From contig BTVE01000004.1 in the NCBI GenBank assembly GCA_045862915.1, positions 38,055 through 102,054 of the forward strand: DNA of 64,000 bases. The letters are read 5' to 3'. Origin of the DNA: Acidimicrobiia bacterium. Its GTDB lineage: Bacteria > Acidobacteriota > Vicinamibacteria > Vicinamibacterales > SCN-69-37. The notes under the pieces were generated by a model, which saw nothing but the letters and a program-made list of their open reading frames with translations, made no database searches and was not told the origin of the DNA. This document shows positions 1-64,000 of this stretch, piece by piece (the first letter of the stretch is position 1; every line of letters starts with the position of its first letter). Both the position numbers and the translations under genes were made by a program.

Positions 1-1238
1 TCCAGGTGCTCGACGATTCGACCGACGAGACGCGCGACATCGCGGCGGGTGCGGTCGAACGCATGCGGCTGCTGGGCTTCGACATCCACTACCTGCACCG
101 CACGGACCGGACCGGTTACAAGGCCGGCGCGCTGGATGCCGCCATGAAGGTGGCGCGCGGCGAGTTCATCGCGATCTTCGATGCCGACTTCGTGCCGACC
201 CCCGACTTCCTGACGCGCACGATTGGGCACTTCCAGAACCCGAAGGTGGCGCTGGTGCAGGCGCGGTGGGGCCACCTCAACGGGCAGTACTCGCTGCTCA
301 CGAAGATTCAATCCATCCTGCTCGACGGCCACTTCGTACTCGAACACGGTGGCCGCAATCGCGCGGGCTGTTTCTTCAACTTCAACGGCACCGCTGGCGT
401 GTGGCGGCGTACCGCGATCGGTGATGCCGGCGGCTGGCAGCACGACACGTTGACCGAGGATCTCGACCTGAGCTACCGCGCACAACTGCGCGGTTGGCAA
501 TTCCTGTTCGTGCCCGATCTTGTTACCCCGGCGGAAGTGCCCGTCGAGATGAATGCGTTCAAATCGCAGCAGCACCGGTGGGCGAAAGGCAGCATTCAGA
601 CGTGCCGCAAGGTGCTCCCCGCGATCCTGGCGTCAAACCTGCCGCGCAAGGTGAAGATCGAGGCCTTCTTCCATCTCACCGCGAACTTCAACTACCTGCT
701 GATGTGTGTGCTGTCAGCCTTGATGTTCCCCGCGATGTGGGTGCGCTACAACATGGGCTGGACGGAGATGCTGCTCATTGACGTGCCGCTGTTTCTGGCG
801 GCCACGGCGTCGGTGGCGAACTTCTACCTTGTCTCCCAGCGTGAGCTCTACACGGACTGGCGCTCGCGCGTGAAATATCTGCCGATCGTCATGTCGATCG
901 GGATTGGTCTCGCCGTCAACAACACCAAGGCCGTGCTCGAAGCGCTGTTCGGCGGCCCCGGTGAGTTCGCCCGCACCGCCAAGTACGGCATTGCCTCCAA
1001 TCGTGACGGGTGGCAGCACAAGAAGTATCACCAGAAGATGTCCATCCAGCCGGTGATCGAAGTGATCCTCGGCTTGTACTTCACGTCCACCGTGATCTAC
1101 GCGCTCGCCCACGGCATCTTCGGCACGCTGCCGTTTCTCATGCTGTTCCAGTTCGGTTTCCTCTACACCGGCCTCACGTCCTTGCTGCAGCAGTTCGGCG
1201 ACGACATGATGGTCAAAGCTCCGCAGATCGCTGACTGA
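1..1238 (+). CDS. Family-2 glycosyltransferase, processive beta-glycan synthase-like (5' end cut by window edge)
   Basis: ORF 6..1238 stays open in frame to base 3. Motifs FDADF (DxD), TEDLDLSYR and QQHRWAKG (QxxRW). Hydrophobic C-terminal helices. Confidence 0.8.
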   Translation, partial: QVLDDSTDETRDIAAGAVERMRLLGFDIHYLHRTDRTGYKAGALDAAMKVARGEFIAIFDADFVPTPDFLTRTIGHFQNPKVALVQARWGHLNGQYSLLTKIQSILLDGHFVLEHGGRNRAGCFFNFNGTAGVWRRTAIGDAGGWQHDTLTEDLDLSYRAQLRGWQFLFVPDLVTPAEVPVEMNAFKSQQHRWAKGSIQTCRKVLPAILASNLPRKVKIEAFFHLTANFNYLLMCVLSALMFPAMWVRYNMGWTEMLLIDVPLFLAATASVANFYLVSQRELYTDWRSRVKYLPIVMSIGIGLAVNNTKAVLEALFGGPGEFARTAKYGIASNRDGWQHKKYHQKMSIQPVIEVILGLYFTSTVIYALAHGIFGTLPFLMLFQFGFLYTGLTSLLQQFGDDMMVKAPQIAD

Positions 1239-1240
1239 TT

Positions 1241-2395
1241 ATGACCACCGCTGCACCCGTGAAACCCAAGGCCGGACTCGAAGACGTCGTTGCCGGCGAG
1301 TCGGCCATCTGTTACATCGACGGTCAGCGCGGCGTCCTGTCCTACTGCGGCTACGACATCCATGACCTCGCGGACATGGACCGCGGTGTCTCCTTTGAGG
1401 AAACGTGTTTCCTGTTGTGGCACCGCCGGTTGCCCACGCGAGCCGAACTCGGCGATCTGCAGACGCAGTTGGCGGCAGCCCGCACGCTGCCAGAGCCCGT
1501 GGTGCGCGCGATGAAGTCGTTGCCCCCGGCCGAGGGGATGGACGCGTTGCGTACGTTGACCTCGGTGCTCGGGCACGTGGATCCGGATGCCTCAAGCTCG
1601 ACTCCGCAGGCCAACTATCGCAAGGCCGTCCGCCTGACCGGACAACTCGCGTCACTGGTCGCCACCTGGGGGCGGATGCAGGCCGGCGGCGGTCCGATTG
1701 ACCCGGATCCGGCGCTCGGTCACGCGGCCAATTTCCTCTACATGCTGACCGGCACCCGCCCGTCCGCTCTGGCCGCACGCGCACTTGACGTGTCCCTGGT
1801 GCTGCACGCCGACCACGAACTCAACGCCTCGACGTTTGCGGCACGGGTGGCGGCCGCCACGCTGACCGATATCCACTCGGCCATCGTTGCCGCCATCGGC
1901 ACGCTCAAGGGACCGCTGCACGGCGGTGCGAATGCCGAAGTGATGAAGATGTTGCTGGAACTCGGGCAGGACGCCGGCGTGGATCGCGCCGAGTCGTTCA
2001 TCCGCGAAAAACTGGCACGCAAGGAGAAGGTCTCCGGCTTTGGTCATCGTGTGTATCGCACCGAAGATCCACGCGCGACGCACCTCCGCCGATTCTCCCA
2101 GTCGATTGGTGAGAAGGCGGGGCAGCCGCAGTGGTATGCGATGTCGCAGCGCATCGAGCAGGTGGTCAAGGCCGAGAAGGGCCTGAATCCGAACGTCGAT
2201 TTCTACTCGGCGTCGATGTTCTACACGCTGGGTATTCCGATCGACCTGTACACGCCGATCTTCGCCGTGAGCCGCATCTCGGGATGGACGGCGCACGTGC
2301 TGGAGCAGTACGCGAACAATCGCCTGATCCGCCCGCGCACCGACTACATCGGACCGGAGTACCCGCAGTCCGTACGTCCGCTCGACCAGCGCTGA
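1241..2395 (+). CDS. gltA: Citrate synthase (short ~380-aa type; 2-methylcitrate synthase not excluded)
   Basis: Motifs LVLHADHELNAST and GFGHRVYRTEDPRA, plus C-terminal RISGWTAH. 384 aa. Confidence 0.85.
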   Translation: MTTAAPVKPKAGLEDVVAGESAICYIDGQRGVLSYCGYDIHDLADMDRGVSFEETCFLLWHRRLPTRAELGDLQTQLAAARTLPEPVVRAMKSLPPAEGMDALRTLTSVLGHVDPDASSSTPQANYRKAVRLTGQLASLVATWGRMQAGGGPIDPDPALGHAANFLYMLTGTRPSALAARALDVSLVLHADHELNASTFAARVAAATLTDIHSAIVAAIGTLKGPLHGGANAEVMKMLLELGQDAGVDRAESFIREKLARKEKVSGFGHRVYRTEDPRATHLRRFSQSIGEKAGQPQWYAMSQRIEQVVKAEKGLNPNVDFYSASMFYTLGIPIDLYTPIFAVSRISGWTAHVLEQYANNRLIRPRTDYIGPEYPQSVRPLDQR

Positions 2396-2410
2396 GGTTC
2401 CACGAACGGC

Positions 2411-4216
2411 ATGGACCAGCGCTTCATCCGCAATTTCTCGATCATCGCCCACATCGACCACGGCAAGTCGACGCTGGCGGACCGTCTGCTTGAAACCACC
2501 GGCGCCCTCCAGGCGCGCGAGATGGAAGCCCAGGTGCTCGACTCGATGGACCTCGAGCGCGAGCGCGGCATCACCATCAAGGCGCACGCCGTCCGCATCA
2601 CCTACAAGGCGGACGATGGCAACGAGTACGTGCTGAATCTCCTCGACACACCCGGTCACGTCGACTTCGGCTACGAGGTCACACGTTCACTGGCGGCGTG
2701 TGAAGGCGCGCTGCTGCTGATCGACGCCTCGCAGGGCGTCGAGGCGCAGACACTCGCCAATGCCTATCTCGCCGTCGAGAACAACCTCGAGATCATTCCT
2801 GTCATCAACAAGATTGATCTGCCGAGCGCGCAGCCGGACGAAGCCAAACGCCAGATCGAGGAGATCATCGGGCTGGACGCGGAGCAGGCCATCCTGGCCA
2901 GCGGCAAAACCGGCGAAGGTGTCCACGAGATCCTCGAAGCCGTCGTGCATCGGCTGCCGCCGCCGTCGGGAGACCCGGCGGCTCCGCTCAAGGCGCTCAT
3001 CTTCGACTCGTGGTACGACGCGTATCGCGGCGTCGTCATTCTGACGCGCATCATCGACGGCGAAATGAAAGTCGGCCAGAAGATCCGCCTCATGGCCGCC
3101 GGCCTTGACCTGCAGATCGATCAACTCGGTGCCTTCACGCCGAAACCCGTGCAGGTGGCCTCGCTGGGGGTCGGCGAAGCCGGGTTCATGGTCGCCAACA
3201 TCAAGAACGTCGCCGATGCGAAGGTCGGCGACACGATCACCGATGCGCAGAATCCGACCGCGCAGCCGTTTCCCGGCTTCAAGGAACTGAAGCCAATGGT
3301 GTTCGCCGGTCTGTATCCGGTTGAGAGCTCGCAGTATCAGGAACTGCGTGAGGCCATGGAGAAGCTGCGCCTCAACGACGCGTCGTTTTTCTTCGAGCCG
3401 GAGACCTCGGCGGCGCTCGGCTTCGGCTTCCGCTGCGGATACCTCGGACTGCTGCACATGGAAATCGTGCAGGAGCGGCTCGAGCGCGAATACAACATGG
3501 ACCTGGTCACGACCGCGCCGGGCGTCCTGTATCGCGTCACCACGACCGACGGCGTCGTCGAGGAAATCGACAGCCCCTCGAAGCTGCCTGATCCCGGCCG
3601 CATTCAGAAGTTCGAGGAGCCGATCATCCGCGCGACGATCCTGACGCCCGTCGAATTTGTCGGCGGGATTCTCGAACTCTGCCAGGAGAAGCGCGGCGTC
3701 CAGAAGGGCATGGAGTACCTGAAGTCCGATCGGGTGCTCATCACCTATGAGATGCCGTTCAACGAGGTGGTGCTCGACTTCTACGATCGCCTCAAGACGA
3801 TTTCCCGCGGGTACGCCTCGCTGGACTACCACGTGATTGGGTATCAGGAGTCGGATCTCGTCAAACTCGACATCCTCGTGAACGCGGAGCCCGTCGATGC
3901 CCTGGCGATGGTGGTGCACAAGGACAGCGCCTACACCAAGGGACGTGCCCTGGCGGCCAAGATGCGTGAGCTGATTCCCCGTCAGATGTTCGAGATTGCG
4001 ATTCAGGCCTCGATCGGCAGTCGCGTCGTTGCGCGTGAAACCGTGCGCGCCCTGCGCAAGAACGTGCTGGCCAAGTGTTACGGCGGTGACATTTCGCGCA
4101 AACGGAAGCTCCTCGAAAAGCAGAAGGAAGGCAAGAAGCGAATGAAACGTGTCGGCCGCGTGGAAATTCCGCAGGAAGCGTTCCTGGCCGTACTCAAGGT
4201 AGGCACCGAGTCGTGA
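2411..4216 (+). CDS. lepA: Translation elongation factor 4 (LepA)
   Basis: N-terminal [30 protein letters not shown] and NKIDL GTPase boxes. LepA-specific C-terminus ending [15 protein letters not shown]. 601 aa. Confidence 0.97.
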
Positions 4217-4818
4217 AGAAGTCCGTCGTGCGCGAGTATGCCGAGTCGCTGATCGTGGCGGTGGTGCTTGCGCTGTTTGTCCGGACGTGGGTCTTCCAGG
4301 CGTTCAAGATTCCGACCGGATCCATGGAACCGAATCTGCTGGTGGGTGATCACCTCATCGTCAACAAGACAATCTTTTCGCCGGCAGCGGCCGGCCTCGA
4401 GTCGGCGCTGCTCCCCACCAGGGATATCCGCCGGGGCGACGTCATTGTCTTCAAGTACCCTGAAGGCCCGGATCGCGACTTCATCAAACGTGTCATCGGT
4501 CTGCCCGGAGACCGGCTGGAGTTGCGACGCAAGCAGCTCTACATCAATGATCAGCCGCTGGATGAGTCCTGGGCGCACTACCAGGAGCCCGCTTCCCCTG
4601 ACAGTTTTGGCGCAAGCGGCGATCTCCGGGAGTTCTACGGACCTGTGACGGTGCCGGCCGGTCAGTACTTCATGATGGGCGACAACCGCGACAACTCCGA
4701 GGACAGCCGGTACTGGGGCTTCCTGCCGGCAACCTATGTGAAGGGCAAGGCCCTCTTCATCTACTTCTCGTTTGATGACGGCGTCCGCTGGGAGCGGCTG
4801 CTCAACATCGTGCGCTGA
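4213..4818 (+). CDS. lepB: Signal peptidase I
   Basis: GTGA overlap with the lepA stop. Motifs [20 protein letters not shown] and [14 protein letters not shown]. Confidence 0.93.
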
Positions 4819-4893
4819 GCCATTCGTCCCTGACCATTTGGTGGCCGTGTACGACCGCTTGCGTTGCTGCGCGCAACCGGGCAGGATGGCCGC

Positions 4894-6312
4894 ATGCACA
4901 AACGTGTGGTGACCGGCCTGTTGGCCGCCTGTGTCTGGACGGCCGTGGCGTCGGGCCGGGGCCCCGCTGACTGGCCACAATTTCGCGGATCCGGTGCCAG
5001 CGGCGTTGCGGATGCTGCCAACCTGCCCGTGACTTTTTCCACAACGGAGAACGTGCGCTGGGTGGCCGAGATTCCCGGGCGGGGCTGGTCATCGCCCATT
5101 GTCTGGGGTGACCGCGTGTTCGTGACGGCCGCCATCAACAGCGGTGACTTCAAGGCACCCTCCACCGGCATCTTCGGCAACGACTATGCAGCGGAGCTGA
5201 CCAGCCAGGGCCTGCCGCCCGACGAAGTGAATCGGCGGGTGATCGCGCGCGACATCGAGCTGTCGGACGAAGCGTCCGAGGTGCGATACATGGTGTACGC
5301 CCTGGATGCGCGATCGGGCAAGGTGCTCTGGCAGCAGGAAGCCCACAAGGGGAAGCCTGCCGGTGGACGTCATCGCAAGAACACCTACGCATCGGAGACA
5401 CCGGCGACCGACGGCGAGCGCGTGTATGCGTCGTTTGGCGGCAACGTCGGCGTATTCGCGTACAGGCTTGACGGCACGCCGGTGTGGCGGAAGACCTGGA
5501 CGCCGCAGCCGATCTATCTCGACTTCGGCACGGCGTCCTCGCCCGTCGTCCATCAGGGCCGTGTGTACCAGATGCACGACAACGAAGGCGCGTCGTTTCT
5601 GACCGCGCTGGACGCGGCGACCGGCAAGGAGATCTGGTCGGTTGATCGATCCGGCTTCGAGACCCGCGCCAAGTCCGGCTGGGCGACCCCGTTCATCTGG
5701 ACACACGCCTCGCGGACCGAGATTGTCACGATCGGCAAGGGACTGGTGATTGCGTACGGCCTGGATGGGAAGGAACTGTGGCGCATGCGGGGCATGACCC
5801 AGGCCACGCCGAGCCCGGCCGCCGGCGACGGTCTGCTGTTTGTGGGATCAGGCTCGCAGGGGGAAACCAATCGGCCCCTGTATGCCATCACCCCTGGCGC
5901 GTCAGGAGACATCTCCCTGGCGCAGGGGCAGGAGCGCAACGCGTTTGTGACCTGGTTTCAACCGCGATTTGCCGCGTACACCGGGTCGCCGTTGCTCTAT
6001 CGCGGCCGCATCTATTCGATCAACGACAACGGGATCATGCAGGTCGCCAATGCGGAGACCGGCAAGGAGATCTACAAGGCCCGTGTCGGAGGCGGCGGGT
6101 TGACGTTTTCGGCATCACCGCTCGGCAGCAACGGGCGGATTTATGCCACCAGCGAAGACGGCGACGTTGTCGTTTTTGACGCTGTGTCGGACGAATACAA
6201 GGAACTCGCGAAGAACAGTCTTGGCGAGATGAGCCTGGCCACACCGGCCATCGCCGGCGACAGTCTCTACGTGCGCACGGCCACCAAGTTGTACCGTATC
6301 GCGCGACCCTGA
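4894..6312 (+). CDS. Secreted PQQ-like (BamB-type) beta-propeller repeat protein
   Basis: Signal peptide MHKRVVTGLLAACVWTAVASG. Repeated W-containing blades (DWPQFRG, VLWQ, PVWRK, EIWS, ELWR). Start taken at the internal Met preceding the signal peptide. Confidence 0.7.
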   Translation: MHKRVVTGLLAACVWTAVASGRGPADWPQFRGSGASGVADAANLPVTFSTTENVRWVAEIPGRGWSSPIVWGDRVFVTAAINSGDFKAPSTGIFGNDYAAELTSQGLPPDEVNRRVIARDIELSDEASEVRYMVYALDARSGKVLWQQEAHKGKPAGGRHRKNTYASETPATDGERVYASFGGNVGVFAYRLDGTPVWRKTWTPQPIYLDFGTASSPVVHQGRVYQMHDNEGASFLTALDAATGKEIWSVDRSGFETRAKSGWATPFIWTHASRTEIVTIGKGLVIAYGLDGKELWRMRGMTQATPSPAAGDGLLFVGSGSQGETNRPLYAITPGASGDISLAQGQERNAFVTWFQPRFAAYTGSPLLYRGRIYSINDNGIMQVANAETGKEIYKARVGGGGLTFSASPLGSNGRIYATSEDGDVVVFDAVSDEYKELAKNSLGEMSLATPAIAGDSLYVRTATKLYRIARP

Positions 6313-6315
6313 TGT

Positions 6316-7020
6316 CTAGTGCACGCCTGACTGGAAGCGGTACCCGACGCCGCGCACCGTGAGCAGGTGCCGCGGCGTGGCAGGGGAGTCGCCGATGTAC
6401 TTGCGCAGGCGCGACATGAAGTGATCGATCGCGCGTGTGTCAGTATCCTCGTGCACGTTCCACACGTCGGCCAGCAACTGCTTGCGTGAAACCGTCTGGC
6501 CGTCACGGCGCACCAGGTAGCGCAGCAGGTTGACTTCCATCAGCGTCAGCGGGTGCACGATGTCCCCGACCCGCAGCTCCTGCGCCGCAAAGTCGATCGT
6601 CCGGCCGTTGAACTCGAATGTGTCCGCCGGGGGCAGCGGTGTCGGCGTCCACTGCTGTCGACGCAGCAGGGCGTGAATACGCGCGACCAGAATGGCGAGT
6701 TCAAAGGGTTTGGGCAGGTAATCATCGGCCCCTGCGTCGAAACCGCGGAGGACGTCCTCGGCGCGGCCGCGCGCGGTCAGCATCAGGATTGGGCGGTACC
6801 AGGCCCGGCTCCGCAGGGTCTGTGCGACATGGAAGCCGTCGATGCCGGGCAACATCACATCGAGGACCACGGCATCCACGCTGTCGGGATCGTCCGCCAG
6901 AATGGTCAGCGCGGCTTCTCCGGTATCCACGACTCGAACGTCGTGCCCCTCCGCCTCGAGGTTGAACTTCACTCCGGACGCGATGTGTGGCTCGTCTTCG
7001 ACGAGGAGCAAGCGCGCCAT
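6316..7020 (-). CDS. OmpR-family response regulator
   Basis: MARLLLVEDEP receiver with LDVMLPGIDG. Winged-helix C-terminus (LTLMEVNLLRYL, VRGVGYRF). Start moved to the Met at 7020, directly after the kinase stop. Confidence 0.9.
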   Translation of the reverse strand: MARLLLVEDEPHIASGVKFNLEAEGHDVRVVDTGEAALTILADDPDSVDAVVLDVMLPGIDGFHVAQTLRSRAWYRPILMLTARGRAEDVLRGFDAGADDYLPKPFELAILVARIHALLRRQQWTPTPLPPADTFEFNGRTIDFAAQELRVGDIVHPLTLMEVNLLRYLVRRDGQTVSRKQLLADVWNVHEDTDTRAIDHFMSRLRKYIGDSPATPRHLLTVRGVGYRFQSGVH

Positions 7021-7021
7021 C

Positions 7022-7936
7022 TCAGGACGTCCTCGGTGCGGCGGGGATCTCCAGCGTGAACGTGGCGCCACGCCCCGGGCCTGCGCTGCTGGCCGACACC
7101 CGCCCGCCATGCGCTGCGGCCGTGTTGGACACGATGAACAACCCGAGGCCGGTGCCCTTGATGCGTTGTGTCAGGGCGCCCGGGACTCGATAGAACCGCT
7201 TGAACAGTCGTCCCGCCTCATGCGGCGCGAACCCTGCTCCCCGGTCGCTCACGCGCACGATGCCCCAGTCGCCGATGACGCCCGCTTCCACCGTGACATC
7301 GACGTGGTCGCCCGAATATTTCACGGCGTTGTCGAGCAGGTTCATGACCGCAGCGCGCAGCGCCGCGGCGTCACCAATGATCTCCTGCGGCCTGTCGTCG
7401 CTCGTGAAGTCGAGCCGCCGCATCTGGTGTTCGTCCAGATGCCGCCTGGTGCGTGAGAGGGCCAGGCAGTCATCAACCATCGCCACCAGATTGAGGCGTT
7501 CCTTGTGCAGGGCGGTCTTGCCGGCTTGTCCGGTGCGCAGCACCTGCTCGATCGTCTGCATCAGGCGGTCGTTGTCTTCGAGCATCACGTCGTAGAACTC
7601 GCGCCGCTTGTCGGGCGTGAGCATGGCGTCGCGCGCCTTGAGTGTCTCGAGGTGGAGCCGGATCGACGTGACCGGGGTCTTCAGTTCATGTGTCACGGCA
7701 TTCACGAACGCGTCCTGCTGTTCGTTCTTGCGGATTTCCCTGACGAGAAATGTGGTGTTGATGATCAGGCCGGCGATGATGGCGGCAAAAATCGGGATGC
7801 CGAGCACGAGCGGCACCACCTGCCGCCAGTTCAGGACGACGTACTGGACGTTGAGGGCAATCGCCAGTGCCACCGCCAGCACACAGAAGGTGACAAAAAA
7901 GGCAATGGCGCCCTGGCGGCCTGGAGCGACCGACAT
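7022..7936 (-). CDS. Sensor histidine kinase (2 TM, HisKA + HATPase_c)
   Basis: H-box THELKTPVTSI, N-box LLDNAVKYS, G-box GTGLGLFIV. Adjacent to the response regulator. Confidence 0.9.
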   Translation of the reverse strand: MSVAPGRQGAIAFFVTFCVLAVALAIALNVQYVVLNWRQVVPLVLGIPIFAAIIAGLIINTTFLVREIRKNEQQDAFVNAVTHELKTPVTSIRLHLETLKARDAMLTPDKRREFYDVMLEDNDRLMQTIEQVLRTGQAGKTALHKERLNLVAMVDDCLALSRTRRHLDEHQMRRLDFTSDDRPQEIIGDAAALRAAVMNLLDNAVKYSGDHVDVTVEAGVIGDWGIVRVSDRGAGFAPHEAGRLFKRFYRVPGALTQRIKGTGLGLFIVSNTAAAHGGRVSASSAGPGRGATFTLEIPAAPRTS

Positions 7937-7979
7937 GACGCCATTCTAAATGGGTTGGTGGGCTGATTGGCTGTTTGGC

Positions 7980-8891
7980 TCAGGCCGCGAGTTCTTCAGC
8001 CGGTTCGGCGTCAATCGCCACACGCTGGACGTTGGTCGCCAGGCCGAGCAGCTGCAGGGCGCGGATGTGCAGATAGGTCACATCCAGTTCGTACCAGGCC
8101 AGGCCGTGAGCGGCCGACGTCGGGTGCGCGTGATGGTTGTTGTGCCAGCCTTCGCCGAACGTGAGGAGGGCGACCCACCAGTTGTTGCGCGAATCGTCAG
8201 AGGTCTGGAACCGGCGTCCGCCCCACAGGTGCGTCGCCGAGTTGACCAGCCACGTGGAATGCAGTCCCAGTGTGGTGCGGAGGAACACGCCCCAGAGCAC
8301 CCAGTTCCAGCCGCCCGCCAGGTAGAGTCCGGCGCCAAGCACGGTCAGCGGCAGCCAGTGGAACTTCGTGAGCCACACGTGGAACTTGTCCTTGGCGAGG
8401 TCCGGCGCGTACTTGGGCGTCAGCGTGGTGTCGCTGTGCATGGGCTCGCCGAACATGATCCAGCCCATGTGCGCCCAGAAACCGCCGTGGCGGGGCGTGT
8501 GCGGATCGTGATCCGAGTCTGAATGCTGGTGGTGTTTGCGGTGGGTCGCCACCCAGAACAGCGGACCACCTTCCAGCGCCAGCGTGGCGCAGATGGTCAG
8601 GAAGTATTCAACGATCTTCGGTGTCTTGTACGACCGGTGCGTGAGCAGCCGGTGGTACGACATGCCGATCCCCCAGGCCAGGGAGATGTAATAGGTCACC
8701 AGCAGGACGACCACGCCCGACCAGGTGAAATCGATCAGCGCCCAGATGGCGCCGATGTGGAACAGCGTCATGAAAAACGCGGTGATCCAGGAAACCTTGG
8801 AGTAGCGATCCGGGGCGGCGCCGGCCAGTGAGCCTGTGCCGCCTGAACGGAGGCCTTCCCGCTGAGTCGTCGAAACTGTGCGAACGTGCAT
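7980..8891 (-). CDS. Membrane fatty-acid (acyl-CoA/acyl-lipid delta-9 type) desaturase
   Basis: Three histidine boxes: HRLLTH, HRKHHQHSD, HNNHHAHP. Confidence 0.88.
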   Translation of the reverse strand: MHVRTVSTTQREGLRSGGTGSLAGAAPDRYSKVSWITAFFMTLFHIGAIWALIDFTWSGVVVLLVTYYISLAWGIGMSYHRLLTHRSYKTPKIVEYFLTICATLALEGGPLFWVATHRKHHQHSDSDHDPHTPRHGGFWAHMGWIMFGEPMHSDTTLTPKYAPDLAKDKFHVWLTKFHWLPLTVLGAGLYLAGGWNWVLWGVFLRTTLGLHSTWLVNSATHLWGGRRFQTSDDSRNNWWVALLTFGEGWHNNHHAHPTSAAHGLAWYELDVTYLHIRALQLLGLATNVQRVAIDAEPAEELAA

Positions 8892-8903
8892 GCCGCCACG
8901 ATA

Positions 8904-9884
8904 TCAGCGGCTCCGGCGGGTGCCTGTAAGACTTCTGTAAGAGCGACGCGGGAACAGGTCAGGGTTGTCGGTGAACAGGGCGTCCACCCCGAGTGTATAG
9001 AGGAAATACCGCATCTCGGCCTCGACATCCGCAAACCATCCCGTCGAGGCCGATCGGAAGGTGTACGGCGTGACCGTCATCCCGGCCGCGTGTGCCCACG
9101 CGACGATGCCGGGCGTCTGTTCCAGCAGGTTCTTGGCCGGCCCGAGGTCGGTGGCAAACGTGGCCATCTCTTTCAACCCGTCGGGGCCTGACAGCCACCG
9201 CTCGGCGACGGCGCCGCCGCCGATCAGAAACGTGCGCGGCACCTCCGGCAGCACGCGCGCGAGGGCCCGCACGGCCTCTTCGTCAAAGGACTGGACGGCC
9301 AGCCGGGGGCGGCCATCCGGCATCGTGCCTGCGAGTGCGTGTCGCCGCACGGATTGCGCGAACACTGCCACGATGTCCACGTTCCGCGCGCGGTACAACG
9401 CCGGGCTCTTCAGTTCCGGAAAGAGACCCGCGCGTGTGCCGACCAGCGCCACCGCTTCGTCGAACGTCAGGATCTTTTCTCCGGAAAACTTCGGATCGAA
9501 CCAGCTGCCGGCATCGAGGGTCTTGATCTCGGCGAGCGTGAAATCCGCGGCCAGCCAGCGGCGCCGGCCCTGGTTGTCCGTGGTCGCGCGATCCGGGAAT
9601 CGTGTTTCGACATCCGTGGTGCGTTCGAGCGACTCATCGTGCAGGCAGATCAGGATGCCGTCGCTCGTCACTGCCAGATCCTGTTCGACGTAGTCGGCGC
9701 CCTGCGTGATGGCAACAGCATACGCGGCCGCCGTGTGTTCCGGCGCATACGCTGAGGCGCCGCGATGCGCGACGTTCCGCTTCGGCGGCTGCGTGGAATG
9801 CACGGTCGTGGACAACACGGCCAGGATACCGAGGACAAGTGGGGCGGCGAGACGCATGGTGGCGGGAGCGTACCGTCGCCGCAT
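8904..9884 (-). CDS. Secreted glycerophosphodiester phosphodiesterase (GlpQ/UgpQ family)
   Basis: HRGASAYAPEHT motif, E..D pair, signal peptide MRLAAPLVLGILAVLS. Start could be 9884 or 9857; the longer track ORF runs through a tandem repeat. Confidence 0.8.
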   Translation of the reverse strand: MRRRYAPATMRLAAPLVLGILAVLSTTVHSTQPPKRNVAHRGASAYAPEHTAAAYAVAITQGADYVEQDLAVTSDGILICLHDESLERTTDVETRFPDRATTDNQGRRRWLAADFTLAEIKTLDAGSWFDPKFSGEKILTFDEAVALVGTRAGLFPELKSPALYRARNVDIVAVFAQSVRRHALAGTMPDGRPRLAVQSFDEEAVRALARVLPEVPRTFLIGGGAVAERWLSGPDGLKEMATFATDLGPAKNLLEQTPGIVAWAHAAGMTVTPYTFRSASTGWFADVEAEMRYFLYTLGVDALFTDNPDLFPRRSYRSLTGTRRSR

Positions 9885-9893
9885 GACGAGGGC

Positions 9894-9941
9894 GTGACTT
9901 CGTGACTTCGTGACTTCGGGACCTCGGCACTTCGGCACCCC
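9894..9941. repeat. 8-bp tandem repeat, 6 units (GTGACTTC x3, then GGGACCTC, GGCACTTC, GGCACCCC)
   Basis: Read directly from the sequence. Lies in the divergent region between the GlpQ-like and nitrilase-like genes. Confidence 0.9.
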
Positions 9942-9972
9942 GGAAGCTTGGAACCCCGATGTACCATGCGGC

Positions 9973-10860
9973 ATGGACCGCGTCCGTGTCGCCGCGCTGC
10001 AGTACTACATCCGTCCAGTCGATCGGTTCGACCAGTTCGCCGATCAGGTTGAATCGCTCGTCTGGACGGCGAAAGACTACAAGGCCCATCTGCTGGTGTT
10101 TCCGGAGTACTTCAGCACACAGCTGTTGACTCTCGGCAACACACGCCTGCCCATTCGCGACCAGATTCGCATCCTCGCCGATCAGGCGTCGGCCATCGAT
10201 GCGCTCTTCACGCGCCTCGCGCGCGACAGCGGCATGCACCTGGTCGGCGGCACCGTCCCCGTGAAGGATGACGATGGCCTGCGTGTCTACAACCAGTGCA
10301 TGGTCTACAGCCCGAGCGGCGGTGTCGGCCGTCAGCGCAAGCTGCACATGACGCGCTTCGAGACCGAGGAATGGGACGTCGTGTCCGGTGTCTCACTGCG
10401 TGTGTTTGATACGGCCATCGGGCGCATTGGAGTCACGATCTGCTACGACGTGGAGTTCCCCGAGCTGGCTCGGGCACTTGCCAGAGCCGGAGTGACCATC
10501 CTCGTGGTGCCCTCATGCACCGACGACCGCCAGGGCTACCTGCGTGTGAGATACTGTGCGCAAGCTCGCGCCATCGAGAATCAGATGTATGTCGTGCAGG
10601 CCTGTACGGTCGGCTCGATTCCGATGGTGCCGGCCGTTTCGCTCAACTGGGGCCAGGCGTCGATCATGACGCCCAGTGATTTTCCCTTCGCCCGCGATGG
10701 ATACATCGAAGAGGGCGTGCCCAATCAGGAGAGCATGATCGTCGGAGATCTGGACATCGCCGCCCTGCTGGAGAGCCGCTCCAGCGGCACTGTGCTGCCG
10801 CTGCGTGACAGCCAGTCGAGCGCGGAGGTGGCCGCGAACCTTGAAGTGGTGAACGTGTGA
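9973..10860 (+). CDS. Carbon-nitrogen hydrolase (nitrilase superfamily amidohydrolase)
   Basis: Catalytic E-K-C context: LLVFPEYF, RKLHMTRFE, VTICYDVEFPE. Start placed at MDRVRVAALQ. Confidence 0.8.
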   Translation: MDRVRVAALQYYIRPVDRFDQFADQVESLVWTAKDYKAHLLVFPEYFSTQLLTLGNTRLPIRDQIRILADQASAIDALFTRLARDSGMHLVGGTVPVKDDDGLRVYNQCMVYSPSGGVGRQRKLHMTRFETEEWDVVSGVSLRVFDTAIGRIGVTICYDVEFPELARALARAGVTILVVPSCTDDRQGYLRVRYCAQARAIENQMYVVQACTVGSIPMVPAVSLNWGQASIMTPSDFPFARDGYIEEGVPNQESMIVGDLDIAALLESRSSGTVLPLRDSQSSAEVAANLEVVNV

Positions 10861-11546
10861 GTCCAACAAAAGGCCCCTACCACGTCGTCAATACCCGTCC
10901 CGAACACTTTGACGGGATCCGCGCGCTCACGCAGATGGTGTATCCCGATTCGCCACCGTGGTCATACGCGCAGTTGCAGTCGCACCTGGACCTCTTCCCC
11001 GAAGGGCAGTTCGTGGTGATTGACGATGACACCAACGTGGTCATCGGCATGGCTGCCAGCCTCATTGTCTGGTGGGATGACTACGCGTTCACGGAGAACT
11101 GGCTGAGTTTCACTGATGGCGGGATGTTCACCAATCATGATCCGGAGAACGGCCGGACGTTGTATGGCGCCGAGGTGATGACACATCCGAAGCGCCGCGG
11201 TCTGGGCGTCGGCAAGGCCCTGTACAAGTCGCGACGGCAACTGGCCGAGCGCCTGGGCCTGCTGCGTATTCGCGCCGGCGCACGTTTGCGTGGGTATCAC
11301 AAGTACGCCGCATCGATGAGCGCCGAGGAATACGCCATCAAGGTCGGGCGCGGCGAATTAAACGATCCGACCGTGTCCTTCCAGATTTCGCAGGGGTTTC
11401 ACATCCTGGCCGTGGTCGAGGGGTACCTGCGGCATGATCCCGAGAGCCTCGGGTGGGCGGCGGTCATCGAGTGGATCAACGAACGGGTGGCGACGCCGGA
11501 AGACTGGAAACATCGCGACGAGCGGTTTTCCGCCACGTCAGCGTAA
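10857..11546 (+). CDS. GNAT-family N-acetyltransferase
   Basis: Acetyl-CoA loop HPKRRGLGVGKALYKSRRQLAE. GTGA overlap with the upstream gene. Confidence 0.75.
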   Translation: MSPTKGPYHVVNTRPEHFDGIRALTQMVYPDSPPWSYAQLQSHLDLFPEGQFVVIDDDTNVVIGMAASLIVWWDDYAFTENWLSFTDGGMFTNHDPENGRTLYGAEVMTHPKRRGLGVGKALYKSRRQLAERLGLLRIRAGARLRGYHKYAASMSAEEYAIKVGRGELNDPTVSFQISQGFHILAVVEGYLRHDPESLGWAAVIEWINERVATPEDWKHRDERFSATSA

Positions 11547-12261
11547 TCCCCACCGCCACGGCCAGCGCCGTGGTCTGGGCCACGGCGGCCGGCACCTCAG
11601 GCACCCGCACCGAGATATCCCACCAGAAGTTCACGGCCCCGTGCAGCGCGATGGCAGGCCACAGGCTGCGCCATCGCCAGGTGATCCACGCAAACAGGCA
11701 CCCGCCGGCGACGGCGGCCAGCATGGGCGGGCCGATCACCGCGAGCGAGGCATACAGGTCATCGCGCAGGAATCCCAGCACCAGCTGTTCGTCCAGATCG
11801 CGATAGTGGGCCAGCGCGAACACGACGGACGAGCCCAGCGCAGCCGCCCACACGGGCCACCGCGCGCGATGCCACAACTGCTGGAACAGGAAGCCGCGAT
11901 ACAGCACTTCCTCGGCGACCGGGCCGAGCACGACGAAGGTCGCAAACGACGCGACGTCAAAGCGCGTGAACGCGGCTGCCATCGGCAGCGCGATCATCGG
12001 CAGGGTTGATGCGGCCATCAGGCCGGTGCCGGCCCACGCGGGTGTCAGCAGCCCCAACTCCGACCAGGCATCCCGCCAGGACTCACGCCGCAGCAGTTTG
12101 AGGGCGACCACCGTGGGCAGGACCCAGAGCAGCACCTTCAGCACGCCGTCGAGCCACACCATCGAGGTCAGTCGCCACGGACCAAACATCACCTCGGGCC
12201 GACTGCTGATCTCCCAGAAGAGCCGCGTGAGAGCGTAGACGAACAGGATCGGCAGGATCAT
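11476..12261 (-). CDS. CPBP-family (CAAX/Abi) intramembrane glutamic protease
   Basis: Motifs GPVAEEVLYRGFLF, FALAH and HGAVN in a polytopic membrane protein. Confidence 0.8.
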   Translation of the reverse strand: MILPILFVYALTRLFWEISSRPEVMFGPWRLTSMVWLDGVLKVLLWVLPTVVALKLLRRESWRDAWSELGLLTPAWAGTGLMAASTLPMIALPMAAAFTRFDVASFATFVVLGPVAEEVLYRGFLFQQLWHRARWPVWAAALGSSVVFALAHYRDLDEQLVLGFLRDDLYASLAVIGPPMLAAVAGGCLFAWITWRWRSLWPAIALHGAVNFWWDISVRVPEVPAAVAQTTALAVAVGITLTWRKTARRDVSSLPASPPVR

Positions 12262-14096
12262 CGCGCGTCGACGTCGAGTCCCACCGATCGCATGAGCGCC
12301 AGGGCGTTGCTGTTCTGCACGGGACCGTCACGCAGGACGTAGTCGAATTCCAGCGTGCCCGCGTCGAGCCTGTCGGAGAAGTGCACCTGCCTGGCCGACT
12401 CGCCCAGGCCCTGCGCGATCGCACCAAGCGCGAGATCGTGCGTCGTCGCCAGGCCGATGGCGCCCAGTGAGATCAGGCCGCGGAGAATGCCCTCGGCTCC
12501 CTGGCGTCGATCGTGGGAGTTGGTGCCGCTGAGCATCTCGTCGAGCAGAAAGAGCATCTGTCCCGACGTGTCCCGCGCGCGGTCGACCACCTGCCGGAGC
12601 CGGAGTACTTCGGCGAAGAAGCGCGACTGCCCGTCCTGCAACGAGTCGCCCACGCGAATCGAGGCGCTGATCTCCAGGGGCGTCAGCGCGCACCGGAGCG
12701 CGCGTACCGGCGCGCCGGTCCGCGCGAGGACCACCGTCAGGCCGATCGTGCGCAGCCACGTGCTCTTGCCCGACATGTTCGAGCCGCTGACAAGCCACAG
12801 GCGGGCGTCGGGCGCTCCGATCCTGATGGTGTTGGCGATGGCGCCGGCCGGCAGCAGCGGATGTGCCAGCTGTTCGGCCGCCAGGCGCGGCGAGCGGGCG
12901 TCCTCGACTGTGGGGTACACATACGACGGGTGCTCGGCCGCAAAACCGGCCAACGCCGCGATCGCTTCGAAATCGCCGATCGCATCAAGCCAGTCGGGGA
13001 TGTGACGTCCGTGGCCGTCACGCCAGGATTCGACCCGCAGCGCCAGCTGGGTGCCCCACAGTACGAAGGCCGCCATCGGTGCAAACATCACATTGCGTCG
13101 CGACGCGAGCAGGGCATCGAGCCTCGAGATGGCGCGAATGGCGTCGGAGGCGGCCACGCGCGGGCCGTCACCCCTGAGACGGTTCTGGATGTCACGCAGC
13201 AGCGGTGCCTGCAGCGGTGCGCGTTCGATGAGTTGCGCGGCGTGGACGAGCAGGTCGAGATCCCGCGCCGGTCCATCGACGCGTCCGATGACTGCGACCA
13301 CTCGTCCCCGCAGCGCGAGCGCCACGACGATCTGCACGAAGAGACACAGCTCAAACAATCCCGCGGGACCGCCGCCGGTGAGGCGCCAGATGGCGGCGCC
13401 CACGACGGAGACCGACAGCAGCGCGAGCGCCACCGGCAGCCAGAGACCACGGGGCAACTCCGCAGGAGCTGTGGCCCAGCGCTTCAACATGTCCGGATGC
13501 ACACGTGTGGCGATCGTGTCGCCTTCAACGCTCAGACGCTCACGCAGGTCGATCAGCGGTGCCAGTTCCTGCACCGCCTCCTGCCGGCGTTGTGTCTCGT
13601 TCACCCCGGGCAACGTGAGGAGCCAGCGGGCAAGCGTGCCTTGGCCGGCCTCCGTTCGGCAGGTCCCGAGCAGTTCGAACGCGCTGCCTCGCCCAAACAG
13701 GTCGAGGTCGCGGGCATACGGATGTGGGGCCGTGGCGTCCGCGTCAGCCACGGTCTGAAAGCGGGCTCCGGCATCACCCGTGCCGACCCATTCTCCGTGG
13801 ATGCGCACCAGACCCCGCCGGTAGAACTCCACGGCGCGTTGCGCGCGCCCGCGGTCCTCGGTGACCCGTCCATGCATCACGGCCAGCACCAGAAACGCCG
13901 CCGCCCCAGTCGCCAGCCACGGCCATGAGGAGAGACCGCCGAACCACGCCGCGAGCAGTGTAGCGATGGTGACAAGGATGCGGAGCCACCCGAGATGCGC
14001 GTGGCGCCGGTCTGCGCGCGCAGCCGCAGCGGCGCGCTCGGCATGGTGCGCCGTGTACAACGTGGCGATCGGATGCGTTCCGGGCGTGTGGGTCAC
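12258..14096 (-). CDS. Membrane-anchored MutS-family ATPase (MutS domain V only; not canonical MutS)
   Basis: Walker A GSNMSGKSTWLRTIG, Walker B/signature FLLDEMLSGTNSHDR, TTHD. N-terminal TM helices. Start uncertain: GTG at 14096 is chosen, while the track ORF reaches 14189 and overlaps ctaA. Confidence 0.7.
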   Translation of the reverse strand: MTHTPGTHPIATLYTAHHAERAAAAARADRRHAHLGWLRILVTIATLLAAWFGGLSSWPWLATGAAAFLVLAVMHGRVTEDRGRAQRAVEFYRRGLVRIHGEWVGTGDAGARFQTVADADATAPHPYARDLDLFGRGSAFELLGTCRTEAGQGTLARWLLTLPGVNETQRRQEAVQELAPLIDLRERLSVEGDTIATRVHPDMLKRWATAPAELPRGLWLPVALALLSVSVVGAAIWRLTGGGPAGLFELCLFVQIVVALALRGRVVAVIGRVDGPARDLDLLVHAAQLIERAPLQAPLLRDIQNRLRGDGPRVAASDAIRAISRLDALLASRRNVMFAPMAAFVLWGTQLALRVESWRDGHGRHIPDWLDAIGDFEAIAALAGFAAEHPSYVYPTVEDARSPRLAAEQLAHPLLPAGAIANTIRIGAPDARLWLVSGSNMSGKSTWLRTIGLTVVLARTGAPVRALRCALTPLEISASIRVGDSLQDGQSRFFAEVLRLRQVVDRARDTSGQMLFLLDEMLSGTNSHDRRQGAEGILRGLISLGAIGLATTHDLALGAIAQGLGESARQVHFSDRLDAGTLEFDYVLRDGPVQNSNALALMRSVGLDVDAR

Positions 14097-14161
14097 GTCC
14101 GGTTCGAGTGTACCGCATGAGCCGGAGGGCTGATGCCGCACCGGCCTATACTGCCCATGTG

Positions 14162-15091
14162 ATGACTGTCGATGCCGCGCGCGCGGCACGCGTGATGCGG
14201 TTTGCGTGGGTGACGCTTGGTGTCACCCTCCTGGTGATCGTGTGGGGAGCGGTCGTTCGGGCAACGGGATCCGGCGCCGGGTGCGGCAGTCACTGGCCGT
14301 TGTGCAACGGAGATGTCGTGCCGCTGGATCCCAGCGTCGGCACGATGATCGAATTCGTCCATCGAGTCACGTCGGGTGGCGTGATGATCATGGCGGTCTG
14401 GCTCCTGGTGCTGGTGCGCCGGGTCTGGCCGGCCGGCAGCGACGTCCGCCGCTGGGCCTGGATCTTCCTTGCCTTCATGCTCATCGAGGCCGCCGTCGGT
14501 GCGGGCATCGTGCTGCTGGAACTGGTGGAAGACAACGCGTCGGCGCTCCGAGCGGGTTACGTGGGCGGCCACCTGGTCAACACATTGCTCCTCGTCGGAG
14601 CCATTACCTCACTGTTGTGGTGGATGGCGGGCGGGTCCAACGGGTCCAGCGGCTCCGGCAGGTCCGTCAGGTCCGGGTGGCCGGTGGGGCTGTCACTCGT
14701 GCTCGTGGGGATGCTGATCGTCGCGGCCACGGGCGCCATCGTGGCGCTTGGCGACACGTTGTTCCCACATGCGTCGCTGCGTGAAGGCATTGCCGCCGAC
14801 TTTGACCCCACGGCGCATTTCCTGATCCGGTTGCGGATCTGGCATCCGGTGGCGGCCGTGGTGCTGGCAGGCGGCGTGTTGTGGCTCGCGTGGATGAGTC
14901 CGGCCCTGCAAACGCCGGCCCAGGCGAGGGTGCGACGTCTCATCGTCCTCGCGGTGTTCACGCAGTCGGCGTTGGGTGTGATCAACCTGCTCCTGCTGGC
15001 GCCGCTCTCACTGCAGATGGCACATCTGCTGGTGTCAAACCTGCTGTGGATTCCCCTGGTCTGGGCGTGGTGGACGGCACGCACGGCATGA
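14162..15091 (+). CDS. ctaA: Heme A synthase (COX15/CtaA)
   Basis: Motif RATGSGAGCGSHWPLCNG, conserved His residues in TM helices, 8-TM-like profile. Start 14162 or 14195. Confidence 0.8.
   Translation: MTVDAARAARVMRFAWVTLGVTLLVIVWGAVVRATGSGAGCGSHWPLCNGDVVPLDPSVGTMIEFVHRVTSGGVMIMAVWLLVLVRRVWPAGSDVRRWAWIFLAFMLIEAAVGAGIVLLELVEDNASALRAGYVGGHLVNTLLLVGAITSLLWWMAGGSNGSSGSGRSVRSGWPVGLSLVLVGMLIVAATGAIVALGDTLFPHASLREGIAADFDPTAHFLIRLRIWHPVAAVVLAGGVLWLAWMSPALQTPAQARVRRLIVLAVFTQSALGVINLLLLAPLSLQMAHLLVSNLLWIPLVWAWWTARTA
14634..14678. repeat. 9-bp tandem repeat (GGTCCAACG GGTCCAGCG GCTCCGGCA GGTCCGTCA GGTCCGGGT) inside ctaA
   Basis: Read directly. Encodes GSNGSSGSGRSVRSG in a loop of the haem A synthase. 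Confidence 0.85.
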
Positions 15092-15894
15092 GCCTCGATC
15101 CCCTTTTTGCCCCGTTGCACGAACCCGTGCACGCCTTCGTATTCGATCGGCTCCGGGAGCGACGCCCGGGGCGCCCGCTCGTGGTGGGCCTTCAGGCTCC
15201 GCAGGGCGCAGGCAAGACAACACTCGTCACGCACCTGCTGCGGCGTCTGCCTGAGTTGGGCTGGAACGGGACCGGGGTCTCGGTTGACGACTTCTATCTC
15301 ACCCGATCCGAGCAGGTCGCGCTGGCCGCCACCCATCCCGGCAATCCGTACCTCGAACACCGCGGGTACCCGGGCACACACGACGTGGCGCTTGGCGCAC
15401 AGGTTCTCGAAGCACTGCGTGAGTGCGACGCGGCGGCACGGGTGGTCCGCGTGCCCGTCTATGACAAGTCAGCGCATGGCGGGCGCGGCGACCGTGTGCC
15501 CGACGCCGACTGGCGTGAGGTGCGTGGTCCGCTGGACGTCGTGGTTGTTGAAGGCTGGATGCTCGGCTTCGCTCCGGTGCCAGACGACGCGTTGTCGGAT
15601 CCACATTTGCGGCCGGCCAACAACGCTCTGGCCGCGTATGGCGTGTGGTATCACCACGTCGACGTCTGGATCGTGCTGCGCGCAGCTGATCCGGCGTACG
15701 TGCTCGAATGGCGTGTCGAAGCGGAAGAACGCATGAAGGCGTCGGGCAAGCCGGGACTCAGCCGAGAGGCCATCACCGACTACATCCGCCGCTTCATCCC
15801 TGCGTATCAGACGTGGGCCGACGGCACCGCTGCTGGTCGGCCCCCGGATCTTTCGGTGACCATCGGCTTCGACCGTCGCCCAATCAGCCGTTAA
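15088..15894 (+). CDS. P-loop kinase, D-glycerate 3-kinase (GLYK)-like
   Basis: GLQAPQGAGKTTLV P-loop followed by SVDDFYLT, as in plant/cyanobacterial-type glycerate kinases. ATGA overlap with ctaA. Confidence 0.55.
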   Translation: MSLDPLFAPLHEPVHAFVFDRLRERRPGRPLVVGLQAPQGAGKTTLVTHLLRRLPELGWNGTGVSVDDFYLTRSEQVALAATHPGNPYLEHRGYPGTHDVALGAQVLEALRECDAAARVVRVPVYDKSAHGGRGDRVPDADWREVRGPLDVVVVEGWMLGFAPVPDDALSDPHLRPANNALAAYGVWYHHVDVWIVLRAADPAYVLEWRVEAEERMKASGKPGLSREAITDYIRRFIPAYQTWADGTAAGRPPDLSVTIGFDRRPISR

Positions 15895-16838
15895 CGTCCC
15901 AGCGCTTTCCTGATGGCGTCGACTGTCACCGTCGCTCTGTAGTCGACGATGGCGCGAGAGATGGCCAGTGTCTTCTCGAGATCGGCGACGGAGACGCCGT
16001 CGATCGTGGCCAGGCCGGCCTTGACCCTGGCAGAATGCCGCACCGCTTCCGGGTCGGTCGCCATGATGTTCATCGTGATGGCCGGATCGTCGTGCAGGCC
16101 GTCACTCTTTCTGCCCGTCGGCAACAGCCCCCTGGCTTCCATCGCCGCAGTGGTGCCGGCGTAATCGTAGTACTCGCGAATGTGCACCACCTTCGGTGCG
16201 CCGCTCCACTCCTTCGTGAACTTGTCGGCGACGGCCTGCATGCCGCGCACGTTGCCGCCCGAGTCGCCGATGAACACGATGTTGGCGAAGCCATGCGCCT
16301 TGAAGCTGTGCGCGATGTCAGACAGGAGCGCCTGGAACGTCTCCTCGGTGAGGCTGATCGTGCCTGGCGAGGTCATGTGGCCGCTGGGAGGATCGATACG
16401 GCCTTCCGGTACAAACGGGACGATGGGCGCACACAGGGCGTCACCAAGTTTGCGCGCAATGGCGTCGCAGTTGGCCCGCAGCACGTAGTTGTGTTTGCCC
16501 GTGGCAATCCACGGGCCGTTCGGCTCGATGCCCCCGGTTGAGATGATCACCGTGCGTTTGCCGGCCTTCAGGGCATCCCGCACGTCCATCCAGGTCATCT
16601 CTTCGATCCACACCGTGTCGGGAGAGGGGATGGGGTTCGGCGCGTCGGGACAGTTCCACGGGTTGTCCGCGCACTGACCGCCGCCCATCGACGGGGGACC
16701 GGCTTGCCGGCCTCGTCCCGCCGCACCCTGGCGTCCCGCGGCCTGCTGGCCCGACGGCGGATTCTGCTCAGCGGCGGCGATCGAGGCAGGCGCGACTCCC
16801 GCAGCCACAATCACGGCAATCAACAGGCACTTCTTCAT
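15891..16838 (-). CDS. Secreted creatininase-family-like amidohydrolase
   Basis: Signal peptide MKKCLLIAVIVAAGVAPASIAAA. GGIEPNGPW...GKHN and FIGDSGGN resemble the creatininase-family E..HGP / HGGN motifs. The assignment is tentative. Confidence 0.45.
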   Translation of the reverse strand: MKKCLLIAVIVAAGVAPASIAAAEQNPPSGQQAAGRQGAAGRGRQAGPPSMGGGQCADNPWNCPDAPNPIPSPDTVWIEEMTWMDVRDALKAGKRTVIISTGGIEPNGPWIATGKHNYVLRANCDAIARKLGDALCAPIVPFVPEGRIDPPSGHMTSPGTISLTEETFQALLSDIAHSFKAHGFANIVFIGDSGGNVRGMQAVADKFTKEWSGAPKVVHIREYYDYAGTTAAMEARGLLPTGRKSDGLHDDPAITMNIMATDPEAVRHSARVKAGLATIDGVSVADLEKTLAISRAIVDYRATVTVDAIRKALGR

Positions 16839-16882
16839 CGATGTTCCTCGCTGCCTTCGCATCAGGCACTCCGCACCAAGCA

Positions 16883-17281
16883 CTACGCACCGGGTTTATA
16901 CGCAATGCAGTCGATCTCGACCCGCAGGCCTGCGCCTGGCAGCCCCGCGGCCTGGATCGTCGTGCGGGCCGGCCGGTGGTCGCCAAACATCCGCGCGTAC
17001 ACGGCGTTCATGGCCTGGAACTCGCCCATGTCGATCAGGAACACGCCGCAGCGCAGAACGTGCTGGAGGTCCGAACCCGCCGCCTGCAGGATCGCCTGCA
17101 GGTTCTTCAGGCACTGCTCGGTCTGCGTGGCGACATCAGAACCCGCGAGTTTGCCGGTCGCCGGGTCGGTGGCACCCTGGCCGGAGACGAAGATCAGCCG
17201 CTCAAAGCCCATCCCCGGCGAATAGGGGCCGACCGGAGCCGGAAGGTTGGGCGCATGGACGGGCGTGGGTGATTGGCTCAT
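16883..17281 (-). CDS. RidA/YjgF-family reactive-intermediate deaminase
   Basis: APVGPYSPG...IFVSGQG...R.TIQAAGLP..ARVEIDCIA pattern. Start set at MSQSP (132 aa); the longer track ORF is an upstream extension. Confidence 0.85.
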   Translation of the reverse strand: MSQSPTPVHAPNLPAPVGPYSPGMGFERLIFVSGQGATDPATGKLAGSDVATQTEQCLKNLQAILQAAGSDLQHVLRCGVFLIDMGEFQAMNAVYARMFGDHRPARTTIQAAGLPGAGLRVEIDCIAYKPGA

Positions 17282-17338
17282 GGTGGGCGCAATTCTAAAC
17301 GTTTTCCTGCCCCGGAACTGCGGTAGGATGCCCGCACC

Positions 17339-19093
17339 ATGAACATCCTCGTGCCCGTCGCCGCCGCGGCTGCGTGCCTCCTGCTGGCATATCGGTGGTA
17401 TCCCCGCTACATCGCGCGCGTTTTCCGGGAGGATGACACCAACGTCCCTCCATGTGAACTCCTGGCCGACGGCAAGGACTACGTCAAGAGCCGCACCCAC
17501 GTCGTGTTCGGGCATCACTTCGCGACGATTGCCGGCGCCGGGCCCATCGTCGGACCGACGCTGGCATTGGCGTATGGGTGGCAGCCGGTCTGGCTGTGGG
17601 TGGTTATCGGCGGCATCTTCTTCGGCGCGATGCACGACATGACCGCCATGTTCGTGAGCGCGCGCGAAGGTGGAAAAACGGTCGGCACCATTGCCCGCAC
17701 GACGCTGGGACCGCTGGGATATCTGCTGAATCTGGCCGTCCTCATCTTTGTCATCGCGATCGTCAATGCCATCTTTCTCAATCTGTCGGTCACGGCACTG
17801 ACGTCGCTGTATCCGCTCGAGGCCTTGCGGCTCGAACCGACGCAGAATCTGCTGGGCACCATCGTTGAAGACGGCGTCGTCAAAGCGCGCATCGGCGGCA
17901 TCGCCACGACCTCGGTGTTTCTGATTACGGCGTTTGCTCCGCTGCTGGGCTGGCTCATCCGGAAGGATCGCCTGACCACACCACAGGCGTACGGGTTGGC
18001 GTCAGCGCTGTGTGTCGTCAGCGTGATCGCCGGGTTTGTGTATCCGATCTCGATGTCGGGCGAGACGTGGCGTGTCGTGATGACCGGGTACATCCTGCTC
18101 GCGTGTGCGCTGCCGGTCTGGCTTGTGCTTCAGCCTCGCGACTTCACGAACGTCCAGATTCTGTACGGCGGTGTGGCGCTGCTGTTTCTGGCGGCCATCA
18201 TCGCCGGATTCAAGGGCACGTCCATTCAGGCTCCGGCGGTGGACCTGCAGGCCGGCTACGCGGCGCTCAAGGCGCCGCTGTGGCCCATCCTGTTCATCAC
18301 GGTGGCCTGCGGTGCCATCTCCGGCTTCCACAGCCTCGTGGCGAGCGGCACAACCGTGAAGCAGATTCCCCGTGAAAGCGACATTCGGCGCATCGGGTAT
18401 GGCGCCATGGTGTCGGAGAGTTTCTTCGCGATTCTCGTGCTTGTGGCCGTCGGCTCGATGCTCACCCAGACCGAATACATGTCAGTGGTGTATCCCCCGG
18501 GAGTCGCCACCAACCCGGTGCTCGGCTTTGCGCTTGGCGCGGGTCGCCTGATCCATACGGCGCTGCCGTTCATCCCCGTGGCCATTGCTGTCGTCTTCGG
18601 CATTCTGATGCTTGAAGGCTTTGTCGTGACCACACTCGACAGCTCGGTGCGTCTCTGCCGCTATCTGCTGCAGGAAGCCTGGGTTGTGGTGTTCGGACCG
18701 GAGGGTCCGGCGTGGACGCGCAACGCGCTGATCAATTCGGGGCTGTCGGTGGGGCTGATGTTCCTGTTCGCCATCAGCGGCACCGTGCGGCAGATGTGGC
18801 CGGTGTTCGGCGCGGGCAATCAGCTGATTGGCGCACTTGCGCTGACCACGGTCTCCGTGTGGCTGGCACAGCGCGCGCGCCAGACGACCTTTGCCGTGGT
18901 CCCTGCGGTATTCATGGTGATCACGACTTGTGCAGCCCTGTACATCCTCGCCAGGAACAACCTGAGTGGCGGGAATGTCTGGCTGGGTGCCGCCGCCACG
19001 GGACTCCTATTCCTCGCAGTAGGTGCCGTCGTCATTGGCGTGTCGCGATTCACTCAAGCAGTCACTGACGACCGGATCCGGGCAGAAAGCTAG
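17339..19093 (+). CDS. cstA: Carbon starvation protein A (peptide/pyruvate transporter family)
   Basis: FGHHFATIAGAGPIVGP signature in a polytopic 584-aa membrane protein. Confidence 0.9.
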   Translation: MNILVPVAAAAACLLLAYRWYPRYIARVFREDDTNVPPCELLADGKDYVKSRTHVVFGHHFATIAGAGPIVGPTLALAYGWQPVWLWVVIGGIFFGAMHDMTAMFVSAREGGKTVGTIARTTLGPLGYLLNLAVLIFVIAIVNAIFLNLSVTALTSLYPLEALRLEPTQNLLGTIVEDGVVKARIGGIATTSVFLITAFAPLLGWLIRKDRLTTPQAYGLASALCVVSVIAGFVYPISMSGETWRVVMTGYILLACALPVWLVLQPRDFTNVQILYGGVALLFLAAIIAGFKGTSIQAPAVDLQAGYAALKAPLWPILFITVACGAISGFHSLVASGTTVKQIPRESDIRRIGYGAMVSESFFAILVLVAVGSMLTQTEYMSVVYPPGVATNPVLGFALGAGRLIHTALPFIPVAIAVVFGILMLEGFVVTTLDSSVRLCRYLLQEAWVVVFGPEGPAWTRNALINSGLSVGLMFLFAISGTVRQMWPVFGAGNQLIGALALTTVSVWLAQRARQTTFAVVPAVFMVITTCAALYILARNNLSGGNVWLGAAATGLLFLAVGAVVIGVSRFTQAVTDDRIRAES

Positions 19094-19162
19094 TTTCTTC
19101 GGACTTTCTACCCGGGGTCAGCAAACTCCGGCCCCGCCTCCGGCGTCTTTAGGGGCGGGACC

Positions 19163-20143
19163 ATGCACATCATCAGACGCCTGGCGGGGGCCACCGCCAT
19201 TTTTCTCGGGGTGAACGTGTGCCTGATGGCACAGGCCCCGGTGCCCGTCAGACTGCACGGAACTGTTGAGGCTGTCCGTACGCGGACAGTCGTTGTGCCT
19301 CGACTGGCCGGTCAGACACTGCCAAACCTGGTGATTACCTATCTGGTGCCGCCAGGGTCTCCGGTCAAGCCCGGTGACTTGCTGGTGGAATTCGATCGCC
19401 AGGAACAACGTCGTCAGGCCTTTGACCGGCAGGCTGAACTGAATGACCTGGCTGAACAAATCGGGCGAAAGCGGGCTGACCAGGCCGCCGCCAAGGCCAA
19501 GGACGAAACGGAACTGGTCCAGGCGAAAAACGACGTCGAGCGCGCGCGCCTGGAAATCCGCAAGAACGAACTCCTGCCGAAAGTCGACGCCGAAAAGAAC
19601 AACCTCGCACTGGAGCAGGCTGAAGCCCGCTACAACCAGCTGCAGACGACCTTTGACCTCAAGCGGAAGGCGGAGGCCGCGGACCTCGGTATCCTCGAGA
19701 TCCGCAGGGAACGCGCTCAACGCGCCCTGTCGTACGCCGAAGGCAACGCGGCCCTGATGGAAGTGCGGGCGCCCTTCGAGGGCTTGGCCGTCATCAAGAC
19801 GACGTTCCGCAACTCCGGCATGGTTGAGATTCAACAGGGCGATGAAGTGCGTCCAGGCATTCCCATCATCGACATCGTCGACCCGACTGCCATGCAGGTC
19901 CGCGCCAAGGTGAATCAGGCTGACGTGCCGAAGCTTGCGGTCGGCCAGGCGGCGGTAGTTCGACTGGACGGTTTTCCGGAGCTGGAGTTTCCTGGCAAGG
20001 TTGTCGCCGTCGGACCGTTGGCCGTCCAGGGCTCGTTTTCGCGCTACGTCCGTTCGTTCACGGCGCTGATCGAAATCAGCGGCACCCATCCACAGTTGAT
20101 GCCGGATCTGACGGCGTCCGTCCAGATTGGCGGGGGACAGTAA
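19163..20143 (+). CDS. HlyD-family periplasmic adaptor (membrane fusion protein) 1
   Basis: Signal peptide, lipoyl-like half motifs (VKPGDLLVEFD / VRAPFEGLAV), long coiled-coil hairpin, beta-barrel segment. Confidence 0.8.
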   Translation: MHIIRRLAGATAIFLGVNVCLMAQAPVPVRLHGTVEAVRTRTVVVPRLAGQTLPNLVITYLVPPGSPVKPGDLLVEFDRQEQRRQAFDRQAELNDLAEQIGRKRADQAAAKAKDETELVQAKNDVERARLEIRKNELLPKVDAEKNNLALEQAEARYNQLQTTFDLKRKAEAADLGILEIRRERAQRALSYAEGNAALMEVRAPFEGLAVIKTTFRNSGMVEIQQGDEVRPGIPIIDIVDPTAMQVRAKVNQADVPKLAVGQAAVVRLDGFPELEFPGKVVAVGPLAVQGSFSRYVRSFTALIEISGTHPQLMPDLTASVQIGGGQ

Positions 20144-21420
20144 TGGCCGAAGCGACAGGACGACGCCCATGGCGTTGGGTCGTGGTGTTGGTGATCGTCG
20201 TCGGTATCTGGGCGACGGTCCGCGCGATGTCCGGATCGGCGCCAGACCTGCCGTCAGCAGAAGTGACGCGCGGCGATTATGTCGACGTTGTCGAAGTGCG
20301 CGGCGAAGTGAGACCCGTGCGTTCGATTCAGCTGACCGCGCCGCCCGATGCCGGCGAACTCACGATCGTGACCATGGCTCGTAACGGGTCGGATGTGAAG
20401 GCCGGCGACGTGGTTGCGCAGTTTGATGCGGTCACGCTGCGCCGCACCATTCAGGAGCGGCAGTCCGAGCTGCGCAGCGCCCAGGCCGAGCTGAAGCAGG
20501 CCCAGGCGCAGTCCGCCATTGTCGACGAGCAACAGGAGACCAATGTGATGCGCGCGCGCTACGACGTGCAACGCGCGGAGCTGGGCGTGCTTGAGGTGGG
20601 CCTCGTGTCGGAAGTCGAGGTTGAACGTGGTCGACTCGCGTTGGCTGACGCCACGCAGCGGCTCGCCGAAGCGGAGGCCGCCGCCAAGGCCGCACGTGCG
20701 GGCGCCGCGGCTGACATCCGGGCACGGGAACGACGCATCGACAAGGCCAACGCGGACCTTGAGCGGGTCAACCGGTCGTTGTCCGCCCTGCAGATGATCG
20801 CCCCTGCCGACGGCACGGTGAACATCCTGCCGAACTATCGAACCTCGTCGCCGATGGCGCAGGCGCAGGAGTACCGCACGGGTGACCGCGTGCCGCCGAT
20901 GGCCCCGATCCTCGAATTGCCGGACCTGACGTCGGTGTATCTGACGGCTCGCATTGACGAGACCGATCGAGGCCAGCTCAAGAATGGGCTGGAAGCGTCG
21001 GTGCGCGCTGACGCCATTCCGGATCGGGAATATGTGGCGAGTGTGGCGGACGTTTCGGTGCTGGCGCGTGTGGACTTCAACTCCGGGTGGCCCCCGGCGA
21101 AGATGTTCGACCTGCGGTTGACCTTCAAGGACAGCGATCCGCGTTTGCGGCCCGGGATGAGTGCCGTCGCGCGAATTCCCGTCGGCAAGTTGCCCAACGT
21201 GCTGCTGGTGCCTGCGCAGGCCGTGTTCACCCTGGATGGCCGGCCGGTTGTCTACGTCGCGCGTGGAGGCGAGTTCGTCCCGGTGGATGCCCAGGTCATT
21301 CGCCGAGGTCGCGATCAGGTCGCTCTTGCCGGTGGGGTGGAGGTCGGCGAACGGGTCGCGCTGGTCGATCCGACGGCCGAACCGGCGACGTCCACCTCAA
21401 CTGCGGGAGGTGGACTGTGA
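20143..21420 (+). CDS. HlyD-family periplasmic adaptor 2
   Basis: N-terminal TM anchor, VKAGDVVAQFD / IAPADGTVN lipoyl halves, coiled coil. 1-nt overlap with adaptor 1. Confidence 0.8.
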   Translation: MAEATGRRPWRWVVVLVIVVGIWATVRAMSGSAPDLPSAEVTRGDYVDVVEVRGEVRPVRSIQLTAPPDAGELTIVTMARNGSDVKAGDVVAQFDAVTLRRTIQERQSELRSAQAELKQAQAQSAIVDEQQETNVMRARYDVQRAELGVLEVGLVSEVEVERGRLALADATQRLAEAEAAAKAARAGAAADIRARERRIDKANADLERVNRSLSALQMIAPADGTVNILPNYRTSSPMAQAQEYRTGDRVPPMAPILELPDLTSVYLTARIDETDRGQLKNGLEASVRADAIPDREYVASVADVSVLARVDFNSGWPPAKMFDLRLTFKDSDPRLRPGMSAVARIPVGKLPNVLLVPAQAVFTLDGRPVVYVARGGEFVPVDAQVIRRGRDQVALAGGVEVGERVALVDPTAEPATSTSTAGGGL

Positions 21421-22727
21421 GCCGCCGACTTCTGGTGATCGCTGCAGTGTTGGTCACGCTGGGGGCCGCCGGGTACGGCGCCTGGACGTTGCTCGCGGCC
21501 GCACCTGCCGCCTCGTCCGAGTCCTCCGCCGTCGTGACCGGGCGTGTTGAGCGCGGCAGTGTCACGCTCGATGTGTACCTGGAAGGTGATGTGCGCGCAG
21601 CCAAGTCGGTCGCCGTGCCCGCGCCGTCGGTCGGCGGCGCGCTCCGGCTCTTGTCGCTCGCGCCATCCGGCACTCTCGTGAAGGCCGGTGACCCCGTCAT
21701 GGAGTTTGATCCCGCCGAACAGCAGTTCGCCCTTGAGCAGGCGTTGTCGGAGCTGGCGGAGGCCGAGCAGGAGATCGCCAAGCGCGAGGCCGATGTGGCG
21801 GTGCAGGCCGCTCAGGATCAGGTCACGCTGCTGACGGCACGTTTTGATGTGCGCCGGGCGGAACTGGATGCCAACGTGGACGCCGAACTGATGGCGGCCA
21901 ACGAAATCAAGAAACGGCAGCTCGCGCTCGAAGAGGCGCGCCGCCGCCTGCAACAGACAGAGCAGGACGTGAAGTCCCGGCAGACCACGTCGAAGTCCGG
22001 GCTCACCGTGCTTGGCGAACGCCGCATGAAGGCCCAGATGGGCGCCGACCGCGCACGCGCGAACCTCGACATGCTCACGCTCACGTCGCCCATCGACGGT
22101 GTCGTCATCATTCGCGAAAATCGCGACGCGGCCGGAGGATTCTTTTTCTCCGGCATGTCGCTGCCCGAGTGGCGGGCGGGCGATACGGCGTTTGCGGGCC
22201 GACCGATGTTCGATGTATTTGATGGCGGGGCGATGGAGATTCGCGCCTCAGTCAACGAACAGGAACGAACGAACCTCTCTGTCGGTCAGGCCGTGAGCAT
22301 CGAGTTGAAGTCTGCGTCCGGCGCCGTTCGGCCCGGCAAGATCCTCACGCTCGGCAGCATCGGTCGCGGCACGCAGGGGCCGCTCCGGCTGTTTGAAGTC
22401 GTGGTGGCACTCGATGAAGCTGATCCTGAGATGCGCCCCGGCTCGACCGTGCAGATCGTGGCGAAGGGCAACACGGTGGACAACGTCCTCTGGGTCCCAC
22501 GGCACGCCATCTTCGAGAAAGACGGCAAACCGCACGTCTACGTGCGGGACGCTGACGGTTTTACGCCCAGGGTCGTGTCCATCACACATCGCACGGAAAG
22601 CCGTGTCGTGGTCGAGGGCATTGACGAGGGGACGGAGGTCGCACTGGTGGATCCCACGCGCACACCTGGGCAGGCGGCTGCGTCCGGAGCGGCCCCGGCA
22701 ACTCCGGCACCAGGAGGTGGACGATGA
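21417..22727 (+). CDS. HlyD-family periplasmic adaptor 3
   Basis: GTG at 21417 (GTGA overlap with the adaptor 2 stop) precedes TM anchor RRLLVIAAVLVTLGAAG. VKAGDPVMEFD / TSPIDGVV lipoyl halves and coiled coil. The track ORF from 21087 is an out-of-context extension. Confidence 0.75.
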   Translation: MSRRLLVIAAVLVTLGAAGYGAWTLLAAAPAASSESSAVVTGRVERGSVTLDVYLEGDVRAAKSVAVPAPSVGGALRLLSLAPSGTLVKAGDPVMEFDPAEQQFALEQALSELAEAEQEIAKREADVAVQAAQDQVTLLTARFDVRRAELDANVDAELMAANEIKKRQLALEEARRRLQQTEQDVKSRQTTSKSGLTVLGERRMKAQMGADRARANLDMLTLTSPIDGVVIIRENRDAAGGFFFSGMSLPEWRAGDTAFAGRPMFDVFDGGAMEIRASVNEQERTNLSVGQAVSIELKSASGAVRPGKILTLGSIGRGTQGPLRLFEVVVALDEADPEMRPGSTVQIVAKGNTVDNVLWVPRHAIFEKDGKPHVYVRDADGFTPRVVSITHRTESRVVVEGIDEGTEVALVDPTRTPGQAAASGAAPATPAPGGGR

Positions 22728-23995
22728 GCGCGACCAACCGGCGCAAGTCGCTCGACCTTGGGCCCGAACTCCGACAGGGCGTCGAGAACCTCCGCGCGCA
22801 CAAACTGCGTTCCCTGCTGACGATGCTCGGCATGATCTTCGGCGTGGCCGCGGTCATTGCGATGTTGTCGATTGGCGCAGGCGCGCAGGCACAGGTGATT
22901 GCCTTCATCGAACAACTCGGCGTGCGCAACCTCATTGTCGAAGCACGTGAAGCGAATGACAACGAGTCCGTGCAGCGGGTGCGCAAACTGTCGGCGGGGT
23001 TGCGTTTTCAGGATATGCGGATTGTTGAGGCGAGCCTGCCGGGTCTGGCAGCGATCAGCCCACGCAAACGGTTTGTGCCTGGCAAACTGCTGCCCAAACC
23101 ATTTGGCGACATGCCGACGGTCTACGGCGTGACGCCGGCGTACCAGCAGATCTCGAATCTGTCGGTCACCAGTGGCCGGTTCTTCAGCGAACAGGAAAAC
23201 GCCGAGTCGGCCGCGGTGACGGTACTGGGCCAGGGCGCGGCGGCCGCCCTGTTCGGGTCGGAAGATCCGGTGGGCAAGTTCATCAAGGTGAACGAACAGT
23301 GGTTTGCGGTCATCGGTGTGGCGGGCCCGCAGCTGTCAGCGCAGGGCAACGTCGGAGGACTTCCGGCCACCGACCGGAACAACCTCATCTACGTGCCGGT
23401 GATGGCTGCCATGCTGCGGCTCGAAGACTCACGGTCGTACTACACGGACGAAATCGACGCGATGTACCTCTCGCTGTCGCAGGACGCTGACGTGGCGTCG
23501 GCAGGGACGATTGTGCGAAGCCTGCTCGACAGCTTGCACCGCGGCGCCGGTGACTTTCAGGTGATCGTGCCTGCCGAGCTGCTCGCTGAACAGCAGCGCA
23601 CCAAGCGTCTGTTCGAGTTCATCATGGTCGCGATCGCCTCGATCTCGCTGTTGGTCGGCGGCATCGGCATCATGAACATCATGCTGGCGAGCGTGATGGA
23701 GCGGACGAGGGAAATCGGCGTGCGGCGCGCGATTGGCGCCACGCGCCGCGATGTCATTCGCCAGTTCCTCGTCGAGACGACGCTGATTACGGTGACCGGC
23801 GGCTTCGTCGGCACCGTCGTGGGTGTTGGGCTCTCGCAGCTCGTCGCGTACTTCGCCGGCTGGTCCACCATCGTGACGGTGACGTCCGTGGCAGTGGCCT
23901 GCCTGGTCTCGGTCACCGTCGGGATCGTGTTCGGACTCTACCCGGCCGTCAGGGCCGCGAAACTCGACCCCGTGCACGCGCTGCACTACGAGTGA
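22724..23995 (+). CDS. MacB/FtsX-type ABC transporter permease (no cognate ATPase in the cluster)
   Basis: N-terminal TM (LRSLLTMLGMIFGVAAV), periplasmic MacB_PCD-like domain, C-terminal FtsX 3-TM bundle (IGIMNIMLASVMERTREIGVRRAIGA). Confidence 0.85.
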   Translation: MSATNRRKSLDLGPELRQGVENLRAHKLRSLLTMLGMIFGVAAVIAMLSIGAGAQAQVIAFIEQLGVRNLIVEAREANDNESVQRVRKLSAGLRFQDMRIVEASLPGLAAISPRKRFVPGKLLPKPFGDMPTVYGVTPAYQQISNLSVTSGRFFSEQENAESAAVTVLGQGAAAALFGSEDPVGKFIKVNEQWFAVIGVAGPQLSAQGNVGGLPATDRNNLIYVPVMAAMLRLEDSRSYYTDEIDAMYLSLSQDADVASAGTIVRSLLDSLHRGAGDFQVIVPAELLAEQQRTKRLFEFIMVAIASISLLVGGIGIMNIMLASVMERTREIGVRRAIGATRRDVIRQFLVETTLITVTGGFVGTVVGVGLSQLVAYFAGWSTIVTVTSVAVACLVSVTVGIVFGLYPAVRAAKLDPVHALHYE

Positions 23996-24020
23996 ATGGC
24001 GGGGCTGAAGCCCCGCCGTT

Positions 24021-26912
24021 TCACCGAAGCTCGATGGTCGTCGGCTTTGCGCTCAGCGGGACGACGTACGCGCCGCGCTCCTGCGTCAGCGTGGTTGCCG
24101 GTCTCCATGTTCGCCGTGGCGCCGTCTTGCCCGTCTGTTCGACTCGCAGCCGCGCCTGCGTCACGTGCGTGGTGCCGGGCTCAAGCGTGACGATAATGCG
24201 ACCAGTCGCCGGGTAGTACTGCACCGAACTGAACGTGCCGGCGTCGAGCGTCAAGTACAAGCCGACGGGCGCGAGGTAGACCCGCTGACGGAACGAGTCG
24301 GTTGGCGTGATGGCCAGGTACGCGTTGCCGGCCGAGCCGGTCTGGCCTGCCGTGCCCCGCATCATCTGCTGGATGTTCCCGCCAAACGCTTGCCATCCGA
24401 ATTCCGGATGGTTGACGACGTAGGTGCCCGTGTTGAGCGCGTGCCCCAGGAAGTTGGGCCCGTAGTCACCCGTGTACGCATCCCAGTGCAGCTTCTCCGG
24501 GAAGGAATGGAAGGCCACCGAACCGAAGCCCTCCTGATCGATGTTGGTCAGCGCGCCCATCGTGCCTGCGTACCCGATGCGCAGCAGGTGCAGGTCGGTC
24601 GGGTCATCCCGGAAGCGAGTGAGAGCCGGGATCGCGTTGAGTCCAGAGCCGTAGTGGTGGAGCTGACGCTCGTAGCCATTCCCAGGCGCGCCGGCATAGA
24701 TGAAGTCCCAGTAGCGGCGGGCCGCCCCGTTGTATCCCCAGTGCGGCACCAGCGGCATGTAGCCGACGATGGAGTTGAGCGCCGTCGTCGCCTGCGTGTC
24801 ATAGCCGAAGTAGCGCATCCAGGCGAACACTTCTTCCTGGCCGGTGGAGTCCCACGCCATTTCGCTGCCGTACGGATAACTCTGCCCGGCCCATCGATCC
24901 GCGCGTGCCTTCATGCGGCCTTCCAGCTCGGTCACACGTTCAGCCCAGCCCTCCTGCTTCATGTCATCGAGGACAAGAGAAAACGTCGTGGCGCCCATCA
25001 GGCCGACGTTGACGTACCCCACGCGGTTGGCGGGGTCGGTCATGTACCTCAAGGTTTCGTGCGCCTGGTTGAGGAACCAGTCCCACGGGCGTGTGGTAAC
25101 GAGTCCCTCCGTGTTACGCGCCAGCCGGTACATCGACCAGTACGCCGCCACGACGTGCGCGTAGTTGTAGGCGCGGTTCTGCACCTCGGCGCCCTGCTTG
25201 TTCCAGCTCGCCCACGTCGTCCAGTTCTTCGACGGGTCGTACACGTAGTTCGGGAATTCGTCAGGTGCGTAGTAGAAGAGGCTCTTGCGCACGCCATACT
25301 TCTGGTCGCCTTCCGAGTACTGGATGCGGCCCCACAGGACTTCATTGATGAAGCGTTCGTACTGCTTTACCTGCTCGGGTGTCGGCTGGCCGAACAACTT
25401 CATGCCCGCGGCGAGCCAGGACCCCGCGCCACCCTCGTCGGAGAGGCCCGCAATCCACGCTCGGTGATCCTGTTCGACGATGGCGTTCTTCGAGCGGTCG
25501 TAGCTGATGATCGACGGGCTGCGCTTGAAGGGATCGTTCGGATTGTCGTACCACTGCTTCGTGAACAGGAAGTTGCCGAGGTCGGCGGCCACCTGCGCCG
25601 CAGGCTTCGTGACGTAGTAGCTGAGTGCCTGGACGGTGCCGTCGTTCCAGGTGAGCGTCAGTCGTGCCCTGCCCCACTGACGTCCGCGCACGGTGTAGCG
25701 TCGCCAGCCGTTTGCCGTATTGGGGCCGGCGCTGACCGAGAGCGCGCCGGCCGGTTCGACGGTCACGGTTGCCGAGGACGTCCGAGTGCCGTATCGCGTG
25801 AAGAGCGACAGGTCCTCATCCATCGGGGCGACAAAACCGGGAAAACCGGCGGCCACGGGCCGGCCCGCTTTGACCAGTGTGTCTTCGATCGCCCGAATCT
25901 CCGGCGCCAGGTGGAACTCGAGTCCGTAGGTGCGCGACTGTCCAGGAGCCAGCGTGGCGTGGGTCGGCGCGTTCCAGGGTTGCGCGTCCTTCCACTCGTT
26001 CTCCGCGTACGCGCGTGTATGCGCCATCCACTCGAAGATGGCTTCAGACGTCTGCGTCTTGGGGGTGCGGTCATCAACGGGGCGCCAGCCTTCCAGTGGC
26101 GTCCTGCCATGCGGCACGACGACCAGTGCCGGCCCCTTGCCTGACAGGCGGGTGACCTGCACGAATCCGGCGTCCTGCGCGATGGCCGGGTCGAAGAACG
26201 AGGTGATTTCGTGGGCCTGCTCCAGGTTCCGGCCCGTAATCAGGTTGTTGAAGACGACCGGAATGCCCAACGCGCCGACCTCAACGGGCGTCGAGGCGCG
26301 GTTGGTCAACGTGAATCGCAGGACGAGGGTACCGTTCTGCACCGCCCAGTCGCGAGTCACCTGCACGGGGATGTCCGCCGGCAACGTCGGCGCCAGATCC
26401 GCCGACGCCAATGCGCCGTTCTGCACCGGCAGCGGGGTGACCGGCTTCCGTTCGCGCGCCGTGTCGAAGTCCTTCCATTCGCCGGACGTACCCGCGCGCA
26501 GGCGAAGCGTCAGGTCGCCAAGATGGTGGTAACCGTCGGCGGCCCGCTGCTCGAGGCGATCGGCAGGAGTGAAGTCGAAACGCAGAGGCGTTGGAGGTGG
26601 TGGCGGTGTGGGTGGTGCGGCTGGTGTGGGTGTGGCCCCTCTGCCACGTCCGCGGGCCGGTGTTGGCGTTGGCGTATACGTCGGCACCCCTTTGGGTTCG
26701 AGGGCGGCGATCGTCTGGGACGCCTTGACCAGGCGCAGGTCGAAGCCGGGAACATCGAAGTCGAGGGTGCCCTGGTCGAGTCCCAGCGTGGGTGGGGGAG
26801 GCGGCGCCTGGTTGCCGCGTCCCTGCGCCTGCGAGTGCAGCGCCGGGCTCCACCAGGCCGCGAGTACAAAGGTGCCGGCCACGCCGAGCGTTCGAATCAC
26901 GGAAGTCTTCAT
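24021..26912 (-). CDS. Large secreted protein of unknown function (~960 aa) with Pro/Thr/Arg-Gly low-complexity linker
   Basis: Signal peptide MKTSVIRTLGVAGTFVLAAWW; TPTPTPARGRGRGATPTPAAPPTPPPPPTP linker; no catalytic motif recognised. Start set at the Met preceding the signal peptide. Confidence 0.6.
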   Translation of the reverse strand: MKTSVIRTLGVAGTFVLAAWWSPALHSQAQGRGNQAPPPPPTLGLDQGTLDFDVPGFDLRLVKASQTIAALEPKGVPTYTPTPTPARGRGRGATPTPAAPPTPPPPPTPLRFDFTPADRLEQRAADGYHHLGDLTLRLRAGTSGEWKDFDTARERKPVTPLPVQNGALASADLAPTLPADIPVQVTRDWAVQNGTLVLRFTLTNRASTPVEVGALGIPVVFNNLITGRNLEQAHEITSFFDPAIAQDAGFVQVTRLSGKGPALVVVPHGRTPLEGWRPVDDRTPKTQTSEAIFEWMAHTRAYAENEWKDAQPWNAPTHATLAPGQSRTYGLEFHLAPEIRAIEDTLVKAGRPVAAGFPGFVAPMDEDLSLFTRYGTRTSSATVTVEPAGALSVSAGPNTANGWRRYTVRGRQWGRARLTLTWNDGTVQALSYYVTKPAAQVAADLGNFLFTKQWYDNPNDPFKRSPSIISYDRSKNAIVEQDHRAWIAGLSDEGGAGSWLAAGMKLFGQPTPEQVKQYERFINEVLWGRIQYSEGDQKYGVRKSLFYYAPDEFPNYVYDPSKNWTTWASWNKQGAEVQNRAYNYAHVVAAYWSMYRLARNTEGLVTTRPWDWFLNQAHETLRYMTDPANRVGYVNVGLMGATTFSLVLDDMKQEGWAERVTELEGRMKARADRWAGQSYPYGSEMAWDSTGQEEVFAWMRYFGYDTQATTALNSIVGYMPLVPHWGYNGAARRYWDFIYAGAPGNGYERQLHHYGSGLNAIPALTRFRDDPTDLHLLRIGYAGTMGALTNIDQEGFGSVAFHSFPEKLHWDAYTGDYGPNFLGHALNTGTYVVNHPEFGWQAFGGNIQQMMRGTAGQTGSAGNAYLAITPTDSFRQRVYLAPVGLYLTLDAGTFSSVQYYPATGRIIVTLEPGTTHVTQARLRVEQTGKTAPRRTWRPATTLTQERGAYVVPLSAKPTTIELR

Positions 26913-26965
26913 CTGTCCCCCTGCGGACGCATTATAGAATCGCCACACTGATCTGGAGGTCGCTG

Positions 26966-28399
26966 ATGATGAAGTTTGGTGGACGTCGCGCTGGGGCACT
27001 GGTGTCGCTGTTGATGATGACGGTTGCAGTTGGAGTCGTCTCGGCGCGCCAGCAGCGTCTGGCGCCAGGCGCACTCCCCGATCGGGTGGAGCGCCCCTTC
27101 GGCACCCTTCGCGAGCAGGCCGACCTGCAACAGCAATGGCTCCAGAAGCGCCTCGACACGTTTTTGCCCACGCTGATGCGGAAACACGGGATCGACATGT
27201 GGGTCGTGCCGATGCGCGAGTACATGGAAGATCCGATCTTCAAGGCCATCGTCGCTCCGGAGACCTTTGCCGCGCGGCGCCGGACCATTTACGTGTTTTT
27301 CGACAAATGTGCAGCCGCGGGAACACCCGTCACGACTGACTGCGTCGAACGCATCGCCCTGGGCGGCACCTCGCAGGGAGGCGTCTTCGAGACACGCGCG
27401 TCCAATCGGCCGACCTCCGGAGCGCCGGGCCAGCGTCTCGCTGAACTGTGGGGCGCCGAGCAGTGGCAATTGCTCAAGCAGGCGGTTGAGGACCGCAATC
27501 CGAAGGTCATTGGCATCAACCGATCCACCGTGTTCGCCTTCAGCGACGGCCTCAGCAGCGGCGAGCTGCAGGGCATGACCGAAGCATTGGGCTCCACATG
27601 GGCGTCGAAGTTCCGCAACGCGGAGGGCCTGCCGCTCGAATTGATCGCCATGCGGTTGCCTGAAGAAGAGGCCTTCTTCGAGAAAATGAACGCACACGTC
27701 TGGTCGTTGACCCAGACGATGTTTTCCGAGAAGGTCATCGTCCCGGGCGTGACTCGAACCAGCGACCTGGTGTGGTGGTTCCGCCAGCGCGTCAACGATC
27801 AGGGGCTCGGCACCTGGTTCCAGCCGTCGGTCTCCGTGCAGCGCAAGGGCGTCACGGGTGGTGCACTTGGCGCCGATCCGGTCATCGAGCGCGGGGACGT
27901 CCTGCACTGCGACGTCGGCATCACCGTTGCGCGCCTGAACACCGACACCCAGCACAACGGGTATGTGCTGCGCGAGGGGGAAACCGCGCCTCCCGCCGGG
28001 CTGCAGGCGGCACTCCGCAACGCGAACATCATGCAGGACTTCTTCATGGAGGAAGTGCGCGTCGGGCGAACCGGCAACGAAATCCTGAAGTCGATCCTCG
28101 AACGCATGAAACTCGCCGGTCTCAACGGCACGATGTACTCACATCCGGTCGGCCTGCATGGTCATGGCGCCGGCCCGCTCATCGGCCTGTGGGACATGCA
28201 GGGCGGCGTTGAAGGACGCGGCGACGCGAAGGTGGTGCCGTCCATGTGGTTCTCGGTCGAGCACCAGGTGACCACTCGTGTCGATGAGTGGGACGGCCAG
28301 CCGGTGCGGATGGCGCAGGAAGAAGACATGATCATTTCGGCCGACGGCAAGGTGCGCTGGGCGCATGGCCGCCAGGACCGTTTGTTCGTAGTGAAGTAG
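26966..28399 (+). CDS. Secreted M24-family metallopeptidase (Xaa-Pro aminopeptidase/creatinase fold)
   Basis: Signal peptide MMKFGGRRAGALVSLLMMTVAVGVVSA. C-terminal pita-bread motifs HCDVGI, HPVGLHGHGAGP, E..V. Confidence 0.7.
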   Translation: MMKFGGRRAGALVSLLMMTVAVGVVSARQQRLAPGALPDRVERPFGTLREQADLQQQWLQKRLDTFLPTLMRKHGIDMWVVPMREYMEDPIFKAIVAPETFAARRRTIYVFFDKCAAAGTPVTTDCVERIALGGTSQGGVFETRASNRPTSGAPGQRLAELWGAEQWQLLKQAVEDRNPKVIGINRSTVFAFSDGLSSGELQGMTEALGSTWASKFRNAEGLPLELIAMRLPEEEAFFEKMNAHVWSLTQTMFSEKVIVPGVTRTSDLVWWFRQRVNDQGLGTWFQPSVSVQRKGVTGGALGADPVIERGDVLHCDVGITVARLNTDTQHNGYVLREGETAPPAGLQAALRNANIMQDFFMEEVRVGRTGNEILKSILERMKLAGLNGTMYSHPVGLHGHGAGPLIGLWDMQGGVEGRGDAKVVPSMWFSVEHQVTTRVDEWDGQPVRMAQEEDMIISADGKVRWAHGRQDRLFVVK

Positions 28400-28409
28400 G
28401 GGAGACACG

Positions 28410-29543
28410 ATGGCGAAGTTCACGGCGGAGCAGTTGGCGTTTGCGGCAGGCAAGACGGGTTACATGGGCCGCGAGGAATCGATTGAGTTCCTCAAAGTGA
28501 TGGACATCAAACACAGCGTCGGCCACTGGTCGGCCGGCGACTTCTGCGACCGCTTTGCACCTCCCGGCTACCACTCTGACGATGCCTCGTTTCAGAACGA
28601 TTTTGAGGGCCAGTGCCGTCGCACGAAGGCCGCCGGTGTGGACTGCATCGAGATTCACCAGAGTGTGTTCGAGAAGACCCTGAACGGCGATCTCGACTTT
28701 GCGGCTCTCGAGCGCGCCGAGAACGGGTTCCTCAAGGACCTGGGGATGACCGTCACTGCGTGCAACATCAACACCTGGACGAACCCGAAGTTCCGGCTTG
28801 GTGGTCCGTGCAATCCCGACGCCGCGCTGCGCAAGGCTGCCCTCGAGGAAGTGCTCAAGGGCGTCGAGATCTGCAAACGCATGAAGATCGGTGTTCTCAG
28901 CGTGTGGCCGGGCTCCGACGGCGCGGACTACCACTTCCAGATCGACTACAAGCAGTCGCTGGAGTGGTTCACCGAGGCCCTCATTGCGGTGAACACCGAA
29001 TGTCTGAAACACGGGATCAAGCTGGGCCTGGAACCCAAGCCGTACGAACCGCGCGAGCTGTACATGATCATCCCGACCGCGGCGTCTGCAATTCTTGTGG
29101 CGCAACAGGTCAACAAGGCGACCGGCGGCAACAACTGCGGCATCACGATCGACTACGGCCATCAGAAGATGGAAGCGACCACCGCGTCCACTGCGTGTGA
29201 TCTCGCCGAGTTTGCGGGTGTGCCGGTGCACAAGTTCGACATCAACGACGCGCGCCAGGGCCGGAACGACCAGGACTGCATGTTCGGCACGTTGTCGATT
29301 CCCGAATCGGTGGAGTATCTCTACACGACGTTCGTGCGGAACTATCGGGGCTACTACAGCCAGGATCAGTTTACGTACCGCGAGGATCCGACGCGTGCGA
29401 TCGAGCGCAGCATGATCAACTTCGCCAACCTGTCGCTCAAGGCAGTGCGCCTGTACGCGAAGCAGGCGGAGATCGATCAGGCGCGCGCCGCCGGGACGGG
29501 GCCGGACATTCTCAACGTGGTGTCACCGGTCCTGGTGGGATAG
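28410..29543 (+). CDS. Xylose-isomerase-family TIM-barrel aldose-ketose isomerase (candidate L-arabinose isomerase substitute)
   Basis: XI-like metal-site blocks WPGSDG, LEPKPYEP, DYGHQKME, FDINDARQGRNDQDCMFG. Lies 3 nt upstream of araB. Confidence 0.65.
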   Translation: MAKFTAEQLAFAAGKTGYMGREESIEFLKVMDIKHSVGHWSAGDFCDRFAPPGYHSDDASFQNDFEGQCRRTKAAGVDCIEIHQSVFEKTLNGDLDFAALERAENGFLKDLGMTVTACNINTWTNPKFRLGGPCNPDAALRKAALEEVLKGVEICKRMKIGVLSVWPGSDGADYHFQIDYKQSLEWFTEALIAVNTECLKHGIKLGLEPKPYEPRELYMIIPTAASAILVAQQVNKATGGNNCGITIDYGHQKMEATTASTACDLAEFAGVPVHKFDINDARQGRNDQDCMFGTLSIPESVEYLYTTFVRNYRGYYSQDQFTYREDPTRAIERSMINFANLSLKAVRLYAKQAEIDQARAAGTGPDILNVVSPVLVG

Positions 29544-29546
29544 GCC

Positions 29547-31232
29547 ATGCCGTACACGATCGGGGTCGACTACGGCACCAACTCGGTTCGCGCAGTCGTG
29601 GTCGACTGCGCCAACGGCCAGGCCGTCGGCACGAGTGTCTTCGCGTATCCCAGCGGCGACCAGGGGGTGTTGCTGCACCCGAAAGAGCCGCACCTGGCCC
29701 GGCAACATCCCGGCGACTATTTGAGAGGCCTCACGGCGTCGGTGACAGGGGCGCTTGCGCAGGCCCAGTCGGTCGACGGCTTCGACCCGTCGCAGGTGAT
29801 TGGCATCGGCGTCGACACGACGGGATCGACGCCCCTGCCTGTTGATGCGCAGGCGCGGCCCCTGGCGCTCGACCCGAAGTGGGAGTCGAATCTCGCGGCC
29901 CACGCCTGGCTCTGGAAAGACCATACGGCAGCGGACGAGGCGGCTGCGATTACCGCCATCGCGCGCGCACATGCGCCGCATCTGCTTGCGCCCATCGGCG
30001 GCATCTACTCCTCCGAGTGGTGGTGGTCGAAGATCTGGCGCTGCCTGAAGGTCGCCCCCGAGGTGTTCGACGCCGCGGCCAGCTGGGTCGAACTGGCGGA
30101 CTTCATCCCTGCCGTGCTCGCAGGCGTGAATGACTCCTCGAAGATTGTCCGGTGTGTATGTGCGGCCGGCCACAAGGCGATGTACTCGGACGTGTGGGGC
30201 GGACTCCCGGACAAGACCTTCCTGGCACGACTCGACCCCAAGCTCGCCGAGCTGCGCGACCGCCTGTACGACAAGGCGTATGCACCAGGCCGTCCGGCGG
30301 GGCAGCTCTGCGCCGAGTGGGCGCAGTCGCTGGGCCTGCGTGAAGGCATCACCATCGCCATGGGCGGGTTCGACGCCCACTACGCAGCGGTGGGCGCGGG
30401 TGTCACCACCGGCACCTGGGTCAAGATCATCGGTACGTCGACGTGTGACTGCGCCGTGGCTCCTGCGACGCAGCCCGTTGCCGACATCCCAGGCATCTGC
30501 GGGATCGTCAACGGGTCGATCATGCCGGGCTACTACGGTATCGAAGCCGGGCAGTCTGCCGTCGGCGACATTCTCAAGTGGTGGGTCGAAGAGATCTGCC
30601 GGGGCGACGACTACGCACACGCGCACCTGTCGGTTGAGGCGTCACATCTCAAGCCTGGTGAGTCCGGCTTGCTCGCGCTCGACTGGAACAACGGCAACCG
30701 GACGATCCTGGTTGATCCCCGGCTGTCAGGCCTGCTGCTGGGACAGACGCTGCATACCACGCAGGGCGAAATCTACCGCGCGTTGATTGAGGCAACGGCA
30801 TTTGGCGCCCGCGCGATCATCGAACGTGTACGCGAATACGGCGTGGCGGTCGATCGCGTCGTCTGTTGCGGCGGCATCGCGGAGAAGAACCCGCTGTTCA
30901 TGCAGATCTACGCGGACGTCATCGGGCAGCCGATGCTGATTGCCGGCTCGCCACAGACGCCGGCGCTTGGGGCGGCGGTGGCGGCTGCCGTCACGGCGGG
31001 AGCAGCGGCCGGCGGATACGATGACTGGGGCGAGGCCCAGCGTCGCATGACGTCGGTCAAGGAGCAGTCCTACGAACCTCGGCCTGACGCTGTGGCCGTC
31101 TACAACGAGCTGTACGGCATGTACCGGGAACTGCACGACGTGTTTGGCGGCGTGCCTGGACCCAAGGCTGACCTGCCGACCCTCATGAAGCGGCTGCTCG
31201 ACCTGCGTGCACGTGTATCGGGCGGAATGTAG
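29547..31232 (+). CDS. araB: L-ribulokinase (FGGY family)
   Basis: N-terminal YTIGVDYGTNSVRA, length 561 aa, FGGY C-domain GGIAEKNPLFMQIYADV. Adjacent to araD. Confidence 0.85.
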   Translation: MPYTIGVDYGTNSVRAVVVDCANGQAVGTSVFAYPSGDQGVLLHPKEPHLARQHPGDYLRGLTASVTGALAQAQSVDGFDPSQVIGIGVDTTGSTPLPVDAQARPLALDPKWESNLAAHAWLWKDHTAADEAAAITAIARAHAPHLLAPIGGIYSSEWWWSKIWRCLKVAPEVFDAAASWVELADFIPAVLAGVNDSSKIVRCVCAAGHKAMYSDVWGGLPDKTFLARLDPKLAELRDRLYDKAYAPGRPAGQLCAEWAQSLGLREGITIAMGGFDAHYAAVGAGVTTGTWVKIIGTSTCDCAVAPATQPVADIPGICGIVNGSIMPGYYGIEAGQSAVGDILKWWVEEICRGDDYAHAHLSVEASHLKPGESGLLALDWNNGNRTILVDPRLSGLLLGQTLHTTQGEIYRALIEATAFGARAIIERVREYGVAVDRVVCCGGIAEKNPLFMQIYADVIGQPMLIAGSPQTPALGAAVAAAVTAGAAAGGYDDWGEAQRRMTSVKEQSYEPRPDAVAVYNELYGMYRELHDVFGGVPGPKADLPTLMKRLLDLRARVSGGM

Positions 31233-31263
31233 GGCGGAGCTGTAGCCCCGCCGAAGGAACCAG

Positions 31264-31965
31264 ATGCGATTTGAAGATCTCCGTCGCCGCGTCCATGACG
31301 CCAATCAATCGCTGGCCAGCAGTGGCCTGGTGATGGGCACGTTTGGCAATCTGTCCGCCGTCGATCGTGCGGCCGGGGTGATGGTCATCAAGCCCAGCGG
31401 CGTGCCGTACGACCAGCTCGGGCCCGAACACATGGTGCCCGTATCGTTGGAGACCGGGCAGGTCGTGGACTCAAGTCTGCGTCCATCCTCGGACACGCCG
31501 ACACATCTGGAGCTGTACCGCGCGTTCGGGTGCGGCGCCGTCGTCCACACACACTCCGAATACGCCACCACGCTCGCGCAGGCGCAGCGGGAGGTCCGCT
31601 GCACGGGCACGACACACGCGGATTACTTCCGCGGCGACGTGCCCGTGACCAGGGTCATGCATCGTGATGAAGTCGAGACCGACTACGAGCGCAATACCGG
31701 CTTGGTGATTGTCGAAACCTTCCGCGAACTCGGGATCACGCCCGACGATGTACAGGCCGTGCTCGTGGCCAACCACGGTCCCTTCGCCTGGGGCCCGGAT
31801 CCGGTCAAGGCCATCGAAAATGCGCGCGTGCTCGAGTTCCTCGCACGAATCGAGTGCCGCCTGCTGGCGATGGGACTCGGTGAGGAGCCCGAGTCGTTCC
31901 TGGTGGACAAACACTACCTGCGGAAACACGGCGCGACGCGGTACTACGGGCAGCCTGGGTCGTGA
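31264..31965 (+). CDS. araD: L-ribulose-5-phosphate 4-epimerase
   Basis: Class II aldolase fold motifs GTFGNLSAVDR, VIKPSGV, VVHTHS, HGPFAWG. 233 aa. Confidence 0.9.
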   Translation: MRFEDLRRRVHDANQSLASSGLVMGTFGNLSAVDRAAGVMVIKPSGVPYDQLGPEHMVPVSLETGQVVDSSLRPSSDTPTHLELYRAFGCGAVVHTHSEYATTLAQAQREVRCTGTTHADYFRGDVPVTRVMHRDEVETDYERNTGLVIVETFRELGITPDDVQAVLVANHGPFAWGPDPVKAIENARVLEFLARIECRLLAMGLGEEPESFLVDKHYLRKHGATRYYGQPGS

Positions 31966-32645
31966 TGACGCGCGCTGTCCTCTGGGACCTCGACGGCACG
32001 ATTGTCGATTCGGGTGACCTGCATTGGCTCGCGTTTCAGGACACGATGCGCGCCGCATCGATTGCGATGACCTACGAGCAGTTCGTTGGCTGTTTCGGCT
32101 GGAAAAACGATCGCATCGTCCGAATGCTGCTTGGGGAGAACGTCGCAGCCGATGTCATCACGCGGCTCAGCGACGCGAAGGAAGTGCGGTTTCGTGAGCT
32201 CGCCGCGGCCTCGGGCGTGCGGGCCCTGCCTGGCGCCGCCGAGTGGATTGCCCGCCTGCATGACGCCGGCTGGAAGCAGTCCATTGCGTCTTCTGCTCCC
32301 CGCGAGAATATTCGCGTGATGCTCGAGGCACTCGGTCTCAACCGCTACTTCGACGCGATTGTGGCGGCCGAAGACGTGTCACACGGCAAGCCGGAGCCCG
32401 AGGTGTTCCTGACGGCCGCCGCACGCGTGGGAGCAACGCCAGCGACGAGCATCGTGGTCGAGGATGCCGAAGCCGGCATCGAAGGCGCACGTCGAGCCGG
32501 CATGCGATCGATTGGTGTGCGTGCGGACATCCGGCTCGACGCGACGATTCACGTGGCGTCTCTGGCGGACCTTCCGCCGGATGCCTTCGATCGGCTGTTG
32601 GCAGGTCCGTCCCCCGCGGATGGTGGCATCATAGGTGCGCGATGA
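31962..32645 (+). CDS. HAD-superfamily hydrolase (beta-phosphoglucomutase/sugar-phosphatase-like)
   Basis: Motif I WDLDGTIVDS, motif II SSAP, motif III/IV K...VEDAEAGIEGA. Confidence 0.8.
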   Translation: MMTRAVLWDLDGTIVDSGDLHWLAFQDTMRAASIAMTYEQFVGCFGWKNDRIVRMLLGENVAADVITRLSDAKEVRFRELAAASGVRALPGAAEWIARLHDAGWKQSIASSAPRENIRVMLEALGLNRYFDAIVAAEDVSHGKPEPEVFLTAAARVGATPATSIVVEDAEAGIEGARRAGMRSIGVRADIRLDATIHVASLADLPPDAFDRLLAGPSPADGGIIGAR

Positions 32646-33808
32646 CAACCACTAGGCGATCCGCGGCAGGGCTTCGCTTTACTCGAATTCAGCTTGAGAA
32701 CTGGCGGAACTTCGGGTCGGCCGATGTGAGACTCGCGGAGCGGGTGTTTGTCGTGGGCCCGAATGCATCCGGTAAGTCGAATTTTCTCGATGCCTTCCGA
32801 TTTCTGCACGACATTGTGTCGGTCGGTGGAGGCCTGGAGGAGGCAGTCCGTAAACGACAAGGGATCTCCAAGTTGAGGTCTCTTTCGGCCAGGAATAGGT
32901 CGGACGTAGTCCTCCGCGTCGAACTTGGTGACTCAAGCGGCGAGACGTGGGACTACGCCTTGGCGCTGGGGCAGGATTCCAGGCAGCGGCCCCAGATCAA
33001 GGCCGAGTCCGTTTACCGTCGTGGACACCAGTTGTTCGAGCGTCCAGACGAATCGGATCGTGACGATCCCGAACGCCTCACCCAGACGTACCTCCAGCAG
33101 GTGAACGTCAACAAGCAATTCCGCCCGATGGTTGAGGCTCTCGCTTCGGTGCGTTATCTTCACATCGTTCCCCAGCTCATCCGAGATCCGGACCGCTCGG
33201 TTGGGCGGACAAACGACCCCTACGGCGGCGATTTTCTCCAGCAGCTTGCTGACACACCCGAAAAGACCCAGCGCGCACGGCTTGGCAGGATCGCGAAAGT
33301 GCTGGCCGTGGCAGTGCCTCAGCTGTCTGCGCTGGAATTGACGCGAGATACGAAGGGCGCACCCCACTTGCGAGGGAGGTATGAGCATTGGCGGCCTCAG
33401 GGGGCGTGGCAGACTGAGGATCAATTCTCTGACGGAACCCTCCGGCTACTTGGGCTTCTGTGGGCGATCGAGGAACAAGGGGGGCCACTGCTGCTCGAAG
33501 AGCCAGAGCTTTCGCTTCATCCCGACGTCGTCAAGTTCTTGCCACAGATGTTCGCGCGGATGCAACGGCGAACTGGACGGCAGGTGATGACCAGCACGCA
33601 CTCCAGTGATCTCCTCCGCGACGATGGCATTGGCCTCGATGAAGTGTTACTGCTGAAGCCAAGTTCTGAAGGCACAACAGTATCGACGGCGGAGGGTTAT
33701 GCCGAGATTTCCGAGCTTCTAAAGGGTGGCTCGACGCTTGCCGAGGCGGTGCTGCCGCTGACCAGGCCTCAGCGGGCCGAACAGCTGGCCCTGTTTGGTG
33801 GGGAGTGA
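32642..33808 (+). CDS. ABC-type (AAA_15/AAA_21-like, SMC/OLD-class) ATPase
   Basis: L..I.L.NWRNF lead-in, Walker A GPNASGKSN, signature-like FSDGTLRLLGLL, Walker B LLLLEEPELSLHP, H-loop TSTHS. Composition is lower in GC than the flanks. Confidence 0.85.
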   Translation: MTTTRRSAAGLRFTRIQLENWRNFGSADVRLAERVFVVGPNASGKSNFLDAFRFLHDIVSVGGGLEEAVRKRQGISKLRSLSARNRSDVVLRVELGDSSGETWDYALALGQDSRQRPQIKAESVYRRGHQLFERPDESDRDDPERLTQTYLQQVNVNKQFRPMVEALASVRYLHIVPQLIRDPDRSVGRTNDPYGGDFLQQLADTPEKTQRARLGRIAKVLAVAVPQLSALELTRDTKGAPHLRGRYEHWRPQGAWQTEDQFSDGTLRLLGLLWAIEEQGGPLLLEEPELSLHPDVVKFLPQMFARMQRRTGRQVMTSTHSSDLLRDDGIGLDEVLLLKPSSEGTTVSTAEGYAEISELLKGGSTLAEAVLPLTRPQRAEQLALFGGE

Positions 33809-34422
33809 CGACCGGCCCCGTGTTTATTTCTGGAGCCGTTGAGGGCGCTTCCGATGAACCGGTGTTCCGCCGCATCGTCGAACAGCGAGGGGGAGTCGTT
33901 CATCGACTTCAGGTTCAGAACGGCAAGGCTGGACTGAAGCGGGCTCTTCCTGGTTATAACGCCGCCGCCAGGCATTCTCCTTGGCTTGTTCTTGTTGACC
34001 TGGATCGTGACTTCCCTTGCCCCGGTGCGCTGGTGGCCGATTGGCTGCCGGCGCCGAGTCAATACATGTGCCTGCGCGTAGTCGTCCGACAAATCGAAGC
34101 GTGGTTACTCGCGGACGCGGATCGCTTCGCCTCCTTCTTTGCGGTCAGGCGAGCGGTCATTCCAGCCGACCCAGACGAACTTGAGGACTCGAAGCAGGTA
34201 GTCCTCGATCTCGTGGCAACGTCCAGGCGCAGTGGTATTCGCCAAGACATGGTTCCTCGAACAGGGTCAGGTAGGCGGGTAGGTCCAGCATACACGTCGC
34301 AACTGATTGAGTTCGTCACGAATCCCGGCGAGGGGTGGCGGTTGGACGAGGCAATGCGTCATTCCCGAAGTCTTCAGAAGTGCATTGCGCGGCTGGACGA
34401 ACTCATCGCGGCACAATCCTGA
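33805..34422 (+). CDS. Small Toprim-like protein (DUF4276/DUF4435/RloB-class), putative nuclease partner of the ATPase
   Basis: GTGA overlap with the ATPase stop. N-terminal strand then VEGASDE (Glu13), LVLVDLDRD (Asp65/67/69), RQIEAWLLAD (Glu98). ~200 aa. Confidence 0.6.
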   Translation: MTTGPVFISGAVEGASDEPVFRRIVEQRGGVVHRLQVQNGKAGLKRALPGYNAAARHSPWLVLVDLDRDFPCPGALVADWLPAPSQYMCLRVVVRQIEAWLLADADRFASFFAVRRAVIPADPDELEDSKQVVLDLVATSRRSGIRQDMVPRTGSGRRVGPAYTSQLIEFVTNPGEGWRLDEAMRHSRSLQKCIARLDELIAAQS

Positions 34423-35935
34423 AATTGCGCATCATGCCCATGTCCTCGTGTTCGAGGAGATGGCAGTGATAGAGGAACAAGCCGGGGTAGTCGCTGAAGC
34501 GGATCTGCAGCCTGACTTGTTCGTTCGGCAGGATCAGCACCGTGTCGTGCCAGCCATCATCGAGCAGGCCTTCGCGGACAGACTCCGAGCCGGGCGTGGC
34601 GCCGGTCAGCGGTGTGCGTGACAGGATGCGGAATTGGCGGCCGTGCATGTGGAACGGGTGCGCCATCGGCGTGCCCATCATGCCGCCGACATTCATGACG
34701 TTCCAGATGTGTGTGGAGCCGGCCTTCACCGTTTCACCCGGCGTCGTCTCGTGCATGTCGAACGTGCGGCCGTCCAGGAACCATTGCGCCTGGCGAAACG
34801 TGATAGGCAACTCGCGCACCGGAGCGCCGGGTTCGGCTGTCCAGCTCGCGTCGTATTTGGACAGCACATCCGGGAGCGCAAACGGCACGCTGACGCGCCG
34901 CTCGACCTTCAGTGTCATCAGCACGGCGTCCGCTGCTGATGGACCGCCCATCATGCCCATGGTGGGATCGACGTCACTTTGCGGGAATCCGACGGCCTGC
35001 AGGTGGACCGAGGAGCCCACCTCGCGGCCCGACAGATCGATGATGAGGTCGGCACGTTGCGCAGGCGCCAGCGTGAGGTGACGCATCGTGCGTGGCCGCT
35101 CCAGCAGCCCGCCGTCGGTGCCGATGACGGTGAGCGGAGTGCCGTCGCTCCAGCCGAGTTTGTAGACGCGCGAACTGGAGCCGTTCAGCAGGCGGAGTCG
35201 GTGTGCCTGAGTTGCGACGTTGTGCGTGGGCGTCGGTCGCCCGTTCACCAGGAACCGGTCGCCGAGGAAGCCGTGCATCCGGTCCATCATGCCTGGACCG
35301 AGATACGTGAACTGGTTGCCCCCGTCCAGGCGACGGTCCTGCACCACACAACACAACTCCGCATCCCCTGAGGGCAGTCGGAGGCGTGCCTCCTCATCAT
35401 CTTCGACAATCAGGAGTCCCGCGAGGCCGCGCGCGACCTGAGCGCCCGTCCGCCCGTGGGGATGCGGGTGATACCAATACGTGCCGGCACGATTGATGAC
35501 CTCGAACTCGTACACGTACTGCCGACCGGGTTCGATCGCCAGGTGGGGATGCCCGTCGGCGGCTTCCGGCACGTCGAGACCATGCCAGTGCACGATGCTG
35601 GCTTCGGGCAGGTCGTTGACGAACGTGATGCGCACGCGCTGGCCGCGGCGGAAGCGGAGCGTCGGACCCAGGTAGCTGTTCGGGTCTGTCGTCAGCGTAC
35701 CGGCCGGGCCCCGCTGCAGGGTGCCTGTGTACCGCCAGACCTGCGTCTGCGCTCCGGCAAAAAGGGGAACACTCCCAGGGGCAGCGCGCAGTGTGAGTTC
35801 CACGTCGGCCTGTCGGGGAAGTCGAAGGGGGAGCAGGCCTGCGGCCGCGCTCGTTCCGAGCAGGCGCAGGGCATCGCGGCGGGTCAGGGGCAGAGGCCAG
35901 GTTGTCATCGCCGAGATCATCGCACGCCCGTACAA
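34403..35935 (-). CDS. Tat-exported multicopper oxidase (CueO/CuoA-like)
   Basis: Tat motif TRRDALRLLG. Copper-site motifs HWHG, HPHPHG and C-terminal HCHLLEHEDMGMM. Start at one of three N-terminal Mets. Confidence 0.9.
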   Translation of the reverse strand: MYGRAMISAMTTWPLPLTRRDALRLLGTSAAAGLLPLRLPRQADVELTLRAAPGSVPLFAGAQTQVWRYTGTLQRGPAGTLTTDPNSYLGPTLRFRRGQRVRITFVNDLPEASIVHWHGLDVPEAADGHPHLAIEPGRQYVYEFEVINRAGTYWYHPHPHGRTGAQVARGLAGLLIVEDDEEARLRLPSGDAELCCVVQDRRLDGGNQFTYLGPGMMDRMHGFLGDRFLVNGRPTPTHNVATQAHRLRLLNGSSSRVYKLGWSDGTPLTVIGTDGGLLERPRTMRHLTLAPAQRADLIIDLSGREVGSSVHLQAVGFPQSDVDPTMGMMGGPSAADAVLMTLKVERRVSVPFALPDVLSKYDASWTAEPGAPVRELPITFRQAQWFLDGRTFDMHETTPGETVKAGSTHIWNVMNVGGMMGTPMAHPFHMHGRQFRILSRTPLTGATPGSESVREGLLDDGWHDTVLILPNEQVRLQIRFSDYPGLFLYHCHLLEHEDMGMMRNFRIVPR

Positions 35936-35942
35936 TGTGCTG

Positions 35943-37163
35943 ATGCGACACTTGCTGACGTGCTCCCTTCTCGTGGCGGCTGGCGTGGCGGCGGGCGCTC
36001 AGGCCCCGGCGCCCTCGGTGCGCCTGATGGATTCCCCGGCCGCAGCGTCCAGCGAGGCGCCGCAATTGACCGTCTCGTCCCGGGGTGTGTTGCTGAGCTG
36101 GATCGAGCGCCAGGGTGGCACCGCGTCGTTGAAATACGCCGAGCGTACCGGCGACGGGTGGACACCGGCGCGCACGGTGGCGTCGGGCACCGACTGGTTC
36201 GTGAACTGGGCGGATGTGCCGTCCGTCATGAGGCTGGCTGATGGATCCCTCGTAGGGCACTGGCTGCAGAAGAGCGGCGCCTCGACGTACGCCTACGACG
36301 TGCGGCTCGCACGATCGACCGACGATGGTCGCACGTGGACGTCGTCGGTGACGCCGCACCACGACGGCACGCAGACGGAGCACGGGTTTGCGTCGCTGTT
36401 CCAGATGCCGGGCGCGGGGCTGGGCCTTGTGTGGCTCGACGGACGACAGATGACCAGTGGCGGTGGCCATGACGGCCACGGCGAGGGCGCGATGTCCGTG
36501 CGGTTCGCAACGTTCGACGGCAGTTGGAAGCAGACGGCCGAGATGCCCGTCGACACACGGGTGTGTGAGTGTTGTCCGACCACAGCGGTGGTGACCAGTG
36601 AGGGACCGATCGCGGCGTTCCGCAATCGGACCGAGGATGAGACCCGCGACATCCATGTGTCGCGTTTTGAGAACGGGAAGTGGACCGAGTCGAAACCCGT
36701 GCACAACGACGGCTGGCAGATCGCCGCGTGTCCGGTCAACGGCCCGATGTTGTCGGCGTCCGGCCGGAACGTGGTCGTGGCCTGGTATACGGGCGCCAAT
36801 GATGCGGAGCACGTGTTTGCAGCGTTCTCGAAGGACGCGGGTCGCAGCTGGGGGGGGCCGATTCAACTCGACGCAGGCAAGGCCATCGGCCGGGTTGATG
36901 TCGAGATGATGCCCGATGGCAGCGCGATGGCCTCGTGGATTGAAGGCACCGATGACGGAGCCGAATTCCGCGTCCGTCGCATTCAGCCGGATGGTTCACG
37001 CGGGGGAGCGGTCACCGTCTCGAAGGTGTCGGCAACGCGAACGAGCGGGTATCCGCGCATGGCACGGCATGGCGATGATGTCGTCTTCGCGTGGCTCGAG
37101 GTCGGGCCGTCCACACCGGGGCAGCGCGCCACCACGCGTGTGCGCACGGCGGTCCTCCGGTAA
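35943..37163 (+). CDS. Secreted BNR/Asp-box repeat (sialidase-fold) protein
   Basis: Signal peptide MRHLLTCSLLVAAGVAAGAQA. Asp-boxes STDDGRTWT and SKDAGRSWG. Start set at the internal Met. Confidence 0.65.
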   Translation: MRHLLTCSLLVAAGVAAGAQAPAPSVRLMDSPAAASSEAPQLTVSSRGVLLSWIERQGGTASLKYAERTGDGWTPARTVASGTDWFVNWADVPSVMRLADGSLVGHWLQKSGASTYAYDVRLARSTDDGRTWTSSVTPHHDGTQTEHGFASLFQMPGAGLGLVWLDGRQMTSGGGHDGHGEGAMSVRFATFDGSWKQTAEMPVDTRVCECCPTTAVVTSEGPIAAFRNRTEDETRDIHVSRFENGKWTESKPVHNDGWQIAACPVNGPMLSASGRNVVVAWYTGANDAEHVFAAFSKDAGRSWGGPIQLDAGKAIGRVDVEMMPDGSAMASWIEGTDDGAEFRVRRIQPDGSRGGAVTVSKVSATRTSGYPRMARHGDDVVFAWLEVGPSTPGQRATTRVRTAVLR

Positions 37164-37178
37164 CCACCCGGCAATGTT

Positions 37179-37721
37179 GTGACCCACGGACCCCTGCAGA
37201 CGCTGCTCGAGCATCGCGCCCGGTTTCTCAGCTTCATCCACGCGCGGGTCGGAGAGCGCAGCACTGCGGAAGACATTCTGCAGAGCGCTTACACGCGCCT
37301 GCTCGAACAGCCGCCACAGATTCCCGCCGGCCACGAAGTGCCGTGGTTCTACCGTGTCCTCAGAAATGCGGTGGTGGATCGCCACCGCCGGGAGACCAGC
37401 GAAGGTCGTCGCCACGACGCGTGGCTGGCTGATCCGACGCGGACGCCCGACCAGCGGGCGGCAGGCCGGTTGTGTCGGTGCACCCTGAGTGCTCTGGCGT
37501 CGCTGAAACCGCAGTACGTCCGAATCATCGAACAGGTGGATCTCGAGGGCCGGGTCGTGACCGACATTGCCCGATCCGAGGGACTGTCGCCGACCAACGC
37601 CTACGTCCGGCTGCACCGCGCACGCCGCCAACTGGCCGATCGCCTGCGTACGTTGTGCCGGCACTGCGCCGACAACGCCTGCGCCGACTGCCACTGTAAG
37701 GATTCTGGTCCGCCTGCGTGA
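37179..37721 (+). CDS. ECF sigma factor with C-terminal Cys-rich extension (CorE-like, metal-responsive type)
   Basis: Region 2 ([11 protein letters not shown]...[15 protein letters not shown]) and region 4 ([23 protein letters not shown]). CxC (LCRC) in the linker and a C-terminal [14 protein letters not shown] tail. GTG start. Confidence 0.8.
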
Positions 37722-37746
37722 TTCCACCAGGAGCCACGAAACGACA

Positions 37747-40158
37747 ATGACCGAACACAAGGACTGCTGCTCAGCCGACGCCACCAACGTCGTCCACACC
37801 ACCCATATCGATCCCGTCTGCGGAATGACGGTGGATCCAGCCAAGGCCAGGGGCGGCTCATTCGACTACGAAGGCACGACGTACTGGTTCTGCAGTCCAG
37901 GCTGCAACACGAAGTTCGCGGCTGATCCTGCGGGCTGGCTCAGAAGCGGTCCGAAGGGCATGAAGGCCATGGCGCCGACTGCCCAACCCATGACCCTCCT
38001 GGGGCGCAAGCACCAGGCACCACCGACCCCGAAGCTGGAACCCGTTGCCGCTGCCGGCACGGTCTGGATCTGCCCCATGGATCCCGAGGTGCGCGAGTCG
38101 AAACCCGGCGACTGCCCGATCTGCGGCATGGCGCTTGAGCCGGAAGTGACGAGCATGACCGTCGAGGAGCCCGTCAACCACGAGCTCATCGACATGACGC
38201 GCCGCTTCTGGATTTCACTGGCCTTGTCGCTGCCGGTCGTCGCGGTGGCGATGGGACAGATGTTGGGCTGGTGGCCGATCTCGATGCGAACGGCAGGGTG
38301 GGTGCAGTTTGCCCTCGCGTCGCCGGTCGCGGTGTGGGCGGCGTGGCCGTTTTATGTACGGGCTGTCCGGTCCATCCGCAGCGGCCACCTGAACATGTTC
38401 ACGCTCATCGGCATTGGTGTCAGCGTGGCGTATCTCTACAGCGTGGTGGCCCTGCTCGCGCCTGGGATCTTTCCGCATGCCTTTACGCACAACGGCGGCG
38501 TCGAGGTGTACTTCGAGGCCGCTGCGGCGATTGTCACGCTGATTCTGCTGGGCCAGGTGCTTGAACTGCGCGCGCGGAGCCAGACCGGCGCGGCTATTCG
38601 CGCGTTGCTGGGCTTGGCGCCGGCGACCGCGCGAGTGCTCATGGCTGACGGCAGTGAACACGACGTCCCACTGGAGTACGTCAAGGTCGGCGATCGGCTG
38701 CGCATTCGTCCTGGCGAAAAAGTGCCCGTCGACGGCATTGTGGTCGAAGGCCGAAGCCACGTGGACGAATCGATGGTGACGGGAGAGTCAGCGCCCGTGG
38801 CCAAGGCGGCGGGTGATCACGTGGTTGGCGCGACCGTCAACGGCAGCGGCAGTCTGGTGATGCGGGCGGAACGTGTTGGCAGGGACACCCTGCTCGCGCG
38901 CATCGTCGCAATGGTGGCCGAGGCACAGCGGAGTCGTGCGCCGATTCAGCGCCTGGCGGACCGTGTGTCGTCGATCTTTGTGCCTGCCGTCGTGGTGGTG
39001 TCGGTGCTCACGTTCGTGGCGTGGAGTCTGTGGGGGCCCGAACCATCGATGGCGTACGGTCTGGTCAATGCCGTGGCCGTGCTCATCATCGCCTGTCCGT
39101 GCGCGCTGGGGCTGGCCACGCCGATGTCCATCATGGTCGCGACAGGGCGAGGTGCGTCCATGGGCGTGCTGTTCCGCAATGCGGAAGCCATCGAAGCGCT
39201 GCGTACGGTTGACACGCTCGTGTTCGACAAGACCGGCACACTGACGGAAGGGCGGCCGTCGCTGGTGACCGTCGAGTCGCTGTCGGACGTTCCCGAACAG
39301 GAGTGGCTGCCGCTGGTCGCCGCTCTGGAGCGAGGCAGTGAACATCCGCTCGCCTCGGCGATCGTGAAGGGCGTCGCAGAACGAGGCCTGTCGTTCGGTA
39401 CGCCGGCGTCGTTTGAGTCGATCACGGGCCTCGGAGTGAAAGGCACGGTGGCCGGGCGAGTGGTTGTTGTGGGCACGCCGGAGTTGCTGCGTCAGCAGGG
39501 GGTGTCAGACAGGGATCGTCTGGAGGCACGACTTGAGCCCCTCCGCACCACTGGGCAGACGGTGGTCTGTGCCGCAGTGGACGGCGTCGCTGTGGGACTG
39601 TTTGGCGTGGCGGATCGCATCAAGGACAGCACCGCCGAAGCCGTGAACACCTTGCGCGCGCAAGGGCTCCGCCTCGTGATGTTGACCGGTGACAATGCGA
39701 CAACGGCTGCGTCGGTCGCCTCGTCACTGGGCATCGAGGATGTGCGCGCGGACGTGAGGCCCGACGGCAAGGCCGGCGTCATCAAGACGCTGCAGGCCGA
39801 GGGCCGGATCGTGGCGATGGCGGGTGATGGCATCAACGATGCGCCTGCGCTCGCGCAGGCCAACGTCGGAATCGCCATGGGGACGGGCACCGATGTGGCG
39901 ATGGAAAGTGCAGGGGTGACGCTGGTGAAGGGTGACCTTCGCGCCGTGTCTCGAGCCATCCGCCTCTCGCATGCGACCATGGCCAACATCCGCCAGAATC
40001 TGTTCTTTGCGTTTGTGTACAACACGGTCGGTGTCCCGGTGGCCGCGGGTGTTCTCTATCCTTTCTTCGGGCTGCTCCTGAGCCCCATGATTGCGGCCGC
40101 GGCAATGAGTCTCAGCTCAGTCTCGGTGATCGGGAATGCGCTGAGACTGCGCAGGTAG
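37747..40158 (+). CDS. copA: Copper-translocating P1B-type ATPase
   Basis: CPC motif ([13 protein letters not shown]), [19 protein letters not shown]-terminal TRASH/YHS-like CGM...YWFCSPGC and CPMDPEV...CPICGM metal sites. Start at MTEHKDCC. Confidence 0.92.
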
Positions 40159-40170
40159 ACAGGAGGCACG

Positions 40171-41016
40171 ATGACTGACTTCGGCGTGAAGGCTCCCGGA
40201 TACCGCTTGCCGGAGACAACGGCCGTCGGGCCGGTGCGCCTGCAAATCAGCGATCTGGATCGATCGCTGGAGTACTACGAATCCGTGCTCGGGCTGCAAC
40301 GCCTGCCCTCAGACGAGGCGGATGCGTCACTTGGCGCGTCAGACGGACGGCCGCTGGTGCACCTCGTTGAAAAGGTGGGGATCAAGCCGGTGCCTGCCCA
40401 AGGCGCGTTTGGCTTGTATCACTTCGCGATCCTGTTGCCCGAGCGTGCCGCACTGGCCCGATTCCTCGCGCATCTCGTGCAACTCGGGCTCCGACCCGGC
40501 ATGGCGGATCACCTCGTGAGCGAAGCGCTGTACCTGCACGACCCGGATGGTCTCGGCATCGAGGTCTATGCCGATCGGCCCCGCTCGGCGTGGCGCGTCC
40601 GCGGTCACGAACTGCAGATGGTCAGCGATCCGATCGATGTGCGCGGTCTGCTGACGGCAGCTGTCGATGTACCGTGGGCCGGCATGCCCGCGGGGACGAC
40701 GATGGGACACGTGCACCTGCATGTCGGTGACCTCGCTCAGGCGGAGGCTTTTTACCATCAGCGGCTTGGCTTCGATAAGACGGTGTGGTCGTATCCCGGC
40801 GCGTTGTTCCTCTCGGCCGGGGGCTACCACCATCATCTGGGCCTCAACACCTGGTCGCCCGGTCCTTCAGCCACAGACGGCGAGGCGCGCCTGCTGGAGT
40901 GGACACTCGAACTGCCCGCGCAGGGTGACGTCGACAGGTTGCTGGCGGCAGTCGGCGGCGAGACGACGGTGCAGACAGACCCTTGGGGCACACACGTGCG
41001 CCTCACCTCAGCCTGA
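40171..41016 (+). CDS. Two-domain VOC-family protein (glyoxalase/extradiol ring-cleaving dioxygenase-like)
   Basis: Duplicated beta-alpha-beta-beta-beta modules with H..(H).E ligands (YHFAIL.., HLHVGD..., GGYHHHLGLN). Confidence 0.7.
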   Translation: MTDFGVKAPGYRLPETTAVGPVRLQISDLDRSLEYYESVLGLQRLPSDEADASLGASDGRPLVHLVEKVGIKPVPAQGAFGLYHFAILLPERAALARFLAHLVQLGLRPGMADHLVSEALYLHDPDGLGIEVYADRPRSAWRVRGHELQMVSDPIDVRGLLTAAVDVPWAGMPAGTTMGHVHLHVGDLAQAEAFYHQRLGFDKTVWSYPGALFLSAGGYHHHLGLNTWSPGPSATDGEARLLEWTLELPAQGDVDRLLAAVGGETTVQTDPWGTHVRLTSA

Positions 41017-41031
41017 CGTCGCGCGCGGCCC

Positions 41032-41478
41032 CTACTTCTTTCGTGCCAGTACCGCGTCCGCCCGCTCCTTGGTGAGTGGCGCATCACCGGCGGGATAGCC
41101 GTTGCGCTGAAGGACGTACGCCACCAGGTTGAGGGCTTCTTCGCCCGTGACAATGGCTGAGCCGTCGTTGGGCATGGTGAACTCGATCAGCGACACCAGT
41201 TCAATCACCGGCTTACCTTCCCACGCCTTGATGAACGGTTCATCACCGAGCGGCAGATCTTCGGGCTTGCGTTTCTCGGCCACGGTGAATGCATGGCACG
41301 AGGCGCAGAGCTTGTCGAACTGCGCCTTGGCCGCGTCCGCCTGCGCCTTCGAGTAGATCCCGTCGTTGGTCGTGGCCTGAGACGTGTGAGACGCCGCCGA
41401 GAGCGCGACGGCCCACACCAGGCCGAGTGTTGCCGCAAAGACCAGTACCGTTCGGGCCTGGGAGCGTGTTACCTCCAT
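41032..41478 (-). CDS. Membrane-anchored/secreted mono-haem cytochrome c (third subunit of the Moco dehydrogenase)
   Basis: CASCH haem-binding motif and N-terminal hydrophobic anchor. Start at MEVTRSQ, overlapping the upstream gene by 10 nt. Confidence 0.75.
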   Translation of the reverse strand: MEVTRSQARTVLVFAATLGLVWAVALSAASHTSQATTNDGIYSKAQADAAKAQFDKLCASCHAFTVAEKRKPEDLPLGDEPFIKAWEGKPVIELVSLIEFTMPNDGSAIVTGEEALNLVAYVLQRNGYPAGDAPLTKERADAVLARKK

Positions 41479-43718
41479 CGGAACCCGTGCTTGCTCAGTG
41501 GCAGCGAGCGGACCCGAGTGCCGGTGGCGGCAAACAGCGCATTGGTGATGGCCGGAATGATCGGCGGCAATGCGGGCTCGCCAAGGCCGGTCGGGTTGTT
41601 GTCGGACAACACCCAATGCGTCTCGATGGCCGGCGGCGCCTGTCGCATGCGAAGGATGGGGTAGCTGTCGAAGTTGCCCTGCCTCACGCGCCCGCCTTCG
41701 ACGCTGATCTCCAGCATGAGCTGACTCATCCCGTCGATGACCGCGCTGTGCACCTGGCTCTCGGCGTTCAAGGGGTTGATGATGTGACGCCCGATGTCCC
41801 CGGCCACCCAGACCTTGTTGACGGTGATCCGGCGGCTCGCATCCACCGAGACCTCCGCCACTTCGGCGAAGTGTCCCTGATGGCTGAAATGGAACGCGAC
41901 GCCCATGCCCGTGCCGTCAGGCAAAGTGCGTTTGCCCCAGCCCGACTTCTCGGCGACAAGTTTCAGGACACTGGTCATGCGCTCGGCATCAAAACCGCCA
42001 CCGCCGCCCTGCTGGGCGATCGGCGTCCGCGCCATCAGGTCGAGCCTGAACTGCACAGGGTCCTTGCCCGCGTTGAAGGCCAACTCGTCCAGGAAGGACT
42101 GCATCACGAACGAGATCGCGCAGGCCCCCGGCGCGCGATGCGCTCCCGTCGTCAGGCCGAGCGGCATCAGCGAGACATGCGTCGCAAAGTTCGGAATGAA
42201 CCGGGCGGGGAACTCTGTTCCCGACAGCGTTGACGACCCTGCCGCCCTCGGCCCTTGGGCGCGTCCCTGCGCGTTGGTACTCGGGGTTGAGCCGGCGACG
42301 TGGAACGAGACGAAGTGATTGCGCCACGCCTGCACCTGACCGGACGCGTCCAGGCCGGCCTTCAGGAAGTGGTATCCCGCCGGACGGAAGACTTCGTGCC
42401 GCATTTCGTCTTCGCGCGACCAGCGGAGCTGCACCGGCGCGCCCACGGTCTTTGCGATGACGGCGGTTTCGACGACGTAGTCGTTGTAGAGACGACGGCC
42501 GAAGCTGCCACCCATGCGCGGCAGGTGGATGGTGATGTCGGCGGCCGTGATACCCAGCGCCTGCGCGATGGTGTTGACGACGCCGCCGGGCTGCTGGGTG
42601 CCGGCCCACATCTCGAGTTTGCCGTTGGCAAACACCGCGGTGGCATTGGGCGGTTCCATGGGCGCGTGTGCGAGGAACGGGTATTCGTACGCGGCCTCGA
42701 CAACCGTGGCGGCCGAAGCCAGCGCGGCATCCGTGTCACCGTCGCTGCGTGCCGTCGACTGTGGCGCCTGCTGGGCGAGGGCGACGGCCTGTTTGGCAAA
42801 CTCCGTCGTGTTGTCCGCTTCGGCGAGTCCGTTGTCCCATACCACTTCGAGCTTCTTGCGGGCGTTGTCGGCGTACCACCAGCTGTCGGCCACGATGGCC
42901 ACACCACTCATCGAGCCACCGCCGTGACTGTCCGGGATGATGAAGGCGTGACGCACGCCGGGCATCGCCTTGATGGCGTCGAGGTTGGCGCTCTTCGCGG
43001 TGCCGCCATACACGGGACAGCGCTGGTACACCGCGTACAACAGGCCCGGCAGGGTGACGTCACTGCCGAAGAGCGGCTGGCCCGTGACGATCTTGTGGTT
43101 GTCGACACCCGGCACCGGCGTTCCGATGATCCGATACGTCGACGGGTCCTTCATCGTCAGCGTGTTCAGGGCGGGCGGTGTCATGCGCGCGGCCGCCGAT
43201 GCGAACTGGCCGTAGCCCGCAGAACGATTGGACCCGGCGTGGACGAGCCGTCCCGGCGTGGTTGTGATCTCCGATGCCGGCACGCCCCACGACTCTGCCG
43301 CGGCGGCGATCAGCATGTGCCTCGCGGCTGCACCCATCTGCCGCATGGGCACCCAGTTTGATGGCGTTGCGAACGAGCCGCCCGCCGACTGCGTGCCGTA
43401 CTTGGCAGGATTGAGGTCGGCCTGTTCGATGCGGACGTCTTTCCATTCCACATCGAGCTCTTCCGCAATGAGCATCGGCAGCATCTGCTTGACGCCCTGG
43501 CCGATCTCCGGATTTTTGGCCGTGATGGTGACGATGCCGTTGGCGTCGATGGCGATGAAGGCGTTCGGGTCGAGCGGCGCCTGATTGCCGCCGCGCCCCT
43601 GCGCGAACACATCAAGCGGTTCGAGGTACCCGGCCAGGACGAACCCGCCACCGGCCAGCGCCGAGACCTTCAGAAAGCCGCGTCGTGAGACAGAAGGAAG
43701 CAAGGTGGCCGTGCTCAC
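41469..43718 (-). CDS. Molybdopterin-dependent oxidoreductase large subunit (IorB/aldehyde oxidase family), Tat signal
   Basis: GTG start with GTGA overlap to the 2Fe-2S subunit stop. Tat motif [15 protein letters not shown]; EIGQG and xanthine-dehydrogenase-family blocks. Confidence 0.85.
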
Positions 43719-44194
43719 TTGGTCTCCTCCAGTTCCGCTGCGCCCTGACGGACGGCGTGGTGAATGCCCTGGCGGATGCGCAGGTACGTGCCGCAGCGGC
43801 AGAGATTGGTATTCATCGCCGTGTCGATGTCGGCGTCGGTGGGTTTGGGGCGCTGTGCCAGCAGAGCGGCCGCCGCCATGATCTGGCCGGCCTGGCAATA
43901 GCCACATTCGGGGACGTCCAGTTCCTGCCATGCCTTCTGCAGTGGATGGCTGCCGTCCGGCGAGAGTCCTTCAATCGTCACGACCGCCGCCCCGGCCACG
44001 TTGCTGACTGGCGTCTGGCACGATCGGACGGCGCGTCCACGCACGTGCACCGTGCACGAACCACATTGACCGGCACCGCAGCCGTATTTCGTTCCATGCA
44101 GGTGCAACACATCTCGCAGCACCCAGAGCAGAGGCATCTCGTTCGGCACGTCGACAGTCGTCGACTTGCCGTTCAGCGTGAATGTGACGGGCAT
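43715..44194 (-). CDS. (2Fe-2S)-binding small subunit (IorA/CoxS-like)
   Basis: [11 protein letters not shown] and [10 protein letters not shown]...NLCRCGTY cluster motifs. Start at MPVTFTLNG. Confidence 0.9.
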
Positions 44195-44289
44195 GGGCGG
44201 GATTATAAACCGGTGCTGGGGGCGCTGGGGTGGCCAGCAACGATGGCGCGTCGTCCGGCGTAGGACGGCAGGAGGAGTTGCACGCGCCG

Positions 44290-44757
44290 ATGCCGAGGAG
44301 GGAAAGTGCAGGCCTGCTGATGTTCCGGCGGACGTCGGGGCAACTGGAAGTGCTGCTGGCACATCCGGGCGGGCCGTATTGGACCGCCCGACAGGATGGC
44401 GCATGGTCGATTCCCAAAGGCGGCAGGAATCCCGGTGAGTCTCCCCTCGATGCGGCCGTGCGCGAATTCCGCGAAGAAACGGGATTTGCGGCGTGCCCGC
44501 CGTTTCACCCGCTCGGCCGCATCACGCAGCGGTCGGGCAAAATCGTCCATGCGTGGGCCTTCGAAGGTGACTGCGATCCGGCAGCGGCCACCAGCATCAC
44601 GACCACGACGGAATGGCCCCCGCGGTCCGGCCGGTTCATCGAGGTGCCGGAAGTGGACGAGATCGCGTTTTTTGCGGTCGATCGCGCGCGCACACTGATC
44701 AACGTGCGCCAGGCCGTGCTGCTCGATCGCCTCGTCACCTGGCTCGGCCGCGCTTGA
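44290..44757 (+). CDS. NUDIX hydrolase
   Basis: Nudix box [23 protein letters not shown]. Confidence 0.8.
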
Positions 44758-44778
44758 CCGCGCGGTACTATCTCGCCG

Positions 44779-46881
44779 ATGCACACCCCGGCGCCGGCGA
44801 GCCTCGTGAGAGTGGCGTTTTTCGTGACGCTTGTGTTCTGGTGGGCCAACCTGGCCCTGACCTCACGTTGGCGCGAGGTGCCAGGGGCGCTCCACGGCGC
44901 ACGGCTTCCGTGGTTCGTCACTGCGCTTGGCATACTGACGCTCCTCGCCGTCCGGCCGCGCCGGCCGCAAGCCTCCCTGACGGCCCGCGACGGGCGGCTC
45001 CTCGCCGGCGCAGGGTCGCTGCTGCTTGGCGCCACCTTTCTTGTCTGGTTTCCACCGTACACCTGGTCCCAGATCCCCTGGCTCGACGACTGGATTCCCC
45101 GTTTCCGCTCAACCCGGGAATTTATTGACCTCCTGGCCACGGGTCGGGCGGCCGGTTGGCAGTGGGATTTCCTCGGCGGGTACCACACGAGCAGTGACGT
45201 CACGCAGAGCCTCGGCCTGCTGGCCGCCGTGCCGATGACGATCCTGGGGGATGCAGCCGGATTTCACGCGCTCCATCTGCTGCTGTTTGCCGCCATTCCC
45301 GCGCTGTTGTGGCTGGACCTCTCTCTTGACCCCGGTGACGCGGATGGCCATCCACACGCCATGGCAGGGGTCGCCGCAGGCATCGGCGCCGTCCTCGCCG
45401 CAGGCTATTCCTACACCCTGATTCGCAGCGGTGACACCAACTCGCTCGCCGGTGCCGTGCTCGTCCTGTCAACGCTCGTTGGCGCGCACGCCGCCAGGCG
45501 CGGACGGTGGTGGGGAGGGCACTGGCTGCTCGTCAGCCTCGTGTTTGTCGCCTGGTCGCACGCGGGCTCGTTTGTCTACGCGCTGGTGTACCTGGGGCTC
45601 GATGCGCTGCTCGCGCGTGACTGGCGCAGCGCGGCCCGCGCCGGCACGGCTGCGCTCGTTGCACAGTGCGCGGCGCTGCCGATGACATGGGAATCCTGGC
45701 GGTATCCAGACCTCTTCCTGTTCAACAACGTGCTGTACTCACCGCCGACAGCCATCGACTGGACCGCCCTCGCCCGCAAGGTCGCATACAACGTGGAGTT
45801 GTTGTGGCTGCCAGGCCGGTGGTCAAACGACTACGGCGCGCTGGCTCTGATCCTGCTGCCAGCGACGGCAGCGCTTCTGGTTGTGGACCGCACGCGCACG
45901 CGCCTGTATGCCGCTGCGGCGTTGGCGACTGTCGTGATGATGCGGCTCAACGATCCACATTTCGGTTACGCCTTCATCCGGCCGATCCACATGTTTCCCC
46001 TGCTGCTCGCGCCGGTCATCGCGCGGGTCAGCACCCGTCATCTCAGCAGGACCGGCGGCGTCGCGCTCCTGGCCACCGTCGCGATCTTCATTCAGATCTG
46101 GTGGCAGCCGGTGCCGCACATTCGTTCAATGCGCGACGTGTTCCCTGAACTCGTGGATCGCGTGGCTCGCGCCGACGGCGCGCTGGTGCTCGTGGAAAAC
46201 AACCCCCACCGCAACACCAACGCGGAGCCCGGAGGCGAGACGGTGGTATCCCTGACGGGCAACCACTACGAGGCCCTGCTGGCGCACGAGACCGGACGCC
46301 GCTTGTATGCGGGGTACTGGGACGGCTGGCAGTGGACACCCTGGCGCGGCCGCATGCTCAGCGGCGGGACCTGGATGGGGCAGGACATCCGTGATGTTTC
46401 ACACGACCGGATGGTTGGGGAATTGCAGTCGTGGGGCGTCGTTGATGTGTTCGTATGGTCGGCTCGCAGCCGGGCCTATTTCGAACAGGATTCCAGATTC
46501 ACCCGTGTCTGGGCTGAGGGACCGTGGACGCAATTTCGACGCAGCGACGCGGATGGACGCGAAGTGGTGACGATGGCGGGCGCCGGCGCCCTGGAAGATC
46601 GGTCGCTGCACGGCGGCGCGATTGTCCTGCGTGGAGTGCCCCTCGGCAGCCCTGTCGTCGTACGCACGAGTTATCACCCTTCGTGGCGTGCGTCGGTGGA
46701 TCAACGGTCCGTCCCCCTCTACGAGAAGGACGGACAGCTGGCGTTCATCGCGCCGTGCGCGCAGGACTGCACGGTGCTGCTCGACTACCCTCGGCGTTCG
46801 TGGCTCTGGGGTGTCGCGGTCGGCGCGTTGTTGCTTGGCGTGGCGCTGCTGCGCTACGACTTCGGAATGGTCCAGAAGTAG
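44779..46881 (+). CDS. Polytopic membrane protein of unknown function (possible lipid-linked glycosyltransferase-like)
   Basis: About 12 or more hydrophobic helices followed by a soluble domain and a final TM. The C-terminal pattern SYHPSWRA..DG...PL is reminiscent of YfhO/ArnT-like proteins. The functional guess is weak. Confidence 0.5.
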   Translation: MHTPAPASLVRVAFFVTLVFWWANLALTSRWREVPGALHGARLPWFVTALGILTLLAVRPRRPQASLTARDGRLLAGAGSLLLGATFLVWFPPYTWSQIPWLDDWIPRFRSTREFIDLLATGRAAGWQWDFLGGYHTSSDVTQSLGLLAAVPMTILGDAAGFHALHLLLFAAIPALLWLDLSLDPGDADGHPHAMAGVAAGIGAVLAAGYSYTLIRSGDTNSLAGAVLVLSTLVGAHAARRGRWWGGHWLLVSLVFVAWSHAGSFVYALVYLGLDALLARDWRSAARAGTAALVAQCAALPMTWESWRYPDLFLFNNVLYSPPTAIDWTALARKVAYNVELLWLPGRWSNDYGALALILLPATAALLVVDRTRTRLYAAAALATVVMMRLNDPHFGYAFIRPIHMFPLLLAPVIARVSTRHLSRTGGVALLATVAIFIQIWWQPVPHIRSMRDVFPELVDRVARADGALVLVENNPHRNTNAEPGGETVVSLTGNHYEALLAHETGRRLYAGYWDGWQWTPWRGRMLSGGTWMGQDIRDVSHDRMVGELQSWGVVDVFVWSARSRAYFEQDSRFTRVWAEGPWTQFRRSDADGREVVTMAGAGALEDRSLHGGAIVLRGVPLGSPVVVRTSYHPSWRASVDQRSVPLYEKDGQLAFIAPCAQDCTVLLDYPRRSWLWGVAVGALLLGVALLRYDFGMVQK

Positions 46882-47417
46882 ATCGTCCGGCCTTCGACTT
46901 CCATCGTCTTCTCGGGTTCCCATTCACCCATGTCGAAGCTGTTCGACACGATGCGGGTGCCCGGCTTGAGCTCACGCTTGAGCTTCGGAATCAGCTTCAC
47001 GTTGAGCGACGGCAGCAGGTAGAGCGTCACCACAGACGCCTCGCGCAGACTCGTGTTGTCGGAGAAGATGTCGGCGTTCATGAACTTCACCTTGTCGGTG
47101 ACGCCGGCCGCCACGGCGTTTTCATTGGATTCCTTGATCCGCTGCGGGTCAATGTCGATCCCCACACCACGCGCGCCAAACTGCTTCGCCGCGGTGATCA
47201 CGATGCGGCCGTCCCCGCATCCGAGGTCGTACACCACATCGCTGCCCGACACGTTGGCCATCTTCAGCATGGCATCCACGACAGCCTGCGGCGTGGGCAC
47301 AAAGATGACATCCGGAGACCGCAGGCCACCCTGCGCCTGGGCCTGAGCATTCGACGAAACCTGCGAGACACCGAGAACGAGCAGAGCAAGGGCCACCGCG
47401 GTGAGGCGTTTTGACAT
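46854..47417 (-). CDS. Secreted class I SAM-dependent methyltransferase
   Basis: Signal peptide MSKRLTAVALALLVLGV. SAM motif I VVYDLGCGDGRI, then GVGIDIDP. Confidence 0.75.
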   Translation of the reverse strand: MSKRLTAVALALLVLGVSQVSSNAQAQAQGGLRSPDVIFVPTPQAVVDAMLKMANVSGSDVVYDLGCGDGRIVITAAKQFGARGVGIDIDPQRIKESNENAVAAGVTDKVKFMNADIFSDNTSLREASVVTLYLLPSLNVKLIPKLKRELKPGTRIVSNSFDMGEWEPEKTMEVEGRTIYFWTIPKS

Positions 47418-47439
47418 TGTGGAGACTCCTTGGACCCGA

Positions 47440-48588
47440 TTATAGCCGCTCGACGACAATCAACGTCGCATCGTCTTGAGCGGCGCCACCAGTCCAGGCC
47501 ATGACGGCGGCCGATAACGCGTCCGCGAGCCCCTCGGCGGAGCCGCGCGGCGTGTGCGCCGCGAGTTGTTCCATCGCCTCGTCGCCGTATTCGGCATCCT
47601 CGGCATTCCGCGCTTCCGTGATGCCGTCGGTGTAACAGATCAGGCGATCGCCGGGCCCGAACGCGACGCGGCCGCTGGTGTACGTCCAGTCCGGCGAGAC
47701 GCCAAGCACAAGACCAGTCGGCGACAGGCGTTCAACGGCGCCAGAGGCTCGTACCAGCAACGGGGGATTGTGCCCCGCATTGGCGTAGGTCACCACGCCC
47801 TCGGCGAGGTCAACGACGACATAACAGAACGTCACGAACTTGCCCGACGCGATGTTGCGGCAGAGGAGGCGATTGACCGATCCGCAGACGTCATGAGGAT
47901 CCGCCGTGGGTGTCGCAAACGCGCGCACCGCGGCCTGCAGGTTCGACATCAGCAACGCGGCAGGCAGCCCTTTGCCGACGACGTCGGCGATCGACAGCGC
48001 CAGTCGTGTATCGCTGAAGCGGATGGCGTCGTAGCAGTCGCCGCCGATGCCCGCAGCCGGCGTCCAGCGGGCGGCCACCTGGCATCCGGCCAGCGTCGGC
48101 ATCTGTGCCGGCAGCAGGGCGCGCTGTATCTGGCGCGCCTCTTCGTAGTCGCGGGAAAACCGCGCATCACGCCGCCGCGCCGCCTGGCCTTCGCCAACTT
48201 CCCGCTGCACCACCTCGACGAGCGTCGTGTCATCCCACGGCTTCTGGACGTAACTGCGCGCGCCCCGCCGCATCGCTTCCACGGCGGTGTCGATGCTGCC
48301 CCATCCGGTCATGACGACCACAGGTAGCGCGGAATCGCGGGCGCGGACTCGTTCCAGCAGGTCGAGCCCTTCCTTGCCTGACGTCGTATCCCGCGTGTAG
48401 TTGAGATCCATCAGCAGCAGGTCGTACGGCTGCGTGCCCACCCGTTCGAGCACGGCCTCCACGGACCCCACGAGATCGGTCTCGAACCCCGCATCGAGGA
48501 GCAGCAGGCGAAGCGCCTGAAGGATATCGGGTTGATCGTCGGCAACAAGGATGCGCGCAGCCACGTCGAAGCCCCCTACAAGGCTCAT
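47440..48588 (-). CDS. Response regulator fused to PP2C/SpoIIE phosphatase (RsbU-like)
   Basis: Receiver ILVADDQPDIL...DLLLMDLNY. PP2C blocks GGDCYD, DVVGKG, YANAGHNPP, TDGITEA, DDATLIVV. Confidence 0.88.
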   Translation of the reverse strand: MSLVGGFDVAARILVADDQPDILQALRLLLLDAGFETDLVGSVEAVLERVGTQPYDLLLMDLNYTRDTTSGKEGLDLLERVRARDSALPVVVMTGWGSIDTAVEAMRRGARSYVQKPWDDTTLVEVVQREVGEGQAARRRDARFSRDYEEARQIQRALLPAQMPTLAGCQVAARWTPAAGIGGDCYDAIRFSDTRLALSIADVVGKGLPAALLMSNLQAAVRAFATPTADPHDVCGSVNRLLCRNIASGKFVTFCYVVVDLAEGVVTYANAGHNPPLLVRASGAVERLSPTGLVLGVSPDWTYTSGRVAFGPGDRLICYTDGITEARNAEDAEYGDEAMEQLAAHTPRGSAEGLADALSAAVMAWTGGAAQDDATLIVVERL

Positions 48589-48710
48589 GCCACGCGAAAC
48601 TTGGCACGGGTTTTCCTTTTACTTGGGTTGAACGGCCCGAATGTGGGGATGAACCGGGCGATAATCCCATTTTCGGGATTCGCCAATCTGGAATTCGGGG
48701 AGACGAGGAT

Positions 48711-50075
48711 TTGCCGACGCAACATGGCCGGGTGCTGGTAGCCGACGATCAGACCGACGTGCTCAACGCCCTGCGCCTCCTGCTGGGAGGCGAAGGGTAC
48801 GACGTCACAACGGTCACGTCGCCGTCGGAACTGGTGTCCGCGCTTGAAGGGGCGGACTTCGACGTCGCCCTGATCGATCTCAACTACACGCGCGACACCA
48901 CGTCGGGGCAGGAAGGGTTCGCCCTGCTCGACCGGATGAAAGCCATCGACCCGACGTTGCCGGTGCTGGTGATGACGGGATGGAGCAGTGTGGCCGGTGC
49001 CGTCGAGGCCATGCGTCGCGGGGCCCGGGACTACATCGAGAAGCCGTGGGACGACGAGAAGCTGCTGGTGGCGGTACAGACACAACTCGAATTGCGGCGC
49101 GCGCTGCGACGCAGTCGGCGTCTGCAGGAAGAAAACGCGCGCCTGCATCGCCGTGATCTGCCAACCTTCATCGCCGCGGCGCCGTCCATGCAACAGGTGC
49201 GCGAGACGATCGAACGTGTGGCGCCATCCGACGCCACCGTGTTGATCACCGGCGAACACGGCACCGGGAAGGAAGTCGTGGCCAGCCTGCTGCATCGACT
49301 GTCCACGCGCGCACAGAAGCCGCTGGTCACGATGAACGCCGGCGGATTGTCGGAAGGTGTGGCGGAGAGTGAACTGTTCGGACACGTCAAGGGCGCGTTC
49401 ACCGATGCCCGTACGGACCGTATTGGATGTTTTGAGCTTGCGGATGAAGGCACGCTGTTCCTCGACGAAATCGCCAACATGCCGGCGCGGCTGCAGCCGA
49501 AGCTGTTGCGCGTGCTGCAGACCGGCGAAGTGCAGAAGGTCGGGTCATCACGAGTGATCTTCGTGAACGTACGCGTGCTTTCGGCCACCAATGCGGATCT
49601 GCCCGCCGAAATCGCCTCAGGGCGGTTTCGTGAAGACCTGTTGTACCGGCTGAACACGGTCGTGATCCAGTTGCCGCCGTTGCGCGAACGCCGCGAAGAC
49701 ATCCTGCCGCTGGCCGAACACTACCTGGCGCGGTACGCAGAGCGGTACAAACGTGCGCTCGACGGCTTCGACCGGTCAGCCCGGCAGGCACTCGAGAGCC
49801 ACCTGTGGCCCGGCAATGTGCGTGAACTGGCACACGCCATTGAACGCTCGGTGCTGATGGCGCAGTCGTCGCACATCACGGCTCAGGACCTCGGGCTGCA
49901 GGGTGGCGCTGCGTCCTCCGGGCCGGCGGTCGAGGACATGACGCTCGAGCAGTCCGAAAAGCAGTTCATCCAGAAGGTACTCGCCAAACACAACGGTGAC
50001 GTGCGCAAAGCGGCCGAGCAGCTGGGAGTGAGCCGGTCCGCGCTCTACAGACGTCTGCAGTACTTCGGGTTATGA
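48711..50075 (+). CDS. Sigma-54-dependent NtrC-family response regulator
   Basis: Receiver domain, AAA+ GEHGTGKEVVA, ESELFGH..GAFTDA (GAFTGA-like), C-terminal Fis HTH SRSALYRRL. TTG start per the ORF track (GTG at 48729 is an alternative). Confidence 0.9.
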   Translation: MPTQHGRVLVADDQTDVLNALRLLLGGEGYDVTTVTSPSELVSALEGADFDVALIDLNYTRDTTSGQEGFALLDRMKAIDPTLPVLVMTGWSSVAGAVEAMRRGARDYIEKPWDDEKLLVAVQTQLELRRALRRSRRLQEENARLHRRDLPTFIAAAPSMQQVRETIERVAPSDATVLITGEHGTGKEVVASLLHRLSTRAQKPLVTMNAGGLSEGVAESELFGHVKGAFTDARTDRIGCFELADEGTLFLDEIANMPARLQPKLLRVLQTGEVQKVGSSRVIFVNVRVLSATNADLPAEIASGRFREDLLYRLNTVVIQLPPLRERREDILPLAEHYLARYAERYKRALDGFDRSARQALESHLWPGNVRELAHAIERSVLMAQSSHITAQDLGLQGGAASSGPAVEDMTLEQSEKQFIQKVLAKHNGDVRKAAEQLGVSRSALYRRLQYFGL

Positions 50076-51412
50076 GCGGACGTGGAGCGCCGCAGGCGCG
50101 CAATCTCGAACTGGGACTGACGCTGCTGGTGCTGGCCGGGGGCGCCCCGGCCGTGTGTGTGTCGCTCTACTTCCTGTGGCGGCTCGATCTCACGCCCGAG
50201 GTGCGCTGGACCCTCTCGGTCGTCGTGTTGCTGGCGTGGCTCATGGCCGCCTCCGCCGCGCGGCAGATGGTCGTCCGATCGCTCAACCTGATTGCCAATC
50301 TTCTCGGTGCACTCCGCGAAGGCGACTACTCGATTCGTGGGCTCAGCGCGCGCAGCGGCAGCACGATGGCGATGGTGATGCGTGAGGTCAACGACCTCGG
50401 ATCAACCCTCCAGCGTCAACGCACCGAAGCCGTGGAATCCACGGTGTTGCTGACGCACGTCATGGAAGAGATCGGCGTCGCCGTGTTCGCGTTTGATCCC
50501 ACACACCAGCTCCTGCTTGTCAACAAGGCCGGTGAACGCCTCTTTGGCCGCGCCTCGGCGGATCTGCTGGGGTCGTCCGCCGACTCGCTCGGCGTCAACG
50601 AATACCTGACCGGGGAACCGCGACGCCTGGTCGACCGCGCCTTTGATGGCCGGCAGGGCCGCTACGAAGTGCGCCGCGCCATGTTTTATCGTGACGGCCG
50701 GCCGCACAACCTCATCGTCATTGCCGACCTGTCCCAGGCGCTGCGCGAAGAAGAACAGGCGGCCTGGCAGCGTATCGTGCGGGTGTTGTCGCACGAGATC
50801 AACAACTCGCTGACGCCGATCAAGTCGATCGCTCACTCGCTGCGTCGCATCGTTGATCGTGTGGATCCGTTTCCGCGTCAGGATGAAGTCTCGCAGGGGT
50901 TGTCGCTCATCGAGGAGCGCTCGGGCGCGCTCGGGCGGTTCCTGCGGTCGTACGCGCAACTGGCAAGGCTGCCGAAGCCGCAGCCGCGGCCGCTGCGCGT
51001 CAGTGAACTGATGTCGCGCATTGTGGAGTTGGAGAAGCGGCTGCCGGTGGTCGTGAATCCGTCGACCGATGTGGACCTGGTGGCCGACTCGGATCAGCTC
51101 GAACAGGCGCTCATCAACATCGTTCGCAACGCCGTCGACGCGTCCATCGAAACCAGCGGCGGTGTGGCTGTGGGCTGGCGCCCTGACGGTGAGTGGGTGG
51201 AGATCACGATCGACGATGAGGGCAAGGGACTGCCGGACACCTCCAACCTGTTTGTCCCGTTTTTCACGACCAAGCCCAACGGCTCGGGGATTGGCCTTGC
51301 GCTCAGCCGGCAGATTGCCGAAGCGCACGGCGGCACGATCACGCTGGCCAATCGCACGCCGCATCCCGGTTGCCGGGCCACGATCCGTCTGCCGCTGACC
51401 TCCCGCGTCTGA
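50072..51412 (+). CDS. Membrane sensor histidine kinase (HAMP/PAS-HisKA-HATPase), partner of the NtrC-like regulator
   Basis: ATGA overlap with the regulator gene. H-box SHEINNSLTPI, N-box IVRNAVDAS, G-box GSGIGLALS. Confidence 0.88.
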   Translation: MSGRGAPQARNLELGLTLLVLAGGAPAVCVSLYFLWRLDLTPEVRWTLSVVVLLAWLMAASAARQMVVRSLNLIANLLGALREGDYSIRGLSARSGSTMAMVMREVNDLGSTLQRQRTEAVESTVLLTHVMEEIGVAVFAFDPTHQLLLVNKAGERLFGRASADLLGSSADSLGVNEYLTGEPRRLVDRAFDGRQGRYEVRRAMFYRDGRPHNLIVIADLSQALREEEQAAWQRIVRVLSHEINNSLTPIKSIAHSLRRIVDRVDPFPRQDEVSQGLSLIEERSGALGRFLRSYAQLARLPKPQPRPLRVSELMSRIVELEKRLPVVVNPSTDVDLVADSDQLEQALINIVRNAVDASIETSGGVAVGWRPDGEWVEITIDDEGKGLPDTSNLFVPFFTTKPNGSGIGLALSRQIAEAHGGTITLANRTPHPGCRATIRLPLTSRV

Positions 51413-51416
51413 CGCG

Positions 51417-53957
51417 TTACTGCACGAAGCGCACGCGGTCACCTTCATTAAGTTCGGTGAGCGCCGTCGTGATGACGAGTTCGCCGACCTCGAGGCCTCC
51501 AAGCACCTGCGTCAACTCGAGGGTGCCGAGACCCGTACGAACGTCTTTGCGCACGACCCGCCCGTCGGCTCCGGCGACCAGGACGTAGGTGACGCCGTTG
51601 GCCCGCAGAATTGCGCGCGAGGGGATCACCACGGCTTCCGGAATTTCGGCGACCAGCACATCACCAATGACCGGCGTGCCGACCGCGGGTTGCGCCGGCG
51701 GGGTGCCGGCTTCAGCATCGGGATTCGCTGTCCCGGTGACGGCGGCCATCGCATTGGTGGCCAGGGGCAGCGGCAACACGACACGTGTGGTTGTCGCTTC
51801 CGGAGCCGCGGGGACAATCTGCTGGACACTGGTCTGCACCGGCGCAAATCCCAGCGGCGTGACGGTGGCCTGTTGACCGGGCACCAGCTTGCCGGCGTCC
51901 CCTATCGGCACGTCGAGGACCACCTGGACTCGTGTGGGGTCGGCCACACGCAGCACGGGATCGCCCGGGCCTCCAACGACCGTGTCGCCCTGAAAGTGCC
52001 AGCGTTTGATGACCACACCAGGGAAACGCGCGCGCACGATGTCGCGTGACGCGGCCGCCTCCAGACTGCTGACCGTGGCTTTTGTGGCGGCCAGAGCCGA
52101 TTCAGCGCCGGCCAACGCCGACTTGGCGTTGTCTACCTCGATGCGAGGTGTCAGGCCGCGCTGGAGCAGGCCGGAGAGTTCAATCACACGCGCGCGGGCG
52201 GCTTCCACCTGCGCTGAGGCGTGCGCCACTTCCAGCGTCGCCGTCTGCAGGGCGGCGGTGCGCGACGGCACCTCAAAACGCACGAGGACGTCGCCGGCCT
52301 GCACGACCTGTCCCTCTTCCACCGGCAGTTCCTGAATCGTCGCCAGTTCCGACGCGGAGACCACGAAGTCGGCATCCGGATGTGGGGCGATCTCGCCGTT
52401 GGCGGTGACGGCTGACCGCAGTACGTTCAGGCGCACGGGTTCCACCGAGACTTCGATGCTCCCGCTCAGGTCCAGCGCTGGTGGCGCCTCGTCACGGCCA
52501 CAGGCTGCCGACAGGAGCAGCAGCACCGATGCCACGGTGGCGGCCGAGGCACGCAGCGGCAGCAGCGACAGGGCGACGGTGACACCCGCGCCGATCGGCG
52601 AATACCACGGCCAGGCAATGGGGGAGAACGTGTAGGTGGCGATCACGGTGACCCAGGCCACCAGCATCGCTCCGGCCACCTGCATGGCGGGCACCCGACG
52701 ACGGAGCAAGGCGATCAGAAAGGCGCCCAGCACCGGTCCCGCGCCCAGACCCAGGACCGACAGGCCGGCGTCGAGCACGGACTGCGTGAGTCGTGTGGCC
52801 AGCAGCGCAATCGCGATTTGCACCACACCCCACACGACGGTGGCGCGGTGTGCCACGCGCAACATCTGCGCATCGTCGGCTTTCGGATTCCAGTACTTCA
52901 GGTAGAAGTCGTTGACGGTCGTGGCGGCGAGCGAGTTGATGGAGGGTGAGAGGGCGGCGGCTACGATGGCGGCGACCACAAATCCCGCGAGGCCGACCGG
53001 CACATGGTCGCGCACGAATGTCGGGATCAACATGTCGGCGCGAGACAACTCCGGCGCCGCGCCCTGCTGGTAAAACGCCGCGAGCGCCACGCCGAGCAGC
53101 AGGAACAGCCCGAACTGCAGGAAGACCAGGATGCCCGACAGGGACAGCCCCCATTGCGCTTCTCGCTGTGACCGTGCCGTCAGCAGGCGTTGTACGAGGA
53201 ACTGATCGGTGCCGTGGGTCGCGAGCGTGAGTGTGATGCCGCCGACGATGCCGGCCCAGAAGGTGTAGGCCCTGAAGAAGTTCAGATCAAAATCAAAGAC
53301 GTCAAAACGTCCAGTGGCTGCGCCGAAGTCAAAGACGCCGGCGAGTCCGGTGGGCAGGCCGGCGACGGCAAACCAGAACACGATCAGCGCGCCGGCGAGA
53401 TACACGAACATCTGGATGACGTCCGTCCAGATGACGGCAGAGGCGCCGCCGTAGAACGTGTACACGATCATCGCGACTCCGAGCACGACGATTGCCACCC
53501 ACACGGGAACACCGACCAGTGTGGCCACGACCGCCGAGGTGGCAAACAGCCGGATGCCGTCGGCAGCGCTGCGCGTGAGGAGGAACATCGCGGATCCCAG
53601 GTTGCGGACGGGTGCGCCGAACCGCTCGTGCAGCACCTCGTACGACGTCAGTAACTCGCGCGCGAAGTACTTCGGAATGAACAGCGCGGAGATCAGGAAG
53701 CGCCCGGCGATGTATCCGAGGGCCAGTTGCAGGAATGCGAAGTTGCCCGACGCGGCATAGGTCTGCGCCGGAATGCCGATGAAGGTCAGCGTGCTGGTTT
53801 CGGTGGCGACCACCGTGAAGCAGACGGCCCACCATGGCACCGTGCGGCTGATCAGGAAATATTCGGAGGCCGTGGTCTGGCGCGAGGCGAAGCTGGACCC
53901 CAGCGCAATGAGCAGCAGCAGGTAAACGCCGATGACGGCGTAGTCAAGAAGGGCCAT
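51417..53957 (-). CDS. In-frame fusion: Na+/solute symporter (SSS family, residues ~1-465) + complete HlyD-type membrane-fusion adaptor (residues ~486-846)
   Basis: N-terminal half is a polytopic SSS-like sequence (YFLISRTVPWW...ATETSTLTFIGIPAQ). The junction LLLLSAAC(486)GRDE looks like a lipobox. The C-terminal half has lipoyl halves VQAGDVLVRFE / RARFPGVV, a coiled coil, a beta-barrel and a membrane-proximal domain. No stop codon separates the halves. Confidence 0.75.
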   Translation of the reverse strand: MALLDYAVIGVYLLLLIALGSSFASRQTTASEYFLISRTVPWWAVCFTVVATETSTLTFIGIPAQTYAASGNFAFLQLALGYIAGRFLISALFIPKYFARELLTSYEVLHERFGAPVRNLGSAMFLLTRSAADGIRLFATSAVVATLVGVPVWVAIVVLGVAMIVYTFYGGASAVIWTDVIQMFVYLAGALIVFWFAVAGLPTGLAGVFDFGAATGRFDVFDFDLNFFRAYTFWAGIVGGITLTLATHGTDQFLVQRLLTARSQREAQWGLSLSGILVFLQFGLFLLLGVALAAFYQQGAAPELSRADMLIPTFVRDHVPVGLAGFVVAAIVAAALSPSINSLAATTVNDFYLKYWNPKADDAQMLRVAHRATVVWGVVQIAIALLATRLTQSVLDAGLSVLGLGAGPVLGAFLIALLRRRVPAMQVAGAMLVAWVTVIATYTFSPIAWPWYSPIGAGVTVALSLLPLRASAATVASVLLLLSAACGRDEAPPALDLSGSIEVSVEPVRLNVLRSAVTANGEIAPHPDADFVVSASELATIQELPVEEGQVVQAGDVLVRFEVPSRTAALQTATLEVAHASAQVEAARARVIELSGLLQRGLTPRIEVDNAKSALAGAESALAATKATVSSLEAAASRDIVRARFPGVVIKRWHFQGDTVVGGPGDPVLRVADPTRVQVVLDVPIGDAGKLVPGQQATVTPLGFAPVQTSVQQIVPAAPEATTTRVVLPLPLATNAMAAVTGTANPDAEAGTPPAQPAVGTPVIGDVLVAEIPEAVVIPSRAILRANGVTYVLVAGADGRVVRKDVRTGLGTLELTQVLGGLEVGELVITTALTELNEGDRVRFVQ

Positions 53958-53986
53958 ACCCGGCCTTCATTATGGTCCAGCACCTG

Positions 53987-56632
53987 CTAACGCTGCCCGG
54001 TCAGGATGTGCCGCAGCTTGATGAGCAGGTCGATGGCCGTGAACGGCTTCTGCAGGAAGTGTGCGTCGGCGGGAAGGCCTTCGCTCGACAGCACGCCGTC
54101 GGCGTAACCCGAGATGAACAACGTCCGGAGTCCCGGTCTGGAGACGCGCAGTTCCTGCACCATGGCCGGTCCGCTGCCGCCCGGCATCACGACGTCGCTG
54201 ATGACCATGTCGATCCGCTTGGCCGAGGCGGCAACCTCCAGGGCGCGCGCGGCATTGTCGGCGACGAGCAACTGGTACCCGTGGCGTTGAAGCATCTGTT
54301 GCAGCAGCTTGGCGACCCCGGGCTCGTCTTCAACCAGCAGGAGTACCTCCGAACCTCCGGGCGCCGAGGCCTCGGAGACGACCCCCGATTCGACCGCGAG
54401 CAACTTGGTGGGGCGCAGGAACACGCTGAAGGTCGAGCCTTCGTTCGGCGCGCTCTCGACGTGAATGACGCCGCCCATCTGGCGGATGATGCCGTAGACG
54501 GTCGCGAGCCCGAGTCCCGTGCCTCTGCCGAATTCCTTGGTGGTGAAGAACGGTTCGAAGATACGTGCGCGGGTTGCGGCATCCATGCCGACGCCTGTGT
54601 CCTGCACGTCGAGTCGCACCCATTCGCCCGCGCCAAGTCCCGACGCGTTGCGCGGCGTTTCGGCGATGTGCAGCGACAGCCGGACCAGCAACCGTCCGCC
54701 CTTCGGCATGGCGTCGCGCGCGTTGACCGCCAGGTTGAGCAGTACCTGCTCCATCTGCGAGCGATCCGCGAGCACGGGCGGGATGGTGCCGACGGTTTCT
54801 CCGACGACTTCGATGTGTTCACCGATGAGCCGCCGCAGCATCGGCATGAGTTCGTCGATGGCGGCAGCCAGGTCGATGACGGTCGGCTGCACGACCTGAT
54901 GTCGGCTGAAGGCCAGCAGCTGCCGCGTCAGTCCGGCCGCACGCGTCGCCGCCTTCTGAATCTCCTGCACGTAGTCGCGACGTTCGGTGTCGGCGGCTGG
55001 CAGGTCGTTGTCGAGGCAGTCGGCGTAGCCCAGGATGGCGGTGAGCAGGTTGTTGAAGTCGTGTGCGATGCCGCCGGCCAGACGGCCCAGCGCTTCCATC
55101 TTCTGACCCTGGCGCAGGCGTTCTTCCAGTTCACGACGTTCGGTCACATCGCGGGTGACGGCGACAAAGCCCTGCAGGTCATCGGGCCCGGGTTCGAGCC
55201 GGCGGATGTGCGACAGCGCAATGAACTTTGTGCCGTCGTGCCGTGTGCCCTCGTGTTCGCGCATCACGCCACCGGCACGCGCCGCCTCGGCCAGCACGCC
55301 GAGAAAGACGTCTTCCGACATCCCGAAGAGGCGGGCCGCCGGGGTATCGACGACCTCGGCTTCGGCATAACCGAACACCGCGCCGGCGCCGACAGGCCAG
55401 TTCACGATGTGTCCGTGGTGATCGACGATCAGGATGGCGTAGTCCGTGATCGTGTCGAGCATCAGGCTCATGCGTTGCTCAACCTCACGGAGGCGCCGGT
55501 CCGCCGCGCGCCGCTCCCGCTCACGCGCCTCGGTCACCAGTTGCCCGTGGTCGAGAATGCCGCCCGCATACAAGCCGAGTTGCTCGAGCAGCCGCAGGTC
55601 GTCGTTCGGGAAAAGCGACCCATGCCGCTGCACGACGCCGACGACGCCCCAGCGGCGGACTGATGAGGAAATCGGCGCCAGCAGTACCGACGTACCTGTC
55701 CGTTTCAGCCCGTCACGCAGGCGCCCGTCCAGCGCGGACAGCGGCACGATTGAGGATTCCGCGACTCGGAAGGCGATGTCGGCCGGTCCGGCCTCGGCAT
55801 CGAGGACCGTGCCTTCCAGGCTCCGGTTCGTCGCGGCCCGCACGGTGACGTCTTCGCTCGTCACTGAGTCGCGAATCGCCACGAACACGGCCGACCCGGC
55901 GGCACCACGTTGTGCCGCGCGGAGCAGATCTGCAGCGGCATGTCGGCCCCGTTCTTCAGCTTCGCGGTCGGCGGTGTCCACCAGATACCGGCCGAGTTCG
56001 TCGCGTTGCCAGGACTTGCGCAGCCATCGCGGTGTGGCGAAGGCGAGGTAGAAGGCGATCTGGGCCACGCTGGACAGGGTGCGATTGATGAGGGCCGCTG
56101 TTTCCGACGCTACGTCAAGAACGAGGGCGCCGCCAACGACAAGGTGCACACCCATCAATCCCCACGCGCCAACGGCGGCCAGGACCAGTCGGCGAGCTGT
56201 CACGCCACCAGAACGGCGTGACTCATACGTGAAAGAGACCGCAGCCAGCAACAATCCGACAAAGGCGTATGTGGAGACGAGTGAAGACAGCCACACCGGC
56301 GAGGGAAGTGACGTCGCAGTGATCAGCACCGTGAGTCCCCCTGAAGCAGACAGACCCAGCGCGACAACGGCCCGCGGGACTTCCCGGAAATGCTGAATCA
56401 GGCGGAGGAGAAAGTACGGAAGGAAGACACCAGCAGCGAGAGGAATGATGATCAGACGACCACGCCACAACCCGGCGAGGAGTGGTGAGATCAGAAGAAG
56501 CCCAACGACGGCGAGGAGAATGTCGAGTCGACGGCCGTCCCGATGCCTGGTGGCGCCGCGCGTCGCACCCCATCCGGTGAGGCACAAACACAGGCCACCC
56601 AGCATGGACAGCAACCACACGATCGCGTTCAT
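53987..56632 (-). CDS. Polytopic hybrid sensor histidine kinase (multi-TM N-domain, GAF-like, PAS, HisKA, HATPase_c, receiver)
   Basis: H-box GGIAHDFNNLLTAILGY, N-box LNLAVNARDAM, G-boxes DTGVGM / GTGLGLATV, C-terminal receiver LLLVEDEP...VISDVVMPG. Confidence 0.9.
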   Translation of the reverse strand: MNAIVWLLSMLGGLCLCLTGWGATRGATRHRDGRRLDILLAVVGLLLISPLLAGLWRGRLIIIPLAAGVFLPYFLLRLIQHFREVPRAVVALGLSASGGLTVLITATSLPSPVWLSSLVSTYAFVGLLLAAVSFTYESRRSGGVTARRLVLAAVGAWGLMGVHLVVGGALVLDVASETAALINRTLSSVAQIAFYLAFATPRWLRKSWQRDELGRYLVDTADREAEERGRHAAADLLRAAQRGAAGSAVFVAIRDSVTSEDVTVRAATNRSLEGTVLDAEAGPADIAFRVAESSIVPLSALDGRLRDGLKRTGTSVLLAPISSSVRRWGVVGVVQRHGSLFPNDDLRLLEQLGLYAGGILDHGQLVTEARERERRAADRRLREVEQRMSLMLDTITDYAILIVDHHGHIVNWPVGAGAVFGYAEAEVVDTPAARLFGMSEDVFLGVLAEAARAGGVMREHEGTRHDGTKFIALSHIRRLEPGPDDLQGFVAVTRDVTERRELEERLRQGQKMEALGRLAGGIAHDFNNLLTAILGYADCLDNDLPAADTERRDYVQEIQKAATRAAGLTRQLLAFSRHQVVQPTVIDLAAAIDELMPMLRRLIGEHIEVVGETVGTIPPVLADRSQMEQVLLNLAVNARDAMPKGGRLLVRLSLHIAETPRNASGLGAGEWVRLDVQDTGVGMDAATRARIFEPFFTTKEFGRGTGLGLATVYGIIRQMGGVIHVESAPNEGSTFSVFLRPTKLLAVESGVVSEASAPGGSEVLLLVEDEPGVAKLLQQMLQRHGYQLLVADNAARALEVAASAKRIDMVISDVVMPGGSGPAMVQELRVSRPGLRTLFISGYADGVLSSEGLPADAHFLQKPFTAIDLLIKLRHILTGQR

Positions 56633-57177
56633 TCAACACCTTTCGCGAGCAGTCGCAAGGTCTGTCGGACGTCTGCGGTCTGCGCGTCGTCGGGAATCGA
56701 AGGCCACAGGTGCAGAATCACGCCGGTGGAGTCTATCAGGAACAACAGTGGAACATGGGTGACGCGCAGCTGGCTGGCGTCGATGACAGACACGGCGTCA
56801 GCGGGAATGCCCATGTCGGCGGCAAACGCCACTTCGGGGCCACGTTCACGTTCGGTGGTCGTCAACCGCGACGGGATGCCGGCGGCAGCTGCCAGGCGGA
56901 CAAACTCCGCATACGCATGCCGGCTCTGCTGACACGCGCCGCACGTGCTCCGCGCCATCACCAGCAGCGTGTATCGCGTGGTGCGATACAGGGCAGGATC
57001 GACATCAATGACTTCTCCCACCGCGTACGCCGGTGGCAGCGGCGCTGGTTCGATGCCGGCCCGTTGCCGAAGAGAGGGGCTGACTGACAGGGCGACGGAA
57101 GCCGCCAGCCCTGCGAGGCACAACACGATGACTGCACTGATGACGCGGCTGATCACCGCGTCGGACGCGGGAGCCAC
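56629..57177 (-). CDS. Membrane-anchored TlpA/ResA-like thiol:disulfide oxidoreductase (thioredoxin fold)
   Basis: N-terminal TM anchor, CxxC motif LLVMARSTCGACQQS, cis-Pro region VTHVPLLFLIDSTGVI. 4-nt overlap with the kinase gene. Confidence 0.75.
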   Translation of the reverse strand: MAPASDAVISRVISAVIVLCLAGLAASVALSVSPSLRQRAGIEPAPLPPAYAVGEVIDVDPALYRTTRYTLLVMARSTCGACQQSRHAYAEFVRLAAAAGIPSRLTTTERERGPEVAFAADMGIPADAVSVIDASQLRVTHVPLLFLIDSTGVILHLWPSIPDDAQTADVRQTLRLLAKGVE

Positions 57178-57183
57178 GATGGG

Positions 57184-57900
57184 TTAGGTCTGGACGCCGA
57201 CCTTGCACACGCCGTCGCAGGCGTCATTGAGCAACCAGCCGCAGGCGGGCCACGAGTCATCTACCGTGCAATTGCTCGAGCCATCACACCAGGTCATCGA
57301 CATCACGTCACAGCCCCAGTCGAGGCTGCACCAGCAGTCACCTGCAGACTCGGCCTGCACGACGAACTTCGCCCGCACCCAGTCGGTGAGCCGCAGGTGG
57401 AGCGGTGCCGCATTGACCAGCATCAACGTCTGGCGGTTGCCGAGGCGGTGCATCAGGTAGTCAGCCACGTCCGGGCCAAACAACTCCGTCACGCGCTCCG
57501 CGACGATGCGTGTGGCGGCGCGAGCGTTTTCGCGACCGTCGCCATCCATGGCGGCGAACGTGAGCCGTGTGACTTCGATGGCCGCGTTCAGGGCATCCAC
57601 CTGTTCGGACGACAGTTCCGGGTGCGAGTCCCGATAGGACGTGATGTGGTCAATCCAGACCTGCGCGCGGGCTTCGTTGGAAGGCAGGCGTCGGAGGATT
57701 TCCTTGCGATACGCGAATGGGTAGTCCTGAATCTGTCTGGCAGCCAGGTCGACCTGCCGGTCGCTGAGCGCCTGCGCCCAACTCGATGCGGACTGGACTT
57801 CGCCGGTAGTCATGGCCTTGATGAGGATGAAGTCGGCCGGAAGAGTCAGCGCGGCTACCACGACGCAGAAGATGAGACGACGACGAGTGCGAGTCGACAC
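57184..57900 (-). CDS. Fulvocin-C-related bacteriocin-type precursor (signal/anchor + ~160-aa helical pro-region + 8-Cys C-terminal domain)
   Basis: GTG start 7 nt after an AAGGAG RBS. The C-terminal domain is C-x-C-x5-C-x7-C-x5-C-x8-C-x7-C-x3-C (residues 189-232, nt 57205-57336), with CWCS and ACGW..ACDG elements resembling my recollection of fulvocin C. Confidence 0.6.
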   Translation of the reverse strand: MSTRTRRRLIFCVVVAALTLPADFILIKAMTTGEVQSASSWAQALSDRQVDLAARQIQDYPFAYRKEILRRLPSNEARAQVWIDHITSYRDSHPELSSEQVDALNAAIEVTRLTFAAMDGDGRENARAATRIVAERVTELFGPDVADYLMHRLGNRQTLMLVNAAPLHLRLTDWVRAKFVVQAESAGDCWCSLDWGCDVMSMTWCDGSSNCTVDDSWPACGWLLNDACDGVCKVGVQT

Positions 57901-57920
57901 GGGAACGCTCCTTGCGTTGG

Positions 57921-57940
57921 GGACGGCCGCGGGGCCGTCC
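57921..57940 (-). other. Perfect GC stem-loop (GGACGGCC-GCGG-GGCCGTCC) in the 5' leader of the bacteriocin-like gene
   Basis: 8-bp perfect inverted repeat with a 4-nt loop, read directly. It lies between the predicted -10 element and the RBS, and no U-tract follows on either strand. Confidence 0.5.
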
Positions 57941-57952
57941 GATCTGGCGGGT

Positions 57953-57981
57953 ACTCTATTGACGAGCTAACTCATTGTCAA
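57953..57981 (-). promoter_or_regulatory. Sigma-70-type promoter candidate: TTGACA-N17-TAGAGT
   Basis: The minus strand reads TTGACAatgagttagctcgtcaaTAGAGT inside the only AT-rich stretch of the 145-nt intergenic region, about 50 nt upstream of the GTG at 57900. The -35/spacer also forms an imperfect palindrome ATTGAC...GTCAAT. Confidence 0.55.
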
Positions 57982-58045
57982 TGAAGTACTTACAAGATTT
58001 TGTTCCAAACGGCCTTTAGCGCATTGTGACCGACACGAACGCGCT

Positions 58046-60307
58046 TTATTGCGAACTGAGGTCACCATAAAACTTCCAGTCCACATTCATGTCACGGCTG
58101 AGTGGCATTTTTGAAACCGCGAGGCGAAGGAAGGCCACGGGCATCGAGCCCTGCCGCATGATTTCGTCGTGGAATTCCTTCTCGGTGCGCATCCCTGAGT
58201 CGACCACTTCGCGTTTCATGCCGCGAATTTGCAGGCCGCCAACCAGGTAGGCCATCTGATAGAGCGGGCCATATTGGCCGCCAAAGGACCGGCGCACTTC
58301 GGCGGTGGCGTTGTCGCGTTCGTGTCCGACTTCGTTGACCAGGAACTCGATGCACTCCTGCGGCGACCATTGGCCCATGTGGAACTTCAGTGAGAACACG
58401 ATGCGCGCCGCGCGGTGCATGCGCCAGAACAACGCGCCGACCTTCTTCTCCGGCGTGTCGTGGAAACCCTTGTCGTAGAGGATGGTCTCCCAATACAGCG
58501 GCCAACCTTCGCCCAGGAATGGCGTGCTGCCCAGCCCGGCTCGGTAGCCGTTGAAGCGCTGGCCCATGAACCCGACGAGGTTGTGGCCCGGGATCATCTC
58601 GTGGTGGGCGACGGCATTCGAGAAGTACTTGTTGTTGCCGCGCAGCACCTGCATGCGTGTGTCGTACTCCTGCGTGTTGGTCGGGAACGCGACGAGAATC
58701 TGGGAGCCGCCGAGGAAAAACGGCGCCGTGAGCTGCCGCTCGGGTGACAACATCACCATGCGGAACGATTCGCTCGCCACTGCCGGCACCGTGATGAGGG
58801 CGTTGTTGCGCAGGTAGGTAACGGCCTCGAACAGCAGGTCGCGCACGTACTCAGGCTGGCGGCCCGGCGCGACGTACATGTTCTTGACGCGTTCGACGGC
58901 GGCGTTCCAGTCGTTGCCGAGGCCCATCTCCTGCGCGGCTTTTTCCATCTCACGCACGGTCCAGGCAAACTCGCGTTCGCCAAGGCGGATGAGTTCCTCT
59001 GGCGTGTACGGAATCATTTCGTTGGCGAGATCGAAGATCAGCCCATCCCTGCCTCGCGCGGCGCCGGGAATGCCGCTGTCGTCCTGCTTGCGCGGCGGAT
59101 TGGGATCCGGGCGGAAGGCCGCGCGCGCAATCTCGAGTTCCGACTGTTTCTTGATGAAGAGGTAGTCCACCTGGGCGTTGCGGCTCAGACGATCGAAGTC
59201 CAGTGTCTGCAGCGCCGTGAGCCACCGCTTGTAATAGTCGGGCGACCGCTGGACACCTGCGCCTCGCCCACGACCGCCGCTTCCGAGGAAGCGCTGCACC
59301 ACCGGCAGCATCTCGTCGGCCGGCAGCGCGATGATCTCCTTCAGGTCGGGCACACTCGACATCGCTGGTGCAGTCGCCGCGGCAATGGGCGTCACGGGCG
59401 GGCGTGCCGGGGCCGTCTGGTTGGCGGGCGCGACGGCGGTGCGCAGATACGCCGAGTAGTCCGTCATGGCCTTCTCCAGGTGCGCCCACGGCATGGGCAC
59501 CCACCAGGTGAACAGCGGGTCGAACGTGTTGTAGTGGTTGAACCACTCGGTCAACGCCGCGCGCATCGCGTCGGTTGCATCCGCCGCGTTGCGGGCCTGT
59601 GTGGCTGATGCGAGGAGCGCGTTCGTGCCGGTTCCGCCTGTAGCCCCGGCCTCCAGGGCCGCTCGCGACGCGCGCAGCGTCTTGGTGATCCGATCGATCG
59701 CTCCGGCCGACGCCTGGGCGTCCATGTCCCCCATGCGCATCCGATGCTCCACGACGGAGATCACATCGGCGGCAAACGGGATCAGCGGAGCGATGTCGTG
59801 GATGGCGGCCGCATCCGTGTCCAATTGCGTGAGGTTGGCCGTGATCGTCGCTTTCAGATCGGACAACTCGGTTCGCGCCGCGGGACTCAGCGACGCCGGG
59901 TCCAGGCCCGCGAGGGCAGACTGCCAGTCGAGATCAAAGCGCTTGAGCCGGGCGATACGGTTGGGAGAGACCGACACCGTAAATCCCGGAGCCTGAGGCG
60001 CAGGCGCCGCCGCACCGGCATCGCCGCCACGGCCGCCTCGACCCCCACGACCCGCGCCGCCCTGCCGCCCGGCGCCGGGCAGGTAGTTGCCGTTCAGGGT
60101 GTTCCGGTCCATGTTGTACCGCTGCACCACCAGGCGCATCTCGCTCTGCTGCGGCGCGAGCAGCGGGCGAAGGTCGGACGGCACGTCTTCGGCCGGAGCC
60201 TGTTGTGGTGCCTGGAATCCCACGGCCGGGACGGCGAACATCGTCGCCGCAGCTGTTCCCACCAGCACCGCCCCCACACACACCTGTCGCCAGAACTTCA
60301 TCGCCAT
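58046..60307 (-). CDS. Secreted DUF885-family metalloprotein (paralog 1)
   Basis: Start at MAMKFWRQVCVGAVLVGTAAA (signal peptide). Gly/Arg-rich segment GRQGGAGRGGRGGRGG. HEMIPGHN and EGWPLYWE blocks typical of DUF885. Confidence 0.75.
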   Translation of the reverse strand: MAMKFWRQVCVGAVLVGTAAATMFAVPAVGFQAPQQAPAEDVPSDLRPLLAPQQSEMRLVVQRYNMDRNTLNGNYLPGAGRQGGAGRGGRGGRGGDAGAAAPAPQAPGFTVSVSPNRIARLKRFDLDWQSALAGLDPASLSPAARTELSDLKATITANLTQLDTDAAAIHDIAPLIPFAADVISVVEHRMRMGDMDAQASAGAIDRITKTLRASRAALEAGATGGTGTNALLASATQARNAADATDAMRAALTEWFNHYNTFDPLFTWWVPMPWAHLEKAMTDYSAYLRTAVAPANQTAPARPPVTPIAAATAPAMSSVPDLKEIIALPADEMLPVVQRFLGSGGRGRGAGVQRSPDYYKRWLTALQTLDFDRLSRNAQVDYLFIKKQSELEIARAAFRPDPNPPRKQDDSGIPGAARGRDGLIFDLANEMIPYTPEELIRLGEREFAWTVREMEKAAQEMGLGNDWNAAVERVKNMYVAPGRQPEYVRDLLFEAVTYLRNNALITVPAVASESFRMVMLSPERQLTAPFFLGGSQILVAFPTNTQEYDTRMQVLRGNNKYFSNAVAHHEMIPGHNLVGFMGQRFNGYRAGLGSTPFLGEGWPLYWETILYDKGFHDTPEKKVGALFWRMHRAARIVFSLKFHMGQWSPQECIEFLVNEVGHERDNATAEVRRSFGGQYGPLYQMAYLVGGLQIRGMKREVVDSGMRTEKEFHDEIMRQGSMPVAFLRLAVSKMPLSRDMNVDWKFYGDLSSQ

Positions 60308-60400
60308 TCGACCAGTCTCCTGTAGCTGGATTGCTGCCGTGTACTGTAACGGACACCCGCAATTACGACCACCGATGCAACTTTCTTTCGCCTGCCGTGT

Positions 60401-60967
60401 TTGTCCAGTGATGAGGCGCTCGTGAGCGACGCCGCGGCATTCGAGGCGTTTGTCCTGGAGTTCCAGGACCTCGTCTACGGGACGGCCCTGCGGCTGTTGT
60501 CCAATCCGGCGGAGGCAGAAGACGTGGCACAGACGGTGTTTATGAAGGCATTTGAGCGATTTGACGACGTGGTCGGGAACCCGTCTGCGCCCGGCTGGCT
60601 CAAGACGGTGACGACCAACCAGTGCCTCAACCACCTCAACCGCTATCGCAATCGCTGGCGCCTCTTCAGCGAAATGGAATCGGGTTCTTCGGGTCCAACG
60701 GGTCCGTCAGGTCCTTCAGGTCCGTCAGGTCCGTCAGGTCCGGAGGAGGTCGTCGAGGTCTTGGAGTCGACGCTCAGGACGCTGCCTGCGCATCAGCGAG
60801 TGCCGATCGTGCTGTTTTATTTCGACGAGCTGAGTTACCAGCAGATTGCCGATCGGCTGTCCGTGCCGCTCAGCAAAGTGAAGAGCGATATTCACCGGGG
60901 CCGGCAGGCCCTGCGCGAGGCGCTGACCGCGGCCGGCTTTGCAAGGAGCTCCCATGCAGGCGCATGA
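60401..60967 (+). CDS. ECF sigma factor with (G-P-S)n linker insertion
   Basis: Region 2 (DLVYGTALRLL..AEDVAQTVFMKAF, WLKTVTTNQCLNHLNRYR) and region 4 (LSYQQIADRLSVPLSKVKSDIHRGRQAL). TTG start per track (GTG at 60422 is an alternative). Confidence 0.85.
   Translation: MSSDEALVSDAAAFEAFVLEFQDLVYGTALRLLSNPAEAEDVAQTVFMKAFERFDDVVGNPSAPGWLKTVTTNQCLNHLNRYRNRWRLFSEMESGSSGPTGPSGPSGPSGPSGPEEVVEVLESTLRTLPAHQRVPIVLFYFDELSYQQIADRLSVPLSKVKSDIHRGRQALREALTAAGFARSSHAGA
60683..60745. repeat. 9-bp tandem repeat, 7 units (consensus GGTCCGTCA) inside the ECF sigma gene
   Basis: Read directly: GGTTCTTCG GGTCCAACG GGTCCGTCA GGTCCTTCA GGTCCGTCA GGTCCGTCA GGTCCGGAG. Encodes GSSGPTGPSGPSGPSGPSGPE. Confidence 0.9.
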
Positions 60968-61385
60968 CGATGAGCCGGTGGTGCGGCACGACGACCTCGG
61001 TCGTGCACTGCGCGCCCTGCCGTTGCCGCGGGCACCACGCACACTCGCACCGCGTGTGATGGCCGCCGTCGCCGCGCGGCTGCAGCGGCGGGACTACACC
61101 TGGTTCGACTGGCCACTCTGGGCGCAGGTCGGATCGGCACTGGGAATCGTGTTGTTGTGTGCGGTCGGTGCCCTGGGCTGGACGACCCTGTCGTCGTCCC
61201 CGGCATTTGAATCCGATGTGTCCCTCATACGCGCGGCAGTGGTGGTGGCGCGGGCCGTGTGGCAGCCCGTGATGGGCACGTTCCTGGTGACCGTGACGGC
61301 CTTGCTGCTGATGGCCGGCACGTGTGCCGCGCTGGTCAGTCGGGTGGTGTTTGGCACCGACGATGTGACGGAGATGGTCCGATGA
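60954..61385 (+). CDS. Membrane anti-sigma factor candidate
   Basis: Overlaps the sigma gene stop. Short cytoplasmic N-terminus followed by TM helices, the usual position for an ECF anti-sigma. No specific motif recognised. Confidence 0.5.
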   Translation: MQAHDDEPVVRHDDLGRALRALPLPRAPRTLAPRVMAAVAARLQRRDYTWFDWPLWAQVGSALGIVLLCAVGALGWTTLSSSPAFESDVSLIRAAVVVARAVWQPVMGTFLVTVTALLLMAGTCAALVSRVVFGTDDVTEMVR

Positions 61386-62944
61386 CTCGACGAATCGTGT
61401 GGCTGGCGTTGTGTGTGATGGGGTTGACGGCGGGTGCGTCAGCCATTCCCGCGGTGGTGATTCAAGCGCAGGGTGATGCTCGCGGCGTGTCAGCCGAACA
61501 ACCGCCCGTGACTGACCCGACGGCGCCGACGACGGCGACGCAGGATCGGGAAGCCTGGGAGCGCGAGTTCGGTCCCCTGCCGCCGTGGCGGTATCGGCAC
61601 AATGTGTTCCGTCTCGGGCAGGACTTCCAGTTGCGCGCGAATGATTCAGCGCGTGATGTGGCGGTGGTGTTTGGCACGGCGCGCATCGGTGGCCGGATCG
61701 ACGGCGATCTCGTCGTGGTGCTGGGTGACACGCGGCTGGAACCGACCGCGGTGATCGACGGGTCACTCATTCTGGTTGGCGGGGAAGCCTCGATTGCCCC
61801 TGGGGCGCTTGTGCGCGCGGATGTCGTGGTTGTCGGCACGACCGCACACCTGCCTCCGGGGTTTGTGTTCGGCGGCGAGCACGTCGTGATCGGGACGCCG
61901 CTGCTGGGCACGACGTTACAGAGATTCATGCCCTGGCTCACCTCCGGTCTGCTGTGGGGGCGACCGATTGTGCCGTCGGTCGGGTGGGTCTGGTTGATGG
62001 TCGGGTTCTTCCTGCTCGTTTACCTGCTGGTCAACCTCCTGATGCACGAGCCGGTGCGCGCCACGGCCGATGTCCTGGCGCGGCGGCCGTTCGGGGCATT
62101 CATCGTGGGACTGCTCACGCTGTTGCTCTGGGCGCCCATTGCCGGACTGCTTGGCGTCTCCATCATCGGCATCATCGTCATTCCCTTTTTCCTGTGCGCG
62201 CTGGTGGTGGCCGGCGTGGTGGGGCGCGTGAGCGTCTTCCGCTGGATTGGCAACAGCGTCATCGCGCCCGATGATGCGGAGTCGCGCCCGCAGGCGCTGC
62301 GTTCGTTTGCGATCGGATTTGCGCTGATCACGCTCGTCTACATGGTGCCGTTGCTGGGCCTGGTGACGTGGGGCCTCATTGGTGTCTTCGGCCTCGGCGC
62401 CGCCGTCATGGCGTTCCTGTCGGCGTGGCGCAAGGAATCGCCCAAAAAGCCCGGTGGTGTGGGGGCGTCGACGCCACCTCCAGCTCCTGCACCTCCGATG
62501 CCACCTGCGCCACCTGCGCCAACGGCGGCACCTGGACCATCCACGCCACCCGCATCTCATGCGCCATCCGGTGTGGCCTTCGCCTCTTTTCTTGAACGCG
62601 CGGCAGCCTTTGGCCTGGACGTCCTGATGATCGGCGTCCTGCATGAAGGGCTGGAAGGATGGCTGTTGCCTCGCTACGGTGAGTCGTACCTGCCGCTGTT
62701 GCTGATCTACTTCATTGCGTTCTGGACGTGGAAGGGCACGACGATCGGCGGCACGATCATGCGACTGAAGATCGTCAAGACGAATGGGCGTCCCTTCGAA
62801 GCCGCGGACGCCATCGTGCGCGGTCTGACAGGAGTCCTGTCATTTGCCGCACTCGGCATCGGCGTCTTGTGGATCCTGCGTGATCCCGAGCATCAGGGCT
62901 GGCACGACAAGGCCGTCGGGACGTGGGTCGTTAAGGATGAGTGA
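61382..62944 (+). CDS. Membrane protein with beta-helix (bactofilin-like) N-domain, multi-TM core, Pro-rich linker and C-terminal RDD domain
   Basis: ATGA overlap with the anti-sigma gene. Signal peptide, repeats RIGGRIDGDLVVVLGDTRL / IDGSLILVGGEASI / VRADVVVVG. RDD-type C-terminus (GGTIMRLKIV...GWHDKAVGTWVV). Confidence 0.65.
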   Translation: MTRRIVWLALCVMGLTAGASAIPAVVIQAQGDARGVSAEQPPVTDPTAPTTATQDREAWEREFGPLPPWRYRHNVFRLGQDFQLRANDSARDVAVVFGTARIGGRIDGDLVVVLGDTRLEPTAVIDGSLILVGGEASIAPGALVRADVVVVGTTAHLPPGFVFGGEHVVIGTPLLGTTLQRFMPWLTSGLLWGRPIVPSVGWVWLMVGFFLLVYLLVNLLMHEPVRATADVLARRPFGAFIVGLLTLLLWAPIAGLLGVSIIGIIVIPFFLCALVVAGVVGRVSVFRWIGNSVIAPDDAESRPQALRSFAIGFALITLVYMVPLLGLVTWGLIGVFGLGAAVMAFLSAWRKESPKKPGGVGASTPPPAPAPPMPPAPPAPTAAPGPSTPPASHAPSGVAFASFLERAAAFGLDVLMIGVLHEGLEGWLLPRYGESYLPLLLIYFIAFWTWKGTTIGGTIMRLKIVKTNGRPFEAADAIVRGLTGVLSFAALGIGVLWILRDPEHQGWHDKAVGTWVVKDE

Positions 62945-62952
62945 GTCATCGC

Positions 62953-62976
62953 TCATTTCCTCATTTCTTTCATTTC
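62953..62976. repeat. Triple TCATTTC heptamer in a 25-nt convergent intergenic spacer
   Basis: TCATTTC at 62953, 62961 and 62970. The third copy contains the stop codon (TCA = TGA on minus) of DUF885 paralog 2. Confidence 0.8.
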
Positions 62977-64000
62977 CCCACTTGAATGTCCCCGTAGAAC
63001 TTCCAGTCGAGGTTCGTGTCGCGGGACAGGGGCATCGTCGAGATCGCCATGCGCGTGAGCGGGAACGGCATTGAACCCTGGAGCACCACCGCGTCGTGGA
63101 ACTGCTTGAGGGTCATCTGGCCGGAGTCGACGAGCTCCTTCTTCAGACCGCGCAGCTGGAGTCCACCGAGCAGGTACGCTGCCTGGTAGAGCGGACCGTA
63201 GTTCCCCTGGAAGGAGCGGCGCACTTCAGCGATGGCGTTCTCGCGTTCATGGCCCACTTCGTTGACCAGGAAGTCCACGCACTCCTGCGGCGACCACTGA
63301 CCCATGTGGAACTTCAACGAGAACACGATGCGGGCAGCGCGGTGCATGCGCCAGAACAACGCGCCGATCTTCTTGTGCGGCGTGTCGTGGAAGCCGAGAT
63401 CCCAGAACATCGTCTCCCAGTAGAGCGCCCACCCTTCGCCGTAGAACGGCGTGGAGATGCCGAGGTTCGCGCGGTGCCCGTTGAGGCGCTGGCCCATGTA
63501 GGCCGTGTAGTTGTGGCCCGGGATCATCTCGTGGCCGGCCGTGGCGTTTGAGAAACCGGGGTTGTTGCCGCGCATGCTCTGGATGCGCTGGTCGTACTCC
63601 ATCGTGTCGGTGGGGTAGGAGACGCTGATGATTGCGCCGCCGGTGAAAAACGGATTCACGAGCTGGCGTTCCGGCGACATCATGCCCATGCGCAGCGCCT
63701 CACGGTTGACCGGGGTGATCGTGATGAGGTCGTTGTAGATCAGGAAGTCCGCCGCGTCGTGCACGAGGCCCTGAATCATCTGCGGCTGCTCGCCGGGCGG
63801 GACCGCGGTGTTCTTGGTGTGCTCCAGGGCCTGCATCCAGTTGGTGCCGAACCCGAGTTCGATGGACGCCTTCTCCATCTCGGCCACCGTCCAGGCGAAC
63901 TCGCGGTTGCCGAGTTCGATCAGTTCCTCCGGCGAGTACGGGATCATCTCGTCGGCCAGGTCGAGAATCAGGCCGTCGCGTCCTCGCGCGGCGCCTTCGA
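62970..64000 (-). CDS. DUF885-family metalloprotein (paralog 2; N-terminal part beyond window edge)
   Basis: The reading frame stays open to base 64000. Roughly two-thirds identical by eye to the C-terminal 330 aa of the 58046..60307 product (same HEMIPGHN, ALFWRMHRAARIVFSLKFHMGQWSPQEC blocks). Confidence 0.8.
   Translation of the reverse strand, partial: EGAARGRDGLILDLADEMIPYSPEELIELGNREFAWTVAEMEKASIELGFGTNWMQALEHTKNTAVPPGEQPQMIQGLVHDAADFLIYNDLITITPVNREALRMGMMSPERQLVNPFFTGGAIISVSYPTDTMEYDQRIQSMRGNNPGFSNATAGHEMIPGHNYTAYMGQRLNGHRANLGISTPFYGEGWALYWETMFWDLGFHDTPHKKIGALFWRMHRAARIVFSLKFHMGQWSPQECVDFLVNEVGHERENAIAEVRRSFQGNYGPLYQAAYLLGGLQLRGLKKELVDSGQMTLKQFHDAVVLQGSMPFPLTRMAISTMPLSRDTNLDWKFYGDIQVGK

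Follow-up and report, generated by a model that had tools for sequence, protein, structure and literature searches.

A symporter-adaptor fusion in one clade of Vicinamibacterales, with a putative internal lipoprotein signal peptide at its junction

A single reading frame in the window (the whole stretch of DNA analysed here, 64,000 nucleotides) encodes both an SSS-type symporter and a periplasmic adaptor, and it raises the question of whether the two halves work as one machine, share a gene without sharing a function, or are separated after synthesis. The frame lies on the minus strand at 51417..53957, with its ATG start at 53957..53955, and comprises 846 codons and a stop. The original prediction, which left the strand unstated, described one uninterrupted frame of this length and considered a genuine fusion as one of two explanations; the frame and the fusion have both held. 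The symporter half occupies residues 1-465 and the adaptor half residues 486-846. Both halves belong to well-known families, and the domain architecture is new, built from known parts.

The search for this architecture in other genomes, proposed earlier as a check, was successful: it recurs in 36 full-length orthologs of 64-76% identity and in seven truncated gene calls. The same fusion is kept in about 43 clusters (90% identity) drawn from independent Vicinamibacterales assemblies. Among 1.84 billion protein representatives at 50% identity only one has it, from which we infer that the fusion arose in one clade. The fusion is genuine and is restricted to a single clade of Vicinamibacterales (Acidobacteriota), its carriers coming from uncultured soil Acidobacteria. 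This clade is under-sampled by the genome scan pattern GD[VIL][LV]VRF..., the consensus there being GDxIARF. Both halves are under purifying selection, with a mean majority-residue fraction of 0.90 in the symporter half and 0.71 in the adaptor half, and the latter has diverged to about 50% identity while the fusion persisted.

The SSS (SLC5-type) symporter domain (aa 1-465; 52563..53957, minus strand) is matched by Pfam SSF (PF00474; aa 33-433, E = 1.3e-34, 120.3 bits against a cut-off of 22.8) and by NCBIfam TIGR00813 'sss' (206.7 bits against a cut-off of 184). These matches exceed the curated cut-offs and place it in the SSS family (TC 2.A.21), as had been read from the letters alone. In the AlphaFold2 (AF2) model, with pLDDT above 90, it adopts a LeuT-type fold of 13 transmembrane helices with the N-terminus outside and the C-terminus inside, and the bias of Lys and Arg agrees (14 residues in the cytoplasmic loops, 5 in the periplasmic ones). 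A stand-alone symporter ortholog terminates ...GLRRAR after TM13. Foldseek matches it to SiaT of Proteus mirabilis (5NVA, TM-score 0.90, rmsd 2.2 A; 0.88-0.90 and 2.2-3.0 A over 5NVA and 5NV9), which shares the 13-helix LeuT fold at 27-28% identity and likewise has an N-out and C-in topology (PMC5931594). SiaT has been grouped, as a comparison, with SLC5A5/6/8 (NIS, SMVT and SMCT1).

Several residues of SiaT are retained: Ala56, Ser60, Thr63, Phe78 and Gln82 correspond to Ala51, Ser55, Thr58, Phe73 and Gln77 of the fused protein, and Asp182 of the Na3 site to an identical Asp179. Others differ. Thr58 of SiaT is replaced by Glu53; Arg135, which pairs with the carboxylate in SiaT, aligns with Ala132, with the invariant Arg129 and Arg136 one helical turn to either side; and Ser342 and Ser343 of the Na2 site fall in a three-residue deletion. 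The helix-1 positions of the Na2 site are kept (Ala51, Thr54). Helix 8 is broken at Leu-Ser-Pro-Ser 336-339, unlike in SiaT, and the invariant Ser337-Pro-Ser339 at this break could substitute for the Na2-site hydroxyl pair. SiaT also lacks the 14th helix and the 360-residue periplasmic domain. Relatives within the symporter's SSS subfamily are fused to NanM or NamZ, enzymes that process sialic acid and MurNAc. We propose a small carboxylated solute as the substrate that the symporter would take up.

The junction (aa 466-485; 52503..52562, minus strand) reads ...LSLLPLR-ASAATVASVLLLLSAA-C486-GRDE. A short cytoplasmic turn with Arg469 leads into a 14th helix (468-484) that has the n-region, h-region and lipobox of a lipoprotein signal peptide, and the hydrophobic segment with its lipobox-like end at Cys486 is as originally described. 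In the window protein a hydrophobic stretch of about 15 residues is followed by [A/G]-Cys486-Gly; an Arg, 14-18 hydrophobic residues and [A/G]-C-[G/S] form the pattern in 32-36 of 36 orthologs. The last Lys or Arg lies 14-18 residues before the Cys in 32 of the 36, and Arg469 is the majority residue (83% of orthologs). Cys486 (52500..52502, minus strand) is the lipobox +1 residue and the predicted site of diacylglyceryl attachment, with signal peptidase II predicted to cut between Ala485 and Cys486. It is invariant in all 36 fused orthologs and in 22 of 22 sequences of alignment A2. No other column of the linker 466-499 (mean majority-residue fraction 0.55) is invariant, and the Cys is encoded by synonymous codons (TGT in the window, TGC in the comparison loci L001, L002 and L013).

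This layout, with a charged n-region, a short h-region and a lipobox Cys at +1, fits the published definition of the lipobox (PMC9360617) and matches the N-terminal signal peptides of nine stand-alone orthologs. It departs from other lipoproteins in its position: the signal peptide is not at the N-terminus of the precursor and starts at about residue 466, after 13 helices. An adaptor is usually fixed in the inner membrane either by a lipidated Cys, once signal peptidase II has processed the precursor, or by a helix at its N-terminus (PMC4446572); here the predicted lipobox would provide the anchor, unusually from within the frame. The AF2 model of the whole fused protein reaches a mean pLDDT of 93 with a 130-sequence alignment, the symporter half having stayed at about 50 when only the 36 close orthologs were aligned. 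It places TM13 at 449-465, TM14 at 468-484 and a disordered linker containing Cys486 at 485-498. Since the symporter ends in the cytoplasm, the 14th helix places the adaptor in the periplasm. Whether the extra helix has this effect had been posed earlier as a question for topology prediction; the predicted topology shows TM14 carrying the chain back across the membrane and the whole adaptor on the periplasmic side.

The periplasmic adaptor (MFP) domain (aa 487-846; 51420..52499, minus strand) begins with a disordered tether (487-500) and continues with lipoyl halves, an alpha-helical hairpin, a beta-barrel and a membrane-proximal domain. The complete adaptor reported after the junction is confirmed by TIGR01730 'RND_mfp' (aa 508-843, 111.5 bits against a cut-off of 94.9), by HlyD_D23 (PF16576) and HlyD_3 (PF13437), both above their cut-offs, and by AF2 and Foldseek. 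Its profiles and its four domains, modelled with pLDDT 94-98, assign it to the periplasmic adaptor family (TC 8.A.1). The hairpin (aa 564-637; 52047..52268, minus strand) has two helices of about 35 residues each in the AF2 secondary structure (564-599 and 605-637). Foldseek returned full-length matches to TMexC (9j3d_D), MacA, AcrA and MexA (E 1e-15 to 1e-19), and the sequence search TriAB (6vej), a MexC-like protein, MacA and MexJ. The adaptor half shares with AcrA, MexA, TMexC, TriA/TriB and MacA the full four-domain architecture and a mature part that starts at the lipobox Cys; it differs from them in its internal signal peptide behind a 465-residue transporter. It is further set apart from AcrA-type adaptors by a disordered insert before the membrane-proximal domain, and by the absence of a pump or outer-membrane factor gene adjoining the adaptor in any orthologous locus. 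The insert (aa ~730-761; 51675..51770, minus strand) is Ala/Pro/Thr-rich and of low complexity, is variable among orthologs, with gapped or variable alignment columns, and has a pLDDT of 53-59 for residue blocks 731-750.

Upstream of the fused gene, and on the same minus strand, a hybrid histidine kinase (53987..56632; transmembrane N-terminus, GAF/PAS, HisKA, HATPase and REC) ends 29 nt before it, and the two probably share a transcript. The same order of kinase and fused or adaptor gene is found in L001, L008, L013, L014 and L017. A probable four-gene operon opens with a 238-aa Cys-rich protein related to fulvocin C (57184..57900, minus strand; NF033852, 76.2 bits against a cut-off of 35) and a 182-aa protein with a CGAC motif (56629..57177, minus strand), two genes that accompany the adaptor in part of the clade only. 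Scans for terminators and promoters remained at chance level, save for one sigma-70-like match upstream of this operon (57981..57953). Convergent with these genes is a plus-strand pair, a sigma-54 response regulator (48711..50075) and a PAS histidine kinase (50072..51412), which is the most constant neighbour of the adaptor clade, fused or unfused (L001, L002, L008-L018, L025, L027, L028, L030 and L032). Its identification as PrsK/PrsR was discarded, the profile scores being under their cut-offs. No sigma-54 promoter was found upstream of the fused gene or the operon; the only near-consensus sigma-54 site in the region, at 48602..48616, precedes the regulator gene itself, and the match counts are within chance.

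The original prediction saw no pump partner nearby, and this holds for about 10 kb on each side of the fused gene. Genes for ACR_tran, MacB/FtsX with ATPase or DHA2-MFS proteins are absent within about 10 kb in the window, L001, L008, L009 and L011, and the annotated parts of the window show no OEP gene. The pairing of an adaptor gene with its cognate pump gene that marks a tripartite system is thus not found at this locus. The only candidate partner in the window, a MacB-type permease at 22724..23995, was rejected: it lies 27 kb away and has three HlyD-like genes of its own. Orphan MacB-like duplicated permeases are many (L002, L006, L018), that of L002 being 3 kb from the adaptor.

Relatives at the same locus also exist in unfused form. 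In L009, L010, L015 and L003-5 we find a lipoprotein adaptor of 364-367 aa (MRRRLAGLTLLAAVAAC...) and, about 5 kb away behind another operon, a separate 474-aa symporter that is 82% identical. The adaptor stands alone, directly after the hybrid kinase, in L008, L014 and L017, and in these three as well as in L011, L028 and L030 no symporter was seen within about 8-10 kb of it. The slot between adaptor and kinase holds unrelated genes in other genomes, different ones in L018, L020, L027 and L032. Downstream of the adaptor, L032 has an MFS transporter, and L025 an SSS paralog (54% identity) on the same strand, the two genes being 868 nt apart; L003 retains a remnant of the hybrid kinase near the adaptor. 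In about 19 of the 92 fetched loci the adaptor escaped the gene caller, and these context counts are therefore lower bounds.

In neighbour-joining trees the unfused same-locus forms branch from within the fused clade, and every outgroup adaptor is an unfused lipoprotein; going by these sequence trees, the unfused state is ancestral. The trees were built without bootstrap, and those of the symporter and the adaptor place the split lineage differently, which makes the number of fission events uncertain. The adaptor falls among other adaptors that lack a pump and adjoin the same two-component pair. More distant relatives are all unfused, those at the same locus having no adjacent pump gene and the rest lying in OEP-adaptor-AcrB operons. 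Adaptors of the same phylum at 32-38% identity, from which the pump-less group stands apart, are found in OEP-adaptor-ACR_tran operons, with OEP upstream in 24 of 24 and ACR_tran downstream in 21 of 21.

The best fit, to which we assign a probability of about 0.5, is a clade-restricted fusion whose adaptor is cut free at Cys486, and which provides co-expression and co-localisation with no obligatory physical machine. The signal peptide at the junction suggests a post-translational separation of the halves, a reading absent from the original prediction. Because the lipobox Cys is strictly conserved and the stand-alone orthologs are ordinary lipoproteins, we infer processing by Lgt and signal peptidase II; the adaptor is probably exported, lipidated and released by the latter. 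The gene for a SiaT-like 13-helix Na+/solute symporter would have become the immediate upstream neighbour of a gene for an orphan RND-type adaptor lipoprotein, the intervening stop codon and spacer would have been lost, and the adaptor's own lipoprotein signal peptide would have been retained as the 14th transmembrane helix. Lgt would then diacylglycerylate Cys486 and signal peptidase II would cut in front of it, yielding a 485-residue symporter with one more helix at its C-terminus and, as the second product, a mature lipoprotein adaptor of about 37 kDa. Such a polyprotein-like precursor would deliver its products at a 1:1 ratio to the same insertion site. The released adaptor would do what the free orphan adaptors of the sister lineages do, most plausibly serving as a bridge between a transporter of the inner membrane and a channel of the outer membrane whose genes lie elsewhere.

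In Bradyrhizobium japonicum, the product of fbcH is a joint precursor of cytochrome b and cytochrome c1, and a cut at the internal signal peptide of c1 separates the two. As in the fused protein, the frame encodes first a polytopic membrane protein with a cytoplasmic end and then a signal peptide and a periplasmic domain; FbcH is processed by signal peptidase I, as shown experimentally, whereas the putative processing here would be of the signal peptidase II type.

Some features of the junction are less favourable to cleavage. The turn between TM13 and TM14, of 2-8 residues, might hinder access by LspA. At the -3 position of the lipobox A, S, T or G is often found and not Leu, and the stand-alone orthologs are alike in this. 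The conserved Cys could also serve lipid anchoring alone, uncut. In the literature searched, Lgt and LspA are nowhere documented to act on a signal peptide that comes after 13 helices.

An alternative is that the chain stays whole, with TM14 as a permanent anchor, and that the adaptor works physically with its fused symporter. Oligomers of the adaptor would then connect a ring of symporters to an outer-membrane channel docked above it, for Na+-driven funnelled uptake or reversed export. The stability of the fusion over some 43 clusters is in keeping with this, as are the symporter ortholog that remains within about 5 kb after fission, the independent SSS paralog downstream of the adaptor in L025 and the MFS transporter there in L032. 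In addition, the adaptor's hairpin is full-length and its membrane-proximal domain is present; pairs of an MFS transporter and an adaptor form an established class (EmrAB-TolC; 8zar), and other relatives in the SSS subfamily bear C-terminal periplasmic partner domains. We nevertheless consider a lasting tether unlikely. The six sister loci described above have no symporter in view, the slot between adaptor and kinase is filled by unrelated genes elsewhere, and in L025 the two genes lie 868 nt from each other. A protein anchored by a transmembrane helix needs no invariant lipobox Cys, and a covalent 1:1 stoichiometry would force six 14-helix domains round one channel. No outer-membrane factor gene is present nearby, SSS proteins are importers, and an SSS-adaptor system is absent from the literature searched.

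The recruitment of the adaptor to the symporter in a tripartite-like assembly, as first suggested, fares poorly for related reasons: the same-locus relatives have a free lipoprotein adaptor, with the symporter elsewhere or unseen, and the trees point to an unfused ancestor. That the adaptor, still attached or still bound after cleavage, joins the symporter and an outer-membrane channel in a trans-envelope assembly powered by an SSS-type transporter is in our view quite doubtful. Were it so, membrane fusion proteins would gain a new class of inner-membrane partner in addition to RND, ABC, MFS and PET, and the assembly might be the first adaptor-mediated uptake conduit.

It is likewise improbable that the halves are functionally unrelated, remaining uncut or with processing irrelevant, the symporter replacing the lipid anchor of an adaptor that serves an RND or MacB-type pump encoded elsewhere. 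The fusion would then be a tolerated accident between neighbouring genes. The free orphan adaptor as the ancestral state would agree with such an origin, as would the rearrangement-prone region, seen in the kinase remnant and the changing slot genes. The closest non-orphan relatives are RND-operon adaptors, and orphan MacB-like permeases are many in these genomes, which is also in keeping with this reading. Against this stand the long persistence of the fusion, the purifying selection on both halves and the complete signal peptide, whose retention argues that processing still matters.

An assembly indel that removed a stop codon, or separate translation of the adaptor from an internal GTG as the original prediction offered, can point to GTG codons in the junction of the window sequence and is scarcely credible: the artefact is effectively refuted by an uninterrupted frame in at least 36 independently assembled orthologs (NCBI, JGI, ENA, Logan), in which no stop or frameshift was seen at the junction, and internal initiation is rejected on the absence of a conserved in-frame start codon, a best Shine-Dalgarno match of 3 of 6 in the DNA of four loci, and the loss of the charged n-region from a signal peptide begun at GTG codon 475.

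Counting against the processed fusion favoured here, its persistence, together with the transporters of L025 and L032, hints at a functional tie to secondary transporters closer than mere co-expression. EmrAB-TolC offers a comparison, being an ion-gradient-driven secondary transporter associated with an adaptor of the same superfamily. EmrB, however, is an MFS antiporter and exporter made as a separate protein, whereas the transporter here is of the SSS importer type; and EmrA is anchored by its own N-terminal helix, whereas the link here is covalent at the level of the gene, in an assembly that is putative. SSS domains also occur as modules of larger proteins in the sensor kinases CbrA and MxtR (SSS-STAC-kinase; PMC7918813), and among the relatives we found SSS-NamZ, SSS-beta-lactamase-fold and NanM-SSS fusions. 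Those with a C-terminal periplasmic partner likewise need an extra helix after TM13. The fused protein differs from other multidomain SSS proteins in that its partner is an efflux adaptor and its junction helix a complete lipoprotein signal peptide. The SSS review (PMC7918813) makes no mention of an efflux adaptor as a partner, and the literature searched held nothing relevant on SSS-adaptor fusions or on internal lipoboxes in polytopic proteins.

The fusion is a natural test of whether a signal peptide that comes after a 13-helix transporter is open to processing by Lgt and LspA, in which case it would represent a lipoprotein-type bacterial polyprotein, and of whether periplasmic adaptors can be recruited to transporter classes beyond RND, ABC and MFS. 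If the protein is simply processed, it holds a lesson for annotation: the names that the orthologs now carry, 'SSS transporter' or 'efflux RND adaptor', are both inadequate. The locus also draws attention to an Acidobacteriota clade of pump-less adaptors, in which a sigma-54 two-component pair adjoins the adaptor in most orthologous loci.

The fused gene (51417..53957, minus strand) is one ORF of 846 codons with an ATG start, and translating the plus strand over the same interval gives many stops. Pfam SSF matches residues 33-433 of the protein. The NCBIfam model TIGR00813 ('sss') scores 206.7 bits on the symporter half against a cut-off of 184, and TIGR01730 ('RND_mfp') covers residues 508-843 of the adaptor half with 111.5 bits against a cut-off of 94.9; HlyD_D23 and HlyD_3 give further matches there. 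A sequence search with the adaptor half matched TriAB, a MexC-like protein, MacA and MexJ, and Foldseek aligned TMexC, MacA, AcrA and MexA to it, each over full length. Profile and fold both place the halves in the SSS and adaptor families. The junction reads ...AWPWYSPIGAGVTVALSLLP-LR-ASAATVASVLLLLSAA-C486-GRDEAPP. Translation and profile matches confirm what the original prediction said of the 846-codon ORF, its two domains, the junction and the numbering of C486. Among SSS proteins, the multidomain forms known are sensor kinases (PMC7918813). No combination of SSS and adaptor was found in the literature searched; the SSS-adaptor fusion is a new domain architecture composed of known parts.

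Orthologs were sought among 5.8 billion protein clusters. The search returned one identical match and 35 more full-length proteins of 830-855 aa (64-76% identity) from NCBI, JGI, ENA and Logan assemblies, and those with taxon names are Vicinamibacterales or Acidobacteria. Seven shorter matches are truncated gene calls with the same fused architecture. The original prediction had proposed looking for this architecture in other genomes, and its recurrence in 35 further proteins from several assembly sources shows that it is no artefact. Among 1.84 billion representatives clustered at 50% identity, P0036 alone covers both halves. With 36 full-length orthologs and a single such representative, the fusion is conserved, yet restricted to one clade. 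Among the orthologs, the mean majority-residue fraction falls from 0.90 for the symporter half to 0.71 for the adaptor half and 0.55 for the linker.

An AlphaFold2 model of the fused protein was built from an alignment of 130 sequences (mean pLDDT 93). Residues 1-465 superpose on SiaT (5NVA/5NV9) with a TM-score of 0.88-0.90 and an rmsd of 2.2-3.0 Å; SiaT has 13 helices, a periplasmic N-terminus and a cytoplasmic C-terminus (PMC5931594). In the window protein, 14 Lys/Arg lie in loops on the cytoplasmic side versus 5 on the periplasmic side, and a stand-alone symporter ortholog ends in ...GLRRAR just past helix 13. The end of helix 13 (449-465) therefore lies in the cytoplasm, and the modelled topology shows a predicted helix 14 (468-484) that brings the chain back, placing the adaptor in the periplasm. 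A disordered tether follows (485-498, pLDDT <50), and then the lipoyl strands, helical hairpin, beta-barrel and membrane-proximal domain of the adaptor (pLDDT 94-98). The hairpin helices (564-599 and 605-637) are each about 35 residues long, and a disordered Ala/Pro-rich insert at about 730-761 breaks up the adaptor half.

The junction has a common layout in all 36 orthologs: arginine, a hydrophobic stretch and then [A/G]-Cys-[G/S]. One or two arginines follow helix 13 (missing in one ortholog), and the stretch has 14-18 mostly hydrophobic residues in 32 of the 36. Cys486 is the sole invariant column within 466-499, with the codon TGT in the window where three other loci use TGC, and Gly487 is 97% conserved. 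This layout agrees with the definition of signal peptidase II substrates (PMC9360617) and with the usual anchoring of adaptors (PMC4446572). The fused protein has the lipoprotein signature in every respect except the internal position of the signal, and the alignment shows the junction to be a complete, conserved, predicted lipoprotein signal.

Searching with the adaptor half alone found nine clusters of stand-alone adaptors at 50-55% identity; the adaptor halves of the fusions fall in the same range (49-65%). Each of the nine carries an ordinary lipoprotein signal peptide at its N-terminus, and the surrounding loci share synteny with the window. In L008, L014 and L017, the genes for the fulvocin-related protein, the 182-aa protein and the hybrid kinase precede, in this order, a lone adaptor gene, after which come the convergent kinase and the sigma-54 regulator also seen in the window. 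In seven other loci (L003-5, L009, L010, L015 and L016), the adaptor (MRRRLAGLTLLAAVAAC...) is still at its usual place, and a separate 474-aa symporter, 82% identical to the window half, lies about 5 kb off, behind a sigma-ECF/anti-sigma/RDD operon. The remaining stand-alone symporters reach at most 59% identity. In neighbour-joining trees, the unfused forms are nested inside the fused clade, and the outgroup adaptors (31-42% identity) are all unfused lipoproteins. The likely history, read from these sequences, is a free orphan adaptor, one fusion and then two or more fissions or losses. This number of events is tentative, since the trees carry no support values and are partly incongruent. 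The free adaptor of L003 starts MAGL..., as in the fused genes. Directly upstream of it (L003 4066..4330, minus strand) is a remnant of about 90 codons that joins the N-terminal membrane piece of a hybrid histidine kinase to its C-terminal receiver tail, which suggests an internal deletion or rearrangement.

We scanned one genome per species, giving 80 loci, nearly all labelled Acidobacteriota; the few other labels are probably mis-binning. Vicinamibacterales-syntenic contigs (L013, L016 and the protein match P0039) labelled 'Acidimicrobiia' or 'Solibacteraceae' in MAG records are probably binning or taxonomy errors too. The loci split into two groups. One consists of canonical operons, where an OEP gene and an AcrB-type gene flank the adaptor (32-38% identity); Pfam identifies OEP in 24/24 flanks and ACR_tran in 21/21. 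The other group consists of pump-less adaptors and includes the fused clade; most of its members face, in convergent orientation, the same PAS kinase (73-93% identity) with its sigma-54 regulator. The gene adjoining a pump-less adaptor encodes a 214-239 aa membrane protein without family (L018, L020), a 701-aa membrane protein (L027), an MFS transporter (L032) or an SSS paralog (54% identity, 868 nt downstream; L025), and L011, L028 and L030 have none. No pump gene adjoins the adaptor in any pump-less locus examined, and the adjacent pump of a tripartite efflux system is thus lacking. As originally noted, no pump partner is near the fusion: the nearest pump-like gene in the window, 27 kb off, is a MacB-type permease with three HlyD-like genes of its own. 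These tandem ORFs (19163-20143, 20143-21420 and 21087-22727, plus strand) precede the MacB_PCD/FtsX permease (22724-23995, plus strand), and no ABC ATPase was identified beside this group (19163..23995). Orphan MacB_PCD-FtsX-MacB_PCD-FtsX permeases of about 790-930 aa are frequent near adaptor loci (L002 4666..7026, about 3 kb from the adaptor; L006 9528..12029; L018 18253..20721; L054, L063, L064, L077 and L078) and are candidate partners for the pump-less adaptors.

We consider it about an even chance (probability roughly 0.5) that Lgt/LspA processing at Cys486 frees the adaptor. Lgt would modify Cys486 and LspA would cut ahead of it, yielding a mature adaptor of the same kind as the free adaptor of the sister lineages and leaving the signal peptide on the symporter as a 14th helix. 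The observed base for this reading is a single ORF, a periplasmic adaptor, a conserved lipoprotein signal and, at the same locus, orthologs that are free lipoproteins. Synthesis in one chain followed by separation at an internal signal peptide has a precedent in the FbcH cytochrome b-c1 precursor of Bradyrhizobium, which joins a polytopic and a periplasmic protein. A permanently tethered, functionally coupled symporter-adaptor assembly would raise the interest of the fusion from moderate to high; the persistence of the fusion and the transporters near the adaptor in L025 and L032 speak for it, but adaptor-only lineages exist, for example in the MAG GCA_038319675.1, and a lipobox would be needless, and we regard it as unlikely. 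Equally doubtful is a tolerated passenger fusion in which the adaptor serves a pump encoded elsewhere. An artefact or internal initiation is highly improbable: the GTG starts first suggested do not hold up, as no in-frame start codon is conserved at the junction and the best Shine-Dalgarno match there is 3/6, making separate initiation of the adaptor unlikely.

The closest relatives of the symporter half are SMVT, SiaT, SMCT1 and NIS. We set a HMMER alignment against the residues of the SiaT paper (PMC5931594). SiaT Ala56, Ser60, Thr63, Phe78 and Gln82 correspond to Ala51, Ser55, Thr58, Phe73 and Gln77, and the Na3-site Asp182 is conserved as Asp179. In contrast, SiaT Thr58 is replaced by Glu53, and Ala132 occupies the position of Arg135; the invariant Arg129 and Arg136 flank this position at a distance of one turn. 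A gap of three residues covers the Na2 pair Ser342/Ser343; in the AlphaFold2 model, helix 8 breaks instead at Leu-Ser-Pro-Ser 336-339. We infer that the symporter half would be functional and import a carboxylated solute. SSS relatives at 35-44% identity (P0184, P0191, P0218, P0219, P0229, P0252, P0286, P0312 and P0315) include fusions to NamZ exo-muramidase (N- or C-terminal), to NanM sialic-acid epimerase and to a beta-lactamase-fold domain, which in some cases is joined by NamZ_N. Extra periplasmic modules are therefore recurrent in this SSS subfamily, and these partners point to amino-sugar acids as its theme.

Several other genes surround the fusion. The first gene of the probable operon (57900 -> 51417) encodes a 238-aa bacteriocin fulvocin C-related protein (57184..57900, minus strand), which scores 76.2 bits with NF033852 (cut-off 35) and whose last 50 residues include about 10 Cys. 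Next comes the gene for a 182-aa protein (56629..57177, minus strand) that shows a thioredoxin-like CGAC motif and matches no family. Only part of the clade (window, L001, L008 and L017) has this gene pair with the adaptor; together with the hybrid kinase and the adaptor, the pair resembles a small bacteriocin-type cluster. Two DUF885 paralogs surround a sigma-ECF/anti-sigma/RDD-DUF8173 operon (58046..60634, minus; 60401..62944, plus; 62970..63998, minus), and in the split lineages the symporter gene lies at the end of that operon. A polytopic membrane protein of 600-730 aa without Pfam or NCBIfam match (window 44779..46881, plus strand; L002, L003, L011 and L027) is near the adaptor/two-component locus in several lineages, not all. 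At 48602..48616 (plus strand), about 95 nt upstream of the gene for the sigma-54 response regulator, TGGCACGGGTTTTCC has one mismatch to the sigma-54 -24/-12 consensus; the regulator could act on its own gene through this site, with match counts in the window at chance level. Two further genes are unrelated to the fusion: 24021..27074 (minus strand) encodes a 1017-aa DUF5695 protein (1198 bits), and 37567..40158 (plus strand) encodes an N-terminally extended copper-type P-type ATPase.
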